Source of the DNA: Planctomycetota bacterium
GTDB taxonomy: Bacteria; Planctomycetota; Phycisphaerae; WQYP01
Assembly: GCA_021790385.1 (NCBI GenBank)
Contig: JAJYDW010000005.1
Location: 6,294 to 70,293, forward strand
Length of the DNA: 64,000 nt
Reading direction: 5' to 3'
Within the stretch, counting starts at the first letter, position 1. Every line of letters begins with the position of its first letter. Both the position numbers and the translations under genes were made by a program. The notes below the pieces were generated by a model, which was not told the DNA's origin, ran no database searches, and was given only the letters and a program-made list of their open reading frames with translations. Shown in pieces: positions 1 through 64,000 of this stretch.

Positions 1-936
1 GGTGGTGAGGCACTGCCCGGCCAGCAAGGTTTCAATCAGGCCGGCCGCCCCCAAGGTGTGGCCTATAAGTCCTTTAAGACCGGTAAGGGCCGGACGATGG
101 GCAAATAGCTCCCGCATGGCGGTGGCCTCCATCTGGTCGTTATAGCGTGTGCCGGTACCATGCAGAACCACGGCATCAATAGCCTGCGGATCAACGCCGG
201 CCATGCTCATGGCGTTGCGGATGGCCCGAATAAGTCCGCCCGCCGCACGATCCGGGGCGGTGCGGTGCATGGCATCTGCGGCTATTCCCCAACCGATCAC
301 CGAAACGGTGCGCAGGGGTGGCGTGCATGGGGCACACCGGCGCAGCAGGCACGCCGCCGCCGCCGAACCCAAGGCCAGGCCGTCACGATTTTTATCAAAC
401 GGACGGCAGGTGGTTTGGGTGAGCGCCTTAAGCGATTTAAACCCGTCACGGGTAAAACCGGTGATTGTATCCGCCGCCACCACAATCACTTCTGAAACCA
501 CACCGGATGCGATGAGTTCGCGGGCTTCAATGAGGGCCGTTAAACCGGAGGTGCAGGCAGTAGAGACCACATAACAAGGCCCACCCAGGCCCAACTCGCG
601 TCCCACGATGTTAAGCGAATCGGACATTAACTCCGGCAGTTGGCCAGCATTTTTCCCCTGCCGCAGGTTTGCCATCCACTCCTCAATATTGGCGATGTTT
701 CCCTTGGCCGTAGCCAGAATCAGGGCGCAATGCGGGGAATCGCGCACGTGGCCCAGGATCGGGAGAAGCGTGCTGGCCAGCAGATGATGCCAATTGGGAG
801 CAGCGGGCGGTGGAGTGGCATGGTGCTGCGGCCGGTGGCCTGTTTGCCAGATGTTCCACAGGGCGTTGATGGAGGGAAACTCCGGGGTAACCACTGCGCC
901 GGCTACGATTTCCATGGCATGGTCTGGCTTGGGCAT
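1..936 (-). CDS. Beta-ketoacyl-ACP synthase (FabF/KAS-II-like), 3' end runs off the window
   Basis: Not in the ORF track. Manual minus-strand translation is open from ATG 936 to position 1 and contains STACTSG (catalytic Cys), HGTGTRYND and KGLIGHTLGAAG. Confidence 0.85.
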   Translation of the reverse strand, partial: MPKPDHAMEIVAGAVVTPEFPSINALWNIWQTGHRPQHHATPPPAAPNWHHLLASTLLPILGHVRDSPHCALILATAKGNIANIEEWMANLRQGKNAGQLPELMSDSLNIVGRELGLGGPCYVVSTACTSGLTALIEARELIASGVVSEVIVVAADTITGFTRDGFKSLKALTQTTCRPFDKNRDGLALGSAAAACLLRRCAPCTPPLRTVSVIGWGIAADAMHRTAPDRAAGGLIRAIRNAMSMAGVDPQAIDAVVLHGTGTRYNDQMEATAMRELFAHRPALTGLKGLIGHTLGAAGLIETLLAGQCLTT

Positions 937-1217
937 TAATGCATCCTGACAGAATATCGGCCCACATCATCGATAAATCGGGGGCGAATACCTTCTTCGT
1001 TGTGGGGGCATGTCCCGCACGGTATTATCTGAATTTAGCACATTTGTGCATGGACTTTAAGTGTGCTGCCCTGCGGTGTCCGCCAAAGTCCGCAAGGTTT
1101 GGGGTGGTAGAGCGCGGGAGATGCCGGGAAATCCACACGTCGGCGAAGCGCTGCTGGCAAGCTATAAACCCGGATGATCAATAAGCAATAACATTGCGAT
1201 TAGAAAAGGTTGTGACC

Positions 1218-2027
1218 ATGCCATCGGCGCAGGAAATTCCACGGGATCGGCAAAATGCCAGGTTAACCTGGCGCATCCGCTGGCGCACAGCCCTGGTGTA
1301 CACGTGGTTCGGACTGTACCTGTTGGTACTTTCTGTGGTGCTGGGACCGCTGCTGTGGCTGGCAGGTGCAACTACGGATCCGCAGCGCCGTATGGCCCGC
1401 CGCTGGACCCGGGCCTTTTACCGTCATGGCATGCGCGGCTTTTGCCAATCTCGCATGGTGATTGAAAATCTCCCCGGCCAAACTATTCCGGAACCCTGCA
1501 TTGTGGTGGCCAACCATCAATCCGCCATCGACATTCTTTTGCTGTTTCAGCTTTCTCCGGATGCCCGATGCTGGGCCAAAGATTGGCCCTTCAAAAAGCC
1601 GTTGCTGGGTTGGCTGATGCGGCTTTGCGACCACCTGCACGTGGATGACCCCAACGTGCTCGAGCAGGCGGCGGAAAGTATCCGGCAAGGCGTGGGAATG
1701 TACGTGTTTCCGGAAGGTACCCGGTCGCGCAGCGGGCGGCTGGGACGGTTTCATGATGGAGCTTTTATACTGGCTGTGCAAACTGGAGCACCCATAGTGC
1801 CGGTGGCCATTTGCGGCAGCGGGCGTTGCATGACCCCCGGTTATGTGGCCATTATGGATGTGCCAATTACCGTGCGGCCGCTGGGCATTCTTTATCCCGA
1901 CCCTACGGTGCCTAAAGCCCATCTGGTTTTGAAGCGGCAAGCCCATAGCCTGATTGCCGCGGCGCTGAATGCAGATGCAGCCGCCTTGGCAGTAGAAGAC
2001 CATAAGAGTCAGGCTATAGCAAAGTAA
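1218..2027 (+). CDS. Lysophospholipid/1-acyl-sn-glycerol-3-phosphate acyltransferase (PlsC family)
   Basis: NHQSAID and FPEGTRS motifs; N-terminal TM helix. Confidence 0.85.
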   Translation: MPSAQEIPRDRQNARLTWRIRWRTALVYTWFGLYLLVLSVVLGPLLWLAGATTDPQRRMARRWTRAFYRHGMRGFCQSRMVIENLPGQTIPEPCIVVANHQSAIDILLLFQLSPDARCWAKDWPFKKPLLGWLMRLCDHLHVDDPNVLEQAAESIRQGVGMYVFPEGTRSRSGRLGRFHDGAFILAVQTGAPIVPVAICGSGRCMTPGYVAIMDVPITVRPLGILYPDPTVPKAHLVLKRQAHSLIAAALNADAAALAVEDHKSQAIAK

Positions 2028-2165
2028 AGGGCCAATCTAAAAGTCCATAGCAGCCGGCCGGCACCGATGACCAAAAATCGTTGCTTCCAGCCGATACAGT
2101 GCTGGAACGCCATGGTGAGAGGTTTATAATGGGGATGTGTTGACTGGCAGATTCGGCAGGATTTC

Positions 2166-2600
2166 ATGGAAAATTTAGCTCAATTCATTCCCCATAAACC
2201 TCCGATGCATTGGCTGGATCAGGCTTGGCTGGAAGAGGATGGCTCTATTGGTGCACGCTGGACCATACCGGATGACAACCTGGTAATTAACACATTGCTG
2301 CAGGCGAAGGTGCTTCCGCCAGGGGCGGTGCTGGAAGTACTGGCGCAAGCTGCCGCGTGCAAGGCCGGATTGTCTGCGAGCCAAAGTCGCGCACCGATTC
2401 CTGCCGGCCGTTTGGTAGCCATTGAAGACCTGTCGTTTGCGGGGCCCATTCGAGTGGGTGATACGTTAGAACTGCGGATAAGTGTAATACGGCAGTGGCA
2501 GAATCTGTTGAAATGCCGCCTGTTGGCCACAGTACGTGGAGAAGTAGCAGCCATGGGCGTGGCAACATTTGCCGTGGTGGTGCAGGGGCAATTTCCTTGA
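2166..2600 (+). CDS. Hot-dog fold 3-hydroxyacyl-ACP dehydratase (FabZ/ApeP-like)
   Basis: IPHKPPM and EVLAQAAA motifs; next to KS and acyltransferase. Confidence 0.75.
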   Translation: MENLAQFIPHKPPMHWLDQAWLEEDGSIGARWTIPDDNLVINTLLQAKVLPPGAVLEVLAQAAACKAGLSASQSRAPIPAGRLVAIEDLSFAGPIRVGDTLELRISVIRQWQNLLKCRLLATVRGEVAAMGVATFAVVVQGQFP

Positions 2601-2786
2601 CTGTAGCGCATAATTCGGTTAATGTTGATGTGTCGGCGTTTCTTGTTGTCGGAAAATGAGGTTGGTTTGGACCGTCCGCAAAAAATTTGCCAAGCGGGCC
2701 AGTCATTGGACTTCGTTAAAGACAAGCTATCCCGGCGTACGGGAAGGCCATTGTGCTATCATTTTTAACTTTTAAGGAGTAATCTT

Positions 2787-3269
2787 ATGGCAGCGAGTTC
2801 ATCCATCAACGGAAAAAGCCGCGAAGCTCAACATCTGACCAGCCTGGGCATTCTGCTGGTGCGGGTAGTTTTAGGAATTATTTTTATTTATTATGCCGGC
2901 CAACATGCATTTAGCTGGTTCGGCGGACGCGGAATTGGGGCCTTTGCCAATACACTGGCGCATGATCATTTTCCCGTGTTGCCGCCACTGGTGTGGGCCT
3001 GGATGTCTGCGACTGCAGAATTGATCGGGGCATCGCTGATTATTATTGGCCTTGTTTCCCGGTGGGCGGCGCTGTTGATGATTCTGGATATGTTCGGAGT
3101 ACTTTGGGCACATTGGGCCGAAGGCTTCGGCGGCACCGATTTCAATATCGCCCTGATCGCCATGGCTGGTCTGGTTCTAATTGCCGGACCGGGACAAATT
3201 GCCGTTGATCATCTGATTCGCCGTTCGCTTAGTCAACCGCAACCCACTGGTTCGGCCGCTACGGCTTGA
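2787..3269 (+). CDS. DoxX family membrane protein
   Basis: LLVRVVLG, AELIG, GPGQIAVD motifs; 4 TM helices; AAGGAG SD. Confidence 0.85.
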   Translation: MAASSSINGKSREAQHLTSLGILLVRVVLGIIFIYYAGQHAFSWFGGRGIGAFANTLAHDHFPVLPPLVWAWMSATAELIGASLIIIGLVSRWAALLMILDMFGVLWAHWAEGFGGTDFNIALIAMAGLVLIAGPGQIAVDHLIRRSLSQPQPTGSAATA

Positions 3270-3452
3270 AGGAATCAGGGCGGAAGTTAAGTCCGGTCAG
3301 GCAAGCGACAATATAGTCGTGCAAAAGCTTCAGGGCATCGAAAGCAGTGTGCGGGTGGTACATGGCCTGCATAAGTTGCGCAGAACAGGATTGGCATGCT
3401 GGATGTCGCGCGGACTTCCCGGCCAGGTCGCAAAAGTGTTCGCAAATTGGCC

Positions 3453-3890
3453 TTACTTCGGACCAAACGCATGCCGCAGGTAGTCAATCACTTCCCATCG
3501 CTGTTTGCGACTCAGGGAATCCTGAAAACTGGGCATAGGGCTTTTTCCATGGGTAATTTTCCAGAAAATGGCCCCGTCCGTTTGCTTCCAGAATTTAGCG
3601 GTAGTCAGATTGGCCGGATGCGGGCTTAAAAATGCTCCCGTCGGACCATCGCCTTTGGCGTTGGCACCATGGCAGGCTACGCAATTTTGGGTAAAGATAG
3701 ATTCGCCGGCGCTGATAGACTGGGCGTTTATTGGAATCGGATTTTTATGTCGGGATGCGGAATGTGGAGCCTTCCAATGGGAAAACATTTCCGGCTTGGG
3801 AAACATACTGGCGGTGGGCATGGCTCCCAGCGTCAACATGGCCGCACAAGCCGCTGCAATCAGAGGAATCTGGGAAGACTTGAAGGACAT
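3453..3890 (-). CDS. Exported monoheme cytochrome c
   Basis: Signal peptide, CVACH heme motif, axial Met in GKSPMPSF; GGAG SD before ATG 3890. Confidence 0.85.
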   Translation of the reverse strand: MSFKSSQIPLIAAACAAMLTLGAMPTASMFPKPEMFSHWKAPHSASRHKNPIPINAQSISAGESIFTQNCVACHGANAKGDGPTGAFLSPHPANLTTAKFWKQTDGAIFWKITHGKSPMPSFQDSLSRKQRWEVIDYLRHAFGPK

Positions 3891-3992
3891 AGGCGCAATC
3901 TCCATTAAAATTTTGACCTTGATGGTCCAAGCCGACGCCACAAACGAGTATCATATCGTCAAAGGAGAGATAAAATCAAGTAAGCGGATATG

Positions 3993-5426
3993 TTAGTCCG
4001 ATTTTCCGATTTTGGGGTGTGCCATGCCATGGGATGGTTGCACCGGAACCTGTTCTATCGGTGCGGCAATGATGGAGTCGATATCGGCGATACGTTGATC
4101 CTGATCAGATTGCAGATCGACCAGGGTCTCTTGAATTTGCAGCATGGTCTGGTCCAAGCCAAGCTGCTGATCGGCAGAAGCCCTGCCTTGCTGGTATGCG
4201 GCACGAGTCAGGGTGGACATCATCCGCCATCGCGGCAGAATATGTCGGCGAAAAAGCCGCAACTGGCGGTGATCATTGCGCAGAGCAATCAGATCGATAA
4301 GCAATCGGGCGGCTAGAATGTTAAATTGGCTGCGCCAGGCAGCGTGGGTAGCGCGAAGCTGGTACCGGGCCTGCCGGATGGAGGCGTTGATAGCGTGATA
4401 GCGCAGGGCCGGCAACACGAGTGCCCCGGTAAGATTTTGTACGGTGCCATCCAGCGACGTGGACAGGCCGATATCGAAATTGGGGATGTACTGCATTTTA
4501 GCACGGCGAATGCTGATGCGGTCCGCCACCGCCAGCTTGCCAAGGGCGTGGAGTTGCGGATTGCGACGCACGGCCAGGGCCAGAAGCTCGTGATTACTCA
4601 AGGCAGGTATCGGCACGATGGCAATGGTCTGTGGGGGCTTAAGCGGAGTATTGGCCGGTCGGCCCAGAAGCGAGTTCAGGGAAGAGAGTTGCCGCGGCAG
4701 TTGATGGGTAAGCTCCAGAATACGGCTGCGCAGCAGATCGAGGCGATTTTGTCCGGACAGCCATTGTTGCGGAGTAACTGTGCCGGTTGAAATTCCGGCC
4801 CGGTTCATGGCAACAATATTTTGCAACAAGGATAGGCGTTGCCGGAATAGTTGCAACGTCACTGCGGTGCGAGCGTAGTTGTACCAGGCATCCAGCACGT
4901 TGCGGCGCAACACAAAGCGACGGGACTGGAAGTTCCATCCGGCAGCGACAGCACGTAACAGTGCGGCTTTGGCATCGGCAGATAACTTGGACGGCCACTT
5001 TAGATCCGCACTGCCCATATTAGCCGCCCCAACGGTGGTGTTGGCCAGAGAAGCCCCCCCGCGGTTCAACAGGGTGCCTGCGTTAAGCATCAGCGTGGTG
5101 GTCTGGGTGCCCACCTGCGGAATATTTTCAATGGCCGCACGCCACTGCCAATAAGATTCCTGCACCTGCGGGTTATTGCGCAGCGCGTAACGCACCAGTT
5201 GACGAGGTGTGGCGTTCAATGGCAAAGGCGATGGATGGCGTTGGGCGTACGGCTGGGCAAAGGGCTTGCCGGCGACTTGCGCCTGGTGGCGAAGCTGGCT
5301 TTCACCTGGCGGATGTACTGTACAGCCCGCCAGGCTGATAAGGGCTGCCAACACCAACGTTGACCACCATGGGCATGATCTGCACCAATGGCGCAGGGTC
5401 TTGGTGCCAAGCGCAAGCACAATCAT
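3993..5426 (-). CDS. TolC/CusC-family outer membrane efflux lipoprotein
   Basis: Lipobox LAGC, two OEP-like helical repeats; 4-nt overlap with cusA. Confidence 0.8.
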   Translation of the reverse strand: MIVLALGTKTLRHWCRSCPWWSTLVLAALISLAGCTVHPPGESQLRHQAQVAGKPFAQPYAQRHPSPLPLNATPRQLVRYALRNNPQVQESYWQWRAAIENIPQVGTQTTTLMLNAGTLLNRGGASLANTTVGAANMGSADLKWPSKLSADAKAALLRAVAAGWNFQSRRFVLRRNVLDAWYNYARTAVTLQLFRQRLSLLQNIVAMNRAGISTGTVTPQQWLSGQNRLDLLRSRILELTHQLPRQLSSLNSLLGRPANTPLKPPQTIAIVPIPALSNHELLALAVRRNPQLHALGKLAVADRISIRRAKMQYIPNFDIGLSTSLDGTVQNLTGALVLPALRYHAINASIRQARYQLRATHAAWRSQFNILAARLLIDLIALRNDHRQLRLFRRHILPRWRMMSTLTRAAYQQGRASADQQLGLDQTMLQIQETLVDLQSDQDQRIADIDSIIAAPIEQVPVQPSHGMAHPKIGKSD

Positions 5427-8400
5427 ATATCAGCTCCTGTTTGAGGGTTATGTTCATGGACAACCGGGGTTGACGTGTTCCATTTTTTTTGCAGTTGCCA
5501 CCCCATGACGATGTAATACAAAGTCGGCAACACCAGCAGTTCCAGAATAAACGCGGTACCCAGGCCCCCGAACATGGGTGCCGCCAGGCGGCGCATTACC
5601 GAGCCACCGGCACCAGTGGCCCACAGCAGCGGGGTTAAGCCGATGATCGCCGCAGAGGCAGTCATGGCCTGCGGACGGATGCGGCGCACGGCCCCGGTAT
5701 AAACGGCCTCGAAGAGATCTGGTTTGTTTTCAAGCCGGCCGTCCTTCTGGGCCTGCTTCACGCTCCCATCCAGGTACAGCAGCAGCACCATGCCCATTTC
5801 GACGGCTAATCCACAAAGAGCGATAATGCCCACCCACACCGCGACCGAGAGATGGTAGTGCAGGAAATACAACGTCCATATCGCCCCCACCAGACCAAAG
5901 GGAATGGACAAGAGTACGCCGAGCACGCGGCCCACGCTGCCGGTGGATACCAGCAGCAGAATGAAAATAATCAGTAAAACCATGGGCACCACCAGTTCAA
6001 GGCGGGCGTTAGCCTCCTGGATCTGTTTGTACAAGCCGATCCATTGATACGTGTAGCCGGTGGGAAGTCGGACCCCGCGGCGGATGGCGGCGTTGGCCCG
6101 CTGGACATAGCCAACGGTATTGCCGGTGGTGGTGGTGATGTTGATGTAATTCACCGTCATGGCGTTCTGGCTGTCGATTTCAGGTGGTCCGGCGGCGTAA
6201 TGGATTTTGGCGATCATACCCAGGGTGATGGTACTGCCGTCAGGCGTGGCGATGGGAAGTTGGCGAAGCTGCGAGGCACTGCCGCGCAGCTTGCGAAAAT
6301 AGCGGATGTTTATGGGCAAACGCTGCAAACCCAGCACCATGGTGCTCACCGGATCGCCGCCAATGGCCATGGTGATGACACGCTGCACGTCGGCCTGGGT
6401 CAGGCCGTAGCGCATCGCCAGCAAGCGGTTGATATGAATATCCAGGTAGTAACCTCCCAGGGTCTGGTTGGCGATGGCGCTGCCGGTACCGTGGACGCCT
6501 TGCAGCACGCGGGCGATTTGGTTAGAGACCCGGCCCAGCATCTTGAGATTTTCGCCGAAGATGCGCATGCCCAGCAGGGTTTTGCTGCCGGTGTTGGCCA
6601 TGTTGACGCGGTTGGCGATGGGCATGGTCCAATAGGCGGCCAAGCCAGGAATCTGCAATGCTGCGTTAAGGCCCTGATGATGATGTCCGCGATCGTTGGT
6701 CCAGCCATGAAGGAGTTGCCGAAGAGTAAGCCGGGCATGTGCCGGCCAGAAGGTGTGCCGCAGCGGCCAGGCCAACCAGTGCGGCCAGCGGTCATAGAAC
6801 CGAGCCACCGGCACCATGGGCCATTGGGTCCGGCGTTTAAGGCGGATGATGGTATCAATCATATTCAGTGGAGCAGAATCGGTGGCGCTATCGGCCCGGC
6901 CGATCTGCCCCCATACGCTTTGCACCTCCGGAAAACTTTTGATGATTTTGTCACTTTGCTGGAGCACGTAACCAGCCTCGCCGATGCTGATACCGGGATA
7001 GGTGGTGGGCATATATTCCAGATCGCCTTCATACAATGGCGGCGTAAATTGCGTGCCCAGGCGGCTCCATGGCCAGTAAATGGAAACGCACAATGCCGCC
7101 ACCAGCACGAGCAGCAACCACCGCCAGGCCAGGGCCGCGTTAAACAGCGGATGAAAGGCCTTCTGCAGGCACCGGCTGACCAGATTGCGCTGCTGGGAGA
7201 CAATTTTCTGCGGCACCACCAGCATCACTGCCAGAACTACCCAGCCCAAGGCCAGCCAGCCCCGGTACCGTATCAATTCGCTGCTGTGACCGGCGGCGTC
7301 AGACAAGCCCATCGCAGGAATGATGATCAGGGCCAGTGCGGCGGGCCATTGCAGCCACCAAGGCCACTGTTTGGGGAATAACCGCGGGGTAATAAAATAG
7401 ATCATCAAAATCGGAACCACGGTGATGGAAAGTACCGCCGCAGCACCGATGGCGAACGTTTTGGTCAGAGCCAGCGGGCCAAACATTTTGCCGCTTTCAC
7501 CCGGTAAAATAAATATCGGCAAAAAACTGATGGTGATAATCAGCAGGCTGAAAAACAATGCCGGCCCCACTTCTCCGGCCGCCTCCAGCATGATCTGATC
7601 GCGGGGGCGGGGCGGTTGGCCGTCGGCCAGACGCTGCTGGTTACGGTTCAACTGCTGGTGGGCGTTTTCAATCATTACGATGGAACTATCCACCACCACG
7701 CCGATGGCAATGGCAATACCGCTAAGACTCATGATATTGGCACTGACTCCCAGCCACTCAAGAATCGCCAGGCTGATGACCATGCTGGCGGGAATAACGA
7801 GAATGGCCACCAGAGAGCTGCGTGCGTGCCATAAGAACAGCAGGCATACGGCCGCCACCACAATCATTTCCTCCAGCAGCGTGTCGGAAAGCGTATGAAT
7901 AGAACGGTTGATGAGGTTGTCGCGATCATAGCCGGTTTTAATCAATACGCCAGGAGGCAGGCTGGCGGCGATGGCGGCGAGTTTGTTTTTTACGCGTTGC
8001 ACCACACGATACGTATCGGCACCGGACCGCACCACCACAATGCCGCCGACAACCTGTCCGCGGCCGTTCCAATCTAAAATTCCCTGGCGTTGCCCGCTGG
8101 CAATTTGCACCGTGGCCACGGTATGCAGCAGAATCGGCGTGCCATCCTGGGCCTGACCCACGGGTACGTTGCGGAGTTGGGTGATATTCCGCAGGTAGCC
8201 CCGGCTGCGGACCAGGTACTGTAATTCACCAATGTTCACGGTGGCCCCGCCGACATCGTTGTTCGATTTCTGAATGGCGTCGGCCACCTGCTGTACACTC
8301 AGGTGATAAGCCTGGAGGCGGTTGGGATTCACCACCACCTGATATTCCTCGGAAAAGCCGCCAAGGTCCGCCACCTCGGCCACGCCACGTACTGAATCAA

Positions 8401-9064
8401 GCTGGTAACGCACGAACCAGTCCTGCACGGACCGCAACTGTCCGAGATTGATATTGCTGGAAACCAGGGGCCGGCCGGACAGCGGTGATTTACCGGGGTG
8501 GTCAAATGCCCGCACCAGCACCAACGTAGACCGGAGCGCAGCGGGTGCCTGATGGCGGTGGGCATACCATTGATGGGTGGTGGGATCTTGCCAGATTCCT
8601 CCGGGGTGATTTTTGCAGTACCAGCCAGGATACAGCACGTATTGATAGGCCCACCCCGCTCCGGTGGCATCCGGGCCAAGCTGCGGGGTTACGCCGTTGG
8701 GCAGCAATGCTTTGGCAGTGTTCAGGTACTCCAGCACTACGTTGCGGGCCCAATACAAATTGGTGCCGTTTTTAAAGACCACAGTTACCAGGGAATACTC
8801 GAACATGCTTTGGCCGCGCACGGCCTTCACATCGGGCACGTGAATAAGCTGGGTTTCCAGCGGATAGGTTACCTGTTTGTCCACCACGCCGGGCGTCTGA
8901 CCCTGGTAATTGGTAAGTACCAGCACCTGCACATCGGAAAGATCGGGCACGGCGTCGAGTTTGCTGTGAAAGGCGGCCCAGCCGGCCACGGCCATTACCC
9001 CCAGCGCTACCAGCAGCACCAGAAAGCGGTTATGGACAGAAAATTCTATGATTTTGCGTATCAT
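5423..9064 (-). CDS. cusA: CusA/SilA-type heavy-metal RND efflux pump (Cu/Ag)
   Basis: DAVPDLSDVQV, GPDATG, AIAIGVVVD, RIRP motifs; Met residues matching the CusA triad (YMPTT, PLNM, NRVNM). Confidence 0.9.
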   Translation of the reverse strand: MIRKIIEFSVHNRFLVLLVALGVMAVAGWAAFHSKLDAVPDLSDVQVLVLTNYQGQTPGVVDKQVTYPLETQLIHVPDVKAVRGQSMFEYSLVTVVFKNGTNLYWARNVVLEYLNTAKALLPNGVTPQLGPDATGAGWAYQYVLYPGWYCKNHPGGIWQDPTTHQWYAHRHQAPAALRSTLVLVRAFDHPGKSPLSGRPLVSSNINLGQLRSVQDWFVRYQLDSVRGVAEVADLGGFSEEYQVVVNPNRLQAYHLSVQQVADAIQKSNNDVGGATVNIGELQYLVRSRGYLRNITQLRNVPVGQAQDGTPILLHTVATVQIASGQRQGILDWNGRGQVVGGIVVVRSGADTYRVVQRVKNKLAAIAASLPPGVLIKTGYDRDNLINRSIHTLSDTLLEEMIVVAAVCLLFLWHARSSLVAILVIPASMVISLAILEWLGVSANIMSLSGIAIAIGVVVDSSIVMIENAHQQLNRNQQRLADGQPPRPRDQIMLEAAGEVGPALFFSLLIITISFLPIFILPGESGKMFGPLALTKTFAIGAAAVLSITVVPILMIYFITPRLFPKQWPWWLQWPAALALIIIPAMGLSDAAGHSSELIRYRGWLALGWVVLAVMLVVPQKIVSQQRNLVSRCLQKAFHPLFNAALAWRWLLLVLVAALCVSIYWPWSRLGTQFTPPLYEGDLEYMPTTYPGISIGEAGYVLQQSDKIIKSFPEVQSVWGQIGRADSATDSAPLNMIDTIIRLKRRTQWPMVPVARFYDRWPHWLAWPLRHTFWPAHARLTLRQLLHGWTNDRGHHHQGLNAALQIPGLAAYWTMPIANRVNMANTGSKTLLGMRIFGENLKMLGRVSNQIARVLQGVHGTGSAIANQTLGGYYLDIHINRLLAMRYGLTQADVQRVITMAIGGDPVSTMVLGLQRLPINIRYFRKLRGSASQLRQLPIATPDGSTITLGMIAKIHYAAGPPEIDSQNAMTVNYINITTTTGNTVGYVQRANAAIRRGVRLPTGYTYQWIGLYKQIQEANARLELVVPMVLLIIFILLLVSTGSVGRVLGVLLSIPFGLVGAIWTLYFLHYHLSVAVWVGIIALCGLAVEMGMVLLLYLDGSVKQAQKDGRLENKPDLFEAVYTGAVRRIRPQAMTASAAIIGLTPLLWATGAGGSVMRRLAAPMFGGLGTAFILELLVLPTLYYIVMGWQLQKKWNTSTPVVHEHNPQTGADI

Positions 9065-10398
9065 GGCATGGCCTTTCGTTTTGGTGATGGCCGGGGCGTA
9101 AAACGGGCCTTGATCTGATTGAGTTGCGATTCCACGTCGATCAGGAATTGGCCGCTGGTAACGACTTTTTGGCCCGGTGTCAGGCCGGAAATAACCTGCA
9201 CCAAACCACGAGCACCGCGTAAGCCTGTCTGAACCCTTACCGGATCAAAATGACCGGGCGATACTTCCACAAAAGTCAGTTTGCCGGTGCCGGTGTTAAG
9301 CACCGCTTGGCGCGGAATCAGCACACAACGCAAAACCGGAGTGGTATGAATATCCGCAAGGGCGTACATGCCGGGACGAAGCCGGCCGGAGCGGTTATCC
9401 AGCATGATGCGGACGGTGGTGTTATGAGACTGCGGGTTCTCATACGGATCGATGAAAATGATTTTTCCGGTAAAGGCGCGTCCGGGCAGCGCCTGGAACG
9501 CGGCTGTTACGCGCTGCCCCTTGCGAATCCAGGGTAATTGATTGTCGAACACCTGTACATTGAGCCACAAAGTGCCAATATTATCGATGCGCATGGCGGT
9601 GGTGCCGGCTTTGAGGAAAGATTTCTGCCAGACCTGCACATGGGTGAGGGTACCGCCGACCGGGCTGTAAAAGGTGATGTAGGTACGGGCATGCAGTTTT
9701 TTTTCGATTTGTCTGATTTGTGCGCCGCTGACCCCCAGAAATTTTATTCGATGTTCAATGGATTGCAGGAGGCTCTCCGCGTCGCGGTGGGCACCGGCAG
9801 CGCCGGATTTAGGCAAGGCGAGCATTGCTTGACGCGCCGCAATAAGCTCGTTCTCGGCGGTTACGATAGCCGGGCTGTAAAGCGTAAAAAGCTTTTGGCC
9901 TTTGGTAACGGCAGTGCCGTTGGTGGAGGCATAAAGCATGCCAATCCAGCCACTGGTGCGAAGATTGACGCTGAATCGGTACGGGGCGGCGGCCTGCAGA
10001 TAGCCGACGGTGCGGAGCGTTTTGCGGAGCGGCCCCACCGTTACTTTGGCGGTTTGAATACCCATATCCTGCACCATAGTCGGATCGACGCGGACCTGCC
10101 CAGCCGGGGCTGGTTGGCCGGTGGAGGCGTAAACGGGAACTAATTTCATGCCCATGGAACTGATGCCGGGCTGGTTGGAAATGGACGACGGCCCTACCAT
10201 GGGGTCCCACCAATAAAGTATTTTCCGTTTGGAATTGCGGGGTGCGACTGCCGCCGGCTTGTGGCCGGCAACCGCAGCGGCGGTTTTTAATCTGATCCAT
10301 CGACCGATGGAACGATGATTCCACGCCCCAACAGCCAGACCTATCAGCAGGCTCAGAACTATTGCGGCAATCAAGAGCAGTGTTTTGAGAATTTTCAT
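9061..10398 (-). CDS. cusB: CusB-type efflux periplasmic adaptor (membrane fusion protein)
   Basis: KILYWWDPM...SMGMKLVPVY N-terminal Met motif, LRPGMYA, C-terminal GQFLIDVES. Confidence 0.9.
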   Translation of the reverse strand: MKILKTLLLIAAIVLSLLIGLAVGAWNHRSIGRWIRLKTAAAVAGHKPAAVAPRNSKRKILYWWDPMVGPSSISNQPGISSMGMKLVPVYASTGQPAPAGQVRVDPTMVQDMGIQTAKVTVGPLRKTLRTVGYLQAAAPYRFSVNLRTSGWIGMLYASTNGTAVTKGQKLFTLYSPAIVTAENELIAARQAMLALPKSGAAGAHRDAESLLQSIEHRIKFLGVSGAQIRQIEKKLHARTYITFYSPVGGTLTHVQVWQKSFLKAGTTAMRIDNIGTLWLNVQVFDNQLPWIRKGQRVTAAFQALPGRAFTGKIIFIDPYENPQSHNTTVRIMLDNRSGRLRPGMYALADIHTTPVLRCVLIPRQAVLNTGTGKLTFVEVSPGHFDPVRVQTGLRGARGLVQVISGLTPGQKVVTSGQFLIDVESQLNQIKARFTPRPSPKRKAMP

Positions 10399-10492
10399 GG
10401 CATCCTCTGTTGTGATGAGGGCAAATGGTGTGCGTCAACAGCGACACCCGGTGCCACAGTGGCGTATAGAACAGAATGTTATATCGAAATGT

Positions 10493-10933
10493 TTATATTA
10501 TTAATGTGCATTTTCTGCGCAGAGTCGGAAGTGAAAAGCCGGCGTTACCAGGATGGAATCGGCTTATGGGCGGCGGGGCTGAATTCAAGATGATGTTGCT
10601 TACCGTGGCCTGCTGAATAAGTGCCAGAGAATCGGGATGCTGCTCCATGCCGGTGGGCGCAGTGACGCAGAGTTGTCGGGCATTTACCACGGTGCAGGTG
10701 AGAGGCTTTTGGTGTGGAAAGGCGGCAGCCGGACACCCACGGTGCGCCCTGCCGGGCATAGCCGCCATCATCATGGAACTCATCATTTGGCATTGGCAGC
10801 ACGGGCGGACCTCAGAGCCACGCGCAGCCCGGCACACCCCCGTGGTCACGACGGTTGGAAGCGCTGCGCCTAAAACCAAAGCCAGCACCATCAGATGGCG
10901 AATTGGCAAAAGCAATGTTCGGATAACGGGCAT
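10493..10933 (-). CDS. Hypothetical Cys/Met-rich exported protein
   Basis: Hydrophobic N-terminus, CCQCQMMSSMMM run, C-terminal PPP...CTLII; same strand as and directly upstream of cusB. Confidence 0.55.
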   Translation of the reverse strand: MPVIRTLLLPIRHLMVLALVLGAALPTVVTTGVCRAARGSEVRPCCQCQMMSSMMMAAMPGRAHRGCPAAAFPHQKPLTCTVVNARQLCVTAPTGMEQHPDSLALIQQATVSNIILNSAPPPISRFHPGNAGFSLPTLRRKCTLII

Positions 10934-11001
10934 ATTTACTCACACAACCTGGGCATGCAATAGGCTCTATCCACTTTCAGCGGTGCCACGTGCGGTGGGC
11001 C

Positions 11002-11394
11002 TTAATGATGCAACTGATCCCGCAGTTTGACAGCCATCCACATGCCGCCCATTTTCCACCAGATTCTGGTCGGAAAAATCGTATCATTCGCCGGGTCCAT
11101 CTTGCCCTTCACTTTAATAGTTTTCCCCACATACGCGGCCAACGGAGCCGGATTGGTCAAAAGCGTCCACGCCTTGCCTTTCATTAGAATGCCAGCCGGA
11201 ATGCCGCTGGCCAAACACTTTTTGCCGCAGGTTTTGCCATGCGCCCGGCCTTTCATCTGCATAGTGGTGTAACAGGCCATATCCAACAATTCGCCCTTGA
11301 CGGTTACTTGCTTTGCCATGGCTGCATGCGTCGGCAGACCCGCCATCGCCACCAGCATAAGGGTCGTCGCAATTGAAAAGGTTATTTTGTGCAT
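11002..11394 (-). CDS. Hypothetical exported protein with DMACY and CxxxC motifs
   Basis: CAGGAG SD, signal peptide, GELLDMACY...HGKTCGKKC...GIPAG. Confidence 0.7.
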   Translation of the reverse strand: MHKITFSIATTLMLVAMAGLPTHAAMAKQVTVKGELLDMACYTTMQMKGRAHGKTCGKKCLASGIPAGILMKGKAWTLLTNPAPLAAYVGKTIKVKGKMDPANDTIFPTRIWWKMGGMWMAVKLRDQLHH

Positions 11395-11461
11395 ACCTGA
11401 AGCTCCTGATAAAGAAACATCCTTAGCTGCCGGACGTCGGCAAAAGCCCGACTCCATAACT

Positions 11462-11491
11462 TACAACGAAACTGAAAGGACCAAAAGTTCC
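11462..11491 (-). promoter_or_regulatory. Putative ECF-sigma promoter for the metal-efflux transcript
   Basis: Minus strand GGAACTTTT...CGTTGTA (GAAC-N18-CGTT), about 70 nt upstream of ATG 11394. Confidence 0.6.
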
Positions 11492-11612
11492 AAACCTTGT
11501 TTTTTTTGCAGATGCGGCTGGATTGGCCACGCACCAATACATATTTCCCGTGGGTCGCACGATGGTGGGTAAAATGCTTCTGGATGAATTGGTTAGGGGC
11601 TACGGCTGACAT

Positions 11613-12209
11613 TCACGCGGGAGGTTTTTCCAGATGCGGAGCGCTTTCGGCGGATCGATCACCAAGCAAGCAATTTCGCAAAATTGCCCGGCCACGGCTA
11701 AGTCGCGAGCGAATGGTGCCCACCGGAACAGCCAAAATCTCCGCCGCCACTTGATAGTCATAACCACCAATATCGACAAGTAGAATAGCCCAGCGCATGT
11801 CATCGGGCAGTTTCCGTATGCCCTGTATCAGTTGAGCATCGGACAGCCATTCCAACAATTCATCGGGATGCCCCAATTCCTCGGGCGCTGGGGGCACCGC
11901 AGAGATGGCACGGGCGGCAGGCTCTGCGGCCAAAGCCTCCAGGCTTATAACCGGTCCATCGCCGGCGTGCTTCCGCCACCGGTCCGTCCAGGTGTGACGC
12001 AAAATGGTCAATAGCCACGCGGGAATGTTACTTTGGACCTGAAGTGTGGGCAGTGCCCGGCTGGCTTTGATCAGCGTTTCCTGGGTGAGATCTTCGGCGT
12101 CGGCCATATTGGGGGATAACAGCACAGCACTGCGCAGCACCATGGACCGGTGTGGCCACACAAGGCGATAGAAATCAACGCACGTATCTTGCGATTCCGG
12201 AACGGCCAA
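11613..12209 (-). CDS. ECF-type RNA polymerase sigma factor
   Basis: DAEDLTQETLIKA (region 2), AWLLTILRH, GTIRSRLSRGR (region 4). Confidence 0.9.
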   Translation of the reverse strand: MAVPESQDTCVDFYRLVWPHRSMVLRSAVLLSPNMADAEDLTQETLIKASRALPTLQVQSNIPAWLLTILRHTWTDRWRKHAGDGPVISLEALAAEPAARAISAVPPAPEELGHPDELLEWLSDAQLIQGIRKLPDDMRWAILLVDIGGYDYQVAAEILAVPVGTIRSRLSRGRAILRNCLLGDRSAESAPHLEKPPA

Positions 12210-12314
12210 TTCCCTTCAATAACGTCTCCTATTCCAAGGTTATTCTACACCCAACCACCGCGTCTAAACCAGCATGCGCCGGCGGCCTGGGCCGGAACGG
12301 GTTGAGGCGGGCAA

Positions 12315-12968
12315 TCAGTGCTGCAGGCGCGACGCCAGCGCCAGCAATTCTGCGGGCGACCCGCGCCCCATCACACACATCCAATGGCTGTGGCGTAAAG
12401 CCTCCACCATGTTGAGGCGATGGGTTTGCACCACCTGATATTCAACCCCCTGAAAATGCACCTGTTGTCCTTTGGGACCGGCAATATGGCGGCCTGTAAG
12501 CACCACCACCGGGTGAATTCCTGAAGAAAGCAGCGTACATGAAACCTGATGATGTCGAATTTCGGTCATATAACATGAATTCGTTGCGGCCATGGGACAC
12601 GTTTTAAGCCCCGGCAGGCATGTACAGGCCTGGGCCATAGCCGCAGCCGCCGTTGTTCTGTGTAACCAGTCTGCAGCAGCAGACCTGTGGGCCACGGCTG
12701 ACTGGTATAGGTGGGTCAAATCGGCCAGCGAGGCCCGGGCGGGGGTGGGGGAAAAAATGGAAAACAGCACCAACCCCATGGCCAACAAAGCTGCGGCTCC
12801 GACCACCAGGCCCACACCAAAGCGGCGTAAGTTCTTGTGTGGCGGTGGGATGGCCCGCCGGAGCCGCTGGTCCAACGCCCCTGTATCTACAGGCAGCGTG
12901 GCCAGCCGTCGCAACCGGCGTGTCAGGGCGGCGTCAAATGAATTATCCATGGGATCCGTTGCAGGCAT
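12315..12968 (-). CDS. Putative membrane-anchored anti-sigma factor with Cys/His/Met-rich periplasmic domain
   Basis: Short cytoplasmic N-terminus, one TM helix, 6 Cys plus many His/Met; directly upstream of the ECF sigma. Confidence 0.55.
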   Translation of the reverse strand: MPATDPMDNSFDAALTRRLRRLATLPVDTGALDQRLRRAIPPPHKNLRRFGVGLVVGAAALLAMGLVLFSIFSPTPARASLADLTHLYQSAVAHRSAAADWLHRTTAAAAMAQACTCLPGLKTCPMAATNSCYMTEIRHHQVSCTLLSSGIHPVVVLTGRHIAGPKGQQVHFQGVEYQVVQTHRLNMVEALRHSHWMCVMGRGSPAELLALASRLQH

Positions 12969-13039
12969 GGGCAACTCCGTGAGTTGTGAGCTGTGCAACA
13001 AGGCGTACTAATCTACCATTCGCACACCTGCTCACGGTT

Positions 13040-13068
13040 ATAAACGCGGCCGGTGGCAAAAAAGTTCA
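13040..13068 (-). promoter_or_regulatory. Putative ECF-sigma promoter for the anti-sigma/sigma pair
   Basis: Minus strand TGAACTTTT...CGTTTATA (GAAC-N17-CGTT), matching the motif at 11462-11491. Confidence 0.6.
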
Positions 13069-13221
13069 ACCCTACTGGTAAAACGTGCGCCAACGGACCG
13101 CTCAAAAATGAATTCATTCTTTACACGGCGATTGCGATCGCCAGCGCAAGGCACAACGGGCGAACAAATACCGCTCGTGGTGCTGTAATGTGCGAAGGAT
13201 GAAGCCCGCGAAAGTATGAAG

Positions 13222-14304
13222 TTATGGTTTCCGCCCTTTGCGCGGCAGCAGCAGCAGACCGGCCATGGCCATGCCGAAAAGTGCCAGCGTGCTGGCTTCG
13301 GGAACCGGCACGTCATAACCGATGGCCTGCAGAGCAATGCCTTCCGGCGAAGTAAGGCTGACGCTGACTGCGCCTTGCGATGAGCTGGTGAACGCGTTCT
13401 GCACGTAGTTGTTGGTGCTGCTGAATGTGCCAATGCTGGAGGCCCAGTCTCCAAAGTCCCCCATGTTATTCGGCTGGTTGGGATTTTGATTGAACCCTAC
13501 AATATTGGTGGTTCCGCCATTAATTGAAAAATAACTGGTGGCCGTCCCGCTGGTGGTATAACTGGGCACGCCAGCGGAAGCGTAACGGAAGAGGTCCATG
13601 GGTCCGTAATAAGTGTTGGCATTGCTACCGCCAGCGTAGTTCACGTTTAGTTGCGAGCCTGTTCCACCAATACCCAAAACCTCATCAACTTCGTGTTGAA
13701 TAACCCTGCCCGGACTGTAGCCCCCAGAGGGATTGTTCCAACCGCTGAGCAAAGTTTTATTCAGCGTGATGACACCGTCATAAACGTAACCGGCACCGGA
13801 ACCGGAATTGCCGCTGGAGTTGAGAGTACCGGGGGCGATGTACCCCAAGGCCCTGAGATCAGCGCTGCTGGCAGCAATGCTTCTTGCCCCATTGCTGTCG
13901 TTGCCGAAGGATAGGTTGGCCACAGAGGTTGCCTGTACCGCGTTCGTGGGGTGGGCGGTTGCGTTGTTTGAAAGCCCGGTGGTGTATTGTGCATACGTGG
14001 GCGCATAGATGGCCGTAGTGCTTGCGCCCAGCCCACTAGTTGAGGTCTTAAAATAGATATTGACAGTTATGGGATTAGTAAAGGTATTGTCGTAGAAACT
14101 CAATGCATTGTTAATATCGCCTTCGATTGTGCTGGCGTAGGAACTGCTGCTGATGGTGGTATCAAACGTCGGCATAATGGTTAAATTCGCCTGCGCCATA
14201 CTGGCCGTGCCAAAGGCCATTGCCATTGCTGGCACCGCCAGGCACAGCCCACTTGGCTTCCGTAAACCCATCATAAAACCTTGGATTGATTTCCTGCCAA
14301 CCAT
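13222..14304 (-). CDS. PEP-CTERM-anchored putative metalloprotease (NF038122-like)
   Basis: Signal peptide, RALGY, QHEVDEVLG zincin-like motif, MDLFRY, C-terminal VPEAST-TM-RKGRKP; CAGGAG SD. Confidence 0.75.
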   Translation of the reverse strand: MVGRKSIQGFMMGLRKPSGLCLAVPAMAMAFGTASMAQANLTIMPTFDTTISSSSYASTIEGDINNALSFYDNTFTNPITVNIYFKTSTSGLGASTTAIYAPTYAQYTTGLSNNATAHPTNAVQATSVANLSFGNDSNGARSIAASSADLRALGYIAPGTLNSSGNSGSGAGYVYDGVITLNKTLLSGWNNPSGGYSPGRVIQHEVDEVLGIGGTGSQLNVNYAGGSNANTYYGPMDLFRYASAGVPSYTTSGTATSYFSINGGTTNIVGFNQNPNQPNNMGDFGDWASSIGTFSSTNNYVQNAFTSSSQGAVSVSLTSPEGIALQAIGYDVPVPEASTLALFGMAMAGLLLLPRKGRKP

Positions 14305-14562
14305 AACCACACTCCTGTTTTTTGGTGCCTCTTGCTCCCCCGAAGCCATAACCACACTTCGGAACAAAGAGCCAAGCACCTGTATGGAATGCAATATAGT
14401 CGACGTCAAAGCTAAAGGCAAGAAAATAATTTAATTTTCCGTCAATAAAAATTTAGAAGTTGAATCGACGAACGGTCGCAGATGTATCAGCATCAAATAT
14501 CTGCAGGCGTGCGTTGGTTGCCCCCACCATAAAAACGCATACGCGAATTATAGTGGCCAATT

Positions 14563-17256
14563 TCAGGATCCGCCTTGGCCGGCGAGGGCCGCCAATTCCG
14601 ATTCCTGCTGGGCAAGCTGCGTTTTCAGCCCCTCCACCACTTTGGCCGGGGCTTTACTTACGAAAGCTTCATTGGCCAGCTTGGCCCGGTTGCCGGCAAT
14701 AAAACGCTCCAGTTCTGCACGACGCTTCGCCAGTCGCTGCAATTCTACCTGCGGATCAATTACCCCGGCCACGAATATCTGCACATTGGGCACTATGGCA
14801 ACTGCGGCATCGGCGGGCTTGGGCGCATCTGTGGCGATGGTCAACTGGCTTGCGGCGAGATGCTCCATGATTCCCCGGCCGTTCTCCAATAGCAATTGAA
14901 TTTCCGCAGTGGCCGGTTGCAGCGATACCGCCAGAATCTTTTTGGAATCCACATTGTATTGGTTGCGGATGTCGCGAATTTTGCGGGTTATTTCCTGCAC
15001 CAGGGCCAACTCCGCCTCCGCCTGCGGCGCAGCCAATTGCGGTATTACCCTGGGGAACGGCGCTGTAATCACCGGCCCTTTGCGTCCAGGCAATTTTTCC
15101 CAAATTGCTTCGGAAATAAACGGCATCAGCGGGTGCAGCAACCGCAGGCTGGTGTCCAGGCAATACAACAAAATGGCCTGCACGGTGCGATCTTGTTGGC
15201 GCAGGCGGTTTTTGGCAATTTCCAGATACCAGTCGCAAAGGTCATTCCACAAAAATTCGTACAGGGCCGCCGCCAGCGGAGCAAAGCGAAAATGGTTGAT
15301 GGATTCTTCCACCACGCCAACGGTGTAATTAAGCCGGGCGAGTATCCAGCGGTCCGCAATGTTCATGTTGGCCGTCATGGCGGTTAATACCGCGGTGGCA
15401 GGGACCGCCGCACCGGCGGTGTTGGATAAAATAAACCGTGCCGCATTCCAGATTTTATTGGCGAAATTACGGCCGGCATCAAAACGCGGGCTGGTGTTAC
15501 GGCCGGTGGTTTTATCTTTTACCACGGGCAGACGAATATCCTGCGTATCGGTAAGCATGGAAGCCAAGGTGTAGCGCAACGCATCGGCCCCGTGGCTATC
15601 CACAATATCCACCGGGTCTACGCCGTTGCCAAGGGACTTTTTCATCGGTCGCCCCTGGCCATCCTGAATAACGGCATGAATGTAAACCTGTTTGAACGGT
15701 ACTTCGCCATGCAAATACAGGCCGAACATGACCATTCGGGCCACCCACAATGACAATATTTCGCGTGCGGTGGAAAGCACGCTGGTGGGGTAAAAATAGG
15801 GCAAAAGCTGATCTTCAGGCTTATCGCTGGTGCCCGCAGCCGGATAACCCATGGTGGATAGCGGCCAAAGCGCCGAGGAAAACCAGGTGTCGAGCACGTC
15901 GGGGTCGCCCTCCAGCGGTATCGGGTGGCCCCACCACAACTGCCGGCTGATGCACCAGTCGCGCTTTTGGCTTAGCCAGTCGATATAACCTTTGGCATAC
16001 CGTTCCGGCGTAATTGTTACCCGTCCCGATTGCACCGCATCAATGGCGGCCTGGGCCAGGCCGCTGACTTTGCGGCCATCAGCCAAGGTTATGCCGCCTT
16101 CCACATCACCCATTTTTACAAACCATTGCTCGCTTAAATATGGTTCAATGGGCGTTTTGCTGCGGTCGCTGTGGCCCACTTCATGTTCGTGGGGCTTTTG
16201 CTCGGCAATCAGGCCCAGCCCGGCCAGGTCTTCCAGCACTTTCTGCCGGGCGGCGGTGGCAAATTTCAAACCCGTGTAATCGTATGTTTTTCCGCCAAAA
16301 GTGCCCCGGCCATGGTTATTGACTTTGCCATCCGGCGTGAGCAGATTTATTTGCTCCAGCGTGTGCCGCTGGCCGGTGGCGTAATCATTGGGATCATGCG
16401 CGGGAGTTACCTTTACCACGCCGGTGCCGAATTTGGGATCCACCAGCAAGCCATCGGCAATAATGGGAATTTCCCGGCCCACCAGCGGCACCTGCACGCG
16501 CCGGCCAATAAGATTTTTGTACCGCATATCTTCCGGATGCACCGCCACGGCGGTATCGCCCAGCATGGTTTCGGGGCGTGTGGTGGCCACAACTAAATAA
16601 TCCGGTTCGCCATTGTGCCGCCCCACCAGCGGATAGCGGATACTGGTCAACTGCCCCTGCACCGGTTCATAATAAATTTCATCATCGGCGACGGCGGTTT
16701 GCAGTTGGGTGTCCCAGTTCACCAGGCGCAATCCGCGGAAGATCAGTCCATCCTTAAAAAGCTTGAAAAAAGCCGCATGAACAGCCTTGGCGCATTGGTC
16801 ATCCAGGGTAAAGCGGGTACGGTCCCAATCGCAGGAGCAGCCGATCAGTTTAAGCTGGGAAATAATGCGGGTCTGGTATTCATCCTTCCATTGCCAGATT
16901 CTTTTAACCAGGCCATCTTTGCCCAAGTCGTGGCGGGAAAGTTTTTCCTCTTCAAAAATGCGCTTTTCCACCACCGCCTGGGTGGCAATACCGGCATGAT
17001 CTGTGCCGGGCATCCACAGGGTGTTGTCTCCCTTCATCCGGTGGTAGCGGATTAAAATATCCTGAATGGTGCCGTTGATCGCATGACCCAGGTGCAAGGC
17101 CCCGGTCACATTGGGAGGCGGAATCACAATGCTGAAGCGCTGTTCGGGCGGGCGATTATCCGGTGCGGCATGAAAGGCACGTGCTTCCAGCCAGCGGGAA
17201 TAAATCCGCGTTTCCACGGCCTGGGGATCATATTGTGGGGCCAATTCGCTGCTCAT
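14563..17256 (-). CDS. valS: Valine--tRNA ligase
   Basis: PPPNVTGALHLGH, GTDHAGIATQ, ATTRPET, DWCISRQLWWGH, DVLDTWFSS, C-terminal coiled coil. Confidence 0.97.
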   Translation of the reverse strand: MSSELAPQYDPQAVETRIYSRWLEARAFHAAPDNRPPEQRFSIVIPPPNVTGALHLGHAINGTIQDILIRYHRMKGDNTLWMPGTDHAGIATQAVVEKRIFEEEKLSRHDLGKDGLVKRIWQWKDEYQTRIISQLKLIGCSCDWDRTRFTLDDQCAKAVHAAFFKLFKDGLIFRGLRLVNWDTQLQTAVADDEIYYEPVQGQLTSIRYPLVGRHNGEPDYLVVATTRPETMLGDTAVAVHPEDMRYKNLIGRRVQVPLVGREIPIIADGLLVDPKFGTGVVKVTPAHDPNDYATGQRHTLEQINLLTPDGKVNNHGRGTFGGKTYDYTGLKFATAARQKVLEDLAGLGLIAEQKPHEHEVGHSDRSKTPIEPYLSEQWFVKMGDVEGGITLADGRKVSGLAQAAIDAVQSGRVTITPERYAKGYIDWLSQKRDWCISRQLWWGHPIPLEGDPDVLDTWFSSALWPLSTMGYPAAGTSDKPEDQLLPYFYPTSVLSTAREILSLWVARMVMFGLYLHGEVPFKQVYIHAVIQDGQGRPMKKSLGNGVDPVDIVDSHGADALRYTLASMLTDTQDIRLPVVKDKTTGRNTSPRFDAGRNFANKIWNAARFILSNTAGAAVPATAVLTAMTANMNIADRWILARLNYTVGVVEESINHFRFAPLAAALYEFLWNDLCDWYLEIAKNRLRQQDRTVQAILLYCLDTSLRLLHPLMPFISEAIWEKLPGRKGPVITAPFPRVIPQLAAPQAEAELALVQEITRKIRDIRNQYNVDSKKILAVSLQPATAEIQLLLENGRGIMEHLAASQLTIATDAPKPADAAVAIVPNVQIFVAGVIDPQVELQRLAKRRAELERFIAGNRAKLANEAFVSKAPAKVVEGLKTQLAQQESELAALAGQGGS

Positions 17257-18842
17257 GCCGGTCGTGTTTCCTTTTCCGCTTCTTCCGCTTCATGGATCAA
17301 CCGGTATTCAATGCCGTCCACAAGAGCCTGCCAACTGGCTTCAATCACATTTTCGGAAACGCCCACGGTACCAAATACGCCTTCCGGCGAACGGAATTCA
17401 ATAACCACACGTACTTTGGCGGCAGTCTCGGCGGATGAATTCACCACCCGCACCTTGTAATCCAGCAAGTGCAACTTGGCGATGCCGGGATAGTGCGGCA
17501 GCACCGCAGCCCGCAGGGCCGCATCCAGGGCGTTCACCGGGCCGTCGCCCGTGGCCGATTCGCTGACCGAGTTGTTGCCGATGCGCATTTTCAACGTGGC
17601 TACGGTGGATACCGGGCCGTCACCGCTGCGGGATATGGCGCAGTGGTAGCTTTCCAGATCGAAAAATTTGCGATACCGGCCAATCTGTTTACGCAGCACC
17701 AGTTCAAACGAACCTTCCGCAGCTTCAAACTGATAGCCCGCGGCTTCACGTGCGGTAATCTGATCCAGCACTTTTTTAAGGGCCACGCGGTCATTTTCAA
17801 TTTGAAATTTTCGTCCGGCTTTGGCGGCGATATTGGAAATACCGGACAGCTCCGATACCAGAATGCGCCGCGAATTACCCACCGCCTCCGGCGGAATATG
17901 CTCATACGAACGCGAAAGCTTGTTCACCGCATGAACGTGCATTCCACCCTTGTGGGCAAAGGCGCTGGCTCCTACAAACGGCTGATTGTTGAGGTAATTA
18001 AGATTAGCAATTTCATATACAAACCGCGACACTTCCGTTAAATGATGCAGGGATTCGGGCAGCAGGCAATCCATTTCCATCTTCAGCCGGAGGTTGGCAA
18101 TCACCGTGGTGATATCCACGTTGCCGCAGCGCTCACCCAGGCCATTGATGGTACCCTGCACGTGTACCGCTCCGGCCCGTACCGCCACCAGCGAATTGGC
18201 CACCGCCAGGCCACTGTCGTTATGGGTGTGAATGCCCACCGGAACGGAAACACTTTCCGCGGCTTTTTTTACAAATTCCGCCACCCGCAGCGGCAGCGAG
18301 CCGCCATTGGTATCACACAGGCATACCAGCACCGCGCCAGCCTGGGCTGCGGCCACCAGCGTTTTCAGGCCATATTCCGGATTGGCCGCGGTGCCATCAA
18401 AAAAATGCTCGGCATCGTAGATCACCTTGCGACCCAGCCGGGTCAGGTAAGCCACGCTTTCGCCGATCATATCGAGATTTTCCTGCAATGTAACGCCCAA
18501 CACCTCGGTGGCGTGAAGATCCCAGGTTTTGCCGACCACGGTAACATATTCGGTTTCGGCATCGCGCAGGGCGTTTAAACCGGTATCCTCCTGGGGTTTT
18601 ATTCCCTTGCGGCGGGTCATGCCAAAAGCCACCAACCGCGAGGTTTTCAGACCCAGCGTACGCGCCTCGCGGAAGAAAGCCTCATCCTTGGGATTGGAAA
18701 GCGGATAGCCGCCTTCGATAAAGTCCACCCCAAGTTCATCGAGCCTGCGGGCAATCAGCAGTTTGTCCTGCACCGAAAAAGAGATTCCCTCCCCCTGGCT
18801 GCCATCGCGCAATGTAGTGTCATATATTTCGATGCGTTTCAT
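17253..18842 (-). CDS. cimA: Citramalate synthase
   Basis: YDTTLRDGSQGEG, GKTWDLH, YDAEHFFDG, HKGGMH, LeuA-type allosteric domain; GGAGG SD. Confidence 0.9.
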   Translation of the reverse strand: MKRIEIYDTTLRDGSQGEGISFSVQDKLLIARRLDELGVDFIEGGYPLSNPKDEAFFREARTLGLKTSRLVAFGMTRRKGIKPQEDTGLNALRDAETEYVTVVGKTWDLHATEVLGVTLQENLDMIGESVAYLTRLGRKVIYDAEHFFDGTAANPEYGLKTLVAAAQAGAVLVCLCDTNGGSLPLRVAEFVKKAAESVSVPVGIHTHNDSGLAVANSLVAVRAGAVHVQGTINGLGERCGNVDITTVIANLRLKMEMDCLLPESLHHLTEVSRFVYEIANLNYLNNQPFVGASAFAHKGGMHVHAVNKLSRSYEHIPPEAVGNSRRILVSELSGISNIAAKAGRKFQIENDRVALKKVLDQITAREAAGYQFEAAEGSFELVLRKQIGRYRKFFDLESYHCAISRSGDGPVSTVATLKMRIGNNSVSESATGDGPVNALDAALRAAVLPHYPGIAKLHLLDYKVRVVNSSAETAAKVRVVIEFRSPEGVFGTVGVSENVIEASWQALVDGIEYRLIHEAEEAEKETRPA

Positions 18843-19004
18843 AAATAACCTCCGGCCACCGGTTGAGGTGCCAACCTCTATTGTGGCGGCATCCGGACGG
18901 AATATCAATGATCACCCCCACCGGCACCAACGGCCAACAACGCAATTGAATCTCGGATCACATGGTCTCCCTTCAGCGAATGAAGAAATTAGAAGACCGC
19001 CCGG

Positions 19005-20090
19005 TTACGCTCGTTGTAAATTGAGATTGCCCAACTGGCCGCAGGCACCCATTAAATCCCGGCCATGGGTTACACGGCGTTTGGCAAAAATGCCCAGATT
19101 TCGCAGTTGGCCGACAAAAGCGATCAATTTATCTTCGCCAGGTGTTGCAAATTCCGCCGGTTGCTGCGGGTTGTAAGCAATCACATTGACCGTTACCGGC
19201 AACGGCCGGCACCATTGGGCAATGTTCAGTGCGTCCTGCGGCCGGTCGTTGATATCTTTAATCAGCACGTATTCTATTAGAAAGCGCCCCCGCCGCGGCA
19301 GCGGATATTCCAGCAGCGTCTGGCGAAGCTCGGCCAGCGGCATGGCCTTGTTGACGGGCATCAACCGGCTCCGCAGATCATCATCGGCGGCATTGAGAGA
19401 AATGGCCAGACGCAGATGCGGCCAGTTCAGGGTCGCCAACTTTTTCAGGCCGTCAATTCGCCCCACCGTAGAAACGGTAATGCGCGACATGGGAATATTT
19501 AGCCCGGAGGTATCGGTGAACACCCGAATCGCCTGCACTACAGCGTCAAAATTATCCAGCGGCTCGCCCATGCCCATAAACACCAGATTACGAATGGCCG
19601 TGTCGCACGTATTCAGCGGACGCACAGGCAATTCGGCCCCCGCCAGCCGATGCAAAATGCCCCGGGCCACCAGCAACTGCACCACAATTTCCGCCGCGGA
19701 AAGGTTGCGCAGCAGGCCCATGCGCCCCGTCTGGCAGAAAGTGCAACCCATCCGACAACCAACCTGGCTGGAAAGACATAAGGTATACCAGCGATGCCCA
19801 TGAAAGCTTTGCATCGGCACAATCACCGATTCCGTTTCCAGTGCAGCCGCCCCGGACCGCCCGTCCTGCAGACAAAACTTAATGCCTCCGGCGCTTTGCT
19901 CCACCCGCGTTACCGCCGCCATGTGCGCCAACGATGTTTGCCGTAAAAAATCACAGTAGATGCCGCGTGCGGATTCCCTCGCCATTCCTCCAGCAGCCGC
20001 AAATTCAGCCAGTGTCTGCCCGCAACCAACCGGTACAATTCCAGTATTGCCAGGCAGTAAAGAATCAAGCGTGGACATTTCCAAAAGCAA
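19005..20090 (-). CDS. rlmN: RlmN/Cfr-family radical SAM RNA methyltransferase
   Basis: CLSSQVGCRMGCTFC, FMGMGEP, C-terminal ACGQL. Confidence 0.8.
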   Translation of the reverse strand: MLLEMSTLDSLLPGNTGIVPVGCGQTLAEFAAAGGMARESARGIYCDFLRQTSLAHMAAVTRVEQSAGGIKFCLQDGRSGAAALETESVIVPMQSFHGHRWYTLCLSSQVGCRMGCTFCQTGRMGLLRNLSAAEIVVQLLVARGILHRLAGAELPVRPLNTCDTAIRNLVFMGMGEPLDNFDAVVQAIRVFTDTSGLNIPMSRITVSTVGRIDGLKKLATLNWPHLRLAISLNAADDDLRSRLMPVNKAMPLAELRQTLLEYPLPRRGRFLIEYVLIKDINDRPQDALNIAQWCRPLPVTVNVIAYNPQQPAEFATPGEDKLIAFVGQLRNLGIFAKRRVTHGRDLMGACGQLGNLNLQRA

Positions 20091-20173
20091 TCTCCGGGGC
20101 GGTTTTTAGCAGCCGCTGGTTCATCGGCAGCAGCAACAGCAACAGTATAACACGCTGGGCTGGCAAGGCGGAT

Positions 20174-20731
20174 TTAGCTGTAGCAATCCACACTCTCCTG
20201 CCGCATCAACTTGCGAATTTCTATCAGCAACCGCTGCATATCCGCTTCATCCGTTACCCCCGCTGGAACCAGGGACACGGTTTCCACCGACTGATCCGGA
20301 CCAATTTTCCAGGTCACATCCACCACCAGTGACGCTTCCATAAACCCCTGCCAATGGACACTTTCCACCCGTGGCCGGGCCACCTGCGACCACGGCAATC
20401 TTCGACCGTCAAGCTTAAGCCCACCCGGCCCCGCTACGGCCCAAGCCCCGCGCACCCAGCTCAAAACCAAAAACAAATGAATCACCGCCGCCAGCACCAA
20501 TGCCGGCCCTGCCAAGTAAATAATGCGATTGTCGGCCAGGCCCAAACGCTGTGGCATCAGCAGCCCGACCACCATCAGGGTAATCGCCGCAACCACGGCC
20601 ACCCATGCCGCCAGTTCGCGCAGCCGCCCTGCCGGCGGAATCTTGCGCGGACCAATAAACACCAGCCCCTGGCGTTTCCACCAGAAACCACCCGTGTCAG
20701 AGGTATCGTTTTTTGAGGCAGTCTTCATCAT
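20174..20731 (-). CDS. Hypothetical membrane protein (2 TM plus PH-like C-terminus)
   Basis: Two hydrophobic segments; start uncertain (20773 or 20731). Confidence 0.55.
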   Translation of the reverse strand: MMKTASKNDTSDTGGFWWKRQGLVFIGPRKIPPAGRLRELAAWVAVVAAITLMVVGLLMPQRLGLADNRIIYLAGPALVLAAVIHLFLVLSWVRGAWAVAGPGGLKLDGRRLPWSQVARPRVESVHWQGFMEASLVVDVTWKIGPDQSVETVSLVPAGVTDEADMQRLLIEIRKLMRQESVDCYS

Positions 20732-21030
20732 GTCGGTTTTCAGTTTTGTTTGTGATCCACGGCCAGGCTTCAAACCCGATCGGTCCGTCGAATTGCATTA
20801 AATCGGAATGAATGATGTATTCTCGTTATGGGCGATACAACCCTGAACAGTATACAAAAACATCAGCAAATCCGCCAGTTTCCAATGCTGTCGTTGCAAA
20901 AAGTGTTGCATTGGAACAATAATTTACCTTTATAAAAGAAAAGCACTCTCTACTACCCACTGAAATCAAGGCACAGATCATGGTTATCGTTCGACGCGGC
21001 TTAACCCGACGTAATAGCCGCCACCTGCTG

Positions 21031-21766
21031 AAACGACATCGCTATAAAATGGAAGATTTTATTTTGGATGACCGGTGAGCAAGGACAGATGCAAGCAGAG
21101 ACCGCATGGATGCCCAACAATTATGGTCCTTGGTCCCGGCGTTGGTGAAGTATATCAAGGGATATTGGCTTTGGTTGAAGCGACACAACACCTTCCGACA
21201 GTTTTGCAGCTATCTGCCGGGTTTGATGGCGGATTTGGATCGTAAGAGCACTGTGCCCATTGCGTTGGCCACCGGCACGGCCGTTCGCACGTTACAGGAG
21301 TTCTTGGCCTTTTAAATCTGAGATCATGCCCGCATGGACCGTATGCTTGTGGACCACGTGGTTCAGCGTTGTCCAGAGGGTACATTGGAATCATAGAGGA
21401 TAGCGGGCACGCCAAACGTAGGGACAACACGCCCGGCGTGCAGCGTGAGTATTGTGGTGAGACCGGCAGGATTGATAACTTCGTGTTTGGCCAGCATTTA
21501 TTTTTTTATGGATAACCAGCCTTCGAATCCATTTTGTTGCATGTTGCAAAGTGACCTGCATCTGCCCAAAGGATGGCCGAAAGATCGCCCACGGTGTCAA
21601 GAGGCGGGCAGTGGCGATGATCGCTACCGAACTATGGCAGCGGTACTATTGTACGCGACGGTGGCTGCTTCATTGTTGTGCTTCCTACCAGATACGCCAT
21701 GCTGCTACTTACGCCAGTCGAAGACGCAGAAACAAAAATAAAGAGTTTTTATAGCGCTGTTTTTAG
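21031..21766 (+). mobile_element. Internally deleted IS701-family element (transposase pseudogene with both terminal IRs)
   Basis: Fragments GLMADLDRKS..PIA, GIIEDSGH..TPGVQREYCGETGRIDN and LQSDLHLPKGW..RCQEAG broken by stops and frameshifts; left end ACATCGCTATAAAA vs right end TTTTATAGCGCTGT (21747-21760). Confidence 0.8.
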
Positions 21767-21874
21767 GATCCACGGATCACTGAAGCTGCGATTCATAATA
21801 CGATCCGCGCCGCTATATCCTAAAATAGTACTGCGAATGAGCACTAAACGTCATTTGACCATACTTAAACTATA

Positions 21875-21951
21875 TGGAATAAAGTTATTCCAAAAAAACT
21901 TTTAAATTTTGTAGCTTTTTTATTTGACAAGGCCTATAAATGCTGTATGCT
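21875..21951 (+). promoter_or_regulatory. Palindromic operator 1 plus sigma70-type promoter
   Basis: TGGAATAAagTTATTCCA (21875-21892); TTGACA 21924-21929; TATGCT 21946-21951. Confidence 0.75.
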
Positions 21952-22059
21952 GGTCAACGTAGTAACACTGGCGGCTCCGGAAATGAGCCAACGGTCAGAT
22001 GAGGCGGTGTTTGCTTTGCCTGTGGTTTTTAGAGGGCGTTTGCATTGGAGGATTGAATC

Positions 22060-23628
22060 ATGCGAACGGAATTCAAATCATCTAAGTATGTAGCATTGGC
22101 ACTGGCAGCGGCGGTGGCAACTGCGGGCATTGCCGCTTCGGGCACAGCGGCGCGAGCCACTACGGCTACGTGGACGGGCGGTGGTGGAAGCGGCAATACC
22201 AATTGGTCAGACACGGCCAACTGGAGCGGAGGCAGTATTCCCGGCACCGGCGATACGGTGGCTTTCGGCACCAGTACTTCTCTGACGAGCTATAACGACA
22301 ATAGCGGCTTGTCGATTGCGGAATTGGCGTTTGGTTACCCGGCTTCTGGTGGCCCGGATTCATTTACACTGAGCGGCAACGCTCTGACCATTACCAGTAA
22401 TGGAGTATCCTCCGGGTACGGCGTGTACAGCGGGGCCGGTTCCGGAATAACCGAGACCGTCAATAACGATCTGAATTTCAGCGGTAACTCAACCGTGCGC
22501 GAAACCTCATCCGGAACAATTGTTCTTGATGGCACTATAGCTGGCAATGGCAACCTTACACTCAATGCCGGCAGTGGTGCCATCGTTCTTAACGACACCT
22601 CTGGTGGAACAGATACATTTACCGGCGGGCTGATTGGCATTAATGGCATTATCGACCTGAAGGCCGGTAACTACACGTTTCAGGGCAATAGCTACGCCTT
22701 ACAAGGTACCGTCACCATGACTGGCGGCAGTTTAACCCTCGGCAGTAGCAGTAGCGTGACAATAGAGAATGTAACCAACATATTCAACATCAGCGGTGGC
22801 ACACTTGCCTACAACGGTTGGTACCGAGGTGCCGGTAACACGACCATTTCTACTGGCGGCACTTTGACTGTTAACGCCGTCGGAGCCTCCGGCCCGCGCA
22901 TCTCGACTGACACCTATAACGGGGCGTTGACCGTAGCGGGGGGTAGCGCAACCTTCTCCAGTGTAATCACGGTCAATAATGCCGGCTCGACAAACACCGG
23001 TACCATTAACCTCAATTCAGGCACGCTTACAATGCCTGGCCTTCTATTTAACAGCACCACTAACGGCACGGCCGTAATCAATTCCAACGGTGGAACGCTG
23101 GAATTTTCCGCTGCGGACACCATCGCATCCAGCACCGCCGCCACCTGGAATGTGCTGGCTGGCGGGGCGGTTATTAATACTGATGGCAACAAGGTTACTA
23201 TTGATCAGGCGCTGGTAAGTGATGCCACCGCCGATGGCGGTTTAATCAAAGAGGGATCAGGTATGCTGAACCTGGCCAGCACTGCAAATACGTACAATGG
23301 CAATACCACTGTGAATGCCGGTACGCTGGAAATTAATTCCAACTTTCTGGCCAGCACCAGTACCGTGTCCATAACCAGTGGTGCCATCATGGACTTAAAT
23401 TACAGCAACACCGTTACAGATATCGTTAAAGCCCTGTACCTCAATGGCGTAAGCCAGGGAGCGGGCGTCTACGGCGCGGGCCATTTGGGTTCCACTTATT
23501 TCTCTGGTACCGGCACGCTGACGGTGCAGGGCAGCGACATTCCGGAGCCGGCAACACTGGCGCTGATGGCGATGGCCGGCATTGGCATGCTGACGATAAA
23601 ACGGCGAAAGAACATCGGTTCACTTTAA
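22060..23628 (+). CDS. PEP-CTERM surface protein with autotransporter-associated beta-strand repeats
   Basis: Signal peptide, WTGGG..NWSD..NW, GGLIKEGSGMLNL..NTYNGNTTVNAGTL, C-terminal IPEPAT-TM-KRRK. Confidence 0.9.
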   Translation: MRTEFKSSKYVALALAAAVATAGIAASGTAARATTATWTGGGGSGNTNWSDTANWSGGSIPGTGDTVAFGTSTSLTSYNDNSGLSIAELAFGYPASGGPDSFTLSGNALTITSNGVSSGYGVYSGAGSGITETVNNDLNFSGNSTVRETSSGTIVLDGTIAGNGNLTLNAGSGAIVLNDTSGGTDTFTGGLIGINGIIDLKAGNYTFQGNSYALQGTVTMTGGSLTLGSSSSVTIENVTNIFNISGGTLAYNGWYRGAGNTTISTGGTLTVNAVGASGPRISTDTYNGALTVAGGSATFSSVITVNNAGSTNTGTINLNSGTLTMPGLLFNSTTNGTAVINSNGGTLEFSAADTIASSTAATWNVLAGGAVINTDGNKVTIDQALVSDATADGGLIKEGSGMLNLASTANTYNGNTTVNAGTLEINSNFLASTSTVSITSGAIMDLNYSNTVTDIVKALYLNGVSQGAGVYGAGHLGSTYFSGTGTLTVQGSDIPEPATLALMAMAGIGMLTIKRRKNIGSL

Positions 23629-23646
23629 TAAAGATTGGGCGGTTAC

Positions 23647-24951
23647 ATGACGGAAATGCTGCAGCCACGCAAAACAGTGGGCGAAAGCTCATGGTTTGTG
23701 CGGGATCGGTTTGGGATGTTTATTCACTGGGGGTTGTATTCCATGGCGGCCCGGCACGAATGGGTGATGCATCACGAAAAAATTTCGCCCCAGGACTATG
23801 AAAAAAAATACTTTTCACGCTTTGATCCAGACCTGTATAACCCGCAGGCCTGGGCGGATGCGGCCAGCCGCGCCGGGATGAAGTATTTTGTGATTACCAC
23901 CAAGCATCACGAAGGATTTTGCCTGTGGGATTCCAAGCTTACCCCTTACAAGGCCACGCGCACGCCGGCCGGTCGTGACCTGCTGCGTCCCATGGTGGAG
24001 GCGTTTCGCCAACGGGATCTGCGGGTGGGCTTGTACCATTCTCTGATTGACTGGCACCATGACCAGTATGTGATTGATCCACACATTGGGCCGCTGCGGG
24101 ACCATCCGGATCGGGCCAAGCTCAACGAGGGGCGCAATCAGGCCAAGTATGCCGCGTATTTGCATGGGCAGGTGCGGGAATTGCTGAGCCACTACGGCAA
24201 AATTGATGTGCTGTGGTTTGATTTCAGCTACCCCAAGCCGGATGGCTCCGGCAAGGGTCGCCAGGACTGGCAAAGCGAGAAGCTCTACAAACTGGTGCGT
24301 AAGTTGCAGCCGAAGGTGCTGCTCAACGACCGCATAGACCTGCCGGATAGCTGGGACATCAAAACGCCGGAACAGGTGGTGCCGCGGCAAGGGGTGGTGG
24401 TGGACGGGCGGCCCGTGGTGTGGGAGGCGTGCCACACCTTTTCGGGTTCGTGGGGTTATCACCGGGATGAGCAATCATGGAAAAGTGTGGGGCAGTTGGT
24501 GGAAATGCTGGTTGACACAGTAAGTAAAAATGGCAATCTGCTGCTGAATGTAGGCCCCACATCCCGGGGCACTTTTGATGAACGGACGATGGAGCGGCTA
24601 AGCGGCATCGGCCAATGGATGGATCTGCACAGCCGATCTATTTACGGCTGCGGAGCTGCGCCGGCGGAATTTCCGGTACCGCAGGATTGTCGATTGACCT
24701 GGAATGCGGCCCGGAAGCGCATGTACGTGCATGTACTGGCGTGGCCATTCCGGCATCTGCACCTGGATGGATTCAAGAATCGGGTGGCATACGCCCAGTT
24801 GCTCAATGACGGTTCGGAAATAAACTTTCATCAGGACGGCCACCATGGGCTGCATTTTAAGGGTGTGGCCACACCGGAAACGCTGACCCTGGAATTGCCG
24901 GTGCAGCGGCCCCAGGTTACGGTACCGGTGATTGAACTGTTTATGAAATAG
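23647..24951 (+). CDS. Alpha-L-fucosidase (GH29), no signal peptide
   Basis: RFGMFIHWGLY, TTKHHEGF, LWFD nucleophile, NLLLNVGP. Confidence 0.93.
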   Translation: MTEMLQPRKTVGESSWFVRDRFGMFIHWGLYSMAARHEWVMHHEKISPQDYEKKYFSRFDPDLYNPQAWADAASRAGMKYFVITTKHHEGFCLWDSKLTPYKATRTPAGRDLLRPMVEAFRQRDLRVGLYHSLIDWHHDQYVIDPHIGPLRDHPDRAKLNEGRNQAKYAAYLHGQVRELLSHYGKIDVLWFDFSYPKPDGSGKGRQDWQSEKLYKLVRKLQPKVLLNDRIDLPDSWDIKTPEQVVPRQGVVVDGRPVVWEACHTFSGSWGYHRDEQSWKSVGQLVEMLVDTVSKNGNLLLNVGPTSRGTFDERTMERLSGIGQWMDLHSRSIYGCGAAPAEFPVPQDCRLTWNAARKRMYVHVLAWPFRHLHLDGFKNRVAYAQLLNDGSEINFHQDGHHGLHFKGVATPETLTLELPVQRPQVTVPVIELFMK

Positions 24952-25022
24952 CCGCAACTACAAATCGGCCCAACGGAACCGTTTGTCCCGCTGGGTTATC
25001 GACCGGCTTTTGTGCGTCTTGG

Positions 25023-26507
25023 TTATGGCGTAAGGCCCAGCCGGGTGTATTGTTCCAGCGGGGCTTCATAATTTTTCAGATGGGCTTTGAGCCGCTGAAT
25101 AAAATGGCTTTCAATCCCCTCATCGGTCAGCGGATGTTGCTGGTTAGGGTCGTGGAGTAAATCCCATAACTGATGCGGCCGGTCATATCCGTCCTCCTTC
25201 GTGGGGGCTTGGGGTACGCGGCCCGGCGTGGGAATTTTATACAGTGGCAAGTTATAGGTATGGCCAAAATACCGGCCCATTTCAATGTGTTCATGCACGG
25301 ACCGTGGAAACCATCTATTCATGCCGGCCACGGGCATGGCGGTATAGGCATGGAGCGGACCGCCATCGGGATTGATAGGATTACGCATGTAAAAATAGCG
25401 GCCATCGGTAATGTTGGTGGCCATGCCGAAATAGCCCAAAATACCGTCTTTGCGTACGGGCTGGCCGGCGATGGCGGGCCGAAGTGAGCGGCCATGGACA
25501 AACGGCGGTGGGGGCACACCGAAATAGTCCAGAAAAGTGGGCATGATGTCAATGGTCTGGGTCATGGTACTGATGCGGCCTGACGACGGGTTGCCACCGG
25601 GTGGTTTTATAATCAGGGGAATTCGTCCAATTTCGCGGTAAACGGGCATGAACACCTTCATCCAGAAGCCGTGTTCAGCGAGCATGGTACCATGGTCGGT
25701 GGTGAAAATGATCAGGGTTTCATCGAAAATACCAATTTCCTCGAGCTTGGCGAGTATTTTGCCCAGCCAGAAATCCGTCATGGTAAGCAGACCGGCGTAA
25801 CATTTGCGGATGTGCTCGACCGCCGCCGGGGATTCTTTAACCACGTCATATTTGGGCCAGTCAAAAAGAGGACCGTCCCAGGTATCATGGTACAAGTCGC
25901 GATATTGTTGGGTGCAATAGAAAGGCTCGTGCGGGTCAAATATCTCCACCTGCATAAACCAATTATCCGCATGACGATTATCTTCCAGCCATTGTATCGC
26001 ACTGGCGGCCGTGCGGTGGCCGGAAAAATCTTCTTCCCGCAGTTGGCGCAGACGGTTTTTATAGTTCTGGTCATCGCGTGGGGTTACACGAGGATCAAGT
26101 CTTTCCGGCATGGCGGGGCGATCGACCAGAGAAACCCAGGGGTCATATTCCTGGCCGCGGAACAGCTCCCAGGTGTTAAATGCGGTGTGATAGTTCTCGC
26201 CGCCGAGTTCAAAATAATGGTAATGATCGGTTAATAAATGGGTAAAAATGCCTTGATTCTGGAGGATTCGGGGCAGGACATCATCGTAGGGTTCAACAGG
26301 GCCCCAACCGCGATAGATAAAATTATACTGGCCGGTGGTAAATTCCCGTCTGGCCGGCATACAAGGCAGCGAACCGACCCAATGGTTATCAAATTGCAGA
26401 CCGCAGCCTGCCAAACGGTCAATATTGGGTGTTTTTACCCACGGGCTTCCGTAACACCCCAGGTAATCCTGCCGGACGGTATCCAGCACCAAAAACAACG
26501 CTTTCAT
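25023..26507 (-). CDS. Cys-type (formylglycine) sulfatase
   Basis: LDTVRQD, CMPAR signature, DPHEPF, TTDHG. Confidence 0.9.
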   Translation of the reverse strand: MKALFLVLDTVRQDYLGCYGSPWVKTPNIDRLAGCGLQFDNHWVGSLPCMPARREFTTGQYNFIYRGWGPVEPYDDVLPRILQNQGIFTHLLTDHYHYFELGGENYHTAFNTWELFRGQEYDPWVSLVDRPAMPERLDPRVTPRDDQNYKNRLRQLREEDFSGHRTAASAIQWLEDNRHADNWFMQVEIFDPHEPFYCTQQYRDLYHDTWDGPLFDWPKYDVVKESPAAVEHIRKCYAGLLTMTDFWLGKILAKLEEIGIFDETLIIFTTDHGTMLAEHGFWMKVFMPVYREIGRIPLIIKPPGGNPSSGRISTMTQTIDIMPTFLDYFGVPPPPFVHGRSLRPAIAGQPVRKDGILGYFGMATNITDGRYFYMRNPINPDGGPLHAYTAMPVAGMNRWFPRSVHEHIEMGRYFGHTYNLPLYKIPTPGRVPQAPTKEDGYDRPHQLWDLLHDPNQQHPLTDEGIESHFIQRLKAHLKNYEAPLEQYTRLGLTP

Positions 26508-26600
26508 AGAGTGTATCTCCGTGCCATGGCCGCAACGCGGAACCACTGAATTATAACAGAATATCGCGGAGAGAAGGAATTAGCATCATTCAATTTAATT

Positions 26601-26679
26601 CAGAATAAACTTATTCCAATATATTGTGTTTATAGTCTGATTCATTTTCCTTGCCATGAACGGGAAATCATGTTAGGAT
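26601..26679 (+). promoter_or_regulatory. Palindromic operator 2 plus sigma70-type promoter
   Basis: caGAATAAacTTATTCCA (26601-26618); TTGCCA 26651-26656; 17 bp; TGn-TAGGAT 26674-26679. Confidence 0.7.
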
Positions 26680-26777
26680 GATGATAAGGATGGCCGATAA
26701 CCAAAGAGGTGGAGTGTAACTGCTACGTTTTTGGGCGGCCCAGGTGCTCGGCGGTTGATGAAAATCAGGTGGCAGCC

Positions 26778-27599
26778 ATGCCAAAAAGGAATCAGAAAGC
26801 CTTTACATTGGTGGAACTGCTGGTGGTGATTTTGATCATTGCCATTTTAATCGCTCTTTTACTGCCGGCACTGGGGGCAGCAAGACAACTGGCGTATACG
26901 GTAGACTGCGAATCGAACTTAAGACAGATCGGCCTGGCTGCCCAAATGTATGAAAGTACGTACGATGATTTTATCCCCTGCCAGCAAAACTACGGCCCCC
27001 CAGCTTATTCAGGCATGCTTACGTGGGATAAGCAGTTGTATGAGTTTTTGAGCGGCCGATCGCTGACGCCGCAGCAGATCAACCACGATCTTCCGGCGAC
27101 GATGCGATTGCCGGTTTTTATGTGCCCGGATGATATTCGCGCCAGCCAAATTGGAGCGTCCTATCTCTATAATCAAGCCCCATTGTCGTATGCCATTGTT
27201 CAAGGCCCCATTTTTACGCCTGGCGGTCCCGGAATTTATGGGCTTATTGCTCCGGGGCAGGCACCTTACAGTACCGGCCAAGGGCCGACGGGCAGTTCAC
27301 TGCCTGACCCATCGGGCACACTTTATTGCACCGACAGCTTTGGCTTCTGTGATCAGTTTGCCGACCCGCCTTCTGCAACGGCCGGGGCTTTTCAGGGCAA
27401 CACATCGCCACCAAATTTTGTACGTAACCAGTATCAGGATGCCTGGACGGGCCAACTGCTGACACCGCCGCATAGCGGCGGCACGTACAATTATTTATAC
27501 CTTGATTGGCATGTGGAAAATAAACGCTACCAGGACACCGTTGGCACCGGTACGGTCGCCGTTCCCCGTGGCGCATGGACGGTTGCCGCCGGCGACTGA
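26778..27599 (+). CDS. Prepilin-type N-terminal cleavage/methylation protein (DUF1559/H-X9-DG-like)
   Basis: [50 protein letters not shown]. Confidence 0.88.
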
Positions 27600-28201
27600 A
27601 AAGAGCCTCGATTTACACCGCATCTGATGCACAACGTGTTGCTGCCGGCATGGTTGCGGCCAAGGCCATTGACCTGATAATCCTTACCTGATGACCCACA
27701 GCCGCTCTGCCCGCCGGCTTTACATCCATCGTTAACACACCGGTAGCTTTTAACAGTCTGTACGACGATCGGCGGCAGCCTACGGCGTTGGCTCTGACAG
27801 CAAGTTCATAGGCGAAACGTCTTTTATGCCATATTGTGTCTGGCGCAGCTTAATAGGCCGCATGGCACCCCGTTTGATCCATGTGCCATTGGCAACGTGC
27901 AGGTTCTTGGAAACTTAACTGCTGAAACATTCATTGGTAAGAGTTGCTGCACAGGGAGGCACGCAGTGGCCATTGCACGCCATCGCGGGGTGGCCAAAAT
28001 CCGCTCAATAGCATAATGCCTCTGTCACCTGCGTAAATGAGAGGCAGGGTAATCCAATCTCTTATGCCCAACTCGTGGAATTGATGGCGACGATACGCTT
28101 GAGAGAGCCTCTGTCTGCAGCGATCAGGATCGCCGCGACGCTGAACATCGGGGTTATGTGCATATCACCTGGAGAAGAAATTAGTATCATCCTATGTGAT
28201 A

Positions 28202-28279
28202 TAGAATAAGCTTATTCCAAAATAACTATCCAACTTCTAATTATTTATCCTTGCTATCCATGGGAACACATGGTAGTAT
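28202..28279 (+). promoter_or_regulatory. Palindromic operator 3 plus sigma70-type promoter
   Basis: TaGAATAAgcTTATTCCA (28202-28219); TTGCTA 28251-28256; 17 bp; TGn-TAGTAT 28274-28279. Confidence 0.7.
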
Positions 28280-28398
28280 AAAATTGAAGGGTAACCGATA
28301 ACCCCAAGCGGTGGAGTGCAACTGCGGTGTTTTTGGACGGCCATATAAAAATCTGCACTATGCCCAAACTATCGGCCGGGGAGCGTTGGCTGTACCGG

Positions 28399-28574
28399 AA
28401 GGAATGTGGAGTGTGGCGGCCGGCGATTAGGTGATCTTGGCGCGGTATTGAAAAAGTGGTTATTACTCTTGAGGAGTTATCATAAGTGTTAAAATTTCGG
28501 AAATTGAACGTAGTTGCGGTGCTGGTAATTATATTGGCCCTGGCTGGAGGCAGCGCGTGCCGGGCGGCCCAGGC
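28399..28574 (+). repeat. Direct repeat copy 1 (5'UTR + RBS + signal peptide), copy 2 at 32022-32198
   Basis: Closely similar ~176-bp sequence encoding (V)LKFRKLNVVAV.VIILALAGGSACR.AQA. Confidence 0.9.
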
Positions 28575-31500
28575 GGGTCAAACCGCCAAACCAGATACTC
28601 TGGCGGCCCAACGGCTGCTGCAACTGCTGGAGTTAAATCCGGGTCAGATGGCGAAGGATGCACTGCGCTTTCGGCCGCAACTGGTGCAGGTTTCCAAACT
28701 ATATTCAGCCGGGCACTATCGCCGGGCGCTGGACACTTTTTACAGTTATTACCTAAGCAAGTTTACGGCCCCGCAGAATTATGGTCTGCCCAGTGCATTG
28801 GCCAGTCCGTATCTGGCGTGGGGTTGCCGGCCTTTTTACTGCGTTCCGCCGCTGTTTAGCGCCCACACGCCGCCAAAAACAATTGTGGCTGCGGCCAATG
28901 ATCTGGTCAAAGGTATCATGAACCTTAATGGGCAGGAGGTTCATATCGGTCCGCCGGGCACAGTCAACTGGAATTATCCATTTCCCGCCGGCCAGCGTGT
29001 ACCGGCCATGTTAAAGCATCCGCAATTGCATCACTGGCAGGTGAATCCTAATCCGGAGCTCTTCACGCTGGGTGGATTTAATCCACTGGTCCAAGCCTAC
29101 ATGCTTACCCATAAAAAGATATACCTGATAACCTGGGCGGCATACCTGCAGGATTGGTGTACGCATTGTCATTACCTGGGAGAACTCAATCCGCTGTTTG
29201 TGCCGGATGGCGTTAATGCCCAACTCGGCGCAATGCCCATCAGCTTTATGCGCTTGCTGGAAGGTATAAAAAGTGTGAATCCAGATATTCAAAAGTATGT
29301 GCCGCCGGCGCTTTTTGCGGTGGCTTTGCGAAAAATGTACCTGGAATGTCTGCTGCCCGGCGTAGCTTATATTCGTTCCAACACTCACAATTGGACACCG
29401 GCTTCCAGTGCTGGCCTGATTAACCCGGTTGTGTTTGACGAGTTTAGCGGATCGGCCACGTTGTTTCGCAACATTGCCCGGCGCAGCATTGAAAATGTGG
29501 AAACCACACAAGCGTTCCGCGACGGCTCGGAAACGCAGGAAGACCCCTGGTATGATCAATTTGATTATGCCAATATCTGGTGGATGATGCGACTGCTGGA
29601 TTCACGCTGCCTGATGGTGCCACCCTGGCAGATGATTTCCTGGGAATCGGCGGTGGCCAACAATCCATTTTTTCATCAGGATGTGCAGCGTCTGCTGCGC
29701 CGCAAAAATACATTTTTAACACATCTGCAAACTCCGCAGGGTGAGTGGCCCATCACGTTCCGAGGAGATCAGCGTCGGGCCGGTGCAATGCCCTACCCAT
29801 ATGCGCCTCAGGCCTGGAATAATCCGGTAAATGCGGCGATTATGGAGGCCATCTTTAATCCTACGGCGGGCGTTGCGCCGCCGTATACCTGCGATTGGTT
29901 TCCTTATATCGGCTTGGCCATTATACGCGATGGGTGGAAGCCCACCAGTAGTTATGGAGCCTTGTTTTGCTCGCCGCATCCGCCGGGTTACGGAGCTTAT
30001 CGTGGTCGCAGTGATAACAACAGTTTTGGCCTGGCAGCTTATGGTCAGGACTTGCTGGTGAACAATACCACCGGCCATTATATGTACCCAACTTCGCCGA
30101 TGAAAGTGAATGGTTTTAACCAGTTTTTTGAGACCGGCATCTATAAAGTTCCGTCGCCGGAAGGCCATAAATCTTATGAAGTTCACGCCTGGCACACTCC
30201 GGCTCCCTGGCTGTGGTATGCCTCTTCCACGCTGAACCTGGCCGAGGGCATTTACGCCGGCCGCTGGGGCGATTTGCAGCGTCCGCGCACCGTGGCCGGC
30301 CCGTACGGCCCGGATCAAAGTATGCAGGGCACCCTGACCAAGGCCCAAACCTTTGGCGGGGTGATATTTCAGCGACAGGTGATGCAGGTACGCCGGGCAA
30401 AGCTGTGGATTGTTACCGATCGGCTGCTTACCAAAAAGAATAACCACTACACGCAGATCTGGCGTTTGCCGATTTCGCCGACGCCTTCTTCATATCCGAG
30501 AGCATTTAAGCTATCGCATATTCATATCAATGCGGCGGACAGGTCCATCATCACGGACCAGCCCAATGGGCATGGCAAGTGGAGGCCGATTCCCAAGGCC
30601 AATATGCAGTTGTTGCAATTCAGTCTGGCCCATCTGGCTTATTCTTCAAAGTTGGTCGTTCAGCCGCCCATGGTCTGGAAAACACGCAAATTTTATGTTC
30701 ATCCAAACCTGGATCGCATTGCCGTGAAATGGCATGGCAGGGGTAACCAGCAAATTGTTACGGCGATTCTGGTGGTGCCACCGGGATCCACCCAGGGCAT
30801 GAAAAAACTGCATCAAATCACCAGCGGCAAACAAGGAATTGGTTTTCAGGCGGTAACACCCGATGGCCTGCAGGTGGCGTATCTGGCTTCGCCCAGGGCG
30901 GAGGATGTTTTATCTTTGCCGCAAATGACGATCCATGGACGGGCGCTGCTTCTGGCCGGCAGCCAGGGCATGGCCCTGGGTTGCAGCAGCATCAGCGTGG
31001 GAGGGAAAGCGGTGCATGCAGGCTACCGCAACTTTGCATTCCACCTGGTGGGCGGCAGATTAGCCGACGTGCATCCGATTCATCGGCCGATTGTACCGGT
31101 GAAAATTATGCCTGATACCACGGCCTTTGTTGGACACTTGAAAGTAACCCTAAGTACACCTACTGCGGGCGTAGAAATTCGGTATACCACCAATGGGGCC
31201 AATCCAACGCCACAATCACCTTTGTACACCAGGCCCTTTACCCTTGATCACACCGCCAAGGTGCAGGCCCGGGCCTATCGACCGGGAGTAACATCCAATC
31301 CGATGACCTTAAGCGGCATCCATGCCACCCCTGCTACCGAGGCGATATTTCATAAAATTCACGTGCAGCCGGCATTGCCTTTCTGGATGGCCAGAGTTTG
31401 TAAGCCTGGCGTAGAATGTGCATATTATCAGGCCGGCTGGCAACAGATGTGGTTGAACCTGCAAAATCTCAAACCCCAGAAAACCGGCGTGGTGGGCCAC

Positions 31501-31959
31501 CTGTGGGCCATGAAATTTATTCCCGCCGACAATCCGCCGGTGGGAATGGCGGCAGCCCCGCGCAAAAAGTATTACGCGCTAGTGTATCATGGTTATTTAA
31601 ACGTGCCGACAACCGGGGTGTATACCCTGCATGCGCCCAAAGTTTATTACATTGCCAGCACAGATCCTGGCTACCAGTTGCGGGTATATGTAGGCCAGCA
31701 GTTAATCGAGTGGAATCCATCCGAGCGCGTTCACGCTTTTGGCAACTGGAGCGTGGCTTTGGCCAAAGGGATGCATAAGTTTAAGATTGTGTATATCGAT
31801 TACCGGACGAATTCAACCGAGCGGCTGAATTATCCGGGCATCCGCGATTACATCTGGGATGGGGTCAGGCCGAACCTGGAGATTTCCGGTCCGGGTGTAA
31901 AGAAACAGCCAATCCCTACGACCTGGCTGCAATACCGTCCGCAGAAGACGGGCAAGTGA
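28486..31959 (+). CDS. Large exported multidomain protein: heparinase II/III-like core + Fn3-associated domain + PA14-like domain
   Basis: Signal peptide; WFPYIGLAIIRDGW...DNNSFGLAAYGQDLLV; EIRYTTNGANPT; C-terminal YHGYLNVPTTGVYT...LAKGMHKFKIVY. Confidence 0.65.
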   Translation: MLKFRKLNVVAVLVIILALAGGSACRAAQAGQTAKPDTLAAQRLLQLLELNPGQMAKDALRFRPQLVQVSKLYSAGHYRRALDTFYSYYLSKFTAPQNYGLPSALASPYLAWGCRPFYCVPPLFSAHTPPKTIVAAANDLVKGIMNLNGQEVHIGPPGTVNWNYPFPAGQRVPAMLKHPQLHHWQVNPNPELFTLGGFNPLVQAYMLTHKKIYLITWAAYLQDWCTHCHYLGELNPLFVPDGVNAQLGAMPISFMRLLEGIKSVNPDIQKYVPPALFAVALRKMYLECLLPGVAYIRSNTHNWTPASSAGLINPVVFDEFSGSATLFRNIARRSIENVETTQAFRDGSETQEDPWYDQFDYANIWWMMRLLDSRCLMVPPWQMISWESAVANNPFFHQDVQRLLRRKNTFLTHLQTPQGEWPITFRGDQRRAGAMPYPYAPQAWNNPVNAAIMEAIFNPTAGVAPPYTCDWFPYIGLAIIRDGWKPTSSYGALFCSPHPPGYGAYRGRSDNNSFGLAAYGQDLLVNNTTGHYMYPTSPMKVNGFNQFFETGIYKVPSPEGHKSYEVHAWHTPAPWLWYASSTLNLAEGIYAGRWGDLQRPRTVAGPYGPDQSMQGTLTKAQTFGGVIFQRQVMQVRRAKLWIVTDRLLTKKNNHYTQIWRLPISPTPSSYPRAFKLSHIHINAADRSIITDQPNGHGKWRPIPKANMQLLQFSLAHLAYSSKLVVQPPMVWKTRKFYVHPNLDRIAVKWHGRGNQQIVTAILVVPPGSTQGMKKLHQITSGKQGIGFQAVTPDGLQVAYLASPRAEDVLSLPQMTIHGRALLLAGSQGMALGCSSISVGGKAVHAGYRNFAFHLVGGRLADVHPIHRPIVPVKIMPDTTAFVGHLKVTLSTPTAGVEIRYTTNGANPTPQSPLYTRPFTLDHTAKVQARAYRPGVTSNPMTLSGIHATPATEAIFHKIHVQPALPFWMARVCKPGVECAYYQAGWQQMWLNLQNLKPQKTGVVGHLWAMKFIPADNPPVGMAAAPRKKYYALVYHGYLNVPTTGVYTLHAPKVYYIASTDPGYQLRVYVGQQLIEWNPSERVHAFGNWSVALAKGMHKFKIVYIDYRTNSTERLNYPGIRDYIWDGVRPNLEISGPGVKKQPIPTTWLQYRPQKTGK

Positions 31960-32021
31960 ATGCTGCCGGCGGCAGCGAATTTGCACGCCAAGGAGTATTT
32001 TGATGCCTTGGGGAAAAGCTT

Positions 32022-32198
32022 AAGGAATGTGGACGCTGGCTGCCGGCGATTAGGCGGTCTTGACGCGGTGTTGAAAAAAGTGGTTACTACTCTTGAAGGA
32101 GTTATCATAGTGTTAAAATTTCGGAAATTGAACGTAGTTGCGGTGTCGGTAATTATATTGGCCCTGGCTGGAGGCAGCGCGTGCCGGGTGGCCCAGGC
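32022..32198 (+). repeat. Direct repeat copy 2 (5'UTR + RBS + signal peptide)
   Basis: Matches 28399-28574. Confidence 0.9.
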
Positions 32199-33504
32199 AG
32201 CAAGCCCTGCCGGCAGGGAACATACCGCAGATATGCGCTGGTGGAAGCAGGCTCGCTTTGGCATGTTTATTCACTGGGGTATTTACAGCCAGGCAGCGGG
32301 CTATTGGCAGGGCAAATCCATACCTGGAGATGGCGCGTGGATCATGGATCAGGCTCATCTGACACGGAAAGCCTAAAGCACGCTGCCTGCACAGTTTGAT
32401 CCGGTTGATTTCAACGCGAACCGGTGGGTCCGCATGGCCAGGCGGGCGGGGGTCAAATACATCGTGATCACCTCAAAACATCACGACGGTTTTTGCATGT
32501 TCCATACCAGGGCCACGCATTTTAACGTAGTCGATGACACACCCTGGCACAAGGATCCGCTGGCCATGCTGGCGAAAGCCTGCAAAAAATACGGCATCCG
32601 CTTTTGCACCTATTATTCGATTCAGGACTGACATAGCCGCTACACGCTGCCGGCTATCGGCAATCCGAATCAGGGGCATCCAACGTGGCAGCCCATGCGG
32701 TTTACCGCCAATGGCGGCGGTGAAAAGTACGTGCATTATGTGCAGCGGCAGGTGGGCGAATTGATCCGCCAATACCATCCAGGCATCATCTGGTTTGATA
32801 ATTTCTATGTGAAACCGTGGGTAACACGGCACGGCCGGCATATTGCCGGCTGGACCTATTCCTATGCCAAGCAGGTGTTTGATGATGTGCGTAAGCTGGA
32901 TCCAACGGTGATTGTCAACAATCGGCTGGATTATGGCTTGGGAGATTACAAAACTCCGGAACAGCACATTCCGCCACAGGGCTTGCCGGGCGCGTGGGAA
33001 ACCTGCATGACCATCAACGGGACCTGGGGTTATAAACGCGATGATCATCACTGGAAAACGCCGGCAATACTAATTACCAACCTGATCAAATGCGCCAGCG
33101 GAGGCGGAAATTTTCTACTGAATGTAGGCCCCACGGGCAAAGGCCTCATCCCGCAACCGGAAGTTCAGCGGATGCGGGCGATAGGTAAGTGGCTTAAAGT
33201 AAACGGCCAGGCCATTTATGGTTCGCATCGCACGCCATTTGCCAAGGCTTTACCATTTGGTTATGCGACGCAAAAACCGGGAATGCTATTTTTAGAAGTT
33301 ACCCGCTGGCCTCATCACCAGCCACTGCTGGTGCCGATACGCAATAAAATACAAAGAGCGTATGTACTTGGGTTCCCGCAAGTGAAAGTAAAAGTGAAAA
33401 ATGAACCACGCGGCTGTTTGTTGTATCTGCCCGGCAAAATGCCCGATCCTGTGGCCACGGTTATCGCTTTGAAAATATCGGGTGCGCCGCATCCGTTGCC
33501 GTAA
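32110..33504 (+). pseudogene. Exported alpha-L-fucosidase (GH29) with two in-frame nonsense codons
   Basis: Three ORF pieces all in one frame; TAA 32374-32376 and TGA 32629-32631 (QD*H where GH29 has DWH); motifs RFGMFIHWG, TSKHHDGF, IWFD, FLLNVGP intact. Confidence 0.88.
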
Positions 33505-33578
33505 AATCTATCGCCGCTGGAGGTATGGGCTGCTTCAATAACGGCTTTGGCTGACTTTGGCCAGGCTATGATGAGAAC

Positions 33579-33603
33579 GGGCGAAAATAAGGCTTTTTCG
33601 CCT
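33579..33603. terminator. Possible bidirectional hairpin between convergent genes
   Basis: GGCGAAAA-taaggct-TTTTCGCC. Confidence 0.35.
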
Positions 33604-33610
33604 GGGCCGG

Positions 33611-34951
33611 TCAGCTATTTTCGTCGGCCACCGCCTTAAACCATTGCACCAGTTTGTAATTGGGTTGCCATTGGCCATGCGCTGGTACCACCGTGGCGTT
33701 GGCATAGAGCATGGTCAGTGCATACTGAGCATATTTGGCGGCGCGCACGGGGTTGCCGATAATTTTATATTGTCGTCCGCCGGAATAGGCGCTAAGCAGC
33801 ACGCGATTCCGGCGCATCAATTGCCAGGACTTTTGCATAAAGGTGGGGCTTAGCGGGGCGGTGGCCATGAAATCATTCCATTGTTCCAGAACTACGGGAT
33901 GTTGCATGCAGGCGAGGGTGTAGTCGGCGTTAGTGAGTTTGGCGGGCTGTTTCCAATGAGAGGCAAAATGACCATCGAGTGGCTTTTTGATCCAGTCATT
34001 GAGTACCGGGCTTTGGCTCCATTCGGTACTTAGGAATGGCTTATCGGTGAGTGTACGGGCGAAGGTTAGTTGCCGGTGCATGGAGGCAACATCTTTAACA
34101 TAAAGATGCAGGTCCAGGGCGGAAATATGGCTGTTGCGATTGGTCCACGCGCACAGGTCATGGGTAAAACCGGTACAAGCCTTGATCCAGTTGGTAGAGG
34201 CGGCGTTGCAGCTCATCACCTGCGGGAGAATGTTAATGGCCGGGGCAGAAATTGGCAGGGTGGGGCGGATTTTGTGGATTTCCCGGGCCACGGCGGAGTA
34301 CCAGGTCAATACAGGAATGGTGCCGTTGGCAGATCGGTGCCAATTGGACTCTTTAAGAAAGGTTAAAGGTTCGTTATCCAGTGTTACGTAGTAGAGTTGA
34401 TCACCCATGATGTGCATGAATTGCCGAACCAGTTGCAGCCATTGCCGGCCGCGGGGTGAATTCACTGCGGGTATAGGCAAGGCTTGTCCCCAATTGCCCC
34501 ACAAAAACGTTACCACCGGTTTGATACCCGCCTTATGGAGAGCCCGGATGACCGCAAAGGACCAGGGCCACGGGCCATGGCCGGCCTGGGCCGTCAGTGC
34601 CTGCGGAAGTATTTTTTGCAGCACTACAATGGGCACAATCAACCGTACCGCATGGGCGTCAATAGCCCGGGCCTCATGCAGAGATGGCACATCAAAGCCA
34701 CCAAATATGGTTGAGTGTGGCAACTTGCGTATGGATGCCTCAAGAGGTGGGGAGGCAAGAGAAGCTACAGATAGTGCGGTGCCGGTGGCGAGCATTTCGC
34801 GTACAAAATGGCGGCGGGAAACCGGTTGAGTCGTCATGACGGGCTGGCCGGAATTTTCCGGTGTTATCTGGAGCATTGTGGACGGTAAAGGAATTTGAGA
34901 GATCGTCATGGTGTTATTCTCCAAAAGATATTTTCCGGGCTGCAGGACCAT
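33611..34951 (-). CDS. Tat-exported putative clan GH-A glycoside hydrolase of unassigned family
   Basis: SRRHFVRE twin-arginine motif (start may be 34837), DNEP, DLHLY and STEW motifs. Confidence 0.55.
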   Translation of the reverse strand: MVLQPGKYLLENNTMTISQIPLPSTMLQITPENSGQPVMTTQPVSRRHFVREMLATGTALSVASLASPPLEASIRKLPHSTIFGGFDVPSLHEARAIDAHAVRLIVPIVVLQKILPQALTAQAGHGPWPWSFAVIRALHKAGIKPVVTFLWGNWGQALPIPAVNSPRGRQWLQLVRQFMHIMGDQLYYVTLDNEPLTFLKESNWHRSANGTIPVLTWYSAVAREIHKIRPTLPISAPAINILPQVMSCNAASTNWIKACTGFTHDLCAWTNRNSHISALDLHLYVKDVASMHRQLTFARTLTDKPFLSTEWSQSPVLNDWIKKPLDGHFASHWKQPAKLTNADYTLACMQHPVVLEQWNDFMATAPLSPTFMQKSWQLMRRNRVLLSAYSGGRQYKIIGNPVRAAKYAQYALTMLYANATVVPAHGQWQPNYKLVQWFKAVADENS

Positions 34952-35112
34952 TTGAAAACTCCAACGACAGCGTTTGCGGGCTGCGGATAAGCTGCTAAGC
35001 GGTGGCGGTTATACCCAATTCGACCACTGGTAATAGCTGTGGGCCAGGTTCGCAGCCGCAATCGAACGAACCAATCATAACCTGCAAAAATGACAATGCA
35101 AGCGCAATATAT

Positions 35113-35190
35113 TGGAATAATCTTATTCCAAAATAATATTTATTTTTTGGAGTTTTTTTGCTTGACACGGCGGTGATTTTGTGTTACATT
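35113..35190 (+). promoter_or_regulatory. Palindromic operator 4 plus sigma70-type promoter
   Basis: TGGAATAAtcTTATTCCA (35113-35130); TTGACA 35162-35167; 17 bp; TGn-TACATT 35185-35190. Confidence 0.8.
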
Positions 35191-35319
35191 TTGGACATCC
35201 ATGGCAGGCTGATGTGGCTTGCTGACGTTTTGTAGTTGTTGGTCTTGGTCTGAGGGCAATGCACAGTCGTGTCGAGTGCCAGGGTTGGACCAGTGGACCC
35301 AGGAACAAGGAGTTTAATT

Positions 35320-36132
35320 ATGCGAAGCAAGAAACACACGATGACGGGCCAGAAGATGGCGTGGTTGGCGGGAGTGGCCGGAGCGGTGTCGCTGGCGGCG
35401 GGAGCCGGAATGCCGGGGCAGGCGCGGGCCACGGTTTACCTGAGCAACAACTTTAACAACAACGGCACCGGCTTAGGCGCAGGCTGGACTGCACCAAACG
35501 GCGATGTTACAGACACCGGCACTGAGTCGGCATTTACCAATATCACTGGCGGCAACAGCGCGTTGTTGGACTCATCGGCGAACACGGGGTTGCTCTCGCC
35601 AACACTCAGCGGGTTTACGACCAGTGATCCAATCCAAATAAGCTTCGATTTTGACATTACAGCAGCCAACCAAAGCAACAATGACACCTTTTTGTTAAAC
35701 AACAGAAACATCATTTTGAATTTCGGTTCTTCAGCAACCAAAATACCCAATACACCCTCGGCAATGGTGTACAAGAATGGGAGCAATGCTGTCACAGCAA
35801 GCTTTACTCCCAGTCTTAATACGTGGTACCGGATTATACTTGGCCTTTCAGCCGAGAATGCCGCCCTTCCGTCATGGAACCTTAACGTTATTAACATCTC
35901 GGGCCAATCGTTGTATTCTGCAGCAAACATCCATTTCTCCAACACTCTGGCACCTTATAGTTCGTTTAACTATTCCTTCAACGTGCCAACCCCTGTTTCT
36001 GGGGCCTCGTTTCAGATCGACAATGTGCTGGTCCAGTCGCCGGTTGTTCCCGAGCCGGCGGAGATTTCGCTGGTGGGTTTGGGCGGCTTGGGCCTGCTTA
36101 TTTTAAGCCCACGCCGGCGGGCACGGAGGTAA
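35320..36132 (+). CDS. PEP-CTERM surface protein (possible lectin-like beta-sandwich)
   Basis: AAGGAG SD, signal peptide, N/S/T-rich, LNTWYRI, FQIDNV, VPEPA-TM-RRRARR. Confidence 0.85.
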   Translation: MRSKKHTMTGQKMAWLAGVAGAVSLAAGAGMPGQARATVYLSNNFNNNGTGLGAGWTAPNGDVTDTGTESAFTNITGGNSALLDSSANTGLLSPTLSGFTTSDPIQISFDFDITAANQSNNDTFLLNNRNIILNFGSSATKIPNTPSAMVYKNGSNAVTASFTPSLNTWYRIILGLSAENAALPSWNLNVINISGQSLYSAANIHFSNTLAPYSSFNYSFNVPTPVSGASFQIDNVLVQSPVVPEPAEISLVGLGGLGLLILSPRRRARR

Positions 36133-36385
36133 TATGAGCGGATGGCTTAACACTGTGGTTGGTGCGGGCCGGTTGTGGCGATTTGACAGAAACGGAAAGA
36201 AGAACCGGTCCATCCCCAAGGTGGTTTTGAGCTGGCGGAGATCAGGCTGTTGGTGATGTTGACAGGCACCACTGCCAATGTGTGGGCTATTGAAGGAATT
36301 GCAGACGGTACCGCCAGCCAGATCCGGTGGTGTGGTGGGTTTTGTGCAGTGAGTCATCAGCTTACACCTTACAAGGAGCCTGGCC

Positions 36386-37414
36386 ATGAAACGACGCACC
36401 ATTTCAGCGTTTACATTAATTGAATTACTGGTGGTAATTTCCATCATCGCAATTTTGATTGCGTTACTTCTGCCGGCTTTGGCTGCGGCAAGGCAGGATG
36501 CAGACAAGGTGGTATGTGCAGCCAACTTGCGCAGCAATGTGCAGGCTATGATCACTTATGCTCAGGCCAATAATCAGATGTTTCCGGCCACTCCCGGTCC
36601 GTTACCGGGCGATTTATTTAACAATTTCCCCTCCGATCCGACATATTGGTATGCAGGCCAAACCGCGAATTCGGTGATTAAAGACTGGTACGGCGGTGGC
36701 TATCCGGGCAGTTATGGCGCGCTGACAGTTAATGATTGCGGCAATCCGCTGGCATGTATGTGGCTGTTGGTGCTGGATGGCCAAACCACACCGCAAACGT
36801 TTATCTGCCCGTCAGACCCCATCGCTTTGGCACCATCGCTGTTGTATATTCCCAACAATCCAGGGGCTGGTGGGGCCTATGGGGACTTTTGCGTTACCGC
36901 TGCCGTGGCTGCAACCGGCAAGGACATGAACTACACCGGAGTTGGCGAAAGTTATTCTATTGCCTATCCATGGCAAACCTCGCCCACCACAAGTGCCGAG
37001 CCTATCGGCAATTGGTGGATGAATAATAATTTATCCAACCTGCCGCTGATGTGTGATATGGCTCCTGCCAACAGTCAAAACGGAGTGAACACCAAAACCA
37101 CGTTGGCAGACGACACGGCCGGGCCGATTATTTTTAGCTCCGGCAACCATGCCGGCACGGGCGAAAATGTAGCGTTTGGCGATGATCATGTGGTATGGGA
37201 GGATAATCCATACTGCGGACAGCACCATGACAATATTTTCACCATGGATGTCATTGAGCCGCCTACGACCGACGATCAAACACTATCGTACGACCAAATC
37301 GGCATAGGAGAAGGTGCCCCCCCATATTTTTCCAAAACGCCGCTATTGCCGCAGCAACAGCCTTTTGACACGGTCATGGTTCCGGTACGTAACACCACCA
37401 GCGCCACGTGGTAA
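36386..37414 (+). CDS. Prepilin-type N-terminal cleavage/methylation protein (DUF1559/H-X9-DG-like)
   Basis: [49 protein letters not shown]. Confidence 0.88.
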   Translation: MKRRTISAFTLIELLVVISIIAILIALLLPALAAARQDADKVVCAANLRSNVQAMITYAQANNQMFPATPGPLPGDLFNNFPSDPTYWYAGQTANSVIKDWYGGGYPGSYGALTVNDCGNPLACMWLLVLDGQTTPQTFICPSDPIALAPSLLYIPNNPGAGGAYGDFCVTAAVAATGKDMNYTGVGESYSIAYPWQTSPTTSAEPIGNWWMNNNLSNLPLMCDMAPANSQNGVNTKTTLADDTAGPIIFSSGNHAGTGENVAFGDDHVVWEDNPYCGQHHDNIFTMDVIEPPTTDDQTLSYDQIGIGEGAPPYFSKTPLLPQQQPFDTVMVPVRNTTSATW

Positions 37415-37547
37415 TCGATCCTCCTCAGCCGGCATTTGGGTAAATGGCTGGGGCCGGCGTCTGGCGGCTGGTGGTACCTGGCGGTACGTTGGCGCATGCA
37501 AAAGCAGCCTGTGAATTTGATCCTGATGGTTGATTGATAATAGCAAG

Positions 37548-38450
37548 ATGAAAATAATGCTTGCTCCAAACCCTGCATTTTTTTCTTATCAGATAGCCAT
37601 GGCGTATGAGCCGTGCGTCACGCGGCGCGACCCGAGTCCGGTGATACGTGTGGGCGATAAATATTTTGTGTGGTACAGTAAATCTCTGACCGATTCGAGC
37701 GGGTATAACGCTACCATATTCTTTGCGACGTCTACAGATGGTCTAACCTGGCGGGAGTGTGGTGAAGCCCTGGGCCGGGGGGCCAAGGGAGCCTGGGACG
37801 AGCATGCCGTGTTCACTCCGACTATTCTGGCAGCCGAAAAGCGCTTTTATCTTTATTACACCGGCGTACCGGAGCCATTTGACAACGACAACGGCGGCTC
37901 GCAGGCTACACCCACCGCTATCGGCGCAGCCTGGGCCGAAAATCCGCAGGGGCCATGGCAGCGATGTGGTGCCGATCCGGTGTTGCAGCCCGGTAGAGAA
38001 AAGACATTTGATTCGCATCGTGTGGATGACGCGTGCCTGATTGTACGAAGCGGTGGTTACTGGTTGTATTATAAGGGCCGGGCCGCCGGGCGTTCACCGC
38101 TGGAAACAAAAATGGGCCTGGCGATTGCCAACCATCCGACGGGGCCATACATTAAATCCGCGCTAAATCCGTTGATTGATGGCGGCCATGAGGTGTGCGT
38201 GTTTCCCCGGGAAAGCGGCGTGGCGGCGCTGGTGTCGCCGGTTGGCCCGGCCGGAGCCACCCTTCAGTATGCCGCCGACGGTTTGCATTTTCAGCAACTC
38301 TATGGGCTTATGCCTCCGGCAGCGCCAGGGCCGTACCGTGAGGATCATTATCGGGATGGCGTTGGACCAGGCATTCGTTGGGGACTTAGTCATCAGGCTG
38401 ATCCCCGACAAACGCCCCGGCCGTACTTGTTGCGTTTTGATTGTCATTGA
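37548..38450 (+). CDS. Five-bladed beta-propeller glycoside hydrolase (GH117/GH43-like)
   Basis: TRRDPS, VFTP, VDDA, WLYYKG, GHE motifs. Confidence 0.75.
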   Translation: MKIMLAPNPAFFSYQIAMAYEPCVTRRDPSPVIRVGDKYFVWYSKSLTDSSGYNATIFFATSTDGLTWRECGEALGRGAKGAWDEHAVFTPTILAAEKRFYLYYTGVPEPFDNDNGGSQATPTAIGAAWAENPQGPWQRCGADPVLQPGREKTFDSHRVDDACLIVRSGGYWLYYKGRAAGRSPLETKMGLAIANHPTGPYIKSALNPLIDGGHEVCVFPRESGVAALVSPVGPAGATLQYAADGLHFQQLYGLMPPAAPGPYREDHYRDGVGPGIRWGLSHQADPRQTPRPYLLRFDCH

Positions 38451-38938
38451 AAACGTGGACAGCGCAAGGACAGGCAGGATGTGTTTAACCCGGATATTTA
38501 ACAGGTTTCAGCCAGAAGTAAGCTGACGGCAATGGTCAAAGGTTATTCCGGATGAATTTTTCAAGTAAGCGCGTTCGGCACGTTAGGCTCTGGCCCCCAA
38601 CATCTTTACCTATATTTTTGTTTCATGCGTCAATCCTGTAACCGTTCACGGCCATGCCGACAGACCAGCATTACGGTAGTTACGGCGTAGCCAGTATCGC
38701 ATGGCACGTGCGATAATTCGGCCAGGTGACCGCAGGATAGATCGCCCCGGCTTGTGCCAGCCACGCTTTTATCCCAACCGCGATTGCTCTCCTGATCCTC
38801 TGTTCCATTTTCACCGGCTCTATTTTGGCCAACGGCCATATTTATGTACACCCCTTGTGATACAGGCTTGCAGCCTGCCCGGTCGCCACTTTTGTAAACG
38901 GTTACGCAATCCTTTCTTTCCTGGTGGCCTGTTACGGT

Positions 38939-39121
38939 TTAACCGCTCATTGGTTTATCGACCGACACTGTCGTTAGTCTACCCAGCCGTTGGCAGACCA
39001 GTTTGAACAACTCCTGCGGTATATAAGCTCTCGAAAGGTGCAGCACCAATGAGCGTACACTGACTTTTACCACCGCGCCGATCTTGAAGAGTTTGAGTCG
39101 GATCGTATCCACCTGCGTGGC
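38939..39121 (-). mobile_element. IS1380-family transposase C-terminal remnant
   Basis: Manual translation ATQVDTIRLKLFKIGAVVKVSVRSLVLHLS..Y..QELF, typical of IS1380 C-termini. Confidence 0.7.
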
Positions 39122-39134
39122 AAAGATGTGGAAC

Positions 39135-40991
39135 CTATCTGCTTCCCGTAACGCCCGGTGTCCAATAGGGCTGGCCTTGTTGGTACGCGCCTAAATCGGG
39201 AGGTCGGCCGTGCACTAAAGGCGCAATACCGGCAACCATGTGGCCGGCATGAAGCGCCGGAGCGCCTGGCCTGAGCCGAAAATTGTTTCGTCGCGGGTCG
39301 ATCAGTTGCCGACCGGGATTTTTGCCCAGATAAAGATTGTTCATGCTCTGATAATGGACTCCCACCGGCCAATGTATCTGATTCGCCGGCGTTCGGGAAA
39401 CCCACATCCGCGAGCCAACCGGCAAACAATTAAAAAGCGTGTTATTGACGATCATTTCGTTGGCACATGGGCCATTAATACGTACGCCGGCATCACCGGG
39501 ACAATTCCATATTACATTGTGATCCACAATGAAATTGCGGCAGCCGTTGTCCAGATATACTCCGGGATCCGGACCGGAATTGCGATTGCCATGAATCCAG
39601 TTAAAGGCGATCCTGGTGTGGCCGCCGTTGGTACCCCATGCATAAATGATCCCCAGATCATGACACAGCAGACCGGCATGGTAAAAGTTATTAAATTCAA
39701 TCACATCATGGTGGGGGTGAGAAAATTGAAGTATATCGCGGCCGGCATTGAAAACGGTATTGAACAAAACCAGGTTGTGGCGCCCGGCGAGAAGCTGCAG
39801 CGGGCAGGCATAGGTACCGGAATAATCGATATCCCGGATAACATTGCGACTGACGAGGTTGTCATTTCCGTGAATAACGATGCCATTTCCGGCAGACCAT
39901 GCGAGCCGACATTTTCGAATCGTGTTATGGTTTCCGATGACTACGATACCACATGCCTGTGGAGTTTTGTTGTGTAGATAGGCTTGGCGAGGCCAATTAT
40001 ATTGCCCTGGATATCGGCACCGGCAATGGGTTATAATACAATGACTGCCATCTAGACGTATAGCACCTGCGCGCAGAGAAAACCCGCGAATTATAACCCA
40101 GGATTGTCGCCGGATGTCCACACACCATGTCCGCTTTTGAACGCTGATGCGGTATCGGGCTGGTGATTTGCCCGGTGCCAGTCCCAGGAACAATCGACCA
40201 GCATGATACGCCCACTCGTCAGGCAGGCCCAGAAAGCGACGAAGGCCTATGAGGTAGCCATGGCCACGTCCGGCAAACCACCAAAGTGTGCGGTTGGCAA
40301 CATTCAGGAATCCAGTACGACGGGACGATTTTACCCAGGCCGTTTGTACAGACCAGGCCGGTCCAACCCAACCCACAAAAAAGGCACCGTGAAAATAATT
40401 GCGGCGGCGACCCGCAAATTGCGGGGCATATATCCGCCGGGTGGTAGCAAACCGGTGTTGGCCTCTGGCAGGTACCGTAACTTGTGCATCACCCATGCGA
40501 AATGGTGTGACTGCGGCTTGTGGCGGATAGCGGGCGGGTAATATCAAACGTCCATTGAGAAACACCTGCATTAAGCCGGAGCCAGATTTGTGAGGCACGA
40601 GAGCAGAATAGATATGTTTGCAGTATTGCTGCCAGCCGACGATGGTATTCGCGGCATCGATCACAACGTGGTTATGGAGATAAGGTTCAAACGTGATGGG
40701 CTGTCCGGCACGGCCCGAATGGACAATCGTCAATGTTTGATGGTATACGCCGGTAAAGATGCGGCAGGTATCGCCTGGGCGCATTCGCCTGACGGCCGCG
40801 GCAAAAGTGCGCAAAGGCCGGCTGGAATTCAGGCCGGAATTCGTATCACTGCCGTGTTTTGAGATATAAAAGACACGTCCGGTGGCCGAACCCCCGAAGG
40901 TCAACGAAAACGCCATCAATACTATAAAATACGCGATCCATTGCCAGAACTGCGAATTGGAGCGGGGCGTATCAGATACGTAATGGATCAT
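39135..40991 (-). CDS. Exported right-handed parallel beta-helix protein (pectate-lyase-like fold)
   Basis: FYISKHGSDTNSG..PLRT, PGDT...GVY, repeated beta-helix rungs, GVYLDNG, PDLGAY. Confidence 0.8.
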   Translation of the reverse strand: MIHYVSDTPRSNSQFWQWIAYFIVLMAFSLTFGGSATGRVFYISKHGSDTNSGLNSSRPLRTFAAAVRRMRPGDTCRIFTGVYHQTLTIVHSGRAGQPITFEPYLHNHVVIDAANTIVGWQQYCKHIYSALVPHKSGSGLMQVFLNGRLILPARYPPQAAVTPFRMGDAQVTVPARGQHRFATTRRIYAPQFAGRRRNYFHGAFFVGWVGPAWSVQTAWVKSSRRTGFLNVANRTLWWFAGRGHGYLIGLRRFLGLPDEWAYHAGRLFLGLAPGKSPARYRISVQKRTWCVDIRRQSWVIIRGFSLRAGAIRLDGSHCIITHCRCRYPGQYNWPRQAYLHNKTPQACGIVVIGNHNTIRKCRLAWSAGNGIVIHGNDNLVSRNVIRDIDYSGTYACPLQLLAGRHNLVLFNTVFNAGRDILQFSHPHHDVIEFNNFYHAGLLCHDLGIIYAWGTNGGHTRIAFNWIHGNRNSGPDPGVYLDNGCRNFIVDHNVIWNCPGDAGVRINGPCANEMIVNNTLFNCLPVGSRMWVSRTPANQIHWPVGVHYQSMNNLYLGKNPGRQLIDPRRNNFRLRPGAPALHAGHMVAGIAPLVHGRPPDLGAYQQGQPYWTPGVTGSR

Positions 40992-42369
40992 CCAGATTCC
41001 TTTGTAATTGCCGGAGGACTCGCCAAAGTTTTCTGCGTACGCCGGTGTAGCGGGCCGACGGGCTTAGATTGGTGGTCTCCCATGGATCGCGTTGGAGATC
41101 AAAAAGCTGCACCATATCCACATGAGGATAATAGATTAATTTGTGCTCCCGGGTTCGCACCGAGCGCTGAAAATCACGGTAGCGGCAGAACAAGGCCTGA
41201 TGCATATTTCGCGGCGGGTCGTAAAGCAGTTCAACCAGACTTGGAAACTCCACGGTGCCCGGTACAGGAAGACCAAGCAACTCATGTACTGTGGAAAAAA
41301 TGCTGTGCTGATAGACCGGTACATCCACGATTTTTCCGACTGGTATACGGGGGCCGCGAAAGATCAACGGTACACGTACACTGCAATCATAAAGATTCTG
41401 CTTGCCCATCAGACCATGCTCGCCGACGGCCAGGCCATGATCGGATGTAAAGATGACAATGGTATTAGCTGCGTGGCCTGATTTATCCAGCGCTGCAAGC
41501 ACTCTTCCCACGGCCGCATCGAGTTGCGTTACGGCAGCATAATATTCTGATCGATGCAGCCGCACGGCCTCCGGCGTCCGTGGAAATGGCGCCAGCAGTT
41601 CGTCCCGGATGTGAAAATCTCCCTGATCGAATGGATGGCAGGGCCGGTAATTTGGAGGCAGCACCTGTTGTCTTTGCGGATAGAGCTGGACATATTTTCT
41701 TTCCGCCTGCCGTGGATCATGTGGCATATGAAAGCCCACGTACATACAGAACGGCTGATGAGCACCGGCTCTTGTGGATAAATATTCCTCTGCGGCCATC
41801 GCCCATACCAGGGCGGAGTGGGCGATCTTATCCGGTCCATGGCCCAGATAGCGGCGCATGTTAATCCAGTTTCCTTTTTGACTTTTATCCCAGGGCTTCC
41901 AACGATTGCCCGGACCTGGGCGATGGTAGGCGGGGCCATTGACAGGACTGGATTCAAACATTCCGGCCGGTCCCAGAGGCCCAAAAGTGTGAAAGGCCTG
42001 TTCCAGACGCGCCTGGGACAGATGCCATTTGCCGATAAGGTGCGTATCGTAGCCTGCTTGATTCAACGCTTCCGGCCACACGGGTACGTTTTCGGCGGCA
42101 GATTCCGCATGAAATACGGTCAAGCCAGTATGCAACATTGTACGACTGGCAATACATACCGCTGGGGTCCAAGAACCTTGATGGAACGCATGGGTGAACG
42201 CACAACCGTCTGCAACCAGGCGATTCAAGTTGGGTGTATGCACCATTCGGTTGTGCAATACACCAAGGGTACGGTAAGTCATATCATCGGCAATCATCAG
42301 CAAGATGTTGGGCGGACCGGCCAACGCGGGCTGCGGTACCGATTTATGCGGCATTTGTTTTATTTTCAT
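40972..42369 (-). CDS. Cys-type sulfatase (choline-sulfatase-like)
   Basis: PNILLMIADD, CIASR, GKWH, PHDP, SDHG, GKQNLY. Confidence 0.9.
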   Translation of the reverse strand: MKIKQMPHKSVPQPALAGPPNILLMIADDMTYRTLGVLHNRMVHTPNLNRLVADGCAFTHAFHQGSWTPAVCIASRTMLHTGLTVFHAESAAENVPVWPEALNQAGYDTHLIGKWHLSQARLEQAFHTFGPLGPAGMFESSPVNGPAYHRPGPGNRWKPWDKSQKGNWINMRRYLGHGPDKIAHSALVWAMAAEEYLSTRAGAHQPFCMYVGFHMPHDPRQAERKYVQLYPQRQQVLPPNYRPCHPFDQGDFHIRDELLAPFPRTPEAVRLHRSEYYAAVTQLDAAVGRVLAALDKSGHAANTIVIFTSDHGLAVGEHGLMGKQNLYDCSVRVPLIFRGPRIPVGKIVDVPVYQHSIFSTVHELLGLPVPGTVEFPSLVELLYDPPRNMHQALFCRYRDFQRSVRTREHKLIYYPHVDMVQLFDLQRDPWETTNLSPSARYTGVRRKLWRVLRQLQRNLDDPLRI

Positions 42370-42611
42370 AGTATATTCCGAATTATTTTCATCCCATGCC
42401 AGAAATGTGAACTGCCCCCCGCTTCAATCATCAAGGTTGCCTGGTGGTTGGCTAACAGTTATTCAATCACACATTTTGCGGCAGCCTATTTCACATATTA
42501 TCAAATAATTTTAGCTGAAATTTAATTTGACATCAACGCCACTTTAGTTGTAATATGGCTTTATGGAACATCAATGGAATAAAAATAAAATGACTTTTAA
42601 CAGGAGTTCTC

Positions 42612-43709
42612 ATGGGTAGCGCCACTATTTTGGAAGTAGCGCAGGCTGCAGGTGTGGGAATCGGAACCGTATCCCGCGTGATCAATCATCCGGACACAGT
42701 TAAGTCCGCCACCGCCCAGGCCGTCCATAAGGCTATGGCCGGGTTGGGATACACTCCTCCGACTCCAGACAAACGCCGGGGCAGGCGGATCGGGCAGGTT
42801 TATCCACGAAAAGCCCCTGCTAATTTGCTGCTGTTGATTGTGGGCGAGCAAGGTCTGCGCTGGATGTTGAGTATGGCTCCGATTTATTCCGCAGTCATTG
42901 ATGGTATCGAGAAAGGTGCAGCAGCACACGGCATGAATATGCTGGTCCGGCAAACCTCCAACTGGAATGATCTTACGGCGGTGGTTGAAGACAGTACCGC
43001 CCGCGGTGCCATTCTTTTTGGTTCCCATGAGCCTCTTGGTCTTCCCCCCGGCGTACTGCAAAGAAAACCGGCGGTCTGGGTAATGGGTAGCCCGGAACAT
43101 TTTTCCGGAGATCATGTGCAGCCGGACCATACCAAAATCGGCGTTTTGGCAGCGGAATATCTCCGCCAGCGCAAACACCTTCACTGTGCGTATCTGGGAT
43201 CCAGTGAAGGCACGCCTCAGTTTCACATCGGCTATCGGGCAACCGCTTTTCGCTGGGCCATGGAAAATGCGGGTGGTAGCGTGGACATGTTGGTTAACCC
43301 GGCGATGGTTATCAATGATAAGGATCATAACGCTCCCAATGAACCGCTTATCGCCAAGCTGCTGCAGCGACTTGTCGGCCTGAAGCCCCGTCCGTCGGCG
43401 CTGATGCTGGAAGCCGATATGCTGGCACCAGTTACCTATCGACTGCTGCAATCGCACGGTGTGGTCCCGCAAAAGGATATTACCATTGTAACCTGCAATA
43501 ATGAACAGCCTTACCTGCTGTCCCTGTATCCACGGCCCGTGGTGATTGATCTTCAGGCACTGTCCATTGGCAAACGGGCAGTGGATCAATTGCTGTGGCG
43601 CAGCGAAAACCCACGTGAGCCATCGGTGCGGGTCATGGTAGAGCCTGCACTGGTGGAACCGGGTGTGAACGGTCATGCCGTTCCGGCCGCACGGCACAAT
43701 GGGCACTAA
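42612..43709 (+). CDS. LacI-family transcriptional regulator with atypical hinge region
   Basis: TILEVAQAAGVGIGTVSRVIN HTH plus periplasmic-binding-like effector domain; CAGGAG SD. Confidence 0.9.
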   Translation: MGSATILEVAQAAGVGIGTVSRVINHPDTVKSATAQAVHKAMAGLGYTPPTPDKRRGRRIGQVYPRKAPANLLLLIVGEQGLRWMLSMAPIYSAVIDGIEKGAAAHGMNMLVRQTSNWNDLTAVVEDSTARGAILFGSHEPLGLPPGVLQRKPAVWVMGSPEHFSGDHVQPDHTKIGVLAAEYLRQRKHLHCAYLGSSEGTPQFHIGYRATAFRWAMENAGGSVDMLVNPAMVINDKDHNAPNEPLIAKLLQRLVGLKPRPSALMLEADMLAPVTYRLLQSHGVVPQKDITIVTCNNEQPYLLSLYPRPVVIDLQALSIGKRAVDQLLWRSENPREPSVRVMVEPALVEPGVNGHAVPAARHNGH

Positions 43710-43772
43710 GCCCGGGCCAGAGTTGTGGAACAAACATGGCCGGCAAGCCACAAAAAAAATGGGAAACGCTCT

Positions 43773-44867
43773 ATGCTGATTCATCAAGACGTTGGCTTGC
43801 ACAACGTGACGCAACTCGAACCGGCCGAGGGTGGCGGTCTGTATCTGCGGCGTTTCCCCGCTACGGTACGCGGCAAATTTATTCCATTGGGGCGCATGGT
43901 TGCCGCGGAGTCCTCTGGAGTAGAGTTGCGTTTTGTTACCGATTCACCAAACTTTTGTCTATCTGTCGGCAGCCGTCCTTCGGTGCTGGCCCCTTTCGAA
44001 AAACACCAGCAGGATCTGTTTATTTTCCGGGGAGCCTTCCTGCATTCGCATCACCGTTTGGATCCGGGGAAAATCAACCACATCAACGTGGTGAATATTG
44101 GAAATCTCGATAAGTTCGATGAAATAGCGGAATCGCAGCGTCTGGCCTGCGGATTTTCCTGGAAAGTGTGGCGGATATTTTTCGGGCGGTACCCGGCAAT
44201 TTATCTGGAATTGGATACGTATGGCGCACCGCGGCGACCGCCGCAGCCGGCAGAGGTACCGGCCTGTCGCTGGCTGGCCTACGGCTCGTCTATTACGCAT
44301 GGGGGGGCGGCGACGCTGCATCATGGTGCATACATCTACCATGCGGCCCGTGTGGCCGGCGTGGATGTGTTCAATCAGGGGCTTTCCGGTTCGTGCCACT
44401 GCGAAGCGCATGTGGCAGATTATTTTGCAGCGCGCACCGACTGGGACATCATCACCCTGGAGATTGGTGTGAATCTGCGACCATCTACCAGTCCAACTGA
44501 GTATTGCCGACGCGTCAGCTATATGCTGGAAAAGCTGCGGCAGACGCATCCTGCAGCACCGATTGTCCTGCTGACCATTTTTCCTAATGCCGCCACGGCA
44601 GGCTACACCGCCGGCACCAATGCGGCGAACACCCAGAGCGAAGGCCGCTTTAACGACATCTTGCGGGAGCTTGCAGGCCGTAGCGCACCGGCCAATGTAC
44701 ATTTCATAGAAGGCCATGAACTCCTCGATAACTTCGGCGACTTAAGTGTCGATCTGATCCACCCCAGTGATTATGGGCACGTGCGTATGGGGACGAATTT
44801 GGGATTGCGGCTGCGTCAAATACTTAATGCCGCCTTTGCAAAACCGTTACCTGCAACAGAAGGATAA
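43773..44867 (+). CDS. SGNH/GDSL hydrolase (putative carbohydrate esterase)
   Basis: YGSSITHG, NQGLSGS, EIGVN, DLIHP blocks. Confidence 0.85.
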   Translation: MLIHQDVGLHNVTQLEPAEGGGLYLRRFPATVRGKFIPLGRMVAAESSGVELRFVTDSPNFCLSVGSRPSVLAPFEKHQQDLFIFRGAFLHSHHRLDPGKINHINVVNIGNLDKFDEIAESQRLACGFSWKVWRIFFGRYPAIYLELDTYGAPRRPPQPAEVPACRWLAYGSSITHGGAATLHHGAYIYHAARVAGVDVFNQGLSGSCHCEAHVADYFAARTDWDIITLEIGVNLRPSTSPTEYCRRVSYMLEKLRQTHPAAPIVLLTIFPNAATAGYTAGTNAANTQSEGRFNDILRELAGRSAPANVHFIEGHELLDNFGDLSVDLIHPSDYGHVRMGTNLGLRLRQILNAAFAKPLPATEG

Positions 44868-44869
44868 TT

Positions 44870-46699
44870 TTGATGAACCTTGCCATGGTCCGCGGCTTTA
44901 CCGATTGGGATTATGCCGTCATTGCCTTTTATTTTACCTTCATGGTCAGCATTGGCCTGGTCTTTCGGCACTACAGCAAAAATATAAGCGATTATTTCCG
45001 TGGCGGCGGGTCTATGCTGTGGTGGATGAGCGGGGCTTCGGCCATGATGGGGGCGCTAAGTGCGTGGTCTTTTACGGGTGGTGCCGGCGAATATTATAAG
45101 ACAGGGCTTTTGCTGTATCTGGGGGTATTTTTGCCTGGTAACATAATCGGTGGATTGATCGGCATTTTTTATACTTCTTATCGCTTTCGACAGATGCGCG
45201 TTATTACCTCCGTTCATGCCATCCGCCGACGGTACGGCCCGGTCAACGAACAATTTTATGTGTGGTGTCAGGTTCCCATTAACCTGTTTTACGGCGGGCT
45301 GGTGCTCAATACGCTTAGTGTGTTCCTATGTGCGGCGTTCGGGACAAATTTGTTGGCCACCGTAATTACCACAGGCGTTATTGTATTGTTTGTAGCGTCT
45401 GCTGGAGGAGCGTGGGGCGTTATTGCGGGAGATTTTGTGCAGATGCTGGTGATGCAATCGGTGGTGCTCACCACCGCCTTTCTCACATTGCATCTGCCCC
45501 AGATTGGAGGTCTTGGGGGCTTGCTTCACCAATTGCCGGCATCGGCCTTCCACTGGACTATGTTGGTTCGCCCGCAGGTGTTGTACTTATGGCTGGGATC
45601 GATGATTATTGGTGGAATAGTGGGTTCTTTTGACTTATCCAACGGAGCCGCCCGATTTATGACGGTCAAGGATGGCCGTAATGCGGTCAAGGCTGCCATC
45701 ATGATGCTGGTCATCGGATCTTTTGGAGGCATATTTATCATGATACCGCCACTGGCGGCACGGGTGCTGTATCCTCACCTGCATCAGGTGGTTCCCAATC
45801 TGCATCACCCTTCAGAAGCAGCATATCTGGTGGTGGCCATGCGTGTGCTGCCAGATGGCATGTTAGGACTGCTGGTAACGGGGCTTTTTGCGGTAACCAT
45901 GGCCAACATGGACACCGGTTTGAATCGCAACGCCGGGATTTTTATTAAAAATTTTTACAACCCCATCCTGCGTCCGCACGCTACGGAGCGGGAACTGATG
46001 CTGGCCAGCCGCGTATGCTCAATTATTTTTGGTCTTCTGATTATTGGTATCGGCATTTTGATAGCACTGTTCCGCACGGCCAATTTGTTCAACTATGTGA
46101 TTGTGTTGGGGGTGTTGCTGGGTGCTCCCCTGACGGTACCGTTGGCCTGGGGCATGTTAATCAAGCGCACGCCGCCGTGGGCCGCATGGAGTACGGTTCT
46201 GGTAGGCTTTTTCGTTGCCGCCATGTTTCGCTTTGCCATACCCGCGACCTGGTTTCCATACCTGATGGGATGGCATCGACCGCTTTCACCGACAGCTTCT
46301 CAGGATGTGATGTTTTTCAGCATGACCTTGGTCGTTCTGATAATCGCATCCGGGTGGTACTTGTTTACGATGAAATTTGCCGACCGCTCGCCGGTGCCGT
46401 ACAAAAAGGATGTGGAAATGTTTTTTAAGGATATGAATACGCCAATTGATCCGGTGGCTGAAGGTGTCCCAGGAGAGGATTATCGGCAGTGCCGCGTAAT
46501 CAGCAGGTTATGTCTGGTCTACGGCTCGGCCATGCTGCTGGCTATGTTGATTCCCAACACCTTGGGGGGGCGATTATGTTTTATGGCTATCGGTACCGCC
46601 ATTCTCACCATTAGTTTGTTGTTGCATCTGGCGGGGCGCAAGGCCCGGCGAACGAATGTCATAGCAGCGCCCGATTCGGAGGTATCAATACACTCGTAA
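44870..46699 (+). CDS. Sodium:solute symporter (SSS) family sugar transporter
   Basis: DYFRGGG.M.WW, SAWSFTG, GG..GVI..D..Q; about 14 TM helices. Confidence 0.88.
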   Translation: MMNLAMVRGFTDWDYAVIAFYFTFMVSIGLVFRHYSKNISDYFRGGGSMLWWMSGASAMMGALSAWSFTGGAGEYYKTGLLLYLGVFLPGNIIGGLIGIFYTSYRFRQMRVITSVHAIRRRYGPVNEQFYVWCQVPINLFYGGLVLNTLSVFLCAAFGTNLLATVITTGVIVLFVASAGGAWGVIAGDFVQMLVMQSVVLTTAFLTLHLPQIGGLGGLLHQLPASAFHWTMLVRPQVLYLWLGSMIIGGIVGSFDLSNGAARFMTVKDGRNAVKAAIMMLVIGSFGGIFIMIPPLAARVLYPHLHQVVPNLHHPSEAAYLVVAMRVLPDGMLGLLVTGLFAVTMANMDTGLNRNAGIFIKNFYNPILRPHATERELMLASRVCSIIFGLLIIGIGILIALFRTANLFNYVIVLGVLLGAPLTVPLAWGMLIKRTPPWAAWSTVLVGFFVAAMFRFAIPATWFPYLMGWHRPLSPTASQDVMFFSMTLVVLIIASGWYLFTMKFADRSPVPYKKDVEMFFKDMNTPIDPVAEGVPGEDYRQCRVISRLCLVYGSAMLLAMLIPNTLGGRLCFMAIGTAILTISLLLHLAGRKARRTNVIAAPDSEVSIHS

Positions 46700-46986
46700 C
46701 TTGCCGGGCAGGTTACCCGAACGTCGAACGTTCCGTGCCGGTGGCCAACGCGATGGGCACAGTGCTCTTGCGATCCAAAGCAGCCATCTGCCCCGGCCAA
46801 TAGCTGCGAAAATACCAGGAGGTGTTGTGTCGCTTCAAACAAAGCCAATATCCCTTGATATACGCCTCCAACGCCTGGACCAATGACTGCAATTGTTGGG
46901 CATCCATGCGGTCTCTCCTTGCATCTGTCCTTGCTCATCGGTCATCCAAAATAAAATCTTCCACTTTTATAGCGATGTCGTATTAG
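46700..46986 (-). mobile_element. Truncated IS701-family element (left end plus transposase N-terminus)
   Basis: Reverse complement closely matches 21033-21290 (MDAQQL...LDRKSTVPIALATGT); same terminal IR ACATCGCTATAAAA. Confidence 0.85.
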
Positions 46987-46987
46987 T

Positions 46988-47200
46988 CAATTTACGAACC
47001 CCAATGGTTGCCGTCGTACCATCCGGCTGGACAAGATGAATGGACGGATGGCTGAAAATGTCCGGCGCTATATTGAGGATTTAATCAAGGCCGGGTTAGC
47101 CAATGTCGCCATAACCAATGAAACCGCTGCCTGGCTGGGTGGATTATATGATGATCTGTAGAGCCAATTGGTAGATGTGGGGCTGGCAAAGCTACGGGCC
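46988..47200 (+). pseudogene. N-terminal remnant of a planctomycete-type tyrosine integrase
   Basis: QFTNPNGCRRTIRLDKM...AENVRRYIEDLI...ETAAWLGGLYDDL*SQLVDVGL; resembles the N-terminal arm of planctomycete integrases (recalled, not searched); in-frame TAG 47159-47161. Confidence 0.55.
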
Positions 47201-47695
47201 AAGAATGCACCCCAGCATGAGGATTCCGCCTACTGGAAAGGCCGGCTGGAGCCCATGGAAGTTGTCACCGTGTGGCTGGCCATCGACCCTTCCACACCAG
47301 CCAACGGCTGCATGCAGGTAATTCCCCGCACACACCACAATGGCTTTTCCCAATATCAAAACGTTTCCGATCCAGAGCGTGCCGTATTCTCGGCGGAAAT
47401 CAAAGCCGAGGAGTTCGATGCCTCCAAGGCTGTGGATTGCGTGTTGGAGCCGGGCCAATGCTCCTTGCATGACGGCCGGCTGATTCACGGCTCGGCGGCC
47501 AATACGGGGACCATGCGCCGTTGCGGCTATACCATGCGCTACATACCCACCACCTCGCGGTTTATCGCCAATGGCCTGCACCAGATTTATCTGGCGAGTG
47601 GCAAAGACCGTGCGGGTAACACTTACGGCGATCCGACAAAGCCCAACAAGGACTGGCTCGACGCCTATCCGGACGACCAGCCCGCGGGGCATTGA
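47201..47695 (+). pseudogene. C-terminal fragment of a phytanoyl-CoA dioxygenase (PhyH) family protein
   Basis: HED, VWLAID, NGCMQVIP, HGS..N...RR motifs; N-terminal part missing. Confidence 0.75.
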
Positions 47696-47829
47696 TGTCG
47701 GCAGCCGATGCTGCTAAAACGGCCACAGTCGGCTTTGGTATAAGGCCCCGGAACCCGCCTATTTGACGAAACGCCCACCAGGCCGTACCTTACGGCCGTT
47801 GGTTTGCTGTTGTTTCAGGAGCAATCGAA

Positions 47830-47910
47830 ATGCCTAAACCTCGTCGTCGCCGTAAAATTGGCAGTAAGAAGCGCCACGCCAAGTGGAAGGCTCGGCATCA
47901 CGTTCAATGA
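47830..47910 (+). CDS. 26-aa highly basic protein (candidate bS22/mS38-like small ribosomal protein)
   Basis: MPKPRRRRKIGSKKRHAKWKARHHVQ; CAGGAG SD; promoter TTGACG(47763)-17-TACCTT(47786). Confidence 0.6.
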   Translation: MPKPRRRRKIGSKKRHAKWKARHHVQ

Positions 47911-47942
47911 TCGCCGCCGAGATGGGCTTTTTCGTCACATCC

Positions 47943-49538
47943 TCATTGCTCCAACGATGAACCCTGCGTAATGGTACGTTTGGCCATGGTGCGAATGCGA
48001 TTGATCGCAGCCAGGTACGCCTTGGCCGAGGCTTCCAGAATATCGGTACTAAAACCGCGTCCACGCACCTTGCGGCCATTGTGAGTAAGTTCAACCATGA
48101 CTTCGCCCTGGGCCTCACGGCCGCCGGTAATGCTGCGCACCTGGTACGATTCCAGCCGGGCGCTGATACGCGTGATGCGCTGAATAACGGCGAACATGGC
48201 GTCAATCGGGCCGTCGCCGGTGGCGGCATCGGTAATGGCTGCATCCGAGGAATCCATGAGAGTAACGGTGGCGGTGGCTACACCCTGGTTGCTCGCCATC
48301 ACCTGGAGATTTTTAAGGCGAAACAGCGGAGCGGATGTTTCCAACTGCTCTTCGACCAGGGCTTCCAGGTCTTCATCGTAGATTTCCTTTTTCTTGTCGC
48401 AAAGAACCTTGAACCGCTCGAAAGCTACATCCAAAGCGGACTCCTCCAACTTCAAATCCAATTCCTCCAGGCGCTGGCGAAATGCATGGCGTCCGGAGTG
48501 TTTGCCCAGGACCAGCCGATTCTGGATTAACCCTACATCCGACGGAGACATTATTTCGTAGGTGCTGCGCTCCTTGAGAATGCCATCCTGATGAATGCCG
48601 GCCTCGTGGGCGAAGGCATTTTCTCCGACAATGGCCTTGTTGCGCTGCACCTGAAGACCGGTCAACGAGCTGACCATGCGCGAACAGGGCACAAGTTTTC
48701 GGGTGTTAATGCCTGTTTCATACGGGAAGTCCGCCTGCCGCGTGCGTATGGCCATGACGATTTCCTCCAGAGCCGCGTTGCCGGCGCGTTCACCGATTCC
48801 GTTGATGGTACATTCCACCTGCCGCGCCCCACCCGCGACAGCCGCCAGGGAATTGGCCACGGCCAAACCCAGGTCGTTGTGGCAATGGGCGCTGAAAATA
48901 ACCTTGGAGGCGCAAGGCACGTGCTGCATCAGGTATTCAAACATAGCCTGATATTCCGCCGGCAAGGCATAGCCCACAGTATCGGGGCAATTGATGGTGG
49001 TAGCTCCGGCTTCAATGGCGGCGCTAACCACTTCCGCCAGAAAATCCAATTCAGTACGGCTGGCATCTTCCGGCGAAAATTCCACATCCTGCACGTAGCT
49101 GCGGGCCAGCTTTACGCTTTCTACAGTCAGCCGGATAATTTCATCCTTGGCCTTTTTAAGTTTGAACTCGCGATGAATTTTACTGGTGGCACAGAACACA
49201 TGAATGCGGCCATGCGCGGCCCGCTGTACCGCTTCGCCGGCGCGGCGAACATCCTTTTCCGTGCATCGGGCCAGGCCGGCAACCGTGGCCCTGGTAATTT
49301 CCGAGGCGATGGCCGCTACGGCCTCAAAATCGCCGGGACTGGTGATTGGAAATCCGGCTTCTATAACATCCACCCCCAGTTGTTCAAGCGAACGGGCGAT
49401 TTCCAACTTTTCATGCAGATTCAGCGAAGCCCCCGGCGATTGCTCGCCATCACGCAGGGTGGTGTCAAAAATTCGAATTCGTGGACGATTCGCAGCAATG
49501 TCCGCGGTCACTGGTGATGGGTTTGCTTGGGTGGTCAT
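47943..49538 (-). CDS. leuA: 2-isopropylmalate synthase
   Basis: FDTTLRDGEQSPG, HCHNDLG, GERAGN, HEAGIHQDG, GKHSGRH, allosteric domain. Confidence 0.96.
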   Translation of the reverse strand: MTTQANPSPVTADIAANRPRIRIFDTTLRDGEQSPGASLNLHEKLEIARSLEQLGVDVIEAGFPITSPGDFEAVAAIASEITRATVAGLARCTEKDVRRAGEAVQRAAHGRIHVFCATSKIHREFKLKKAKDEIIRLTVESVKLARSYVQDVEFSPEDASRTELDFLAEVVSAAIEAGATTINCPDTVGYALPAEYQAMFEYLMQHVPCASKVIFSAHCHNDLGLAVANSLAAVAGGARQVECTINGIGERAGNAALEEIVMAIRTRQADFPYETGINTRKLVPCSRMVSSLTGLQVQRNKAIVGENAFAHEAGIHQDGILKERSTYEIMSPSDVGLIQNRLVLGKHSGRHAFRQRLEELDLKLEESALDVAFERFKVLCDKKKEIYDEDLEALVEEQLETSAPLFRLKNLQVMASNQGVATATVTLMDSSDAAITDAATGDGPIDAMFAVIQRITRISARLESYQVRSITGGREAQGEVMVELTHNGRKVRGRGFSTDILEASAKAYLAAINRIRTMAKRTITQGSSLEQ

Positions 49539-49593
49539 GGTTGGTTACCTCAAAAAAAAGCCACGGCGAAAAGACCATGGAAAATCAGGCCAT

Positions 49594-49625
49594 AAAAAAA
49601 CCCCGCGAGGATCGCTCGCAGGGTT
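49594..49625 (-). terminator. Attenuator terminator upstream of leuA
   Basis: AACCCUGCGAG-cgauc-CUCGCGGGGUU stem followed by a U-tract. Confidence 0.85.
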
Positions 49626-49652
49626 AGAAAGCATATTGCAGACAATACCACC

Positions 49653-49742
49653 CTACCAGCGTCCAGGCCAAAGGCCGGCCAGCCCCAGATTCAACAGGGT
49701 AAGCGACAGATACGGGAGCGTATTGGACAATCCAAATTTCAT
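49653..49742 (-). CDS. leuA leader peptide (9 Leu of 29 aa)
   Basis: MKFGLSNTLPYLSLTLLNLGLAGLWPGRW; its stop codon lies within the predicted antiterminator arm. Confidence 0.75.
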   Translation of the reverse strand: MKFGLSNTLPYLSLTLLNLGLAGLWPGRW

Positions 49743-49749
49743 GCCATTT

Positions 49750-49778
49750 AGTGTACCGCATGTTTTTGTTCTCGTCAA
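49750..49778 (-). promoter_or_regulatory. sigma70 promoter of the leu leader/leuA transcript
   Basis: TTGACG-17-TACACT on the minus strand. Confidence 0.7.
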
Positions 49779-49882
49779 GTCAAAAACCGCCCTCGAAAAA
49801 TAGATAAAAAAATCGCCGCATTGAAACGAGTCGTACACTTTCAAAATCAACCGGAGCCTTTTATAATCGTTCGTGGCCGATC

Positions 49883-49966
49883 GCCGGAGTGGCGGAACTG
49901 GCAGACGCGCCGGACTCAAAATCCGGTTCTCGCAAGAGAGTGTGGGTTCGATTCCCTCCTCCGGCA
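49883..49966 (+). tRNA. tRNA-Leu(CAA)
   Basis: GCCGGAG/CTCCGGC acceptor stem, CCGGA-CT-CAA-AA-TCCGG anticodon arm, long variable arm, GGTTCGA T-loop; CCA not encoded. Confidence 0.95.
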
Positions 49967-49970
49967 TTGG

Positions 49971-50006
49971 CCCAGACGATAACCCAGACGATAACCCAAA
50001 CGATAA
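49971..50006 (+). repeat. 3 x 12-bp tandem repeat CCCARACGATAA
   Basis: CCCAGACGATAA, CCCAGACGATAA, CCCAAACGATAA immediately after the tRNA. Confidence 0.9.
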
Positions 50007-50018
50007 CTAGGAGTGTTC

Positions 50019-50321
50019 ATGAAAACCCACCGGAAGGTGAAAGGACTACCCACCGCCAAAAGCCCCCTGACGGTCCAAACCGTTGAGCTGCCGTCCGCCC
50101 CGCCCAAGGCCAATGCCCGACGCGTGCAGCAGGTACGCAAGGGGTTGGGCATGTCCCAGGCGGTCTTCGCGGCGACGCTCAATGTATCCGTTAAACTGGT
50201 TCAAGGTTGGGAACAGGGCTTGCGTACGTGCGGTCGCGGTGAACTGCGGCTGCTGGAAATGATGGCCAAGCACCCTGAATTATTCCAGAATATTGCCACA
50301 ACCTCGGCCCCCCGCCGCTGA
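50019..50321 (+). CDS. XRE/HigA-like HTH antitoxin-type regulator
   Basis: RKGLGMSQAVFAATLNVSVKLVQGWEQG; AGGAG SD. Confidence 0.75.
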   Translation: MKTHRKVKGLPTAKSPLTVQTVELPSAPPKANARRVQQVRKGLGMSQAVFAATLNVSVKLVQGWEQGLRTCGRGELRLLEMMAKHPELFQNIATTSAPRR

Positions 50322-50322
50322 A

Positions 50323-51216
50323 TCACCAGAAACATTCCAACGGCACCCCCGGCAACCGCAGTTTGACGATCTCTAAGATCGCAGTCATTTCCTGGGGCGA
50401 TAACGGCGCGACATAATTTTCCGCGGTCTTCCGGGCCACGGTATAAAGCTGCACCAGCTTGATTCGGCCGCCGGCAGCGATGATATCCGCAATCCGCTGC
50501 GCATAGGCGTGTATTTCTTCCGGCGGCGGTGGTTGGCCATGAATTTTCATCAGCAAGGTTTGAATCACGGTGGGCCGCACCTGTGCACACCAGGTAATAT
50601 TGGCCAAAATCCGCGCCAAGCCCACACCCGGCCGATCTACCAACTGATAATAAGCGGCAGTGCCCGCATCCAGCTTGGCCCAGATTTCCCCGCCATGTTG
50701 ATCCAGATATTCCAAAGCCTCGCGCACAGATCGTCGGCCAAACATGGTGGCATTGGTTATCAGCACCAGTTTCACTCCGGATAATCCTGCCCTTTGCAGT
50801 TCCTGCGCGGCAATGTGGCAACATGGACCGAACACCGGGCAAGTGGTCGGCTCACCATCACCGGAAAAGGCGATGTCATTCAGGCGCATCAAATCCGGCC
50901 TGATGGATGCAAAATCCGGCAACCTGAAAATCTCTCCGGAAGCGGCCAGGGCCAGCATATGGCGCAATTCCGTGCGAACCACGGCCGTCTCCACGCGCCC
51001 GGTCTGGCCGGGCACACTCCGCTCGACACTGCAATAAATGCAATCAAAGTTGCAGACTTTATCCGGGTTCAAATTGATGCCGATACTTAAGCCGCCGCTG
51101 CGTCGCGACACCACCGGGTACACATAGCGATTGCCGGCCCAGGCACGTGAATGGCGGGAAAAAGCCAGTCGCGTAGCTGCCAATATTTTCGAGTTTTGGA
51201 GCACTTTATCATCCAT
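50323..51216 (-). CDS. Radical SAM protein (Fe-S oxidoreductase, TYW1-like family)
   Basis: YPVVSRRSGGLSIGINL, CNFDCIYC, FSGDGEPT, KLDAG. Confidence 0.85.
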   Translation of the reverse strand: MDDKVLQNSKILAATRLAFSRHSRAWAGNRYVYPVVSRRSGGLSIGINLNPDKVCNFDCIYCSVERSVPGQTGRVETAVVRTELRHMLALAASGEIFRLPDFASIRPDLMRLNDIAFSGDGEPTTCPVFGPCCHIAAQELQRAGLSGVKLVLITNATMFGRRSVREALEYLDQHGGEIWAKLDAGTAAYYQLVDRPGVGLARILANITWCAQVRPTVIQTLLMKIHGQPPPPEEIHAYAQRIADIIAAGGRIKLVQLYTVARKTAENYVAPLSPQEMTAILEIVKLRLPGVPLECFW

Positions 51217-51523
51217 TGCAGATCCCTTTTGGGGTGCCGCCGAATCAGGACCTGATGCCGGGGTCCAAGCAATTCTGACCGCCGATGCATCCGTCGGCTG
51301 CACCGGCCGACTGCGGCCATTTGACGCAAGCCTATCCGCTCAACTAGAGTACGGCTTGGGAAATTGGCCCAACGGGCCAGAATTCCGCCTGCGCCTGGCG
51401 GTTTTTCACCCGACCGGCAGATGCCCCGGGCTGGTACGATCCGGGCGGGCGGACTTTCCCCGGGAACCAGCATAACGTTTTGCGGCCCGTTGTAGAAGAC
51501 CCGATGCAGGAATCACCGCGACT

Positions 51524-52399
51524 TTGGATGAAAAATCAGAACATCTCACCGGGCTTTCCAGTATCCGCAACGCGCATGAAGCCAACACGACCGATCCTGT
51601 GTCGGCTGCGCCCGCGGCACAGGCAGATGCAGGCAATGGACAATCGGACTCCCTGGCGATTATTTCCGATATTCACGCCAACCTCGAGGCCCTGACCACG
51701 GTACTGGAGAATATCGCCAAACGGGGCATCCGGAAGATTTGCTGCCTTGGAGATGTCATTGGCTACGGCCCCAATCCTCTGGAATGTATTGACCTGGTGC
51801 TGGAGAATTGCCAGTTTACCATTATGGGCAATCATGATTTTGCGATATTTTATGAACCTTATAATTTTAATACCGCTGCTGAAAACGCAGCTTTCTGGAC
51901 GCGCCAGCAGTTTGAAACTGATCCGGACAAGCCGCGCCGCAATCGGCGCTGGCGCTATCTGGGATCCATGCAAACCCGCATGTTAAACGAAAAATTTCTG
52001 GCCGTGCATGGATCCCCCCGGCGACCGATCAATGAATATATTTTTCCGGACGACATTTATTCCGCCACCCAAAAACTCTCCGGCATTTTTGACCGCGTGC
52101 CCCACTTGTGCTTCGTGGGCCATACCCATGTGCCGGGGGTATTTGTGGAGCACCCTGATTTTTATTCGCCGGCCGATCTGGACAATCGTTACACCATCAG
52201 CAGCGAAAAAGCGGTTATTAACGTTGGCAGTGTAGGCCAGCCGCGGGACCACGATCCACGGGCGAGCTTTGCCATTCTTCACGCGGATGCCGTCGAATTC
52301 GTCCGGCTGTCCTATGATGTCAACGCCACGGTGGAAAAGGTGAGATCCATAGATGCACTCGACAACTTTCTGGGGCAACGCCTGCTGGAGGGCGTTTAG
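51524..52399 (+). CDS. Calcineurin-like metallophosphoesterase
   Basis: SDIHAN, GDVIGYG, GNHD, HGSP, GHTH, NVGSVGQPRD. Confidence 0.9.
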   Translation: MDEKSEHLTGLSSIRNAHEANTTDPVSAAPAAQADAGNGQSDSLAIISDIHANLEALTTVLENIAKRGIRKICCLGDVIGYGPNPLECIDLVLENCQFTIMGNHDFAIFYEPYNFNTAAENAAFWTRQQFETDPDKPRRNRRWRYLGSMQTRMLNEKFLAVHGSPRRPINEYIFPDDIYSATQKLSGIFDRVPHLCFVGHTHVPGVFVEHPDFYSPADLDNRYTISSEKAVINVGSVGQPRDHDPRASFAILHADAVEFVRLSYDVNATVEKVRSIDALDNFLGQRLLEGV

Positions 52400-52539
52400 T
52401 GAAGATGTAATACTAGTCCCCCGCCGCCGACAGGATCCCGGAGATCATCCGCAAGCAGTACCCTTGGTACCGGTGGGTTTAACGATACGACGGTTGCCAT
52501 GACCTGGCCAAGCCTTTACCGCATACGTAACTGGAGGTT

Positions 52540-54498
52540 TTGATGAACGGTAAAAAACTGCTCAATTTTCTAATGATTTTCGTCGTGGCTTTTCTGGCCA
52601 TGAACCTGTTCACGCATTTCTTTTTTAAGCCCAAAGGCAAGCCTCACGCCCGCCCGCAAGGCGGCACGGAGGCAACGGGCGGTGCGGCCACAGGATATCA
52701 AAAGGTGGTACCTGTCAATGTCGTGCAACCCACCCGCATTACCCTGGGTAGTGCGGTCAAGGGCCAGCCGTATCTGCTGGCGGTTTCGGTGAGCAATGTT
52801 TCCGCGGGTATTGAAAATGTCCAGCTCAACGCGGCCCAATATCGGCAACATATCGGATCTGATCAACCGCTGCTGCTGCTGACCGCCCGCCCGTCTTCGC
52901 CACTCCCGTTTGCTACCACGGGTGTCGTCATCAACGGAATCAGCTATCCGCTGGAGCACGTCGTGTGGGGCGTGCTGCCGACCCCGGCAATCCTCAGCCG
53001 GCTGAGTACCACGCTCAGCGTAACCGTGGCGGATGCCGCCGGCCATCCGTTGGCCCGCATCGACAAAACTTTTCGCATTAACCCGACAACCTATGATGTG
53101 CGCATCAGGCAGAAAATTTACAACTTAACTTCCCAGCCGATACGCGTTGCCGTAGATCAACTTGGACCAACCGATCTGCCGCTGCAGGACCGGCAGGAAG
53201 ACATGCGCACGTTTATGAGTGCCGGCTATCGGCAACAAAGTCATTATCTGGATACCAGCGGTTTTCCTGAGGTGTATCAAACCGCCATGGCCGAATCTGG
53301 TGCCAAGCCGGTAAAACTCGGGCTATTTACCGGCCAAAACCGCCTCCTGTGGATCGCCACGTCCAATCGTTTTTTCACCGCCATTGTAAGGCCTCTGCCG
53401 TATGGTCCCATTCACTGGGATCCATTGGATAACGGCCAGCAGATTCCGCGCATTACGTACCTTCATTCCGCCTGGGTTAAGCGTATAGGCTCAGAAAACA
53501 GCAGTGCCGAACCACGCGGAATTGCCGCGGTGGTGCTGCACGGCGCGCCTTTGCTTATCCCCGCGGGCGGCCACACCGCCATGCCCCTGAGCGTTTATTT
53601 TGGCCCGAAAAAGCGTTCCCTGCTCGCCGGATCAGCTCATGCCAAGCCGGGTACCCCCGCCTACGAATACAACCTGTTTCATTACCTGGCGGTCATACAA
53701 TTTAATCAGGGAAGCTGGTGTTCTTTCCTGACGTTTGCGTGGCTGGCCCTGGCCATTCTCAAAATTTTGACCTGGCTGCACGCCCTGATTCCCAATTACG
53801 GCATCGCCATTATGATCTTTGTGCTGCTGATCCGTCTGCTGCTGCACCCCTTGACGCGCTACGGGCAGGTCACCATGACTAAAACCCAGCGGAAAATGGC
53901 GGCGCTGGCCCCCGATCTGGAACGCCTGCGCACCAAATACGCCAAGGACAAGGCCCGTCTTCAGCAGGAAACAATGGCGTTATACAAAGAACGCAACGTG
54001 AATCCGGCCAGCAGCATACTGGGTTGTTTGCCCATGCTGCTGCAAATGCCCATCTGGATAGCTCTGTATTCAGGCCTGGCTGTGGACATAGACCTGCGCC
54101 AAGCGGGCTTTATTCCGGGCTGGATTACGAATTTATCCAACCCCGATACCATCTTCAGCCATCAGATCGGCTTTCATATACCCATTCTCGGCTACCAGTT
54201 TGAAGGACATAATTTCATCGCGTTTAATCTGCTGCCCCTGCTTTTAGGCGTGGTTTTCTATCTGCAGATGAAAATGCAGATGAAACTGGCTCCACCCCCA
54301 ACCGACCCCCAGCAGCGGCAGACACAAATGATCTCGCAGTACATGATTCTGCTGTTTCCGCTGTTTTTGTACAACGCTCCCTCCGGGTTAAACCTGTACA
54401 TCTGCGCCAGTACACTGGGAGGACTGGTGGATTCCTGGCTGGTGCGACGTCACTTGCGTAAGATGGACGCTGCGGCAGCCCTGGCCGGTGCCAAATGA
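52540..54498 (+). CDS. yidC: Membrane protein insertase YidC
   Basis: N-terminal TM, large periplasmic domain, NYGIAI, GCLPMLLQMPIWIALY, PSGLNLY. Confidence 0.93.
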   Translation: MMNGKKLLNFLMIFVVAFLAMNLFTHFFFKPKGKPHARPQGGTEATGGAATGYQKVVPVNVVQPTRITLGSAVKGQPYLLAVSVSNVSAGIENVQLNAAQYRQHIGSDQPLLLLTARPSSPLPFATTGVVINGISYPLEHVVWGVLPTPAILSRLSTTLSVTVADAAGHPLARIDKTFRINPTTYDVRIRQKIYNLTSQPIRVAVDQLGPTDLPLQDRQEDMRTFMSAGYRQQSHYLDTSGFPEVYQTAMAESGAKPVKLGLFTGQNRLLWIATSNRFFTAIVRPLPYGPIHWDPLDNGQQIPRITYLHSAWVKRIGSENSSAEPRGIAAVVLHGAPLLIPAGGHTAMPLSVYFGPKKRSLLAGSAHAKPGTPAYEYNLFHYLAVIQFNQGSWCSFLTFAWLALAILKILTWLHALIPNYGIAIMIFVLLIRLLLHPLTRYGQVTMTKTQRKMAALAPDLERLRTKYAKDKARLQQETMALYKERNVNPASSILGCLPMLLQMPIWIALYSGLAVDIDLRQAGFIPGWITNLSNPDTIFSHQIGFHIPILGYQFEGHNFIAFNLLPLLLGVVFYLQMKMQMKLAPPPTDPQQRQTQMISQYMILLFPLFLYNAPSGLNLYICASTLGGLVDSWLVRRHLRKMDAAAALAGAK

Positions 54499-54533
54499 TG
54501 TGTTGATGGGGCCACAGCCCTTCGCGAGCCATC

Positions 54534-55895
54534 ATGATTACCACAGATACCATTGTCGCCGTCAGCTCGCCACCCGGTCGTGGAACCAGGGGAATTATCC
54601 GCCTCAGCGGCCCGGACTCTCATCGCCTGGCGATGCAGGTCGTAGAAATTCTGCAACCTTTGAACACCGGCTTTTGGCTTGCGGCGCAGGTGCGCAGTGT
54701 CAAGGCCCCGGCGGGCGTTATTTTTCTGGAAAAACCGCGAAGTTTCACCGGCCAGGCGATGGTCGAACTTCATCTGCCTGGATCCCCCGTATTACTCCAG
54801 ATGGTTATGGCGGAACTGCTCCTGGCCGGCGGCCGGAGCGCTCAACCCGGGGAATTCACAGCCCGGGCATTTTGCGGCGGCAAATTTGACTTGACGCGTG
54901 CCGAGGGTATTGCCGCGACCATCGCCGCCCGCAATCGTCGACAACTCCGCGCCGCTGAAAACCTGCGAAGCGGAGAATTGTTTCGTTGGACGCATAACCT
55001 GGCGGACCAACTGGCGGAGCTTTTGGCGCTCGTGGAGGCCAATATTGATTTTACCGAAGAGCCCGATGTCAGTTTCATCTCCGCTGCAGCCCTGCACCGG
55101 CAGTTGGAAGCTCTGGGTGATAAAATCGCCGCACTGGTGGATAGCGCCGGCCGGTGGGAAGATTCTGATTGCCAACCGTCGGTGGTCATGCTGGGCCGAC
55201 CCAATGTCGGCAAAAGCTCACTTTTGAACGCCCTGCGCGGCGAACACCGGGCCATTGTTTCAGACCTGGCCGGCACCACACGCGACGCGATCTCGGTGAG
55301 CCTCTGCCACAAGGGGCTGCACTTTCGCCTGACCGATGTTGCCGGCACAAGTGATCACCCATCCCCGTTGGGGCTGCAAATGGACATGGCTCGCGAGCAA
55401 TGTCTGCAGACTGCCGATGTCATTTTACTGGTAACAGCTCCACCGGAAGATCCACGGTTGGCCGCGAAAGCCCTGGCCGACACTATGGAAAAATACAGCG
55501 TACCGCTCATTTTGGTGCAAAACAAGGCTGATCTTCCTGCATTTTCTGCCGTAGATGCCCATCATTTACCCTGGCCGACTATCAACGTTTCTGCCCGCAC
55601 CGGCCAGAATATCGATCCGCTCCAAGACCTGATAACCAGTGCCATCAACCAGGGACCTGCGTTGACCGGCGACCATATCGCGCTGAATGCCCGTCATCGC
55701 GTGGTGCTGCAGCAGGCACTTGGCTCCATGCGGGAAGCGGAAAAACTCTGCTCCACCACCGCTGGTGATACCATGCCGGAACTGCTGGCCGGAGAACTGC
55801 GGCAGGCCTTGCAGGCCCTGGGCGAAATTTCCGGGGCCATCAGCGCCGATGACCTGCTGGGTAAAATTTTCGGCCGATTCTGCATCGGCAAATAA
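54534..55895 (+). CDS. mnmE: tRNA modification GTPase MnmE
   Basis: DTIVAVSS, PGEFTARAF, GRPNVGKS, GTTRD, NKAD, C-terminal FCIGK. Confidence 0.95.
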   Translation: MITTDTIVAVSSPPGRGTRGIIRLSGPDSHRLAMQVVEILQPLNTGFWLAAQVRSVKAPAGVIFLEKPRSFTGQAMVELHLPGSPVLLQMVMAELLLAGGRSAQPGEFTARAFCGGKFDLTRAEGIAATIAARNRRQLRAAENLRSGELFRWTHNLADQLAELLALVEANIDFTEEPDVSFISAAALHRQLEALGDKIAALVDSAGRWEDSDCQPSVVMLGRPNVGKSSLLNALRGEHRAIVSDLAGTTRDAISVSLCHKGLHFRLTDVAGTSDHPSPLGLQMDMAREQCLQTADVILLVTAPPEDPRLAAKALADTMEKYSVPLILVQNKADLPAFSAVDAHHLPWPTINVSARTGQNIDPLQDLITSAINQGPALTGDHIALNARHRVVLQQALGSMREAEKLCSTTAGDTMPELLAGELRQALQALGEISGAISADDLLGKIFGRFCIGK

Positions 55896-55902
55896 CGCCT
55901 CT

Positions 55903-56754
55903 CTATGCCACCGCGGCCAGGGAAATTACCTGCTCGCACAAAGCGGACACCGTGTATTGCCGGGCCAGATCGATCGCCACCACCGCACCGTGATTGTGCG
56001 ACGAATCAATCAGAAACAAACGCTCGGCCATATCACCAAACCCCTTTTCCCGGGGTTGATGTCCACAGATAAAAATCTCTGCAAACCACAGGCGGGAAAG
56101 TTCCCGGAGCACCCCCACAGTCTGATGGCGCCCCCAAATCATGCGGTAAACCGAGCCCATCCGGGCATAATCACCGGCGCCAAGCGGGCGCGTGAGAATG
56201 CCGGGGTCGAAATGGGCCATATCCGTCGGCCCGGGCAGCGAATGACTGACCAAAATACCATTCACCGTAATACAGGCCAGCGGTAAACTCAGCACAAACG
56301 CCCGAAACGCCGCCGCCACCTCCGCCGCCCGCGAGCCGAAATGCACACTTATCGCCCGGTTAAAGCGATCCGTCAGGTCGTATCCATCCTTGAGAATAGG
56401 CATGCCGAAAATCTGCGCCCAGTCGTGATTAGACAAGATAAAATGCACGCGTCCGGGAAACTTCAGGGACCAGGCAATGGCTTCCATAAGTAAATCCAGA
56501 CTGTTGTCCTCGCCGTGCGCCCCCAAGGCTCCACCATGAATTAATTCCTGCAGCACAACATGCCGTTGGGTGAAAGAGTCTAAAGCAGAAAGCGTGACGA
56601 TCCGCTCAAAATTGCGGCGGTGATTGTGCAGATCGCCGGTGACTATCAACTCACCTTCTGCAGGTAAATGCAAAAGCTGGCTGTTTCGCAGCGGGTTGCC
56701 CACGGCCTGTCGGGCTGCCTGCATCAATAAATCAATCGTGTGACTGGTCTTCAT
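55903..56754 (-). CDS. Metallophosphoesterase (PPP-like)
   Basis: GDLHN, SNHD, SHS, GHQ motifs. Confidence 0.8.
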   Translation of the reverse strand: MKTSHTIDLLMQAARQAVGNPLRNSQLLHLPAEGELIVTGDLHNHRRNFERIVTLSALDSFTQRHVVLQELIHGGALGAHGEDNSLDLLMEAIAWSLKFPGRVHFILSNHDWAQIFGMPILKDGYDLTDRFNRAISVHFGSRAAEVAAAFRAFVLSLPLACITVNGILVSHSLPGPTDMAHFDPGILTRPLGAGDYARMGSVYRMIWGRHQTVGVLRELSRLWFAEIFICGHQPREKGFGDMAERLFLIDSSHNHGAVVAIDLARQYTVSALCEQVISLAAVA

Positions 56755-56858
56755 ATAAAGCGTCCGCCGCGAGAGTGCTTCAGGTGTTTTATACTACCAA
56801 CCTGGTTTATCGCCAACATCCATCCCGCCTGGCCGCACCCGGGTTGACACTTTTTTAG

Positions 56859-57755
56859 TTACGTAACCGTATCGTCCTTATTGCCGGTAGCGGCCGGGCT
56901 GGTACCGCCCAAGCCGAGGGTATCATCCAGGCGCAGGGTGGAGCTTAAGCTTAATACCAGTTCCAACCGGGAAATCACCTCATCCATACTGGCCGGGCGA
57001 TCCGATGGACGATTTTCAATACATTCCAAAATGAGTTTGGAAAATGACACGGGAATACGCGGATTGATTTCATGCGGAGAAACCAATTCGCGCGAGGATA
57101 CCGCGGCCAATCCCTGCCGGCGCTTGGGAATGACCGTGGGAACGTGCCGATCGGTGACGCACCAGTAAAAGGTGGCCCCGAAATTGAAAACGTCGGTGGC
57201 CGGGGTCAGCGGGCCCAAGGCCACCTGTTCCGGGGCGATATAATCCGGAGTTCCCTGGATGCGGGATTTGACCGTACCGATGGTACAACTCTGGCCGAAA
57301 TCAATGATCTTGCAGTGGCCATCCGGGTTGACTAGAATGTTGTTAGGTTTGATATCTGCATGTACATAGCCCAACTTATGCATGGCCCCCAGCCCGCGCG
57401 CGACCTGGCAGGCGATGGACAGCAAATCCCGTAAATTGGCCGGCCTTTCGGAGTCCAGCGAGGTGCCATCCACCAGATCCATCAGCAAATGCAATTCAAC
57501 GGTGGTCAGCAGTTTGCGTTTTTTAATCAGCCGGTGGCTTTTACGCAGGGCTGGATGGTCAAACTGGCTACTGATCTGATATTCCTGGCTGGCCTGTTCC
57601 AGGAATCTATCATCTTCGGCACTGCGGCGTATAACCCTTTTGAGAGCATAGACCTGGCCCGTCCGGTTTTCGCACACGGCATAAATAGTGCTTCTTGCTC
57701 CGTAGCCGAGACACGAAAGCACTTCAAAATCTGATATTTCCGGTAACGGTTCCAT
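56859..57755 (-). CDS. Hanks-type Ser/Thr protein kinase
   Basis: ALK, HADIKPNN, DFG, GTPDYIAPE. Confidence 0.92.
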   Translation of the reverse strand: MEPLPEISDFEVLSCLGYGARSTIYAVCENRTGQVYALKRVIRRSAEDDRFLEQASQEYQISSQFDHPALRKSHRLIKKRKLLTTVELHLLMDLVDGTSLDSERPANLRDLLSIACQVARGLGAMHKLGYVHADIKPNNILVNPDGHCKIIDFGQSCTIGTVKSRIQGTPDYIAPEQVALGPLTPATDVFNFGATFYWCVTDRHVPTVIPKRRQGLAAVSSRELVSPHEINPRIPVSFSKLILECIENRPSDRPASMDEVISRLELVLSLSSTLRLDDTLGLGGTSPAATGNKDDTVT

Positions 57756-57919
57756 TAAATTTAATCAGGTCCTTTTTCCGTCAGGGCGGCGCCCCCATAA
57801 TCCATCGGCCAAAAACAACCGGTAACATGCCGATAATTACCAACATCCAGGCCAATAGAGCAACGCGGCAGAGCTATGAGCATTGCCGCGGCGTCAAGGT
57901 CTGGATATGCCAGACCTGT

Positions 57920-58648
57920 TTAACGGCCCAACAACCCATTGAATTGGCTGGAGAGAGATGCTTCCTGCGGGGTGGAATCGCTGGCAATATCCCATTGAAA
58001 CTTCACCCGTGAATCCGGAACATTGTACTTGCGCTGAAGCTGCTGAACCAGGCGCTGCAAAGTCGCCACCTGATTCCGCGAAAAAGGCTGGACATTTACA
58101 TTACCTATAAGACAAATACCAATGGCTTGCTTATAAACGGTATAATGATGATAGCGAGGATCGGGCCACTGGCAATAGGGTGCGGCGAACTCCTGATGCA
58201 GCCAAGTTGTTCCAATTTCAACATTTCCATCCGCCTTGTCGGCGCTGTTGTGCCCATTGTCAATTACAAAATGAAAATCAGCAGGTACCTCCTGAAGCAC
58301 CCGGCCGCCGGCGACACCGGGACCATGGGTATCTTCCAACAAACGTCCACGCTCCAGCTCCGCCGCATCACCCGCGGAACTATGCGACTGATAAATAACG
58401 ATGTATTTCCACCGCCGCGCCGGCACCAAGGGGGCCAGATGCCGCAAAGTCAGGTAATCAAGGTTGACGCGATTGCTTGCAGCCAGCAGGTTATACCGGC
58501 TGACTCCGGCAATCGGATGACCTTCCAGCAACAGCAGCATGCCGGCACACAACGACAGACTGAACACCAGACTGACCAGCACTGCAAAAACACGGCTGTA
58601 AGTTACCGGCTGTTTGCGTGATCGACTTTTACCAGTACTGGCGGCCAT
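57920..58648 (-). CDS. Membrane-anchored N-acetylmuramoyl-L-alanine amidase (Amidase_2)-like protein, degenerate
   Basis: WKYIVIYQS, FHFVIDNG...DGNVE, AIGICLIGN, Q..TL..LV..L motifs. Confidence 0.7.
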   Translation of the reverse strand: MAASTGKSRSRKQPVTYSRVFAVLVSLVFSLSLCAGMLLLLEGHPIAGVSRYNLLAASNRVNLDYLTLRHLAPLVPARRWKYIVIYQSHSSAGDAAELERGRLLEDTHGPGVAGGRVLQEVPADFHFVIDNGHNSADKADGNVEIGTTWLHQEFAAPYCQWPDPRYHHYTVYKQAIGICLIGNVNVQPFSRNQVATLQRLVQQLQRKYNVPDSRVKFQWDIASDSTPQEASLSSQFNGLLGR

Positions 58649-58979
58649 GGACCAAACCTTATGAAATCCCTAAACCCCACTATCGGACAATCAAGGGCAT
58701 ATTCATCAATTTATCACAGCAACGTGATTAAATCCAGTCTCATGGCCTCCGGTCCGACTTATTTGTTAATCCGACCGGCGGATAAATTTCGATATGCTAT
58801 TGACCAAAGACGTCCGGATGTCTACCATATGTGTGTTTGGCATTTCTGGGTGAGAAAGCCGGATGACGCTATGGGTGCTTCCGGGGTTTAGTTGGTCTTA
58901 AAAAAGTTCCCCGCTGGCAAAGCAGTTGCGGATGCTGTGGAATTCAGCAAGCGGTACAATAGAGACAGGAGTATGAATT

Positions 58980-60008
58980 ATGAACGTCGAAGCCGCCCTT
59001 CTCCACGCCAAACGAGTTCTGTTTGTATTCTTGAGTCTGGGTCTTTTAATCCTGATACTGGGCATTGTCTGCCTGGCCATTACGCTCAAAGAAACCGCTG
59101 TACACGTGGGCGGCTGGCAGGCGTTTGACCAGGCCGCGCCCAGTCTGGCCATTATGCTGTTCGGCCTGATGATTACCATTACCGTCGGCTTCATCGAGCC
59201 GCTGCTGGCCATTCGACTGCAACAGACCGCCGCCGAGCACTGGCGCTATGAACAGATCCGCGGAGCCATGGAAAGTCAGCGTCAGCAACTGGAAGCCATC
59301 CGCGAAAGTGTTTCGCTTTCTGATGCGGCCAAACAGGTGGCCTACCGCCATAAGGATCGCGAGGCCCTCCGCCATGCGATCCGTGAGGATATTGATAAAA
59401 ATGACTACGAAGCGGCCTATTGGCTGACCAGCGAAATGGAACGCCGCTTCGGCAGCAAGCAGGAAGCAACCCAATTGCGCGACATGATCGAAAGCGCTCG
59501 CCGCAAATTCATCGAAACTGAAGTGCGCGAATCGCTGGTACATTTTGATCAACTGCTCAAACGCTACGACTGGGCGTCCTGTTACCGGGAAATGGAACAA
59601 CTCATGCGCATGTTTTCATCGCATCCTGATATCCAGCGGCTGCCCGAGCGACTCCAGGCCTCCCGTGAAGCCCACAAACGATCTCTGCTGCGGGAATGGA
59701 AGGATTCCGTTTCCAAGGATGATGTGGATCGGAGTGTGGAACTCCTCAAGCAGTTGGATCAATACCTTACCCCGGGTGAAGCGGAAGGTTACAAGGAAAT
59801 AGCGCGTGATGTATTTAAAAAGAAACTCCAGCAGCTTGGTGTACAGTTTGCCCTGCACGTCAATGATAAAAACTGGCCCGACGCTCTTCGCATCGGCCAG
59901 CAGATTATCGACGAATTTCCCAACGCCCGCATCGCCTCGGAAGTGCGCGACCGGATGCCCATTATCAAGGAAAAAGTCCAGCCGACCCAGCCGTCGCTTG
60001 CCATCTGA
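58980..60008 (+). CDS. Hypothetical membrane protein with helical/TPR-like C-terminus
   Basis: Two TM helices, SLSDAAKQVAYR...LDQYLTP...IIDEFPN. Confidence 0.7.
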   Translation: MNVEAALLHAKRVLFVFLSLGLLILILGIVCLAITLKETAVHVGGWQAFDQAAPSLAIMLFGLMITITVGFIEPLLAIRLQQTAAEHWRYEQIRGAMESQRQQLEAIRESVSLSDAAKQVAYRHKDREALRHAIREDIDKNDYEAAYWLTSEMERRFGSKQEATQLRDMIESARRKFIETEVRESLVHFDQLLKRYDWASCYREMEQLMRMFSSHPDIQRLPERLQASREAHKRSLLREWKDSVSKDDVDRSVELLKQLDQYLTPGEAEGYKEIARDVFKKKLQQLGVQFALHVNDKNWPDALRIGQQIIDEFPNARIASEVRDRMPIIKEKVQPTQPSLAI

Positions 60009-60089
60009 AATAGCAGTGCCTATGCCGTCGGACCGGTCGGGGACAATTGCGCCATGGCCATGGAACGGCGCGCCGGGAGTTGCTCTCGG

Positions 60090-61055
60090 ATGAACATTGT
60101 CTTTCTGTCTTCCGGTGCTTTTGGCATTCCCACCCTGAAGCTTCTGCTTGGCGGCCGCCATCGGATACTGGAGGTGATTTCGCAACCAGACCGACCGGCC
60201 GGCCGCGGGCGGCATTTTACACCCACCCCCGTGGCGGAATTTGCACGGGACCATGGTCTGCCCGTCACCACCGCCGCCAATATTAACGATCCGGAATCGC
60301 TTTCCCGAATGGCCGATCTGGCGGCAAACGTCATGGTGGTTATAGCGTTTGGACAGAAGCTATCGGATCACCTGCTGGCACTGGCACCCCACGGAGGAAT
60401 TAACCTGCACGCATCGGTGCTGCCGGATTTTCGCGGAGCCGCCCCGATTAACCGAGCCATACTGGCCGGACTCACGCACACCGGAGTATCGGTGATTCGA
60501 GTTAGCAGTCGCATGGATGCCGGCGATATTCTCGGGGTTTGCCATACACCAATTGGAGATACCGAAACCGCTGGCGAATTGCATGACCGCCTGGCCGTAC
60601 TGGGGGCCCCCCTGCTGGTGCAGGTTTTGGACCAGTTGGAAAGTGGAGCCTTGATCCCGGCCACCCCGCAGGATGAATCCCGCGCTTCCGCGGCACCCAA
60701 ACTCAGCCGCGCCATGGGCTGGGTTGATTTTACGCGCCCCGCCACCGTAGTTTCCGCAAGAATCCGCGGCTTGTCGCCATGGCCCGGCTGTGCAGTAGAC
60801 GTTTTCACCACCGAAGCGAAACTGCGCACCGGGGCCATCGTCCACAAGTGCCGCGCCAACGCCGATGCACCGGTACCGTCCGGTACAGCCCCCGGAACCG
60901 TATTGCCGGACCTCACCATAGCCTGTGGTACGGGCACACTTTCCATCCTCACCCTGCAACCCGCCGGCCGCAAAATGATGGATCTACCCTCATTCATCAA
61001 CGGCTACGGCCTGGCAGCCGGTTACCAGCTCCAATCATTGCCGCCCACTGGCTGA
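60090..61055 (+). CDS. fmt: Methionyl-tRNA formyltransferase
   Basis: SQPDRPAGRG, NLHASVLPDFRGAAPI, MDAGD, IRGLSPWPG. Confidence 0.93.
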   Translation: MNIVFLSSGAFGIPTLKLLLGGRHRILEVISQPDRPAGRGRHFTPTPVAEFARDHGLPVTTAANINDPESLSRMADLAANVMVVIAFGQKLSDHLLALAPHGGINLHASVLPDFRGAAPINRAILAGLTHTGVSVIRVSSRMDAGDILGVCHTPIGDTETAGELHDRLAVLGAPLLVQVLDQLESGALIPATPQDESRASAAPKLSRAMGWVDFTRPATVVSARIRGLSPWPGCAVDVFTTEAKLRTGAIVHKCRANADAPVPSGTAPGTVLPDLTIACGTGTLSILTLQPAGRKMMDLPSFINGYGLAAGYQLQSLPPTG

Positions 61056-61084
61056 ATTTCGCCAATGACGTTATTTTATTGTCC

Positions 61085-62506
61085 ATGAGTCGCGAAAATT
61101 CCATCCGGGTTCTGATTGTTGATGACGAAGTGGATCATGCGGATGCCATCAGCGAGGCCATTGCCCGTATCGGCTTGCCGGTCAAACAGGCTCACAATCT
61201 AGTCGATGCGAAGCGTTTTTTTACCGAGGATGAATTTGATCTGGTCATCACCGATTTGCGCATGGACAGTCTCCGCGACGGTTTTGATCTGCTGGAATTC
61301 GTCCGCCGCACGCGCCCCGGCACCGAAGTCATTGTGGTAACCGCACATGGAGATGTTTCTACGGCGGTGGAGGCAATGCGTAACGGAGCTTGGGATTTTA
61401 TTCAAAAACCGCTGGATCTGGATATCATCCGGGCCCAGGTGCGGCGGGCGGCCGAAAAGATCCGCCTCCACAAACAAAATTCCCAGTTTCAGATCGCCCT
61501 GGATCAGAAATTCGGCATGCAGGGAATTATCGGTAACAGCGAACCCATGCGCCGCGCCCTGCAGATGGTGCGGCAAATAGCCCCTACGGATATCAGCGTG
61601 CTGATTCTGGGTGAATCCGGCACAGGCAAGGAACTCATCGCCCGGGCCATTCACCAGAATTCCCGACGCAGCGCCGGCAGGTTCGTAGCCCTCAATTGCG
61701 CCGGCCTCAACGAAAGCACCCTGGAAGATGAACTGTTCGGTCATATCCGCGGGGCCTTTACCGACGCCCGCGGAGATCGCGAAGGCCGCTTTGAATATGC
61801 CGACGGCGGCACCCTTTTCCTCGATGAAATCGGCGATATGCCCCTGACCATGCAGGCCAAGCTGCTGCGGGTTCTGCAGGATCGCCAGATTGTGCGCATC
61901 GGTTCCAATGACCCCATTGATGTGGATGTGCGTTTTGTGGCCGCCACCAACAAAGACCTTGAGCACGCCATACGTATCAAGGAATTCCGTGACGATCTTT
62001 ATTTTCGCATCAAAGGGGCGACCATTCACCTGCTGCCGCTGCGTCTGCGCCGTGAGGATATCCCACCCCTCATCAACCACGTCATCGAGAAAAGCGCACA
62101 ACGCCTCGGCAAGAGCATTCGCGGCATTGAACCCGAAGCCCGCAAAACGATGGTGGCCTACGACTGGCCCGGCAATGTCCGGCAACTGGAAAATGTCATT
62201 GATAACATGATTGCCCTGGCTACCGGTCCGCTGTTGACCATGGCCGATGTGCCGGCGGAAATTGTCGGTCCCTATTCGGTGGAAACTCTGTCCACCACGG
62301 CGCTGGTGCCCGTGAATCACCTGGATACCGGCCCAGGCTCGGCCATCACCAACGTGGTCGGCATGACGCTGGCGGATCTGGAAAAGCAGGCCATCGACAA
62401 AACGCTTAAAATGTTCAATGGCAATCGGGAACAGGCCGCCCGGGCACTGGGTATCGGCGAAAGAACTCTTTACCGCAAAATCAAAGAATACGGCATTAAC
62501 GAATAG
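61085..62506 (+). CDS. Sigma-54-dependent response regulator (NtrC/AtoC family)
   Basis: REC domain (VDDE, TDLRM), GESGTGKE, GAFTDA, LDEIG, WPGNVRQL, Fis-type HTH. Confidence 0.93.
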   Translation: MSRENSIRVLIVDDEVDHADAISEAIARIGLPVKQAHNLVDAKRFFTEDEFDLVITDLRMDSLRDGFDLLEFVRRTRPGTEVIVVTAHGDVSTAVEAMRNGAWDFIQKPLDLDIIRAQVRRAAEKIRLHKQNSQFQIALDQKFGMQGIIGNSEPMRRALQMVRQIAPTDISVLILGESGTGKELIARAIHQNSRRSAGRFVALNCAGLNESTLEDELFGHIRGAFTDARGDREGRFEYADGGTLFLDEIGDMPLTMQAKLLRVLQDRQIVRIGSNDPIDVDVRFVAATNKDLEHAIRIKEFRDDLYFRIKGATIHLLPLRLRREDIPPLINHVIEKSAQRLGKSIRGIEPEARKTMVAYDWPGNVRQLENVIDNMIALATGPLLTMADVPAEIVGPYSVETLSTTALVPVNHLDTGPGSAITNVVGMTLADLEKQAIDKTLKMFNGNREQAARALGIGERTLYRKIKEYGINE

Positions 62507-62513
62507 GCTTTTT

Positions 62514-62996
62514 ATGCATGAATATCGCGTTGGCCTCGGCTACGACCTGCACCGCACCCAGGGCGATCGCCCACTGGTCTTGGCCAATATCTCCATACCC
62601 CATGAAACGGGCCTGGTTGGCCATTCCGATGCCGACGTGGTGATCCACGCTCTTATTGACGCTATCACCGGTGCCGCCGCCCTGCCTGATGTCGGCGAAA
62701 TGTTTCCCAATACCGATGCGCGGTATCAGGGGATTAACTCCGCGAACCTGCTGGACGCCGTGATGATGGAATTGGCTAAAACCCGCTGGCGTCTGGTTAA
62801 CGTTGATATTGTTGTCATTGCCCAACGCCCCAAACTTGCGCCGCACAAACCCGCCATGCGCAACCGTCTTGCCGAACTGCTGAAAATTCCGCTAAATTGC
62901 GTCAACATCAAAGGCAAAACCAATGAGCGGATGGATGCCATCGGAGAGGAAAAAGCCATTGCCTGCCATTGCGTAGCCCTGCTGGCAACCGCGTAA
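62514..62996 (+). CDS. ispF: 2-C-methyl-D-erythritol 2,4-cyclodiphosphate synthase
   Basis: RVGLGYDLH, GHSDADV..HA..DA, KGKTNE. Confidence 0.95.
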   Translation: MHEYRVGLGYDLHRTQGDRPLVLANISIPHETGLVGHSDADVVIHALIDAITGAAALPDVGEMFPNTDARYQGINSANLLDAVMMELAKTRWRLVNVDIVVIAQRPKLAPHKPAMRNRLAELLKIPLNCVNIKGKTNERMDAIGEEKAIACHCVALLATA

Positions 62997-63005
62997 CCCC
63001 CTGCC

Positions 63006-63500
63006 ATGGAGCGGCACATGCGAATTCTTGGCATTGACCCCGGCTTGCATCTCACCGGCTATGCACTGCTGACGCTGCACCCCCGTGGCCCGGCCCTGGA
63101 AGAAGCCGGAGTTTTACGCATTGGCACCAAAGAACCTCTGCCCAACCGTCTGCATCAACTGCACCTCCAGATGTCCCAATTACTGATCGAATATCCCTGC
63201 GATCACATGGCTGTGGAGCAATTATACGCCCACTACAAACATCCGCGTACAGCCATTCTCATGGGCCATGCCCGCGGCGCGATACTGCTGGCCGCCGCCC
63301 AGGCCAATATCCCCATCACCAGCCTGTCCAGCACGCTGGTAAAAAAAATGGTCACCGGCAACGGCCACGCCACAAAGCGGCAGATGCAATTAGCCGTGGC
63401 TGCTTTGTACCGGCTGGCCCGACCACCTTCGCCCCCCGATGTTGCCGACGCCATCGCCATCGCCTGGACCCTGGCCGCCAAGCTCCAACAACACCGCTGA
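63006..63500 (+). CDS. ruvC: Holliday junction resolvase RuvC
   Basis: ILGIDPG, AVE, GHARG, VTGNGHATK, DVADAIAIA. Confidence 0.95.
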   Translation: MERHMRILGIDPGLHLTGYALLTLHPRGPALEEAGVLRIGTKEPLPNRLHQLHLQMSQLLIEYPCDHMAVEQLYAHYKHPRTAILMGHARGAILLAAAQANIPITSLSSTLVKKMVTGNGHATKRQMQLAVAALYRLARPPSPPDVADAIAIAWTLAAKLQQHR

Positions 63501-63736
63501 CTTATGAATCAGCCATCACGTCTACATCTCCTACGGGCCGGTGCCCGGGCCAACATCATTTCACTGCCGGCCAAGGTAAGTGTCGTCTCTATAACCCCGG
63601 CTACCATTCGTAATTGCACCATGAGAATCTGCTGCCGCCGCTAGCAAAAGTACAAAGCGATGGTATTGGAATTCACTCCAGCCACTTATCCCCCGATGGG
63701 TGGATAAACCAGCGGCGTTGGCCCATAATACCCAGC

Positions 63737-64000
63737 ATGCTGCTGAATCCCATCCTTACCGGCACTGCCTTATTTGTACTTGGGGCGTGCATCGGCAGCT
63801 TTTTGAACGTGATAATCTGGCGATCAGCTTACCTGGGTCAACCGGTAACGTTTGGTGGCAAAACCGCCGGCCTTAGCCTAAGCTGGCCGCCATCGCATTG
63901 TCCGCATTGCAACTGTGCAATTCGCTGGTATCAGAATATACCGGTGTTGGCGTGGGTGTGGCTGCGGGGACGGTGCGCGAAGTGCCAGGCCAAAATTCCC
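63737..64000 (+). CDS. Prepilin peptidase (A24), 3' end runs off the window
   Basis: Manual translation GACIGSFLNVIIWR...PPSHCPHC..IRWYQNIPV..W..LRGRCAKC. Confidence 0.88.
   Translation, partial: MLLNPILTGTALFVLGACIGSFLNVIIWRSAYLGQPVTFGGKTAGLSLSWPPSHCPHCNCAIRWYQNIPVLAWVWLRGRCAKCQAKIP

Follow-up and report, generated by a model that had tools for sequence, protein, structure and literature searches.

Within the 64,000-nucleotide window analysed here, from an uncultured planctomycete, four promoters are each preceded by the same 18-bp palindrome, which raises the question of what protein reads this element and whether it switches the promoters on or off. The original prediction answered with an activator-controlled regulon, and suggested the LacI-family protein encoded at 42612 as a binder to test. 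With GH29 fucosidases, sulfatases, a heparinase-like protein, and PEP-CTERM and prepilin-type proteins, the locus has the appearance of a gene cluster for using sulfated fucan. A first operon, that of the promoter called P1 below (22060..24951, forward strand), carries genes for a PATR/PEP-CTERM protein (22060-23628) and a GH29 alpha-L-fucosidase (23635-24951; PF12951, PF07589 and PF01120 in this operon). A sulfatase gene lies on the reverse strand (25023..26546; PF00884, 9.1e-37); by eye, its likely start is an ATG near 26508. Domain searches place on the forward strand a DUF1559 protein with a prepilin-type N-terminal methylation motif (26778..27599) and, in the span 28486..33504, a CHB_HEX_C-containing heparinase II/III-like protein (28486-31959), downstream of which a GH29 fucosidase is found as two ORFs (31960-32376 and 32695-33504). 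A 446-amino-acid protein with a Tat-like signal (SRRHFV), which has no match in Pfam or NCBIfam, is encoded on the reverse strand (33611..34951), and domain searches assign to the operon of promoter P4 (35320..38450, forward strand) a PEP-CTERM protein (35320-36132), a prepilin-type protein (36386-37414) and a GH43-like protein (37530-38450). The LacI-family gene (42612..43709, forward strand), whose product is called P0002 below, heads a transporter unit that continues 3' with genes for a GDSL/SGNH hydrolase (43725-44867) and a sodium:solute symporter (44870-46699; together 43725..46699, forward strand).

The palindrome, TGGAATAA-N2-TTATTCCA, has exactly four matches with at most two mismatches in the window, against a chance expectation of 0.02, and none of 100 shuffles gave four or more. 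Sites 1 (21875..21892, TGGAATAAAGTTATTCCA) and 4 (35113..35130, TGGAATAATCTTATTCCA) have no mismatch, site 3 (28202..28219, TAGAATAAGCTTATTCCA) has one and site 2 (26601..26618, CAGAATAAACTTATTCCA) has two; no strand is assigned to them, and their central dinucleotides are AG, AC, GC and TC. In the draft genome (3,602,934 bases, 106 contigs), 18 matches are found at up to three mismatches, five of which have at most two: the four sites and one at C44:5653. This fifth match is in a G+C-rich stretch, just beyond the window. This search of the whole 3.6-Mb draft found no promoter-context copy besides the four sites, and the palindrome regulon is strictly local. As had been predicted, sites 2 and 3 share ancestry: a segment of about 180 nt that starts 40 nt upstream of the palindrome and reaches into the leader shows 78% identity, which identifies them on sequence grounds as an old duplication, and the relatives have a single copy where this genome has both.

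Downstream of each site lies a predicted sigma-70-like promoter: P1 (TTGACA-16-TATGCT, 21924..21951, 10/12 consensus), P2 (TTGCCA-17-TAGGAT with a TG before the -10, 26651..26679, 9/12), P3 (TTGCTA-17-TAGTAT, 28251..28279, 8/12, under the scan threshold) and P4 (TTGACA-17-TACATT with a TG before the -10, 35162..35190, 10/12), all on the forward strand. With the best -35 hexamers, the gaps between palindrome and -35 are 31, 32, 31 and 31 nt for sites 1 to 4; re-measurement of the sites, gaps, -35 and -10 boxes reproduced the figures given originally. A consensus promoter scan proves nothing by itself, because its total of hits in 20700-39200 equals chance (21 versus 20.0), and in this independent scan P1 and P4 are the sole 10/12 hits. 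The DNA between site and -35 is 75-94% A+T, and P1 and P4, with this A+T-rich DNA upstream, have the look of intrinsically strong promoters rather than of activator-dependent ones. The site centres are 168-198 nt upstream of the start codons. Among RNA runs none contained this stretch, and three metatranscriptome contig sets gave only two fragments.

Four congeneric genomes (G001 to G004) keep the palindrome at orthologous promoters while the flanks have diverged. Seven orthologous sites have at most two mismatches (one in G001, two each in G002, G003 and G004): site 1 has orthologues in G001, G002 and G003, site 2 in G002 and G004, and site 4 exact ones in G003 and G004, site 3 being found in this genome only. 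The degenerate P2 site of G003 still has GGAAT-N6-ATTCC. At site 1 cross-species conservation starts exactly at the palindrome, and in the alignments the flanks and the central dinucleotide vary across relatives (AG, AC, GA, TT and CT). Between orthologues the spacers have diverged while half-sites, gap length and -35 persist, which shows that these features are under selection. We judge the palindrome to be a real operator of a local regulon.

The original prediction also suggested that sites 2 and 4 may control the divergent genes, and divergent promoters are indeed predicted there, in 4/4 species for the sulfatase gene and in 3/3 for the Tat-signal gene. The sulfatase promoter has a predicted -10 TATAAT (26550..26555, reverse strand) 45 nt off the palindrome edge; this hexamer is intact (6/6) in 4/4 species, 44-45 nt from the palindrome, while the -35 is poor in all four and was assigned purely by position, and the TG extension is missing in G003 and G004. 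A perfect TATAAT combined with a poor -35 is common in activator-dependent promoters. The Tat-signal gene has TTGCAT-16-TATGAT (35074..35101, reverse strand), with its -35 11 nt from site 4; the equivalents are TTGCAA-16-TATAAT with a gap of 10 in G003 and TTGACA-17-TAACCT with a gap of 11 in G004. On these predicted promoters, the gaps from palindrome to -35 fall into three classes, 10-11 nt (3/3 species), 21-22 nt (4/4 species) and 31-32 nt, and the distances from palindrome to -10 are 32-34, 44-45 and 52-55 nt. Among 12 forward sites, five have 31 nt before the -35, six have 32 nt and one has 29 nt; the figure for the P2 site of G003 is a manual count. The 29-nt gap is the one exception, P4 of G003. 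The three classes are about one helical turn apart, so that helical phase is kept, and phasing at three distances is, for promoters predicted in this way, the hallmark of face-of-helix dependence that a class I argument requires; it is typical of activation without being exclusive to it.

Which protein would bind is suggested by gene content, as a scan of the locus that took in its long ORFs and some of the short ones shows P0002 as the sole transcription factor. It has the N-terminal helix–turn–helix (PF00356, 1.7e-15, residues 5-49) and the periplasmic-binding-protein-like sugar-binding core (PF13377, 5.8e-10) of the LacI/GalR family, and its residues 3-351 align to RbsR (9ny7_A, E 2.4e-11). 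Compared with RbsR, P0002 has YTPPTPDKRRGRRIG in place of the helix segment, with Arg at the position of the Leu, and a longer linker; the canonical A-x-x-L hinge helix, which inserts at the operator's central CG, is absent. Among 116 homologues with a helix–turn–helix, 101 carry a basic Pro/Gly motif and one has a canonical hinge. CytR is the second-best NCBIfam match of P0002, and orthology to CytR is ruled out by a score of 52 bits against a cut-off of 436.

The comparative evidence for P0002 as the binder comes from the TGGAA half-site. The promoter of the LacI gene (TTGACA-18-TAATAT, 42527..42556, forward strand) is conserved in G001, G003 and G004, and 7 nt past its -10 begins a direct repeat, TGGAACAT-CAA-TGGAATAA (42564..42582, forward strand), a putative autoregulatory operator. 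The same three relatives keep TGGAAC-N5-TGGAAY just past the -10, and genus g7, whose protein shares 59% identity, has the layout too. Orthologues with the helix–turn–helix GVGxGTVSR, from six lineages, together carry 12 copies of TGGAA/TTCCA in their upstream 150 nt, where 1.6 would be expected (a count reached in 0/20,000 shuffles), a test that is not fully independent as the pentamer was chosen after G000 had been seen; without G000 the count is 10, the 1.6 expected including G000. Three relatives with another helix have no TGGAA/TTCCA upstream. Six LacI-type helix–turn–helix genes are present in this genome, and A+T-rich TGGAA inverted repeats lie within 15 kb of two of them and near none of the other four; these two are the sole ones with GVG[IV]GTVSRVIN. 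At the paralogous loci C24 and C66 there are three wider inverted repeats, TGGAAT/C-N13-14-ATTCCA, and a gap of exactly 20 nt separates every one of them from the TTGACA or TTGACT that follows; one of these repeats is kept in G004 with an inner spacer of N15 and the 20-nt gap unchanged. The half-sites are found in three layouts, inverted 8-2-8 at the four promoters, direct 8-3-8 in the LacI leader and inverted N13-N15 hexamers at the paralogous loci. The linkers of the two LacI paralogues have 24 and 25 residues (hand count), yet their half-site spacings differ, so that linker length does not account for the separation of the regulons. In 159 kb around LacI relatives of other lineages, three TGGAA inverted repeats were found, none of them, by eye, before a TTGACA-type promoter. 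The leader repeats and the TGGAA linked to one helix–turn–helix type therefore lend comparative support to the 42612 protein proposed originally, while its binding to the palindrome is a presumption.

We favour, at somewhat less than even confidence, a reading in which the palindrome is the operator of a locus-dedicated dimer, most likely P0002, which would most likely work by touching RNA polymerase and most likely activates. Each helix–turn–helix of P0002 would read one outer TGGAAT, and the basic linker would run along the A+T-rich centre of the palindrome, placing the half-sites 4 bp wider apart than in canonical LacI operators. One dimer may serve P1, one P2 together with the sulfatase promoter, and one P4 together with the Tat-signal gene promoter; site 3 with P3 would be a duplicate peculiar to this genome. 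The dimer would be centred near -54.5, -66 and -75.5, on the same helix face relative to the core promoter, and from this constant face we infer that the factor most likely touches RNA polymerase, the probable partner being the alpha C-terminal domain, reached over the A+T-rich spacer, with activation as the most likely outcome, presumably under control of an effector. P0002 probably represses its own gene by way of the TGGAA direct repeats, which span roughly +2 to +20.

TGGAAT is similar to the TGnAAn half-sites of the LacI family and, presumably, to the GalR operator half, but in canonical LacI operators, which have a 14-bp core, the TG...CA ends are 4 bp closer together than here. Even palindromes read by dimers, local sugar-catabolic regulons and likely autoregulation (more than three quarters of local LacI regulators are autoregulated) link the present sites to LacI, GalR and PurR operators (PMC4052901). 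The present sites depart from these in that a central CG, present in 1173/1303 family motifs, is absent, and in that more than 75% of family sites lie 30-140 nt before start codons, compared with 168-198 nt here, where the sites do not overlap the core promoter.

Class I positions include -61.5, -72.5 and -82.5 for CRP, -56.5 for CcpA at ackA and -76.5 for Cra at icd, and the resemblance lies in an upstream site, its centre beyond -50 on the promoters predicted here, that keeps to a single helix face across several distances differing by one turn, with an A+T-rich stretch before the -35 that could seat the alpha C-terminal domain; the differences are that the centres here are at about -54.5, -66 and -75.5 from predicted starts and that some target promoters are near-consensus. 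A precedent within the family is Cra, which up-regulates when bound upstream of a promoter (PMC5888115). What stands of the activator-controlled regulon is a small regulon with fixed upstream sites; activation itself is weakened by the near-consensus P1 and P4 (10/12), by a family made up mostly of repressors and by the leader site of P0002, whose position would be a repressing one.

The same observations also suit a doubtful reading in which the same LacI-family protein exerts negative control, by holding or misplacing the alpha C-terminal domain or by blocking an activator or an UP element, until a sugar releases it. Such an anti-activator or contact repressor would act in the manner of CytR and GalR: CytR works upstream of the core promoter without covering it, from sites that lie between CRP sites, and GalR represses from -60.5 through the alpha subunit. 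The consensus -35 of P1 and P4 and the TG-extended -10 elements should allow firing unaided, and the A+T-rich spacer resembles an UP element, which could be put out of action by a protein bound next to it. The closest analogue is CytR, a flexible-linker member of the LacI family: as described in PMC9422980, Pro57 and Gly59 act as helix breakers in its hinge, it binds octamer repeats, direct or inverted, with spacers of 0-11 bp, and it represses CRP-dependent activation through interaction with CRP. The helix-breaking hinge is shared, and two-octamer operators of either orientation and variable spacing may be, if one protein reads all three layouts, whereas the half-site here is TGGAATAA, the linker has an invariant basic RRGxR (RGRP in a paralogue) and the sign of control may be positive. 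No CRP-like partner site, and no conserved second operator downstream of or beside the palindromes, was seen in the alignments by eye, and the sulfatase promoter, with its poor -35 and its missing TG in two species, looks help-dependent; both observations, like the phasing, speak against negative control.

An unlinked activator of another family, such as a CRP/FNR-, IclR- or AraC-type dimer, could instead bind the palindromes; P0002 would then control only its own operon through the direct repeats, the co-occurrence reflecting the presence of a LacI gene in every glycan locus. We consider this unlikely. Class I activators classically show such a position and such phasing, and the palindrome probably resembles the E. 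coli IclR box. Among LacI operators the 8-2-8 layout with a degenerate centre is rare, a degenerate central pair occurring in 29/1303 and CG in 1173 (PMC4052901). In addition, G002 keeps the P1 and P2 sites in an assembly (87% complete) that lacks the right half of the locus including the LacI gene, so that the LacI protein would be unneeded for site conservation if this is a real loss and not an assembly gap; in G003 and G004 gene and sites share a contig. Weak IclR-type and Crp-type helix–turn–helix matches exist elsewhere in the genome (six each), but none is on the 98.9-kb contig of the locus, and for a factor whose promoter-context sites number just four, one expects the gene to lie next to those sites. 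Moreover, the pentamer recurs in the leaders of LacI orthologues of several lineages with only one helix–turn–helix type, and a rigid dimer would be unable to read the N13-N15 variants too.

Most improbable is a non-regulatory palindrome within a duplicated module, for although a T-tract leading into TTGACA is common to the promoter modules, which could stem from one ancestral module, the 2-bp centre recalls serine-recombinase sites and GGAAT presumably resembles some ECF -35 elements, the differing central dinucleotides would be intolerable for recombination between sites, a terminator is contradicted by a 7-bp A/U-rich stem followed by A's and not U's, an alternative sigma factor by the lack of sigma-54 spacing (the sole GG..GC pair is 9 nt apart, not 10, by eye), a mobile-element end by the absence of a transposase beside sites 2-4, and all of these by the selection on half-sites, gap length and -35.

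Returning to P0002 as a phased activator, a wider reading is possible, if somewhat doubtful: a LacI subfamily, with named members so far from Planctomycetota and Verrucomicrobiota, in which the hinge helix has been swapped for an AT-hook-like basic Pro/Gly linker (RRGxR or RGRP) and which would work as class I activators bound to one helix face, in place of repressors that occlude an operator, seated at about -55, -66, -76 and possibly -86 at glycan-utilisation promoters, bidirectional pairs included. Paralogous regulators with a shared TGGAAT half-site would be separated by spacing, 6 versus 13-15 nt between hexamers. Our literature searches found nothing in print on LacI operators or promoter control in Planctomycetota, or on the way in which this phylum turns on its large sets of glycan-degrading genes. 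If the proposal is true, one sulfated-fucan locus gains a concrete cis-element together with a candidate regulator and a geometry open to testing, and a phylum with few genetic tools gains inducible promoter parts. It would also mean a natural series in which a promoter lies one helical turn, two turns or three turns away from the same operator, of the kind usually constructed on purpose when class I activation is to be proved, and a large, undescribed branch of the LacI family in which the hinge helix, the family's defining mode of DNA binding, has been replaced.

The original prediction placed four 18-bp palindromes at a set distance ahead of four promoters, from which an activator-controlled regulon was proposed; when gaps and hexamers were re-measured, the arrangement was borne out as written for all four sites. 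The sequence TGGAATAANNTTATTCCA, searched for with at most two mismatches, has four matches in the window, at 21875, 26601, 28202 and 35113 (sites 1–4, with 0, 2, 1 and 0 mismatches, respectively), where 0.02 are expected from shuffled sequence and none of 100 shuffles reaches four. Gaps of 31, 32, 31 and 31 nt separate these sites from hexamers that score as the −35 boxes TTGACA, TTGCCA, TTGCTA and TTGACA, and the predicted −10 boxes TATGCT, TAGGAT, TAGTAT and TACATT follow 16 or 17 nt further on (plus-strand promoters P1–P4). Three of the four promoters are of the extended −10 type (TGn), and in P1 a TG directly precedes the −10. A neutral consensus scan of 20700–39200 gave 21 matches in total, which is chance level (20.0); P1 and P4 are its sole 10-of-12 matches, P2 reaches 9 of 12 and P3 falls under the threshold. 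Throughout the host draft genome (3.60 Mb, 106 contigs, 55.7% G+C), at most two mismatches are found in only five places, namely sites 1–4 and one G+C-rich place just outside the window. A genome-wide search for pairs of half-sites in any orientation, with spacers of 0–12 nt, returned 85 pairs vs 4–145 for seven control words and, being too noisy, served as a source of leads only. The descent of sites 2 and 3 from one duplication, also predicted, agrees with the 78% identity of the duplicated segments over about 180 nt.

The gene content matches a locus dedicated to a fucose-rich, sulfated glycan. In the P1 operon, the gene for a PATR/PEP-CTERM protein precedes that of a GH29 fucosidase. Site 2 has a minus-strand sulfatase gene on one side and P2 on the other; P2 leads into a gene for a DUF1559 prepilin-type protein. 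P3 is followed by a remnant of this DUF1559 gene, by the gene of a heparinase-II/III-like protein of 1157 aa and by a GH29 gene present as two ORFs. Site 4 lies between the minus-strand gene of a 446-aa protein with a Tat-like signal and P4, whose operon encodes a PEP-CTERM protein, a prepilin-type protein and a GH43-like protein. To the right of this operon come genes for a beta-helix protein and a second sulfatase on the minus strand, and past both of these a LacI-family gene, followed by those of a GDSL hydrolase and a sodium:solute symporter. The split GH29 gene (31960–33504) either carries a frameshift or other break or reflects an assembly error; its ORFs (31960–32376 and 32695–33504) correspond to the opening and closing parts of the Pfam model, and its orthologues in the congeners G003 and G004 are one ORF each. 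The locus is bracketed on both sides (17253–20090 and 47943–51303) by a minus-strand gene pair, an HMGL-like/LeuA-dimer protein (551 and 531 aa) beside a radical-SAM protein (361 and 326 aa), which suggests that a flank was duplicated or that the locus inserted into duplicated DNA. Its left edge is different in every species; the 1.3 kb upstream of site 1 (20774–22059) hold no ORF of at least 100 aa, and the corresponding place in the congener G002 holds transposase genes (HTH_Tnp_1, DDE_Tnp_ISAZ013). The gap that follows the GH43-like gene contains a small dispersed repeat, seen as two segments of about 57 nt (38637–38693 and 38848–38906) that recur on many G004 contigs at 84–87% identity.

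On the other strand, a perfect TATAAT stands 44–45 nt from site 2 in all four species compared, with a poor sulfatase-side −35 (TTCCTT, TTCCCT, TTCATA or TTCCCA) 21–22 nt from the site. Another divergent promoter lies 10–11 nt from site 4 and reads TTGCAT-16-TATGAT in the host (G000), TTGCAA-16-TATAAT in G003 and TTGACA-17-TAACCT in G004. Divergent and forward promoters taken together thus place the same palindrome 10–11, 21–22 or 31–32 nt from the −35 position, and its distances to the −10 are 32–34, 44–45 and 52–55 nt, in steps of about one helical turn. Taking the start as 7 nt past the predicted −10, site centres fall near −54.5, −66 and −75.5. This helical phasing goes beyond what the original prediction saw and, for promoters that are themselves predicted, is the strongest argument that a bound protein would have to face RNA polymerase.

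The exact 16-nt core is present in 4 of 41 related genomes (G000, G003, G004 and G021), and all four congeners (G001–G004) have matches when two mismatches are allowed. Matches in promoter context are found at the orthologues of P1 in G001, G002 and G003, of P2 in G002 and G004, and of P4 in G003 and G004; the P2 site in G003 is degenerate (GGGAATAGATAGATTCCA). The inspected matches in G021 and on the G003 contigs C141 and C145 lie in G+C-rich surroundings without promoters; the same two words are present again in G002 and G004, and G001 has a further match on contig C362. Of 12 sites in all, five stand 31 nt from the −35, six 32 nt and one 29 nt. In alignments, the half-sites, a T-tract together with the −35, and the first part of the −10 are retained, and the parts that drift are the spacer and the central dinucleotide. 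At P1, the palindrome marks the very start of interspecies similarity, since each genome has its own upstream neighbours. P2 is present in relatives as a single copy, driving the prepilin-type, heparinase-like and fucosidase genes as one array, so site 3 is new in the host genome. G002 keeps P1 and P2, and its 87%-complete assembly is without the whole segment 33600–47200, LacI gene included, an absence that may be an assembly gap. The LacI–GDSL–symporter segment has two copies in G004 (contigs C51 and C86), 95% and 82% identical to the window; the second, which resembles the G001/G003 version, may stem from a co-binned relative. On G004 contig C51 (locus L018, about 3250), the half-site also occurs as an inverted repeat around 6 nt, GGAATAAG-CGCAAT-CTTATTCC; this repeat lies in a G+C-rich setting upstream of the G004 fucosidase gene, where the PATR gene and site P1 are missing, and may be a relic or chance. 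In another genus (g7), an 8-2-8 site with 2 and 3 mismatches lies upstream of a GH3-like gene, so named by eye from its sequence, and is conserved in two genomes (G024 and G010). The 63–64 nt between this site and a possible TATGCT would fit a fourth helical turn; the site was kept out of the evidence because its promoter scores only 7 of 12.

P0002, the LacI-family protein of the locus (42612–43709), is the only transcription factor among the scanned ORFs of the locus, and its orthologue shares a contig with sites in G003 and G004. It is rather probably the binder of the palindrome. Its close homologues carry the source label Phycisphaerae. Right after the helix–turn–helix (HTH), P0002 reads YTPPTPDKRRGRRIG, where other family members have the hinge helix; alignment with RbsR has this helix and its Leu replaced and the linker longer, and P0002 is predicted to be without a hinge helix. 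A basic Pro/Gly motif is present in 101 of the 116 HTH-bearing homologues and a canonical hinge in one, and in a closer set of homologues R55 and G57 are invariant and R56 and R59 nearly so. The leader of the LacI gene itself carries TGGAACAT-CAA-TGGAATAA (42564–42582), beginning 7 nt past the −10, a repeat conserved in G001, G003 and G004. The g7 protein is 59% identical, and in the leader of its gene TGGAA-N6-TGGAA is placed likewise behind the −10; a Tepidisphaerales orthologue carries ATTTCCAATGGAAAT at the corresponding place, and TGGAA occurs twice in the leader of one metagenome orthologue and three times in that of another. Within 150 nt upstream in six GVGxGTVSR lineages, TGGAA/TTCCA occurs 12 times vs 1.6 expected (none of 20,000 shuffles reaches 12), the word having been chosen from G000, which supplies 2 of the 12; none was found upstream of three relatives with a different helix. 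Two orthologues at 42–44% identity, from a scan of 401 genomes of the phylum, have one TGGAA between them and no repeat. True orthologues were few, useful loci coming to 4 of 80 from genome contigs and 3 of 80 from metagenome contigs. The 18 loci (159 kb) around LacI relatives of other lineages contain three TGGAA...TTCCA repeats; no TTGACA-type promoter follows any of the three in the arrangement seen here, and these loci gave no upstream inverted repeats comparable to those of the genus and g7.

The host genome has six LacI-HTH genes, and A+T-rich TGGAA inverted repeats occur within 15 kb of only two of them, the two with GVG[IV]GTVSRVIN. Beside the paralogue on contig C24 (hinge HRGRPRR), TGGAATAT-N9-ATATTCCA lies exactly 20 nt before TTGACA-16-TACATT. 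Contig C66 opens inside a LacI gene, of which it has the C-terminal end, and carries a paralogous set (GH29, ABC transporter, PATR, DUF1559, heparinase-like and beta-helix proteins), with two sites, TGGAAC-N14-GTTCCA and TGGAATTT-N9-ATATTCCA, both followed after 20 nt by TTGACT or TTGACA. The former is conserved in G004 with its inner spacer changed and one base longer (N15), and with the same 20-nt gap. The inner parts of these paralogous repeats are A+T-rich throughout, and their 20-nt gap is in phase with the 21–22-nt class of site 2. Two ORFs were rejected as regulators, one of 199 aa upstream of P1 (no Pfam or NCBIfam match) and one of 197 aa beside one of the C66 sites (no Pfam match); they are unrelated to each other. 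A further LacI-family gene of the host, on contig C101 and likewise lacking a canonical hinge, has in its own leader (upstream of 3534) a 21-nt palindrome, AAACTGTTTC-A-GAAACAGTTT, which is likely a separate operator type.

Judged from sequence, the palindrome is very likely a transcription-factor operator for the predicted promoters P1–P4 and their divergent counterparts. A LacI-type dimer with loosely tethered reading heads would read TGGAAT with each head, its basic linker would run along the A+T-rich centre of the palindrome, and the bound protein would activate through contact with RNA polymerase. The loose tethering proposed here is CytR-like: helix breakers are present in the CytR hinge, and the octamers that CytR accepts may have either orientation and stand 0–11 bp apart (PMC9422980). 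Compared with canonical LacI operators, the centre is degenerate here and the sites lie 168–198 nt upstream of start codons, whereas canonical motifs of the family have a central CG in 1173 of 1303 cases and a degenerate centre in only 29 of 1303, and more than 75% of the sites lie 30–140 nt before the start codon (PMC4052901). We favour activation by RNA polymerase contact, since the phase is kept at three distances, the stretch from site to −35 is A+T-rich and the predicted sulfatase promoter is without a −35. Against activation, P1 and P4 seem strong unaided, and the LacI family consists for the most part of repressors. Some members besides Cra activate from upstream positions. Cra itself is a LacI-family protein known to do so (PMC5888115). 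Provided that P0002 binds, positive control would be the fairly probable outcome. A leader attenuator is possible, not supported: P2 alone has a leader whose folding beats that of its shuffles (z = −2.4; as good in 2 of 200), and the P1, P3 and P4 leaders fold no better than their own shuffles. Small hairpins followed by T-runs are present in the leaders (26686–26777, 28308–28325, 22002–22021 and 35202–35224), and a GGTGGAGTG(T/C)AACTGC...GTTTTTGG block is kept between the P2 and P3 copies. Four other readings were rejected, namely a sigma-54 promoter (GG-N10-GC missing), an intrinsic terminator (stem A/U-rich, without a U-tract), a serine-recombinase site (central dinucleotides vary from site to site) and an ECF −35 element (matching −10 missing). 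No RNA run was listed for 26000–35999, and three metatranscriptome contig sets compared with 21500–38500 gave only a 258-nt piece in the 446-aa gene and two short paralogue-like pieces, which say nothing of transcription starts or expression.

Full-text literature searches on Planctomycetota turned up no account of LacI operators, of LacI proteins lacking the hinge or of promoter control, an apparent match to Lacipirellulaceae being merely a family name. The element joins a LacI-family operator to CytR-like flexibility and class-I-like placement, all of them known kinds, and is not a new category. It offers a natural operator series at one, two and three helical turns from a promoter, and is worth bench work because nature has already supplied that series.
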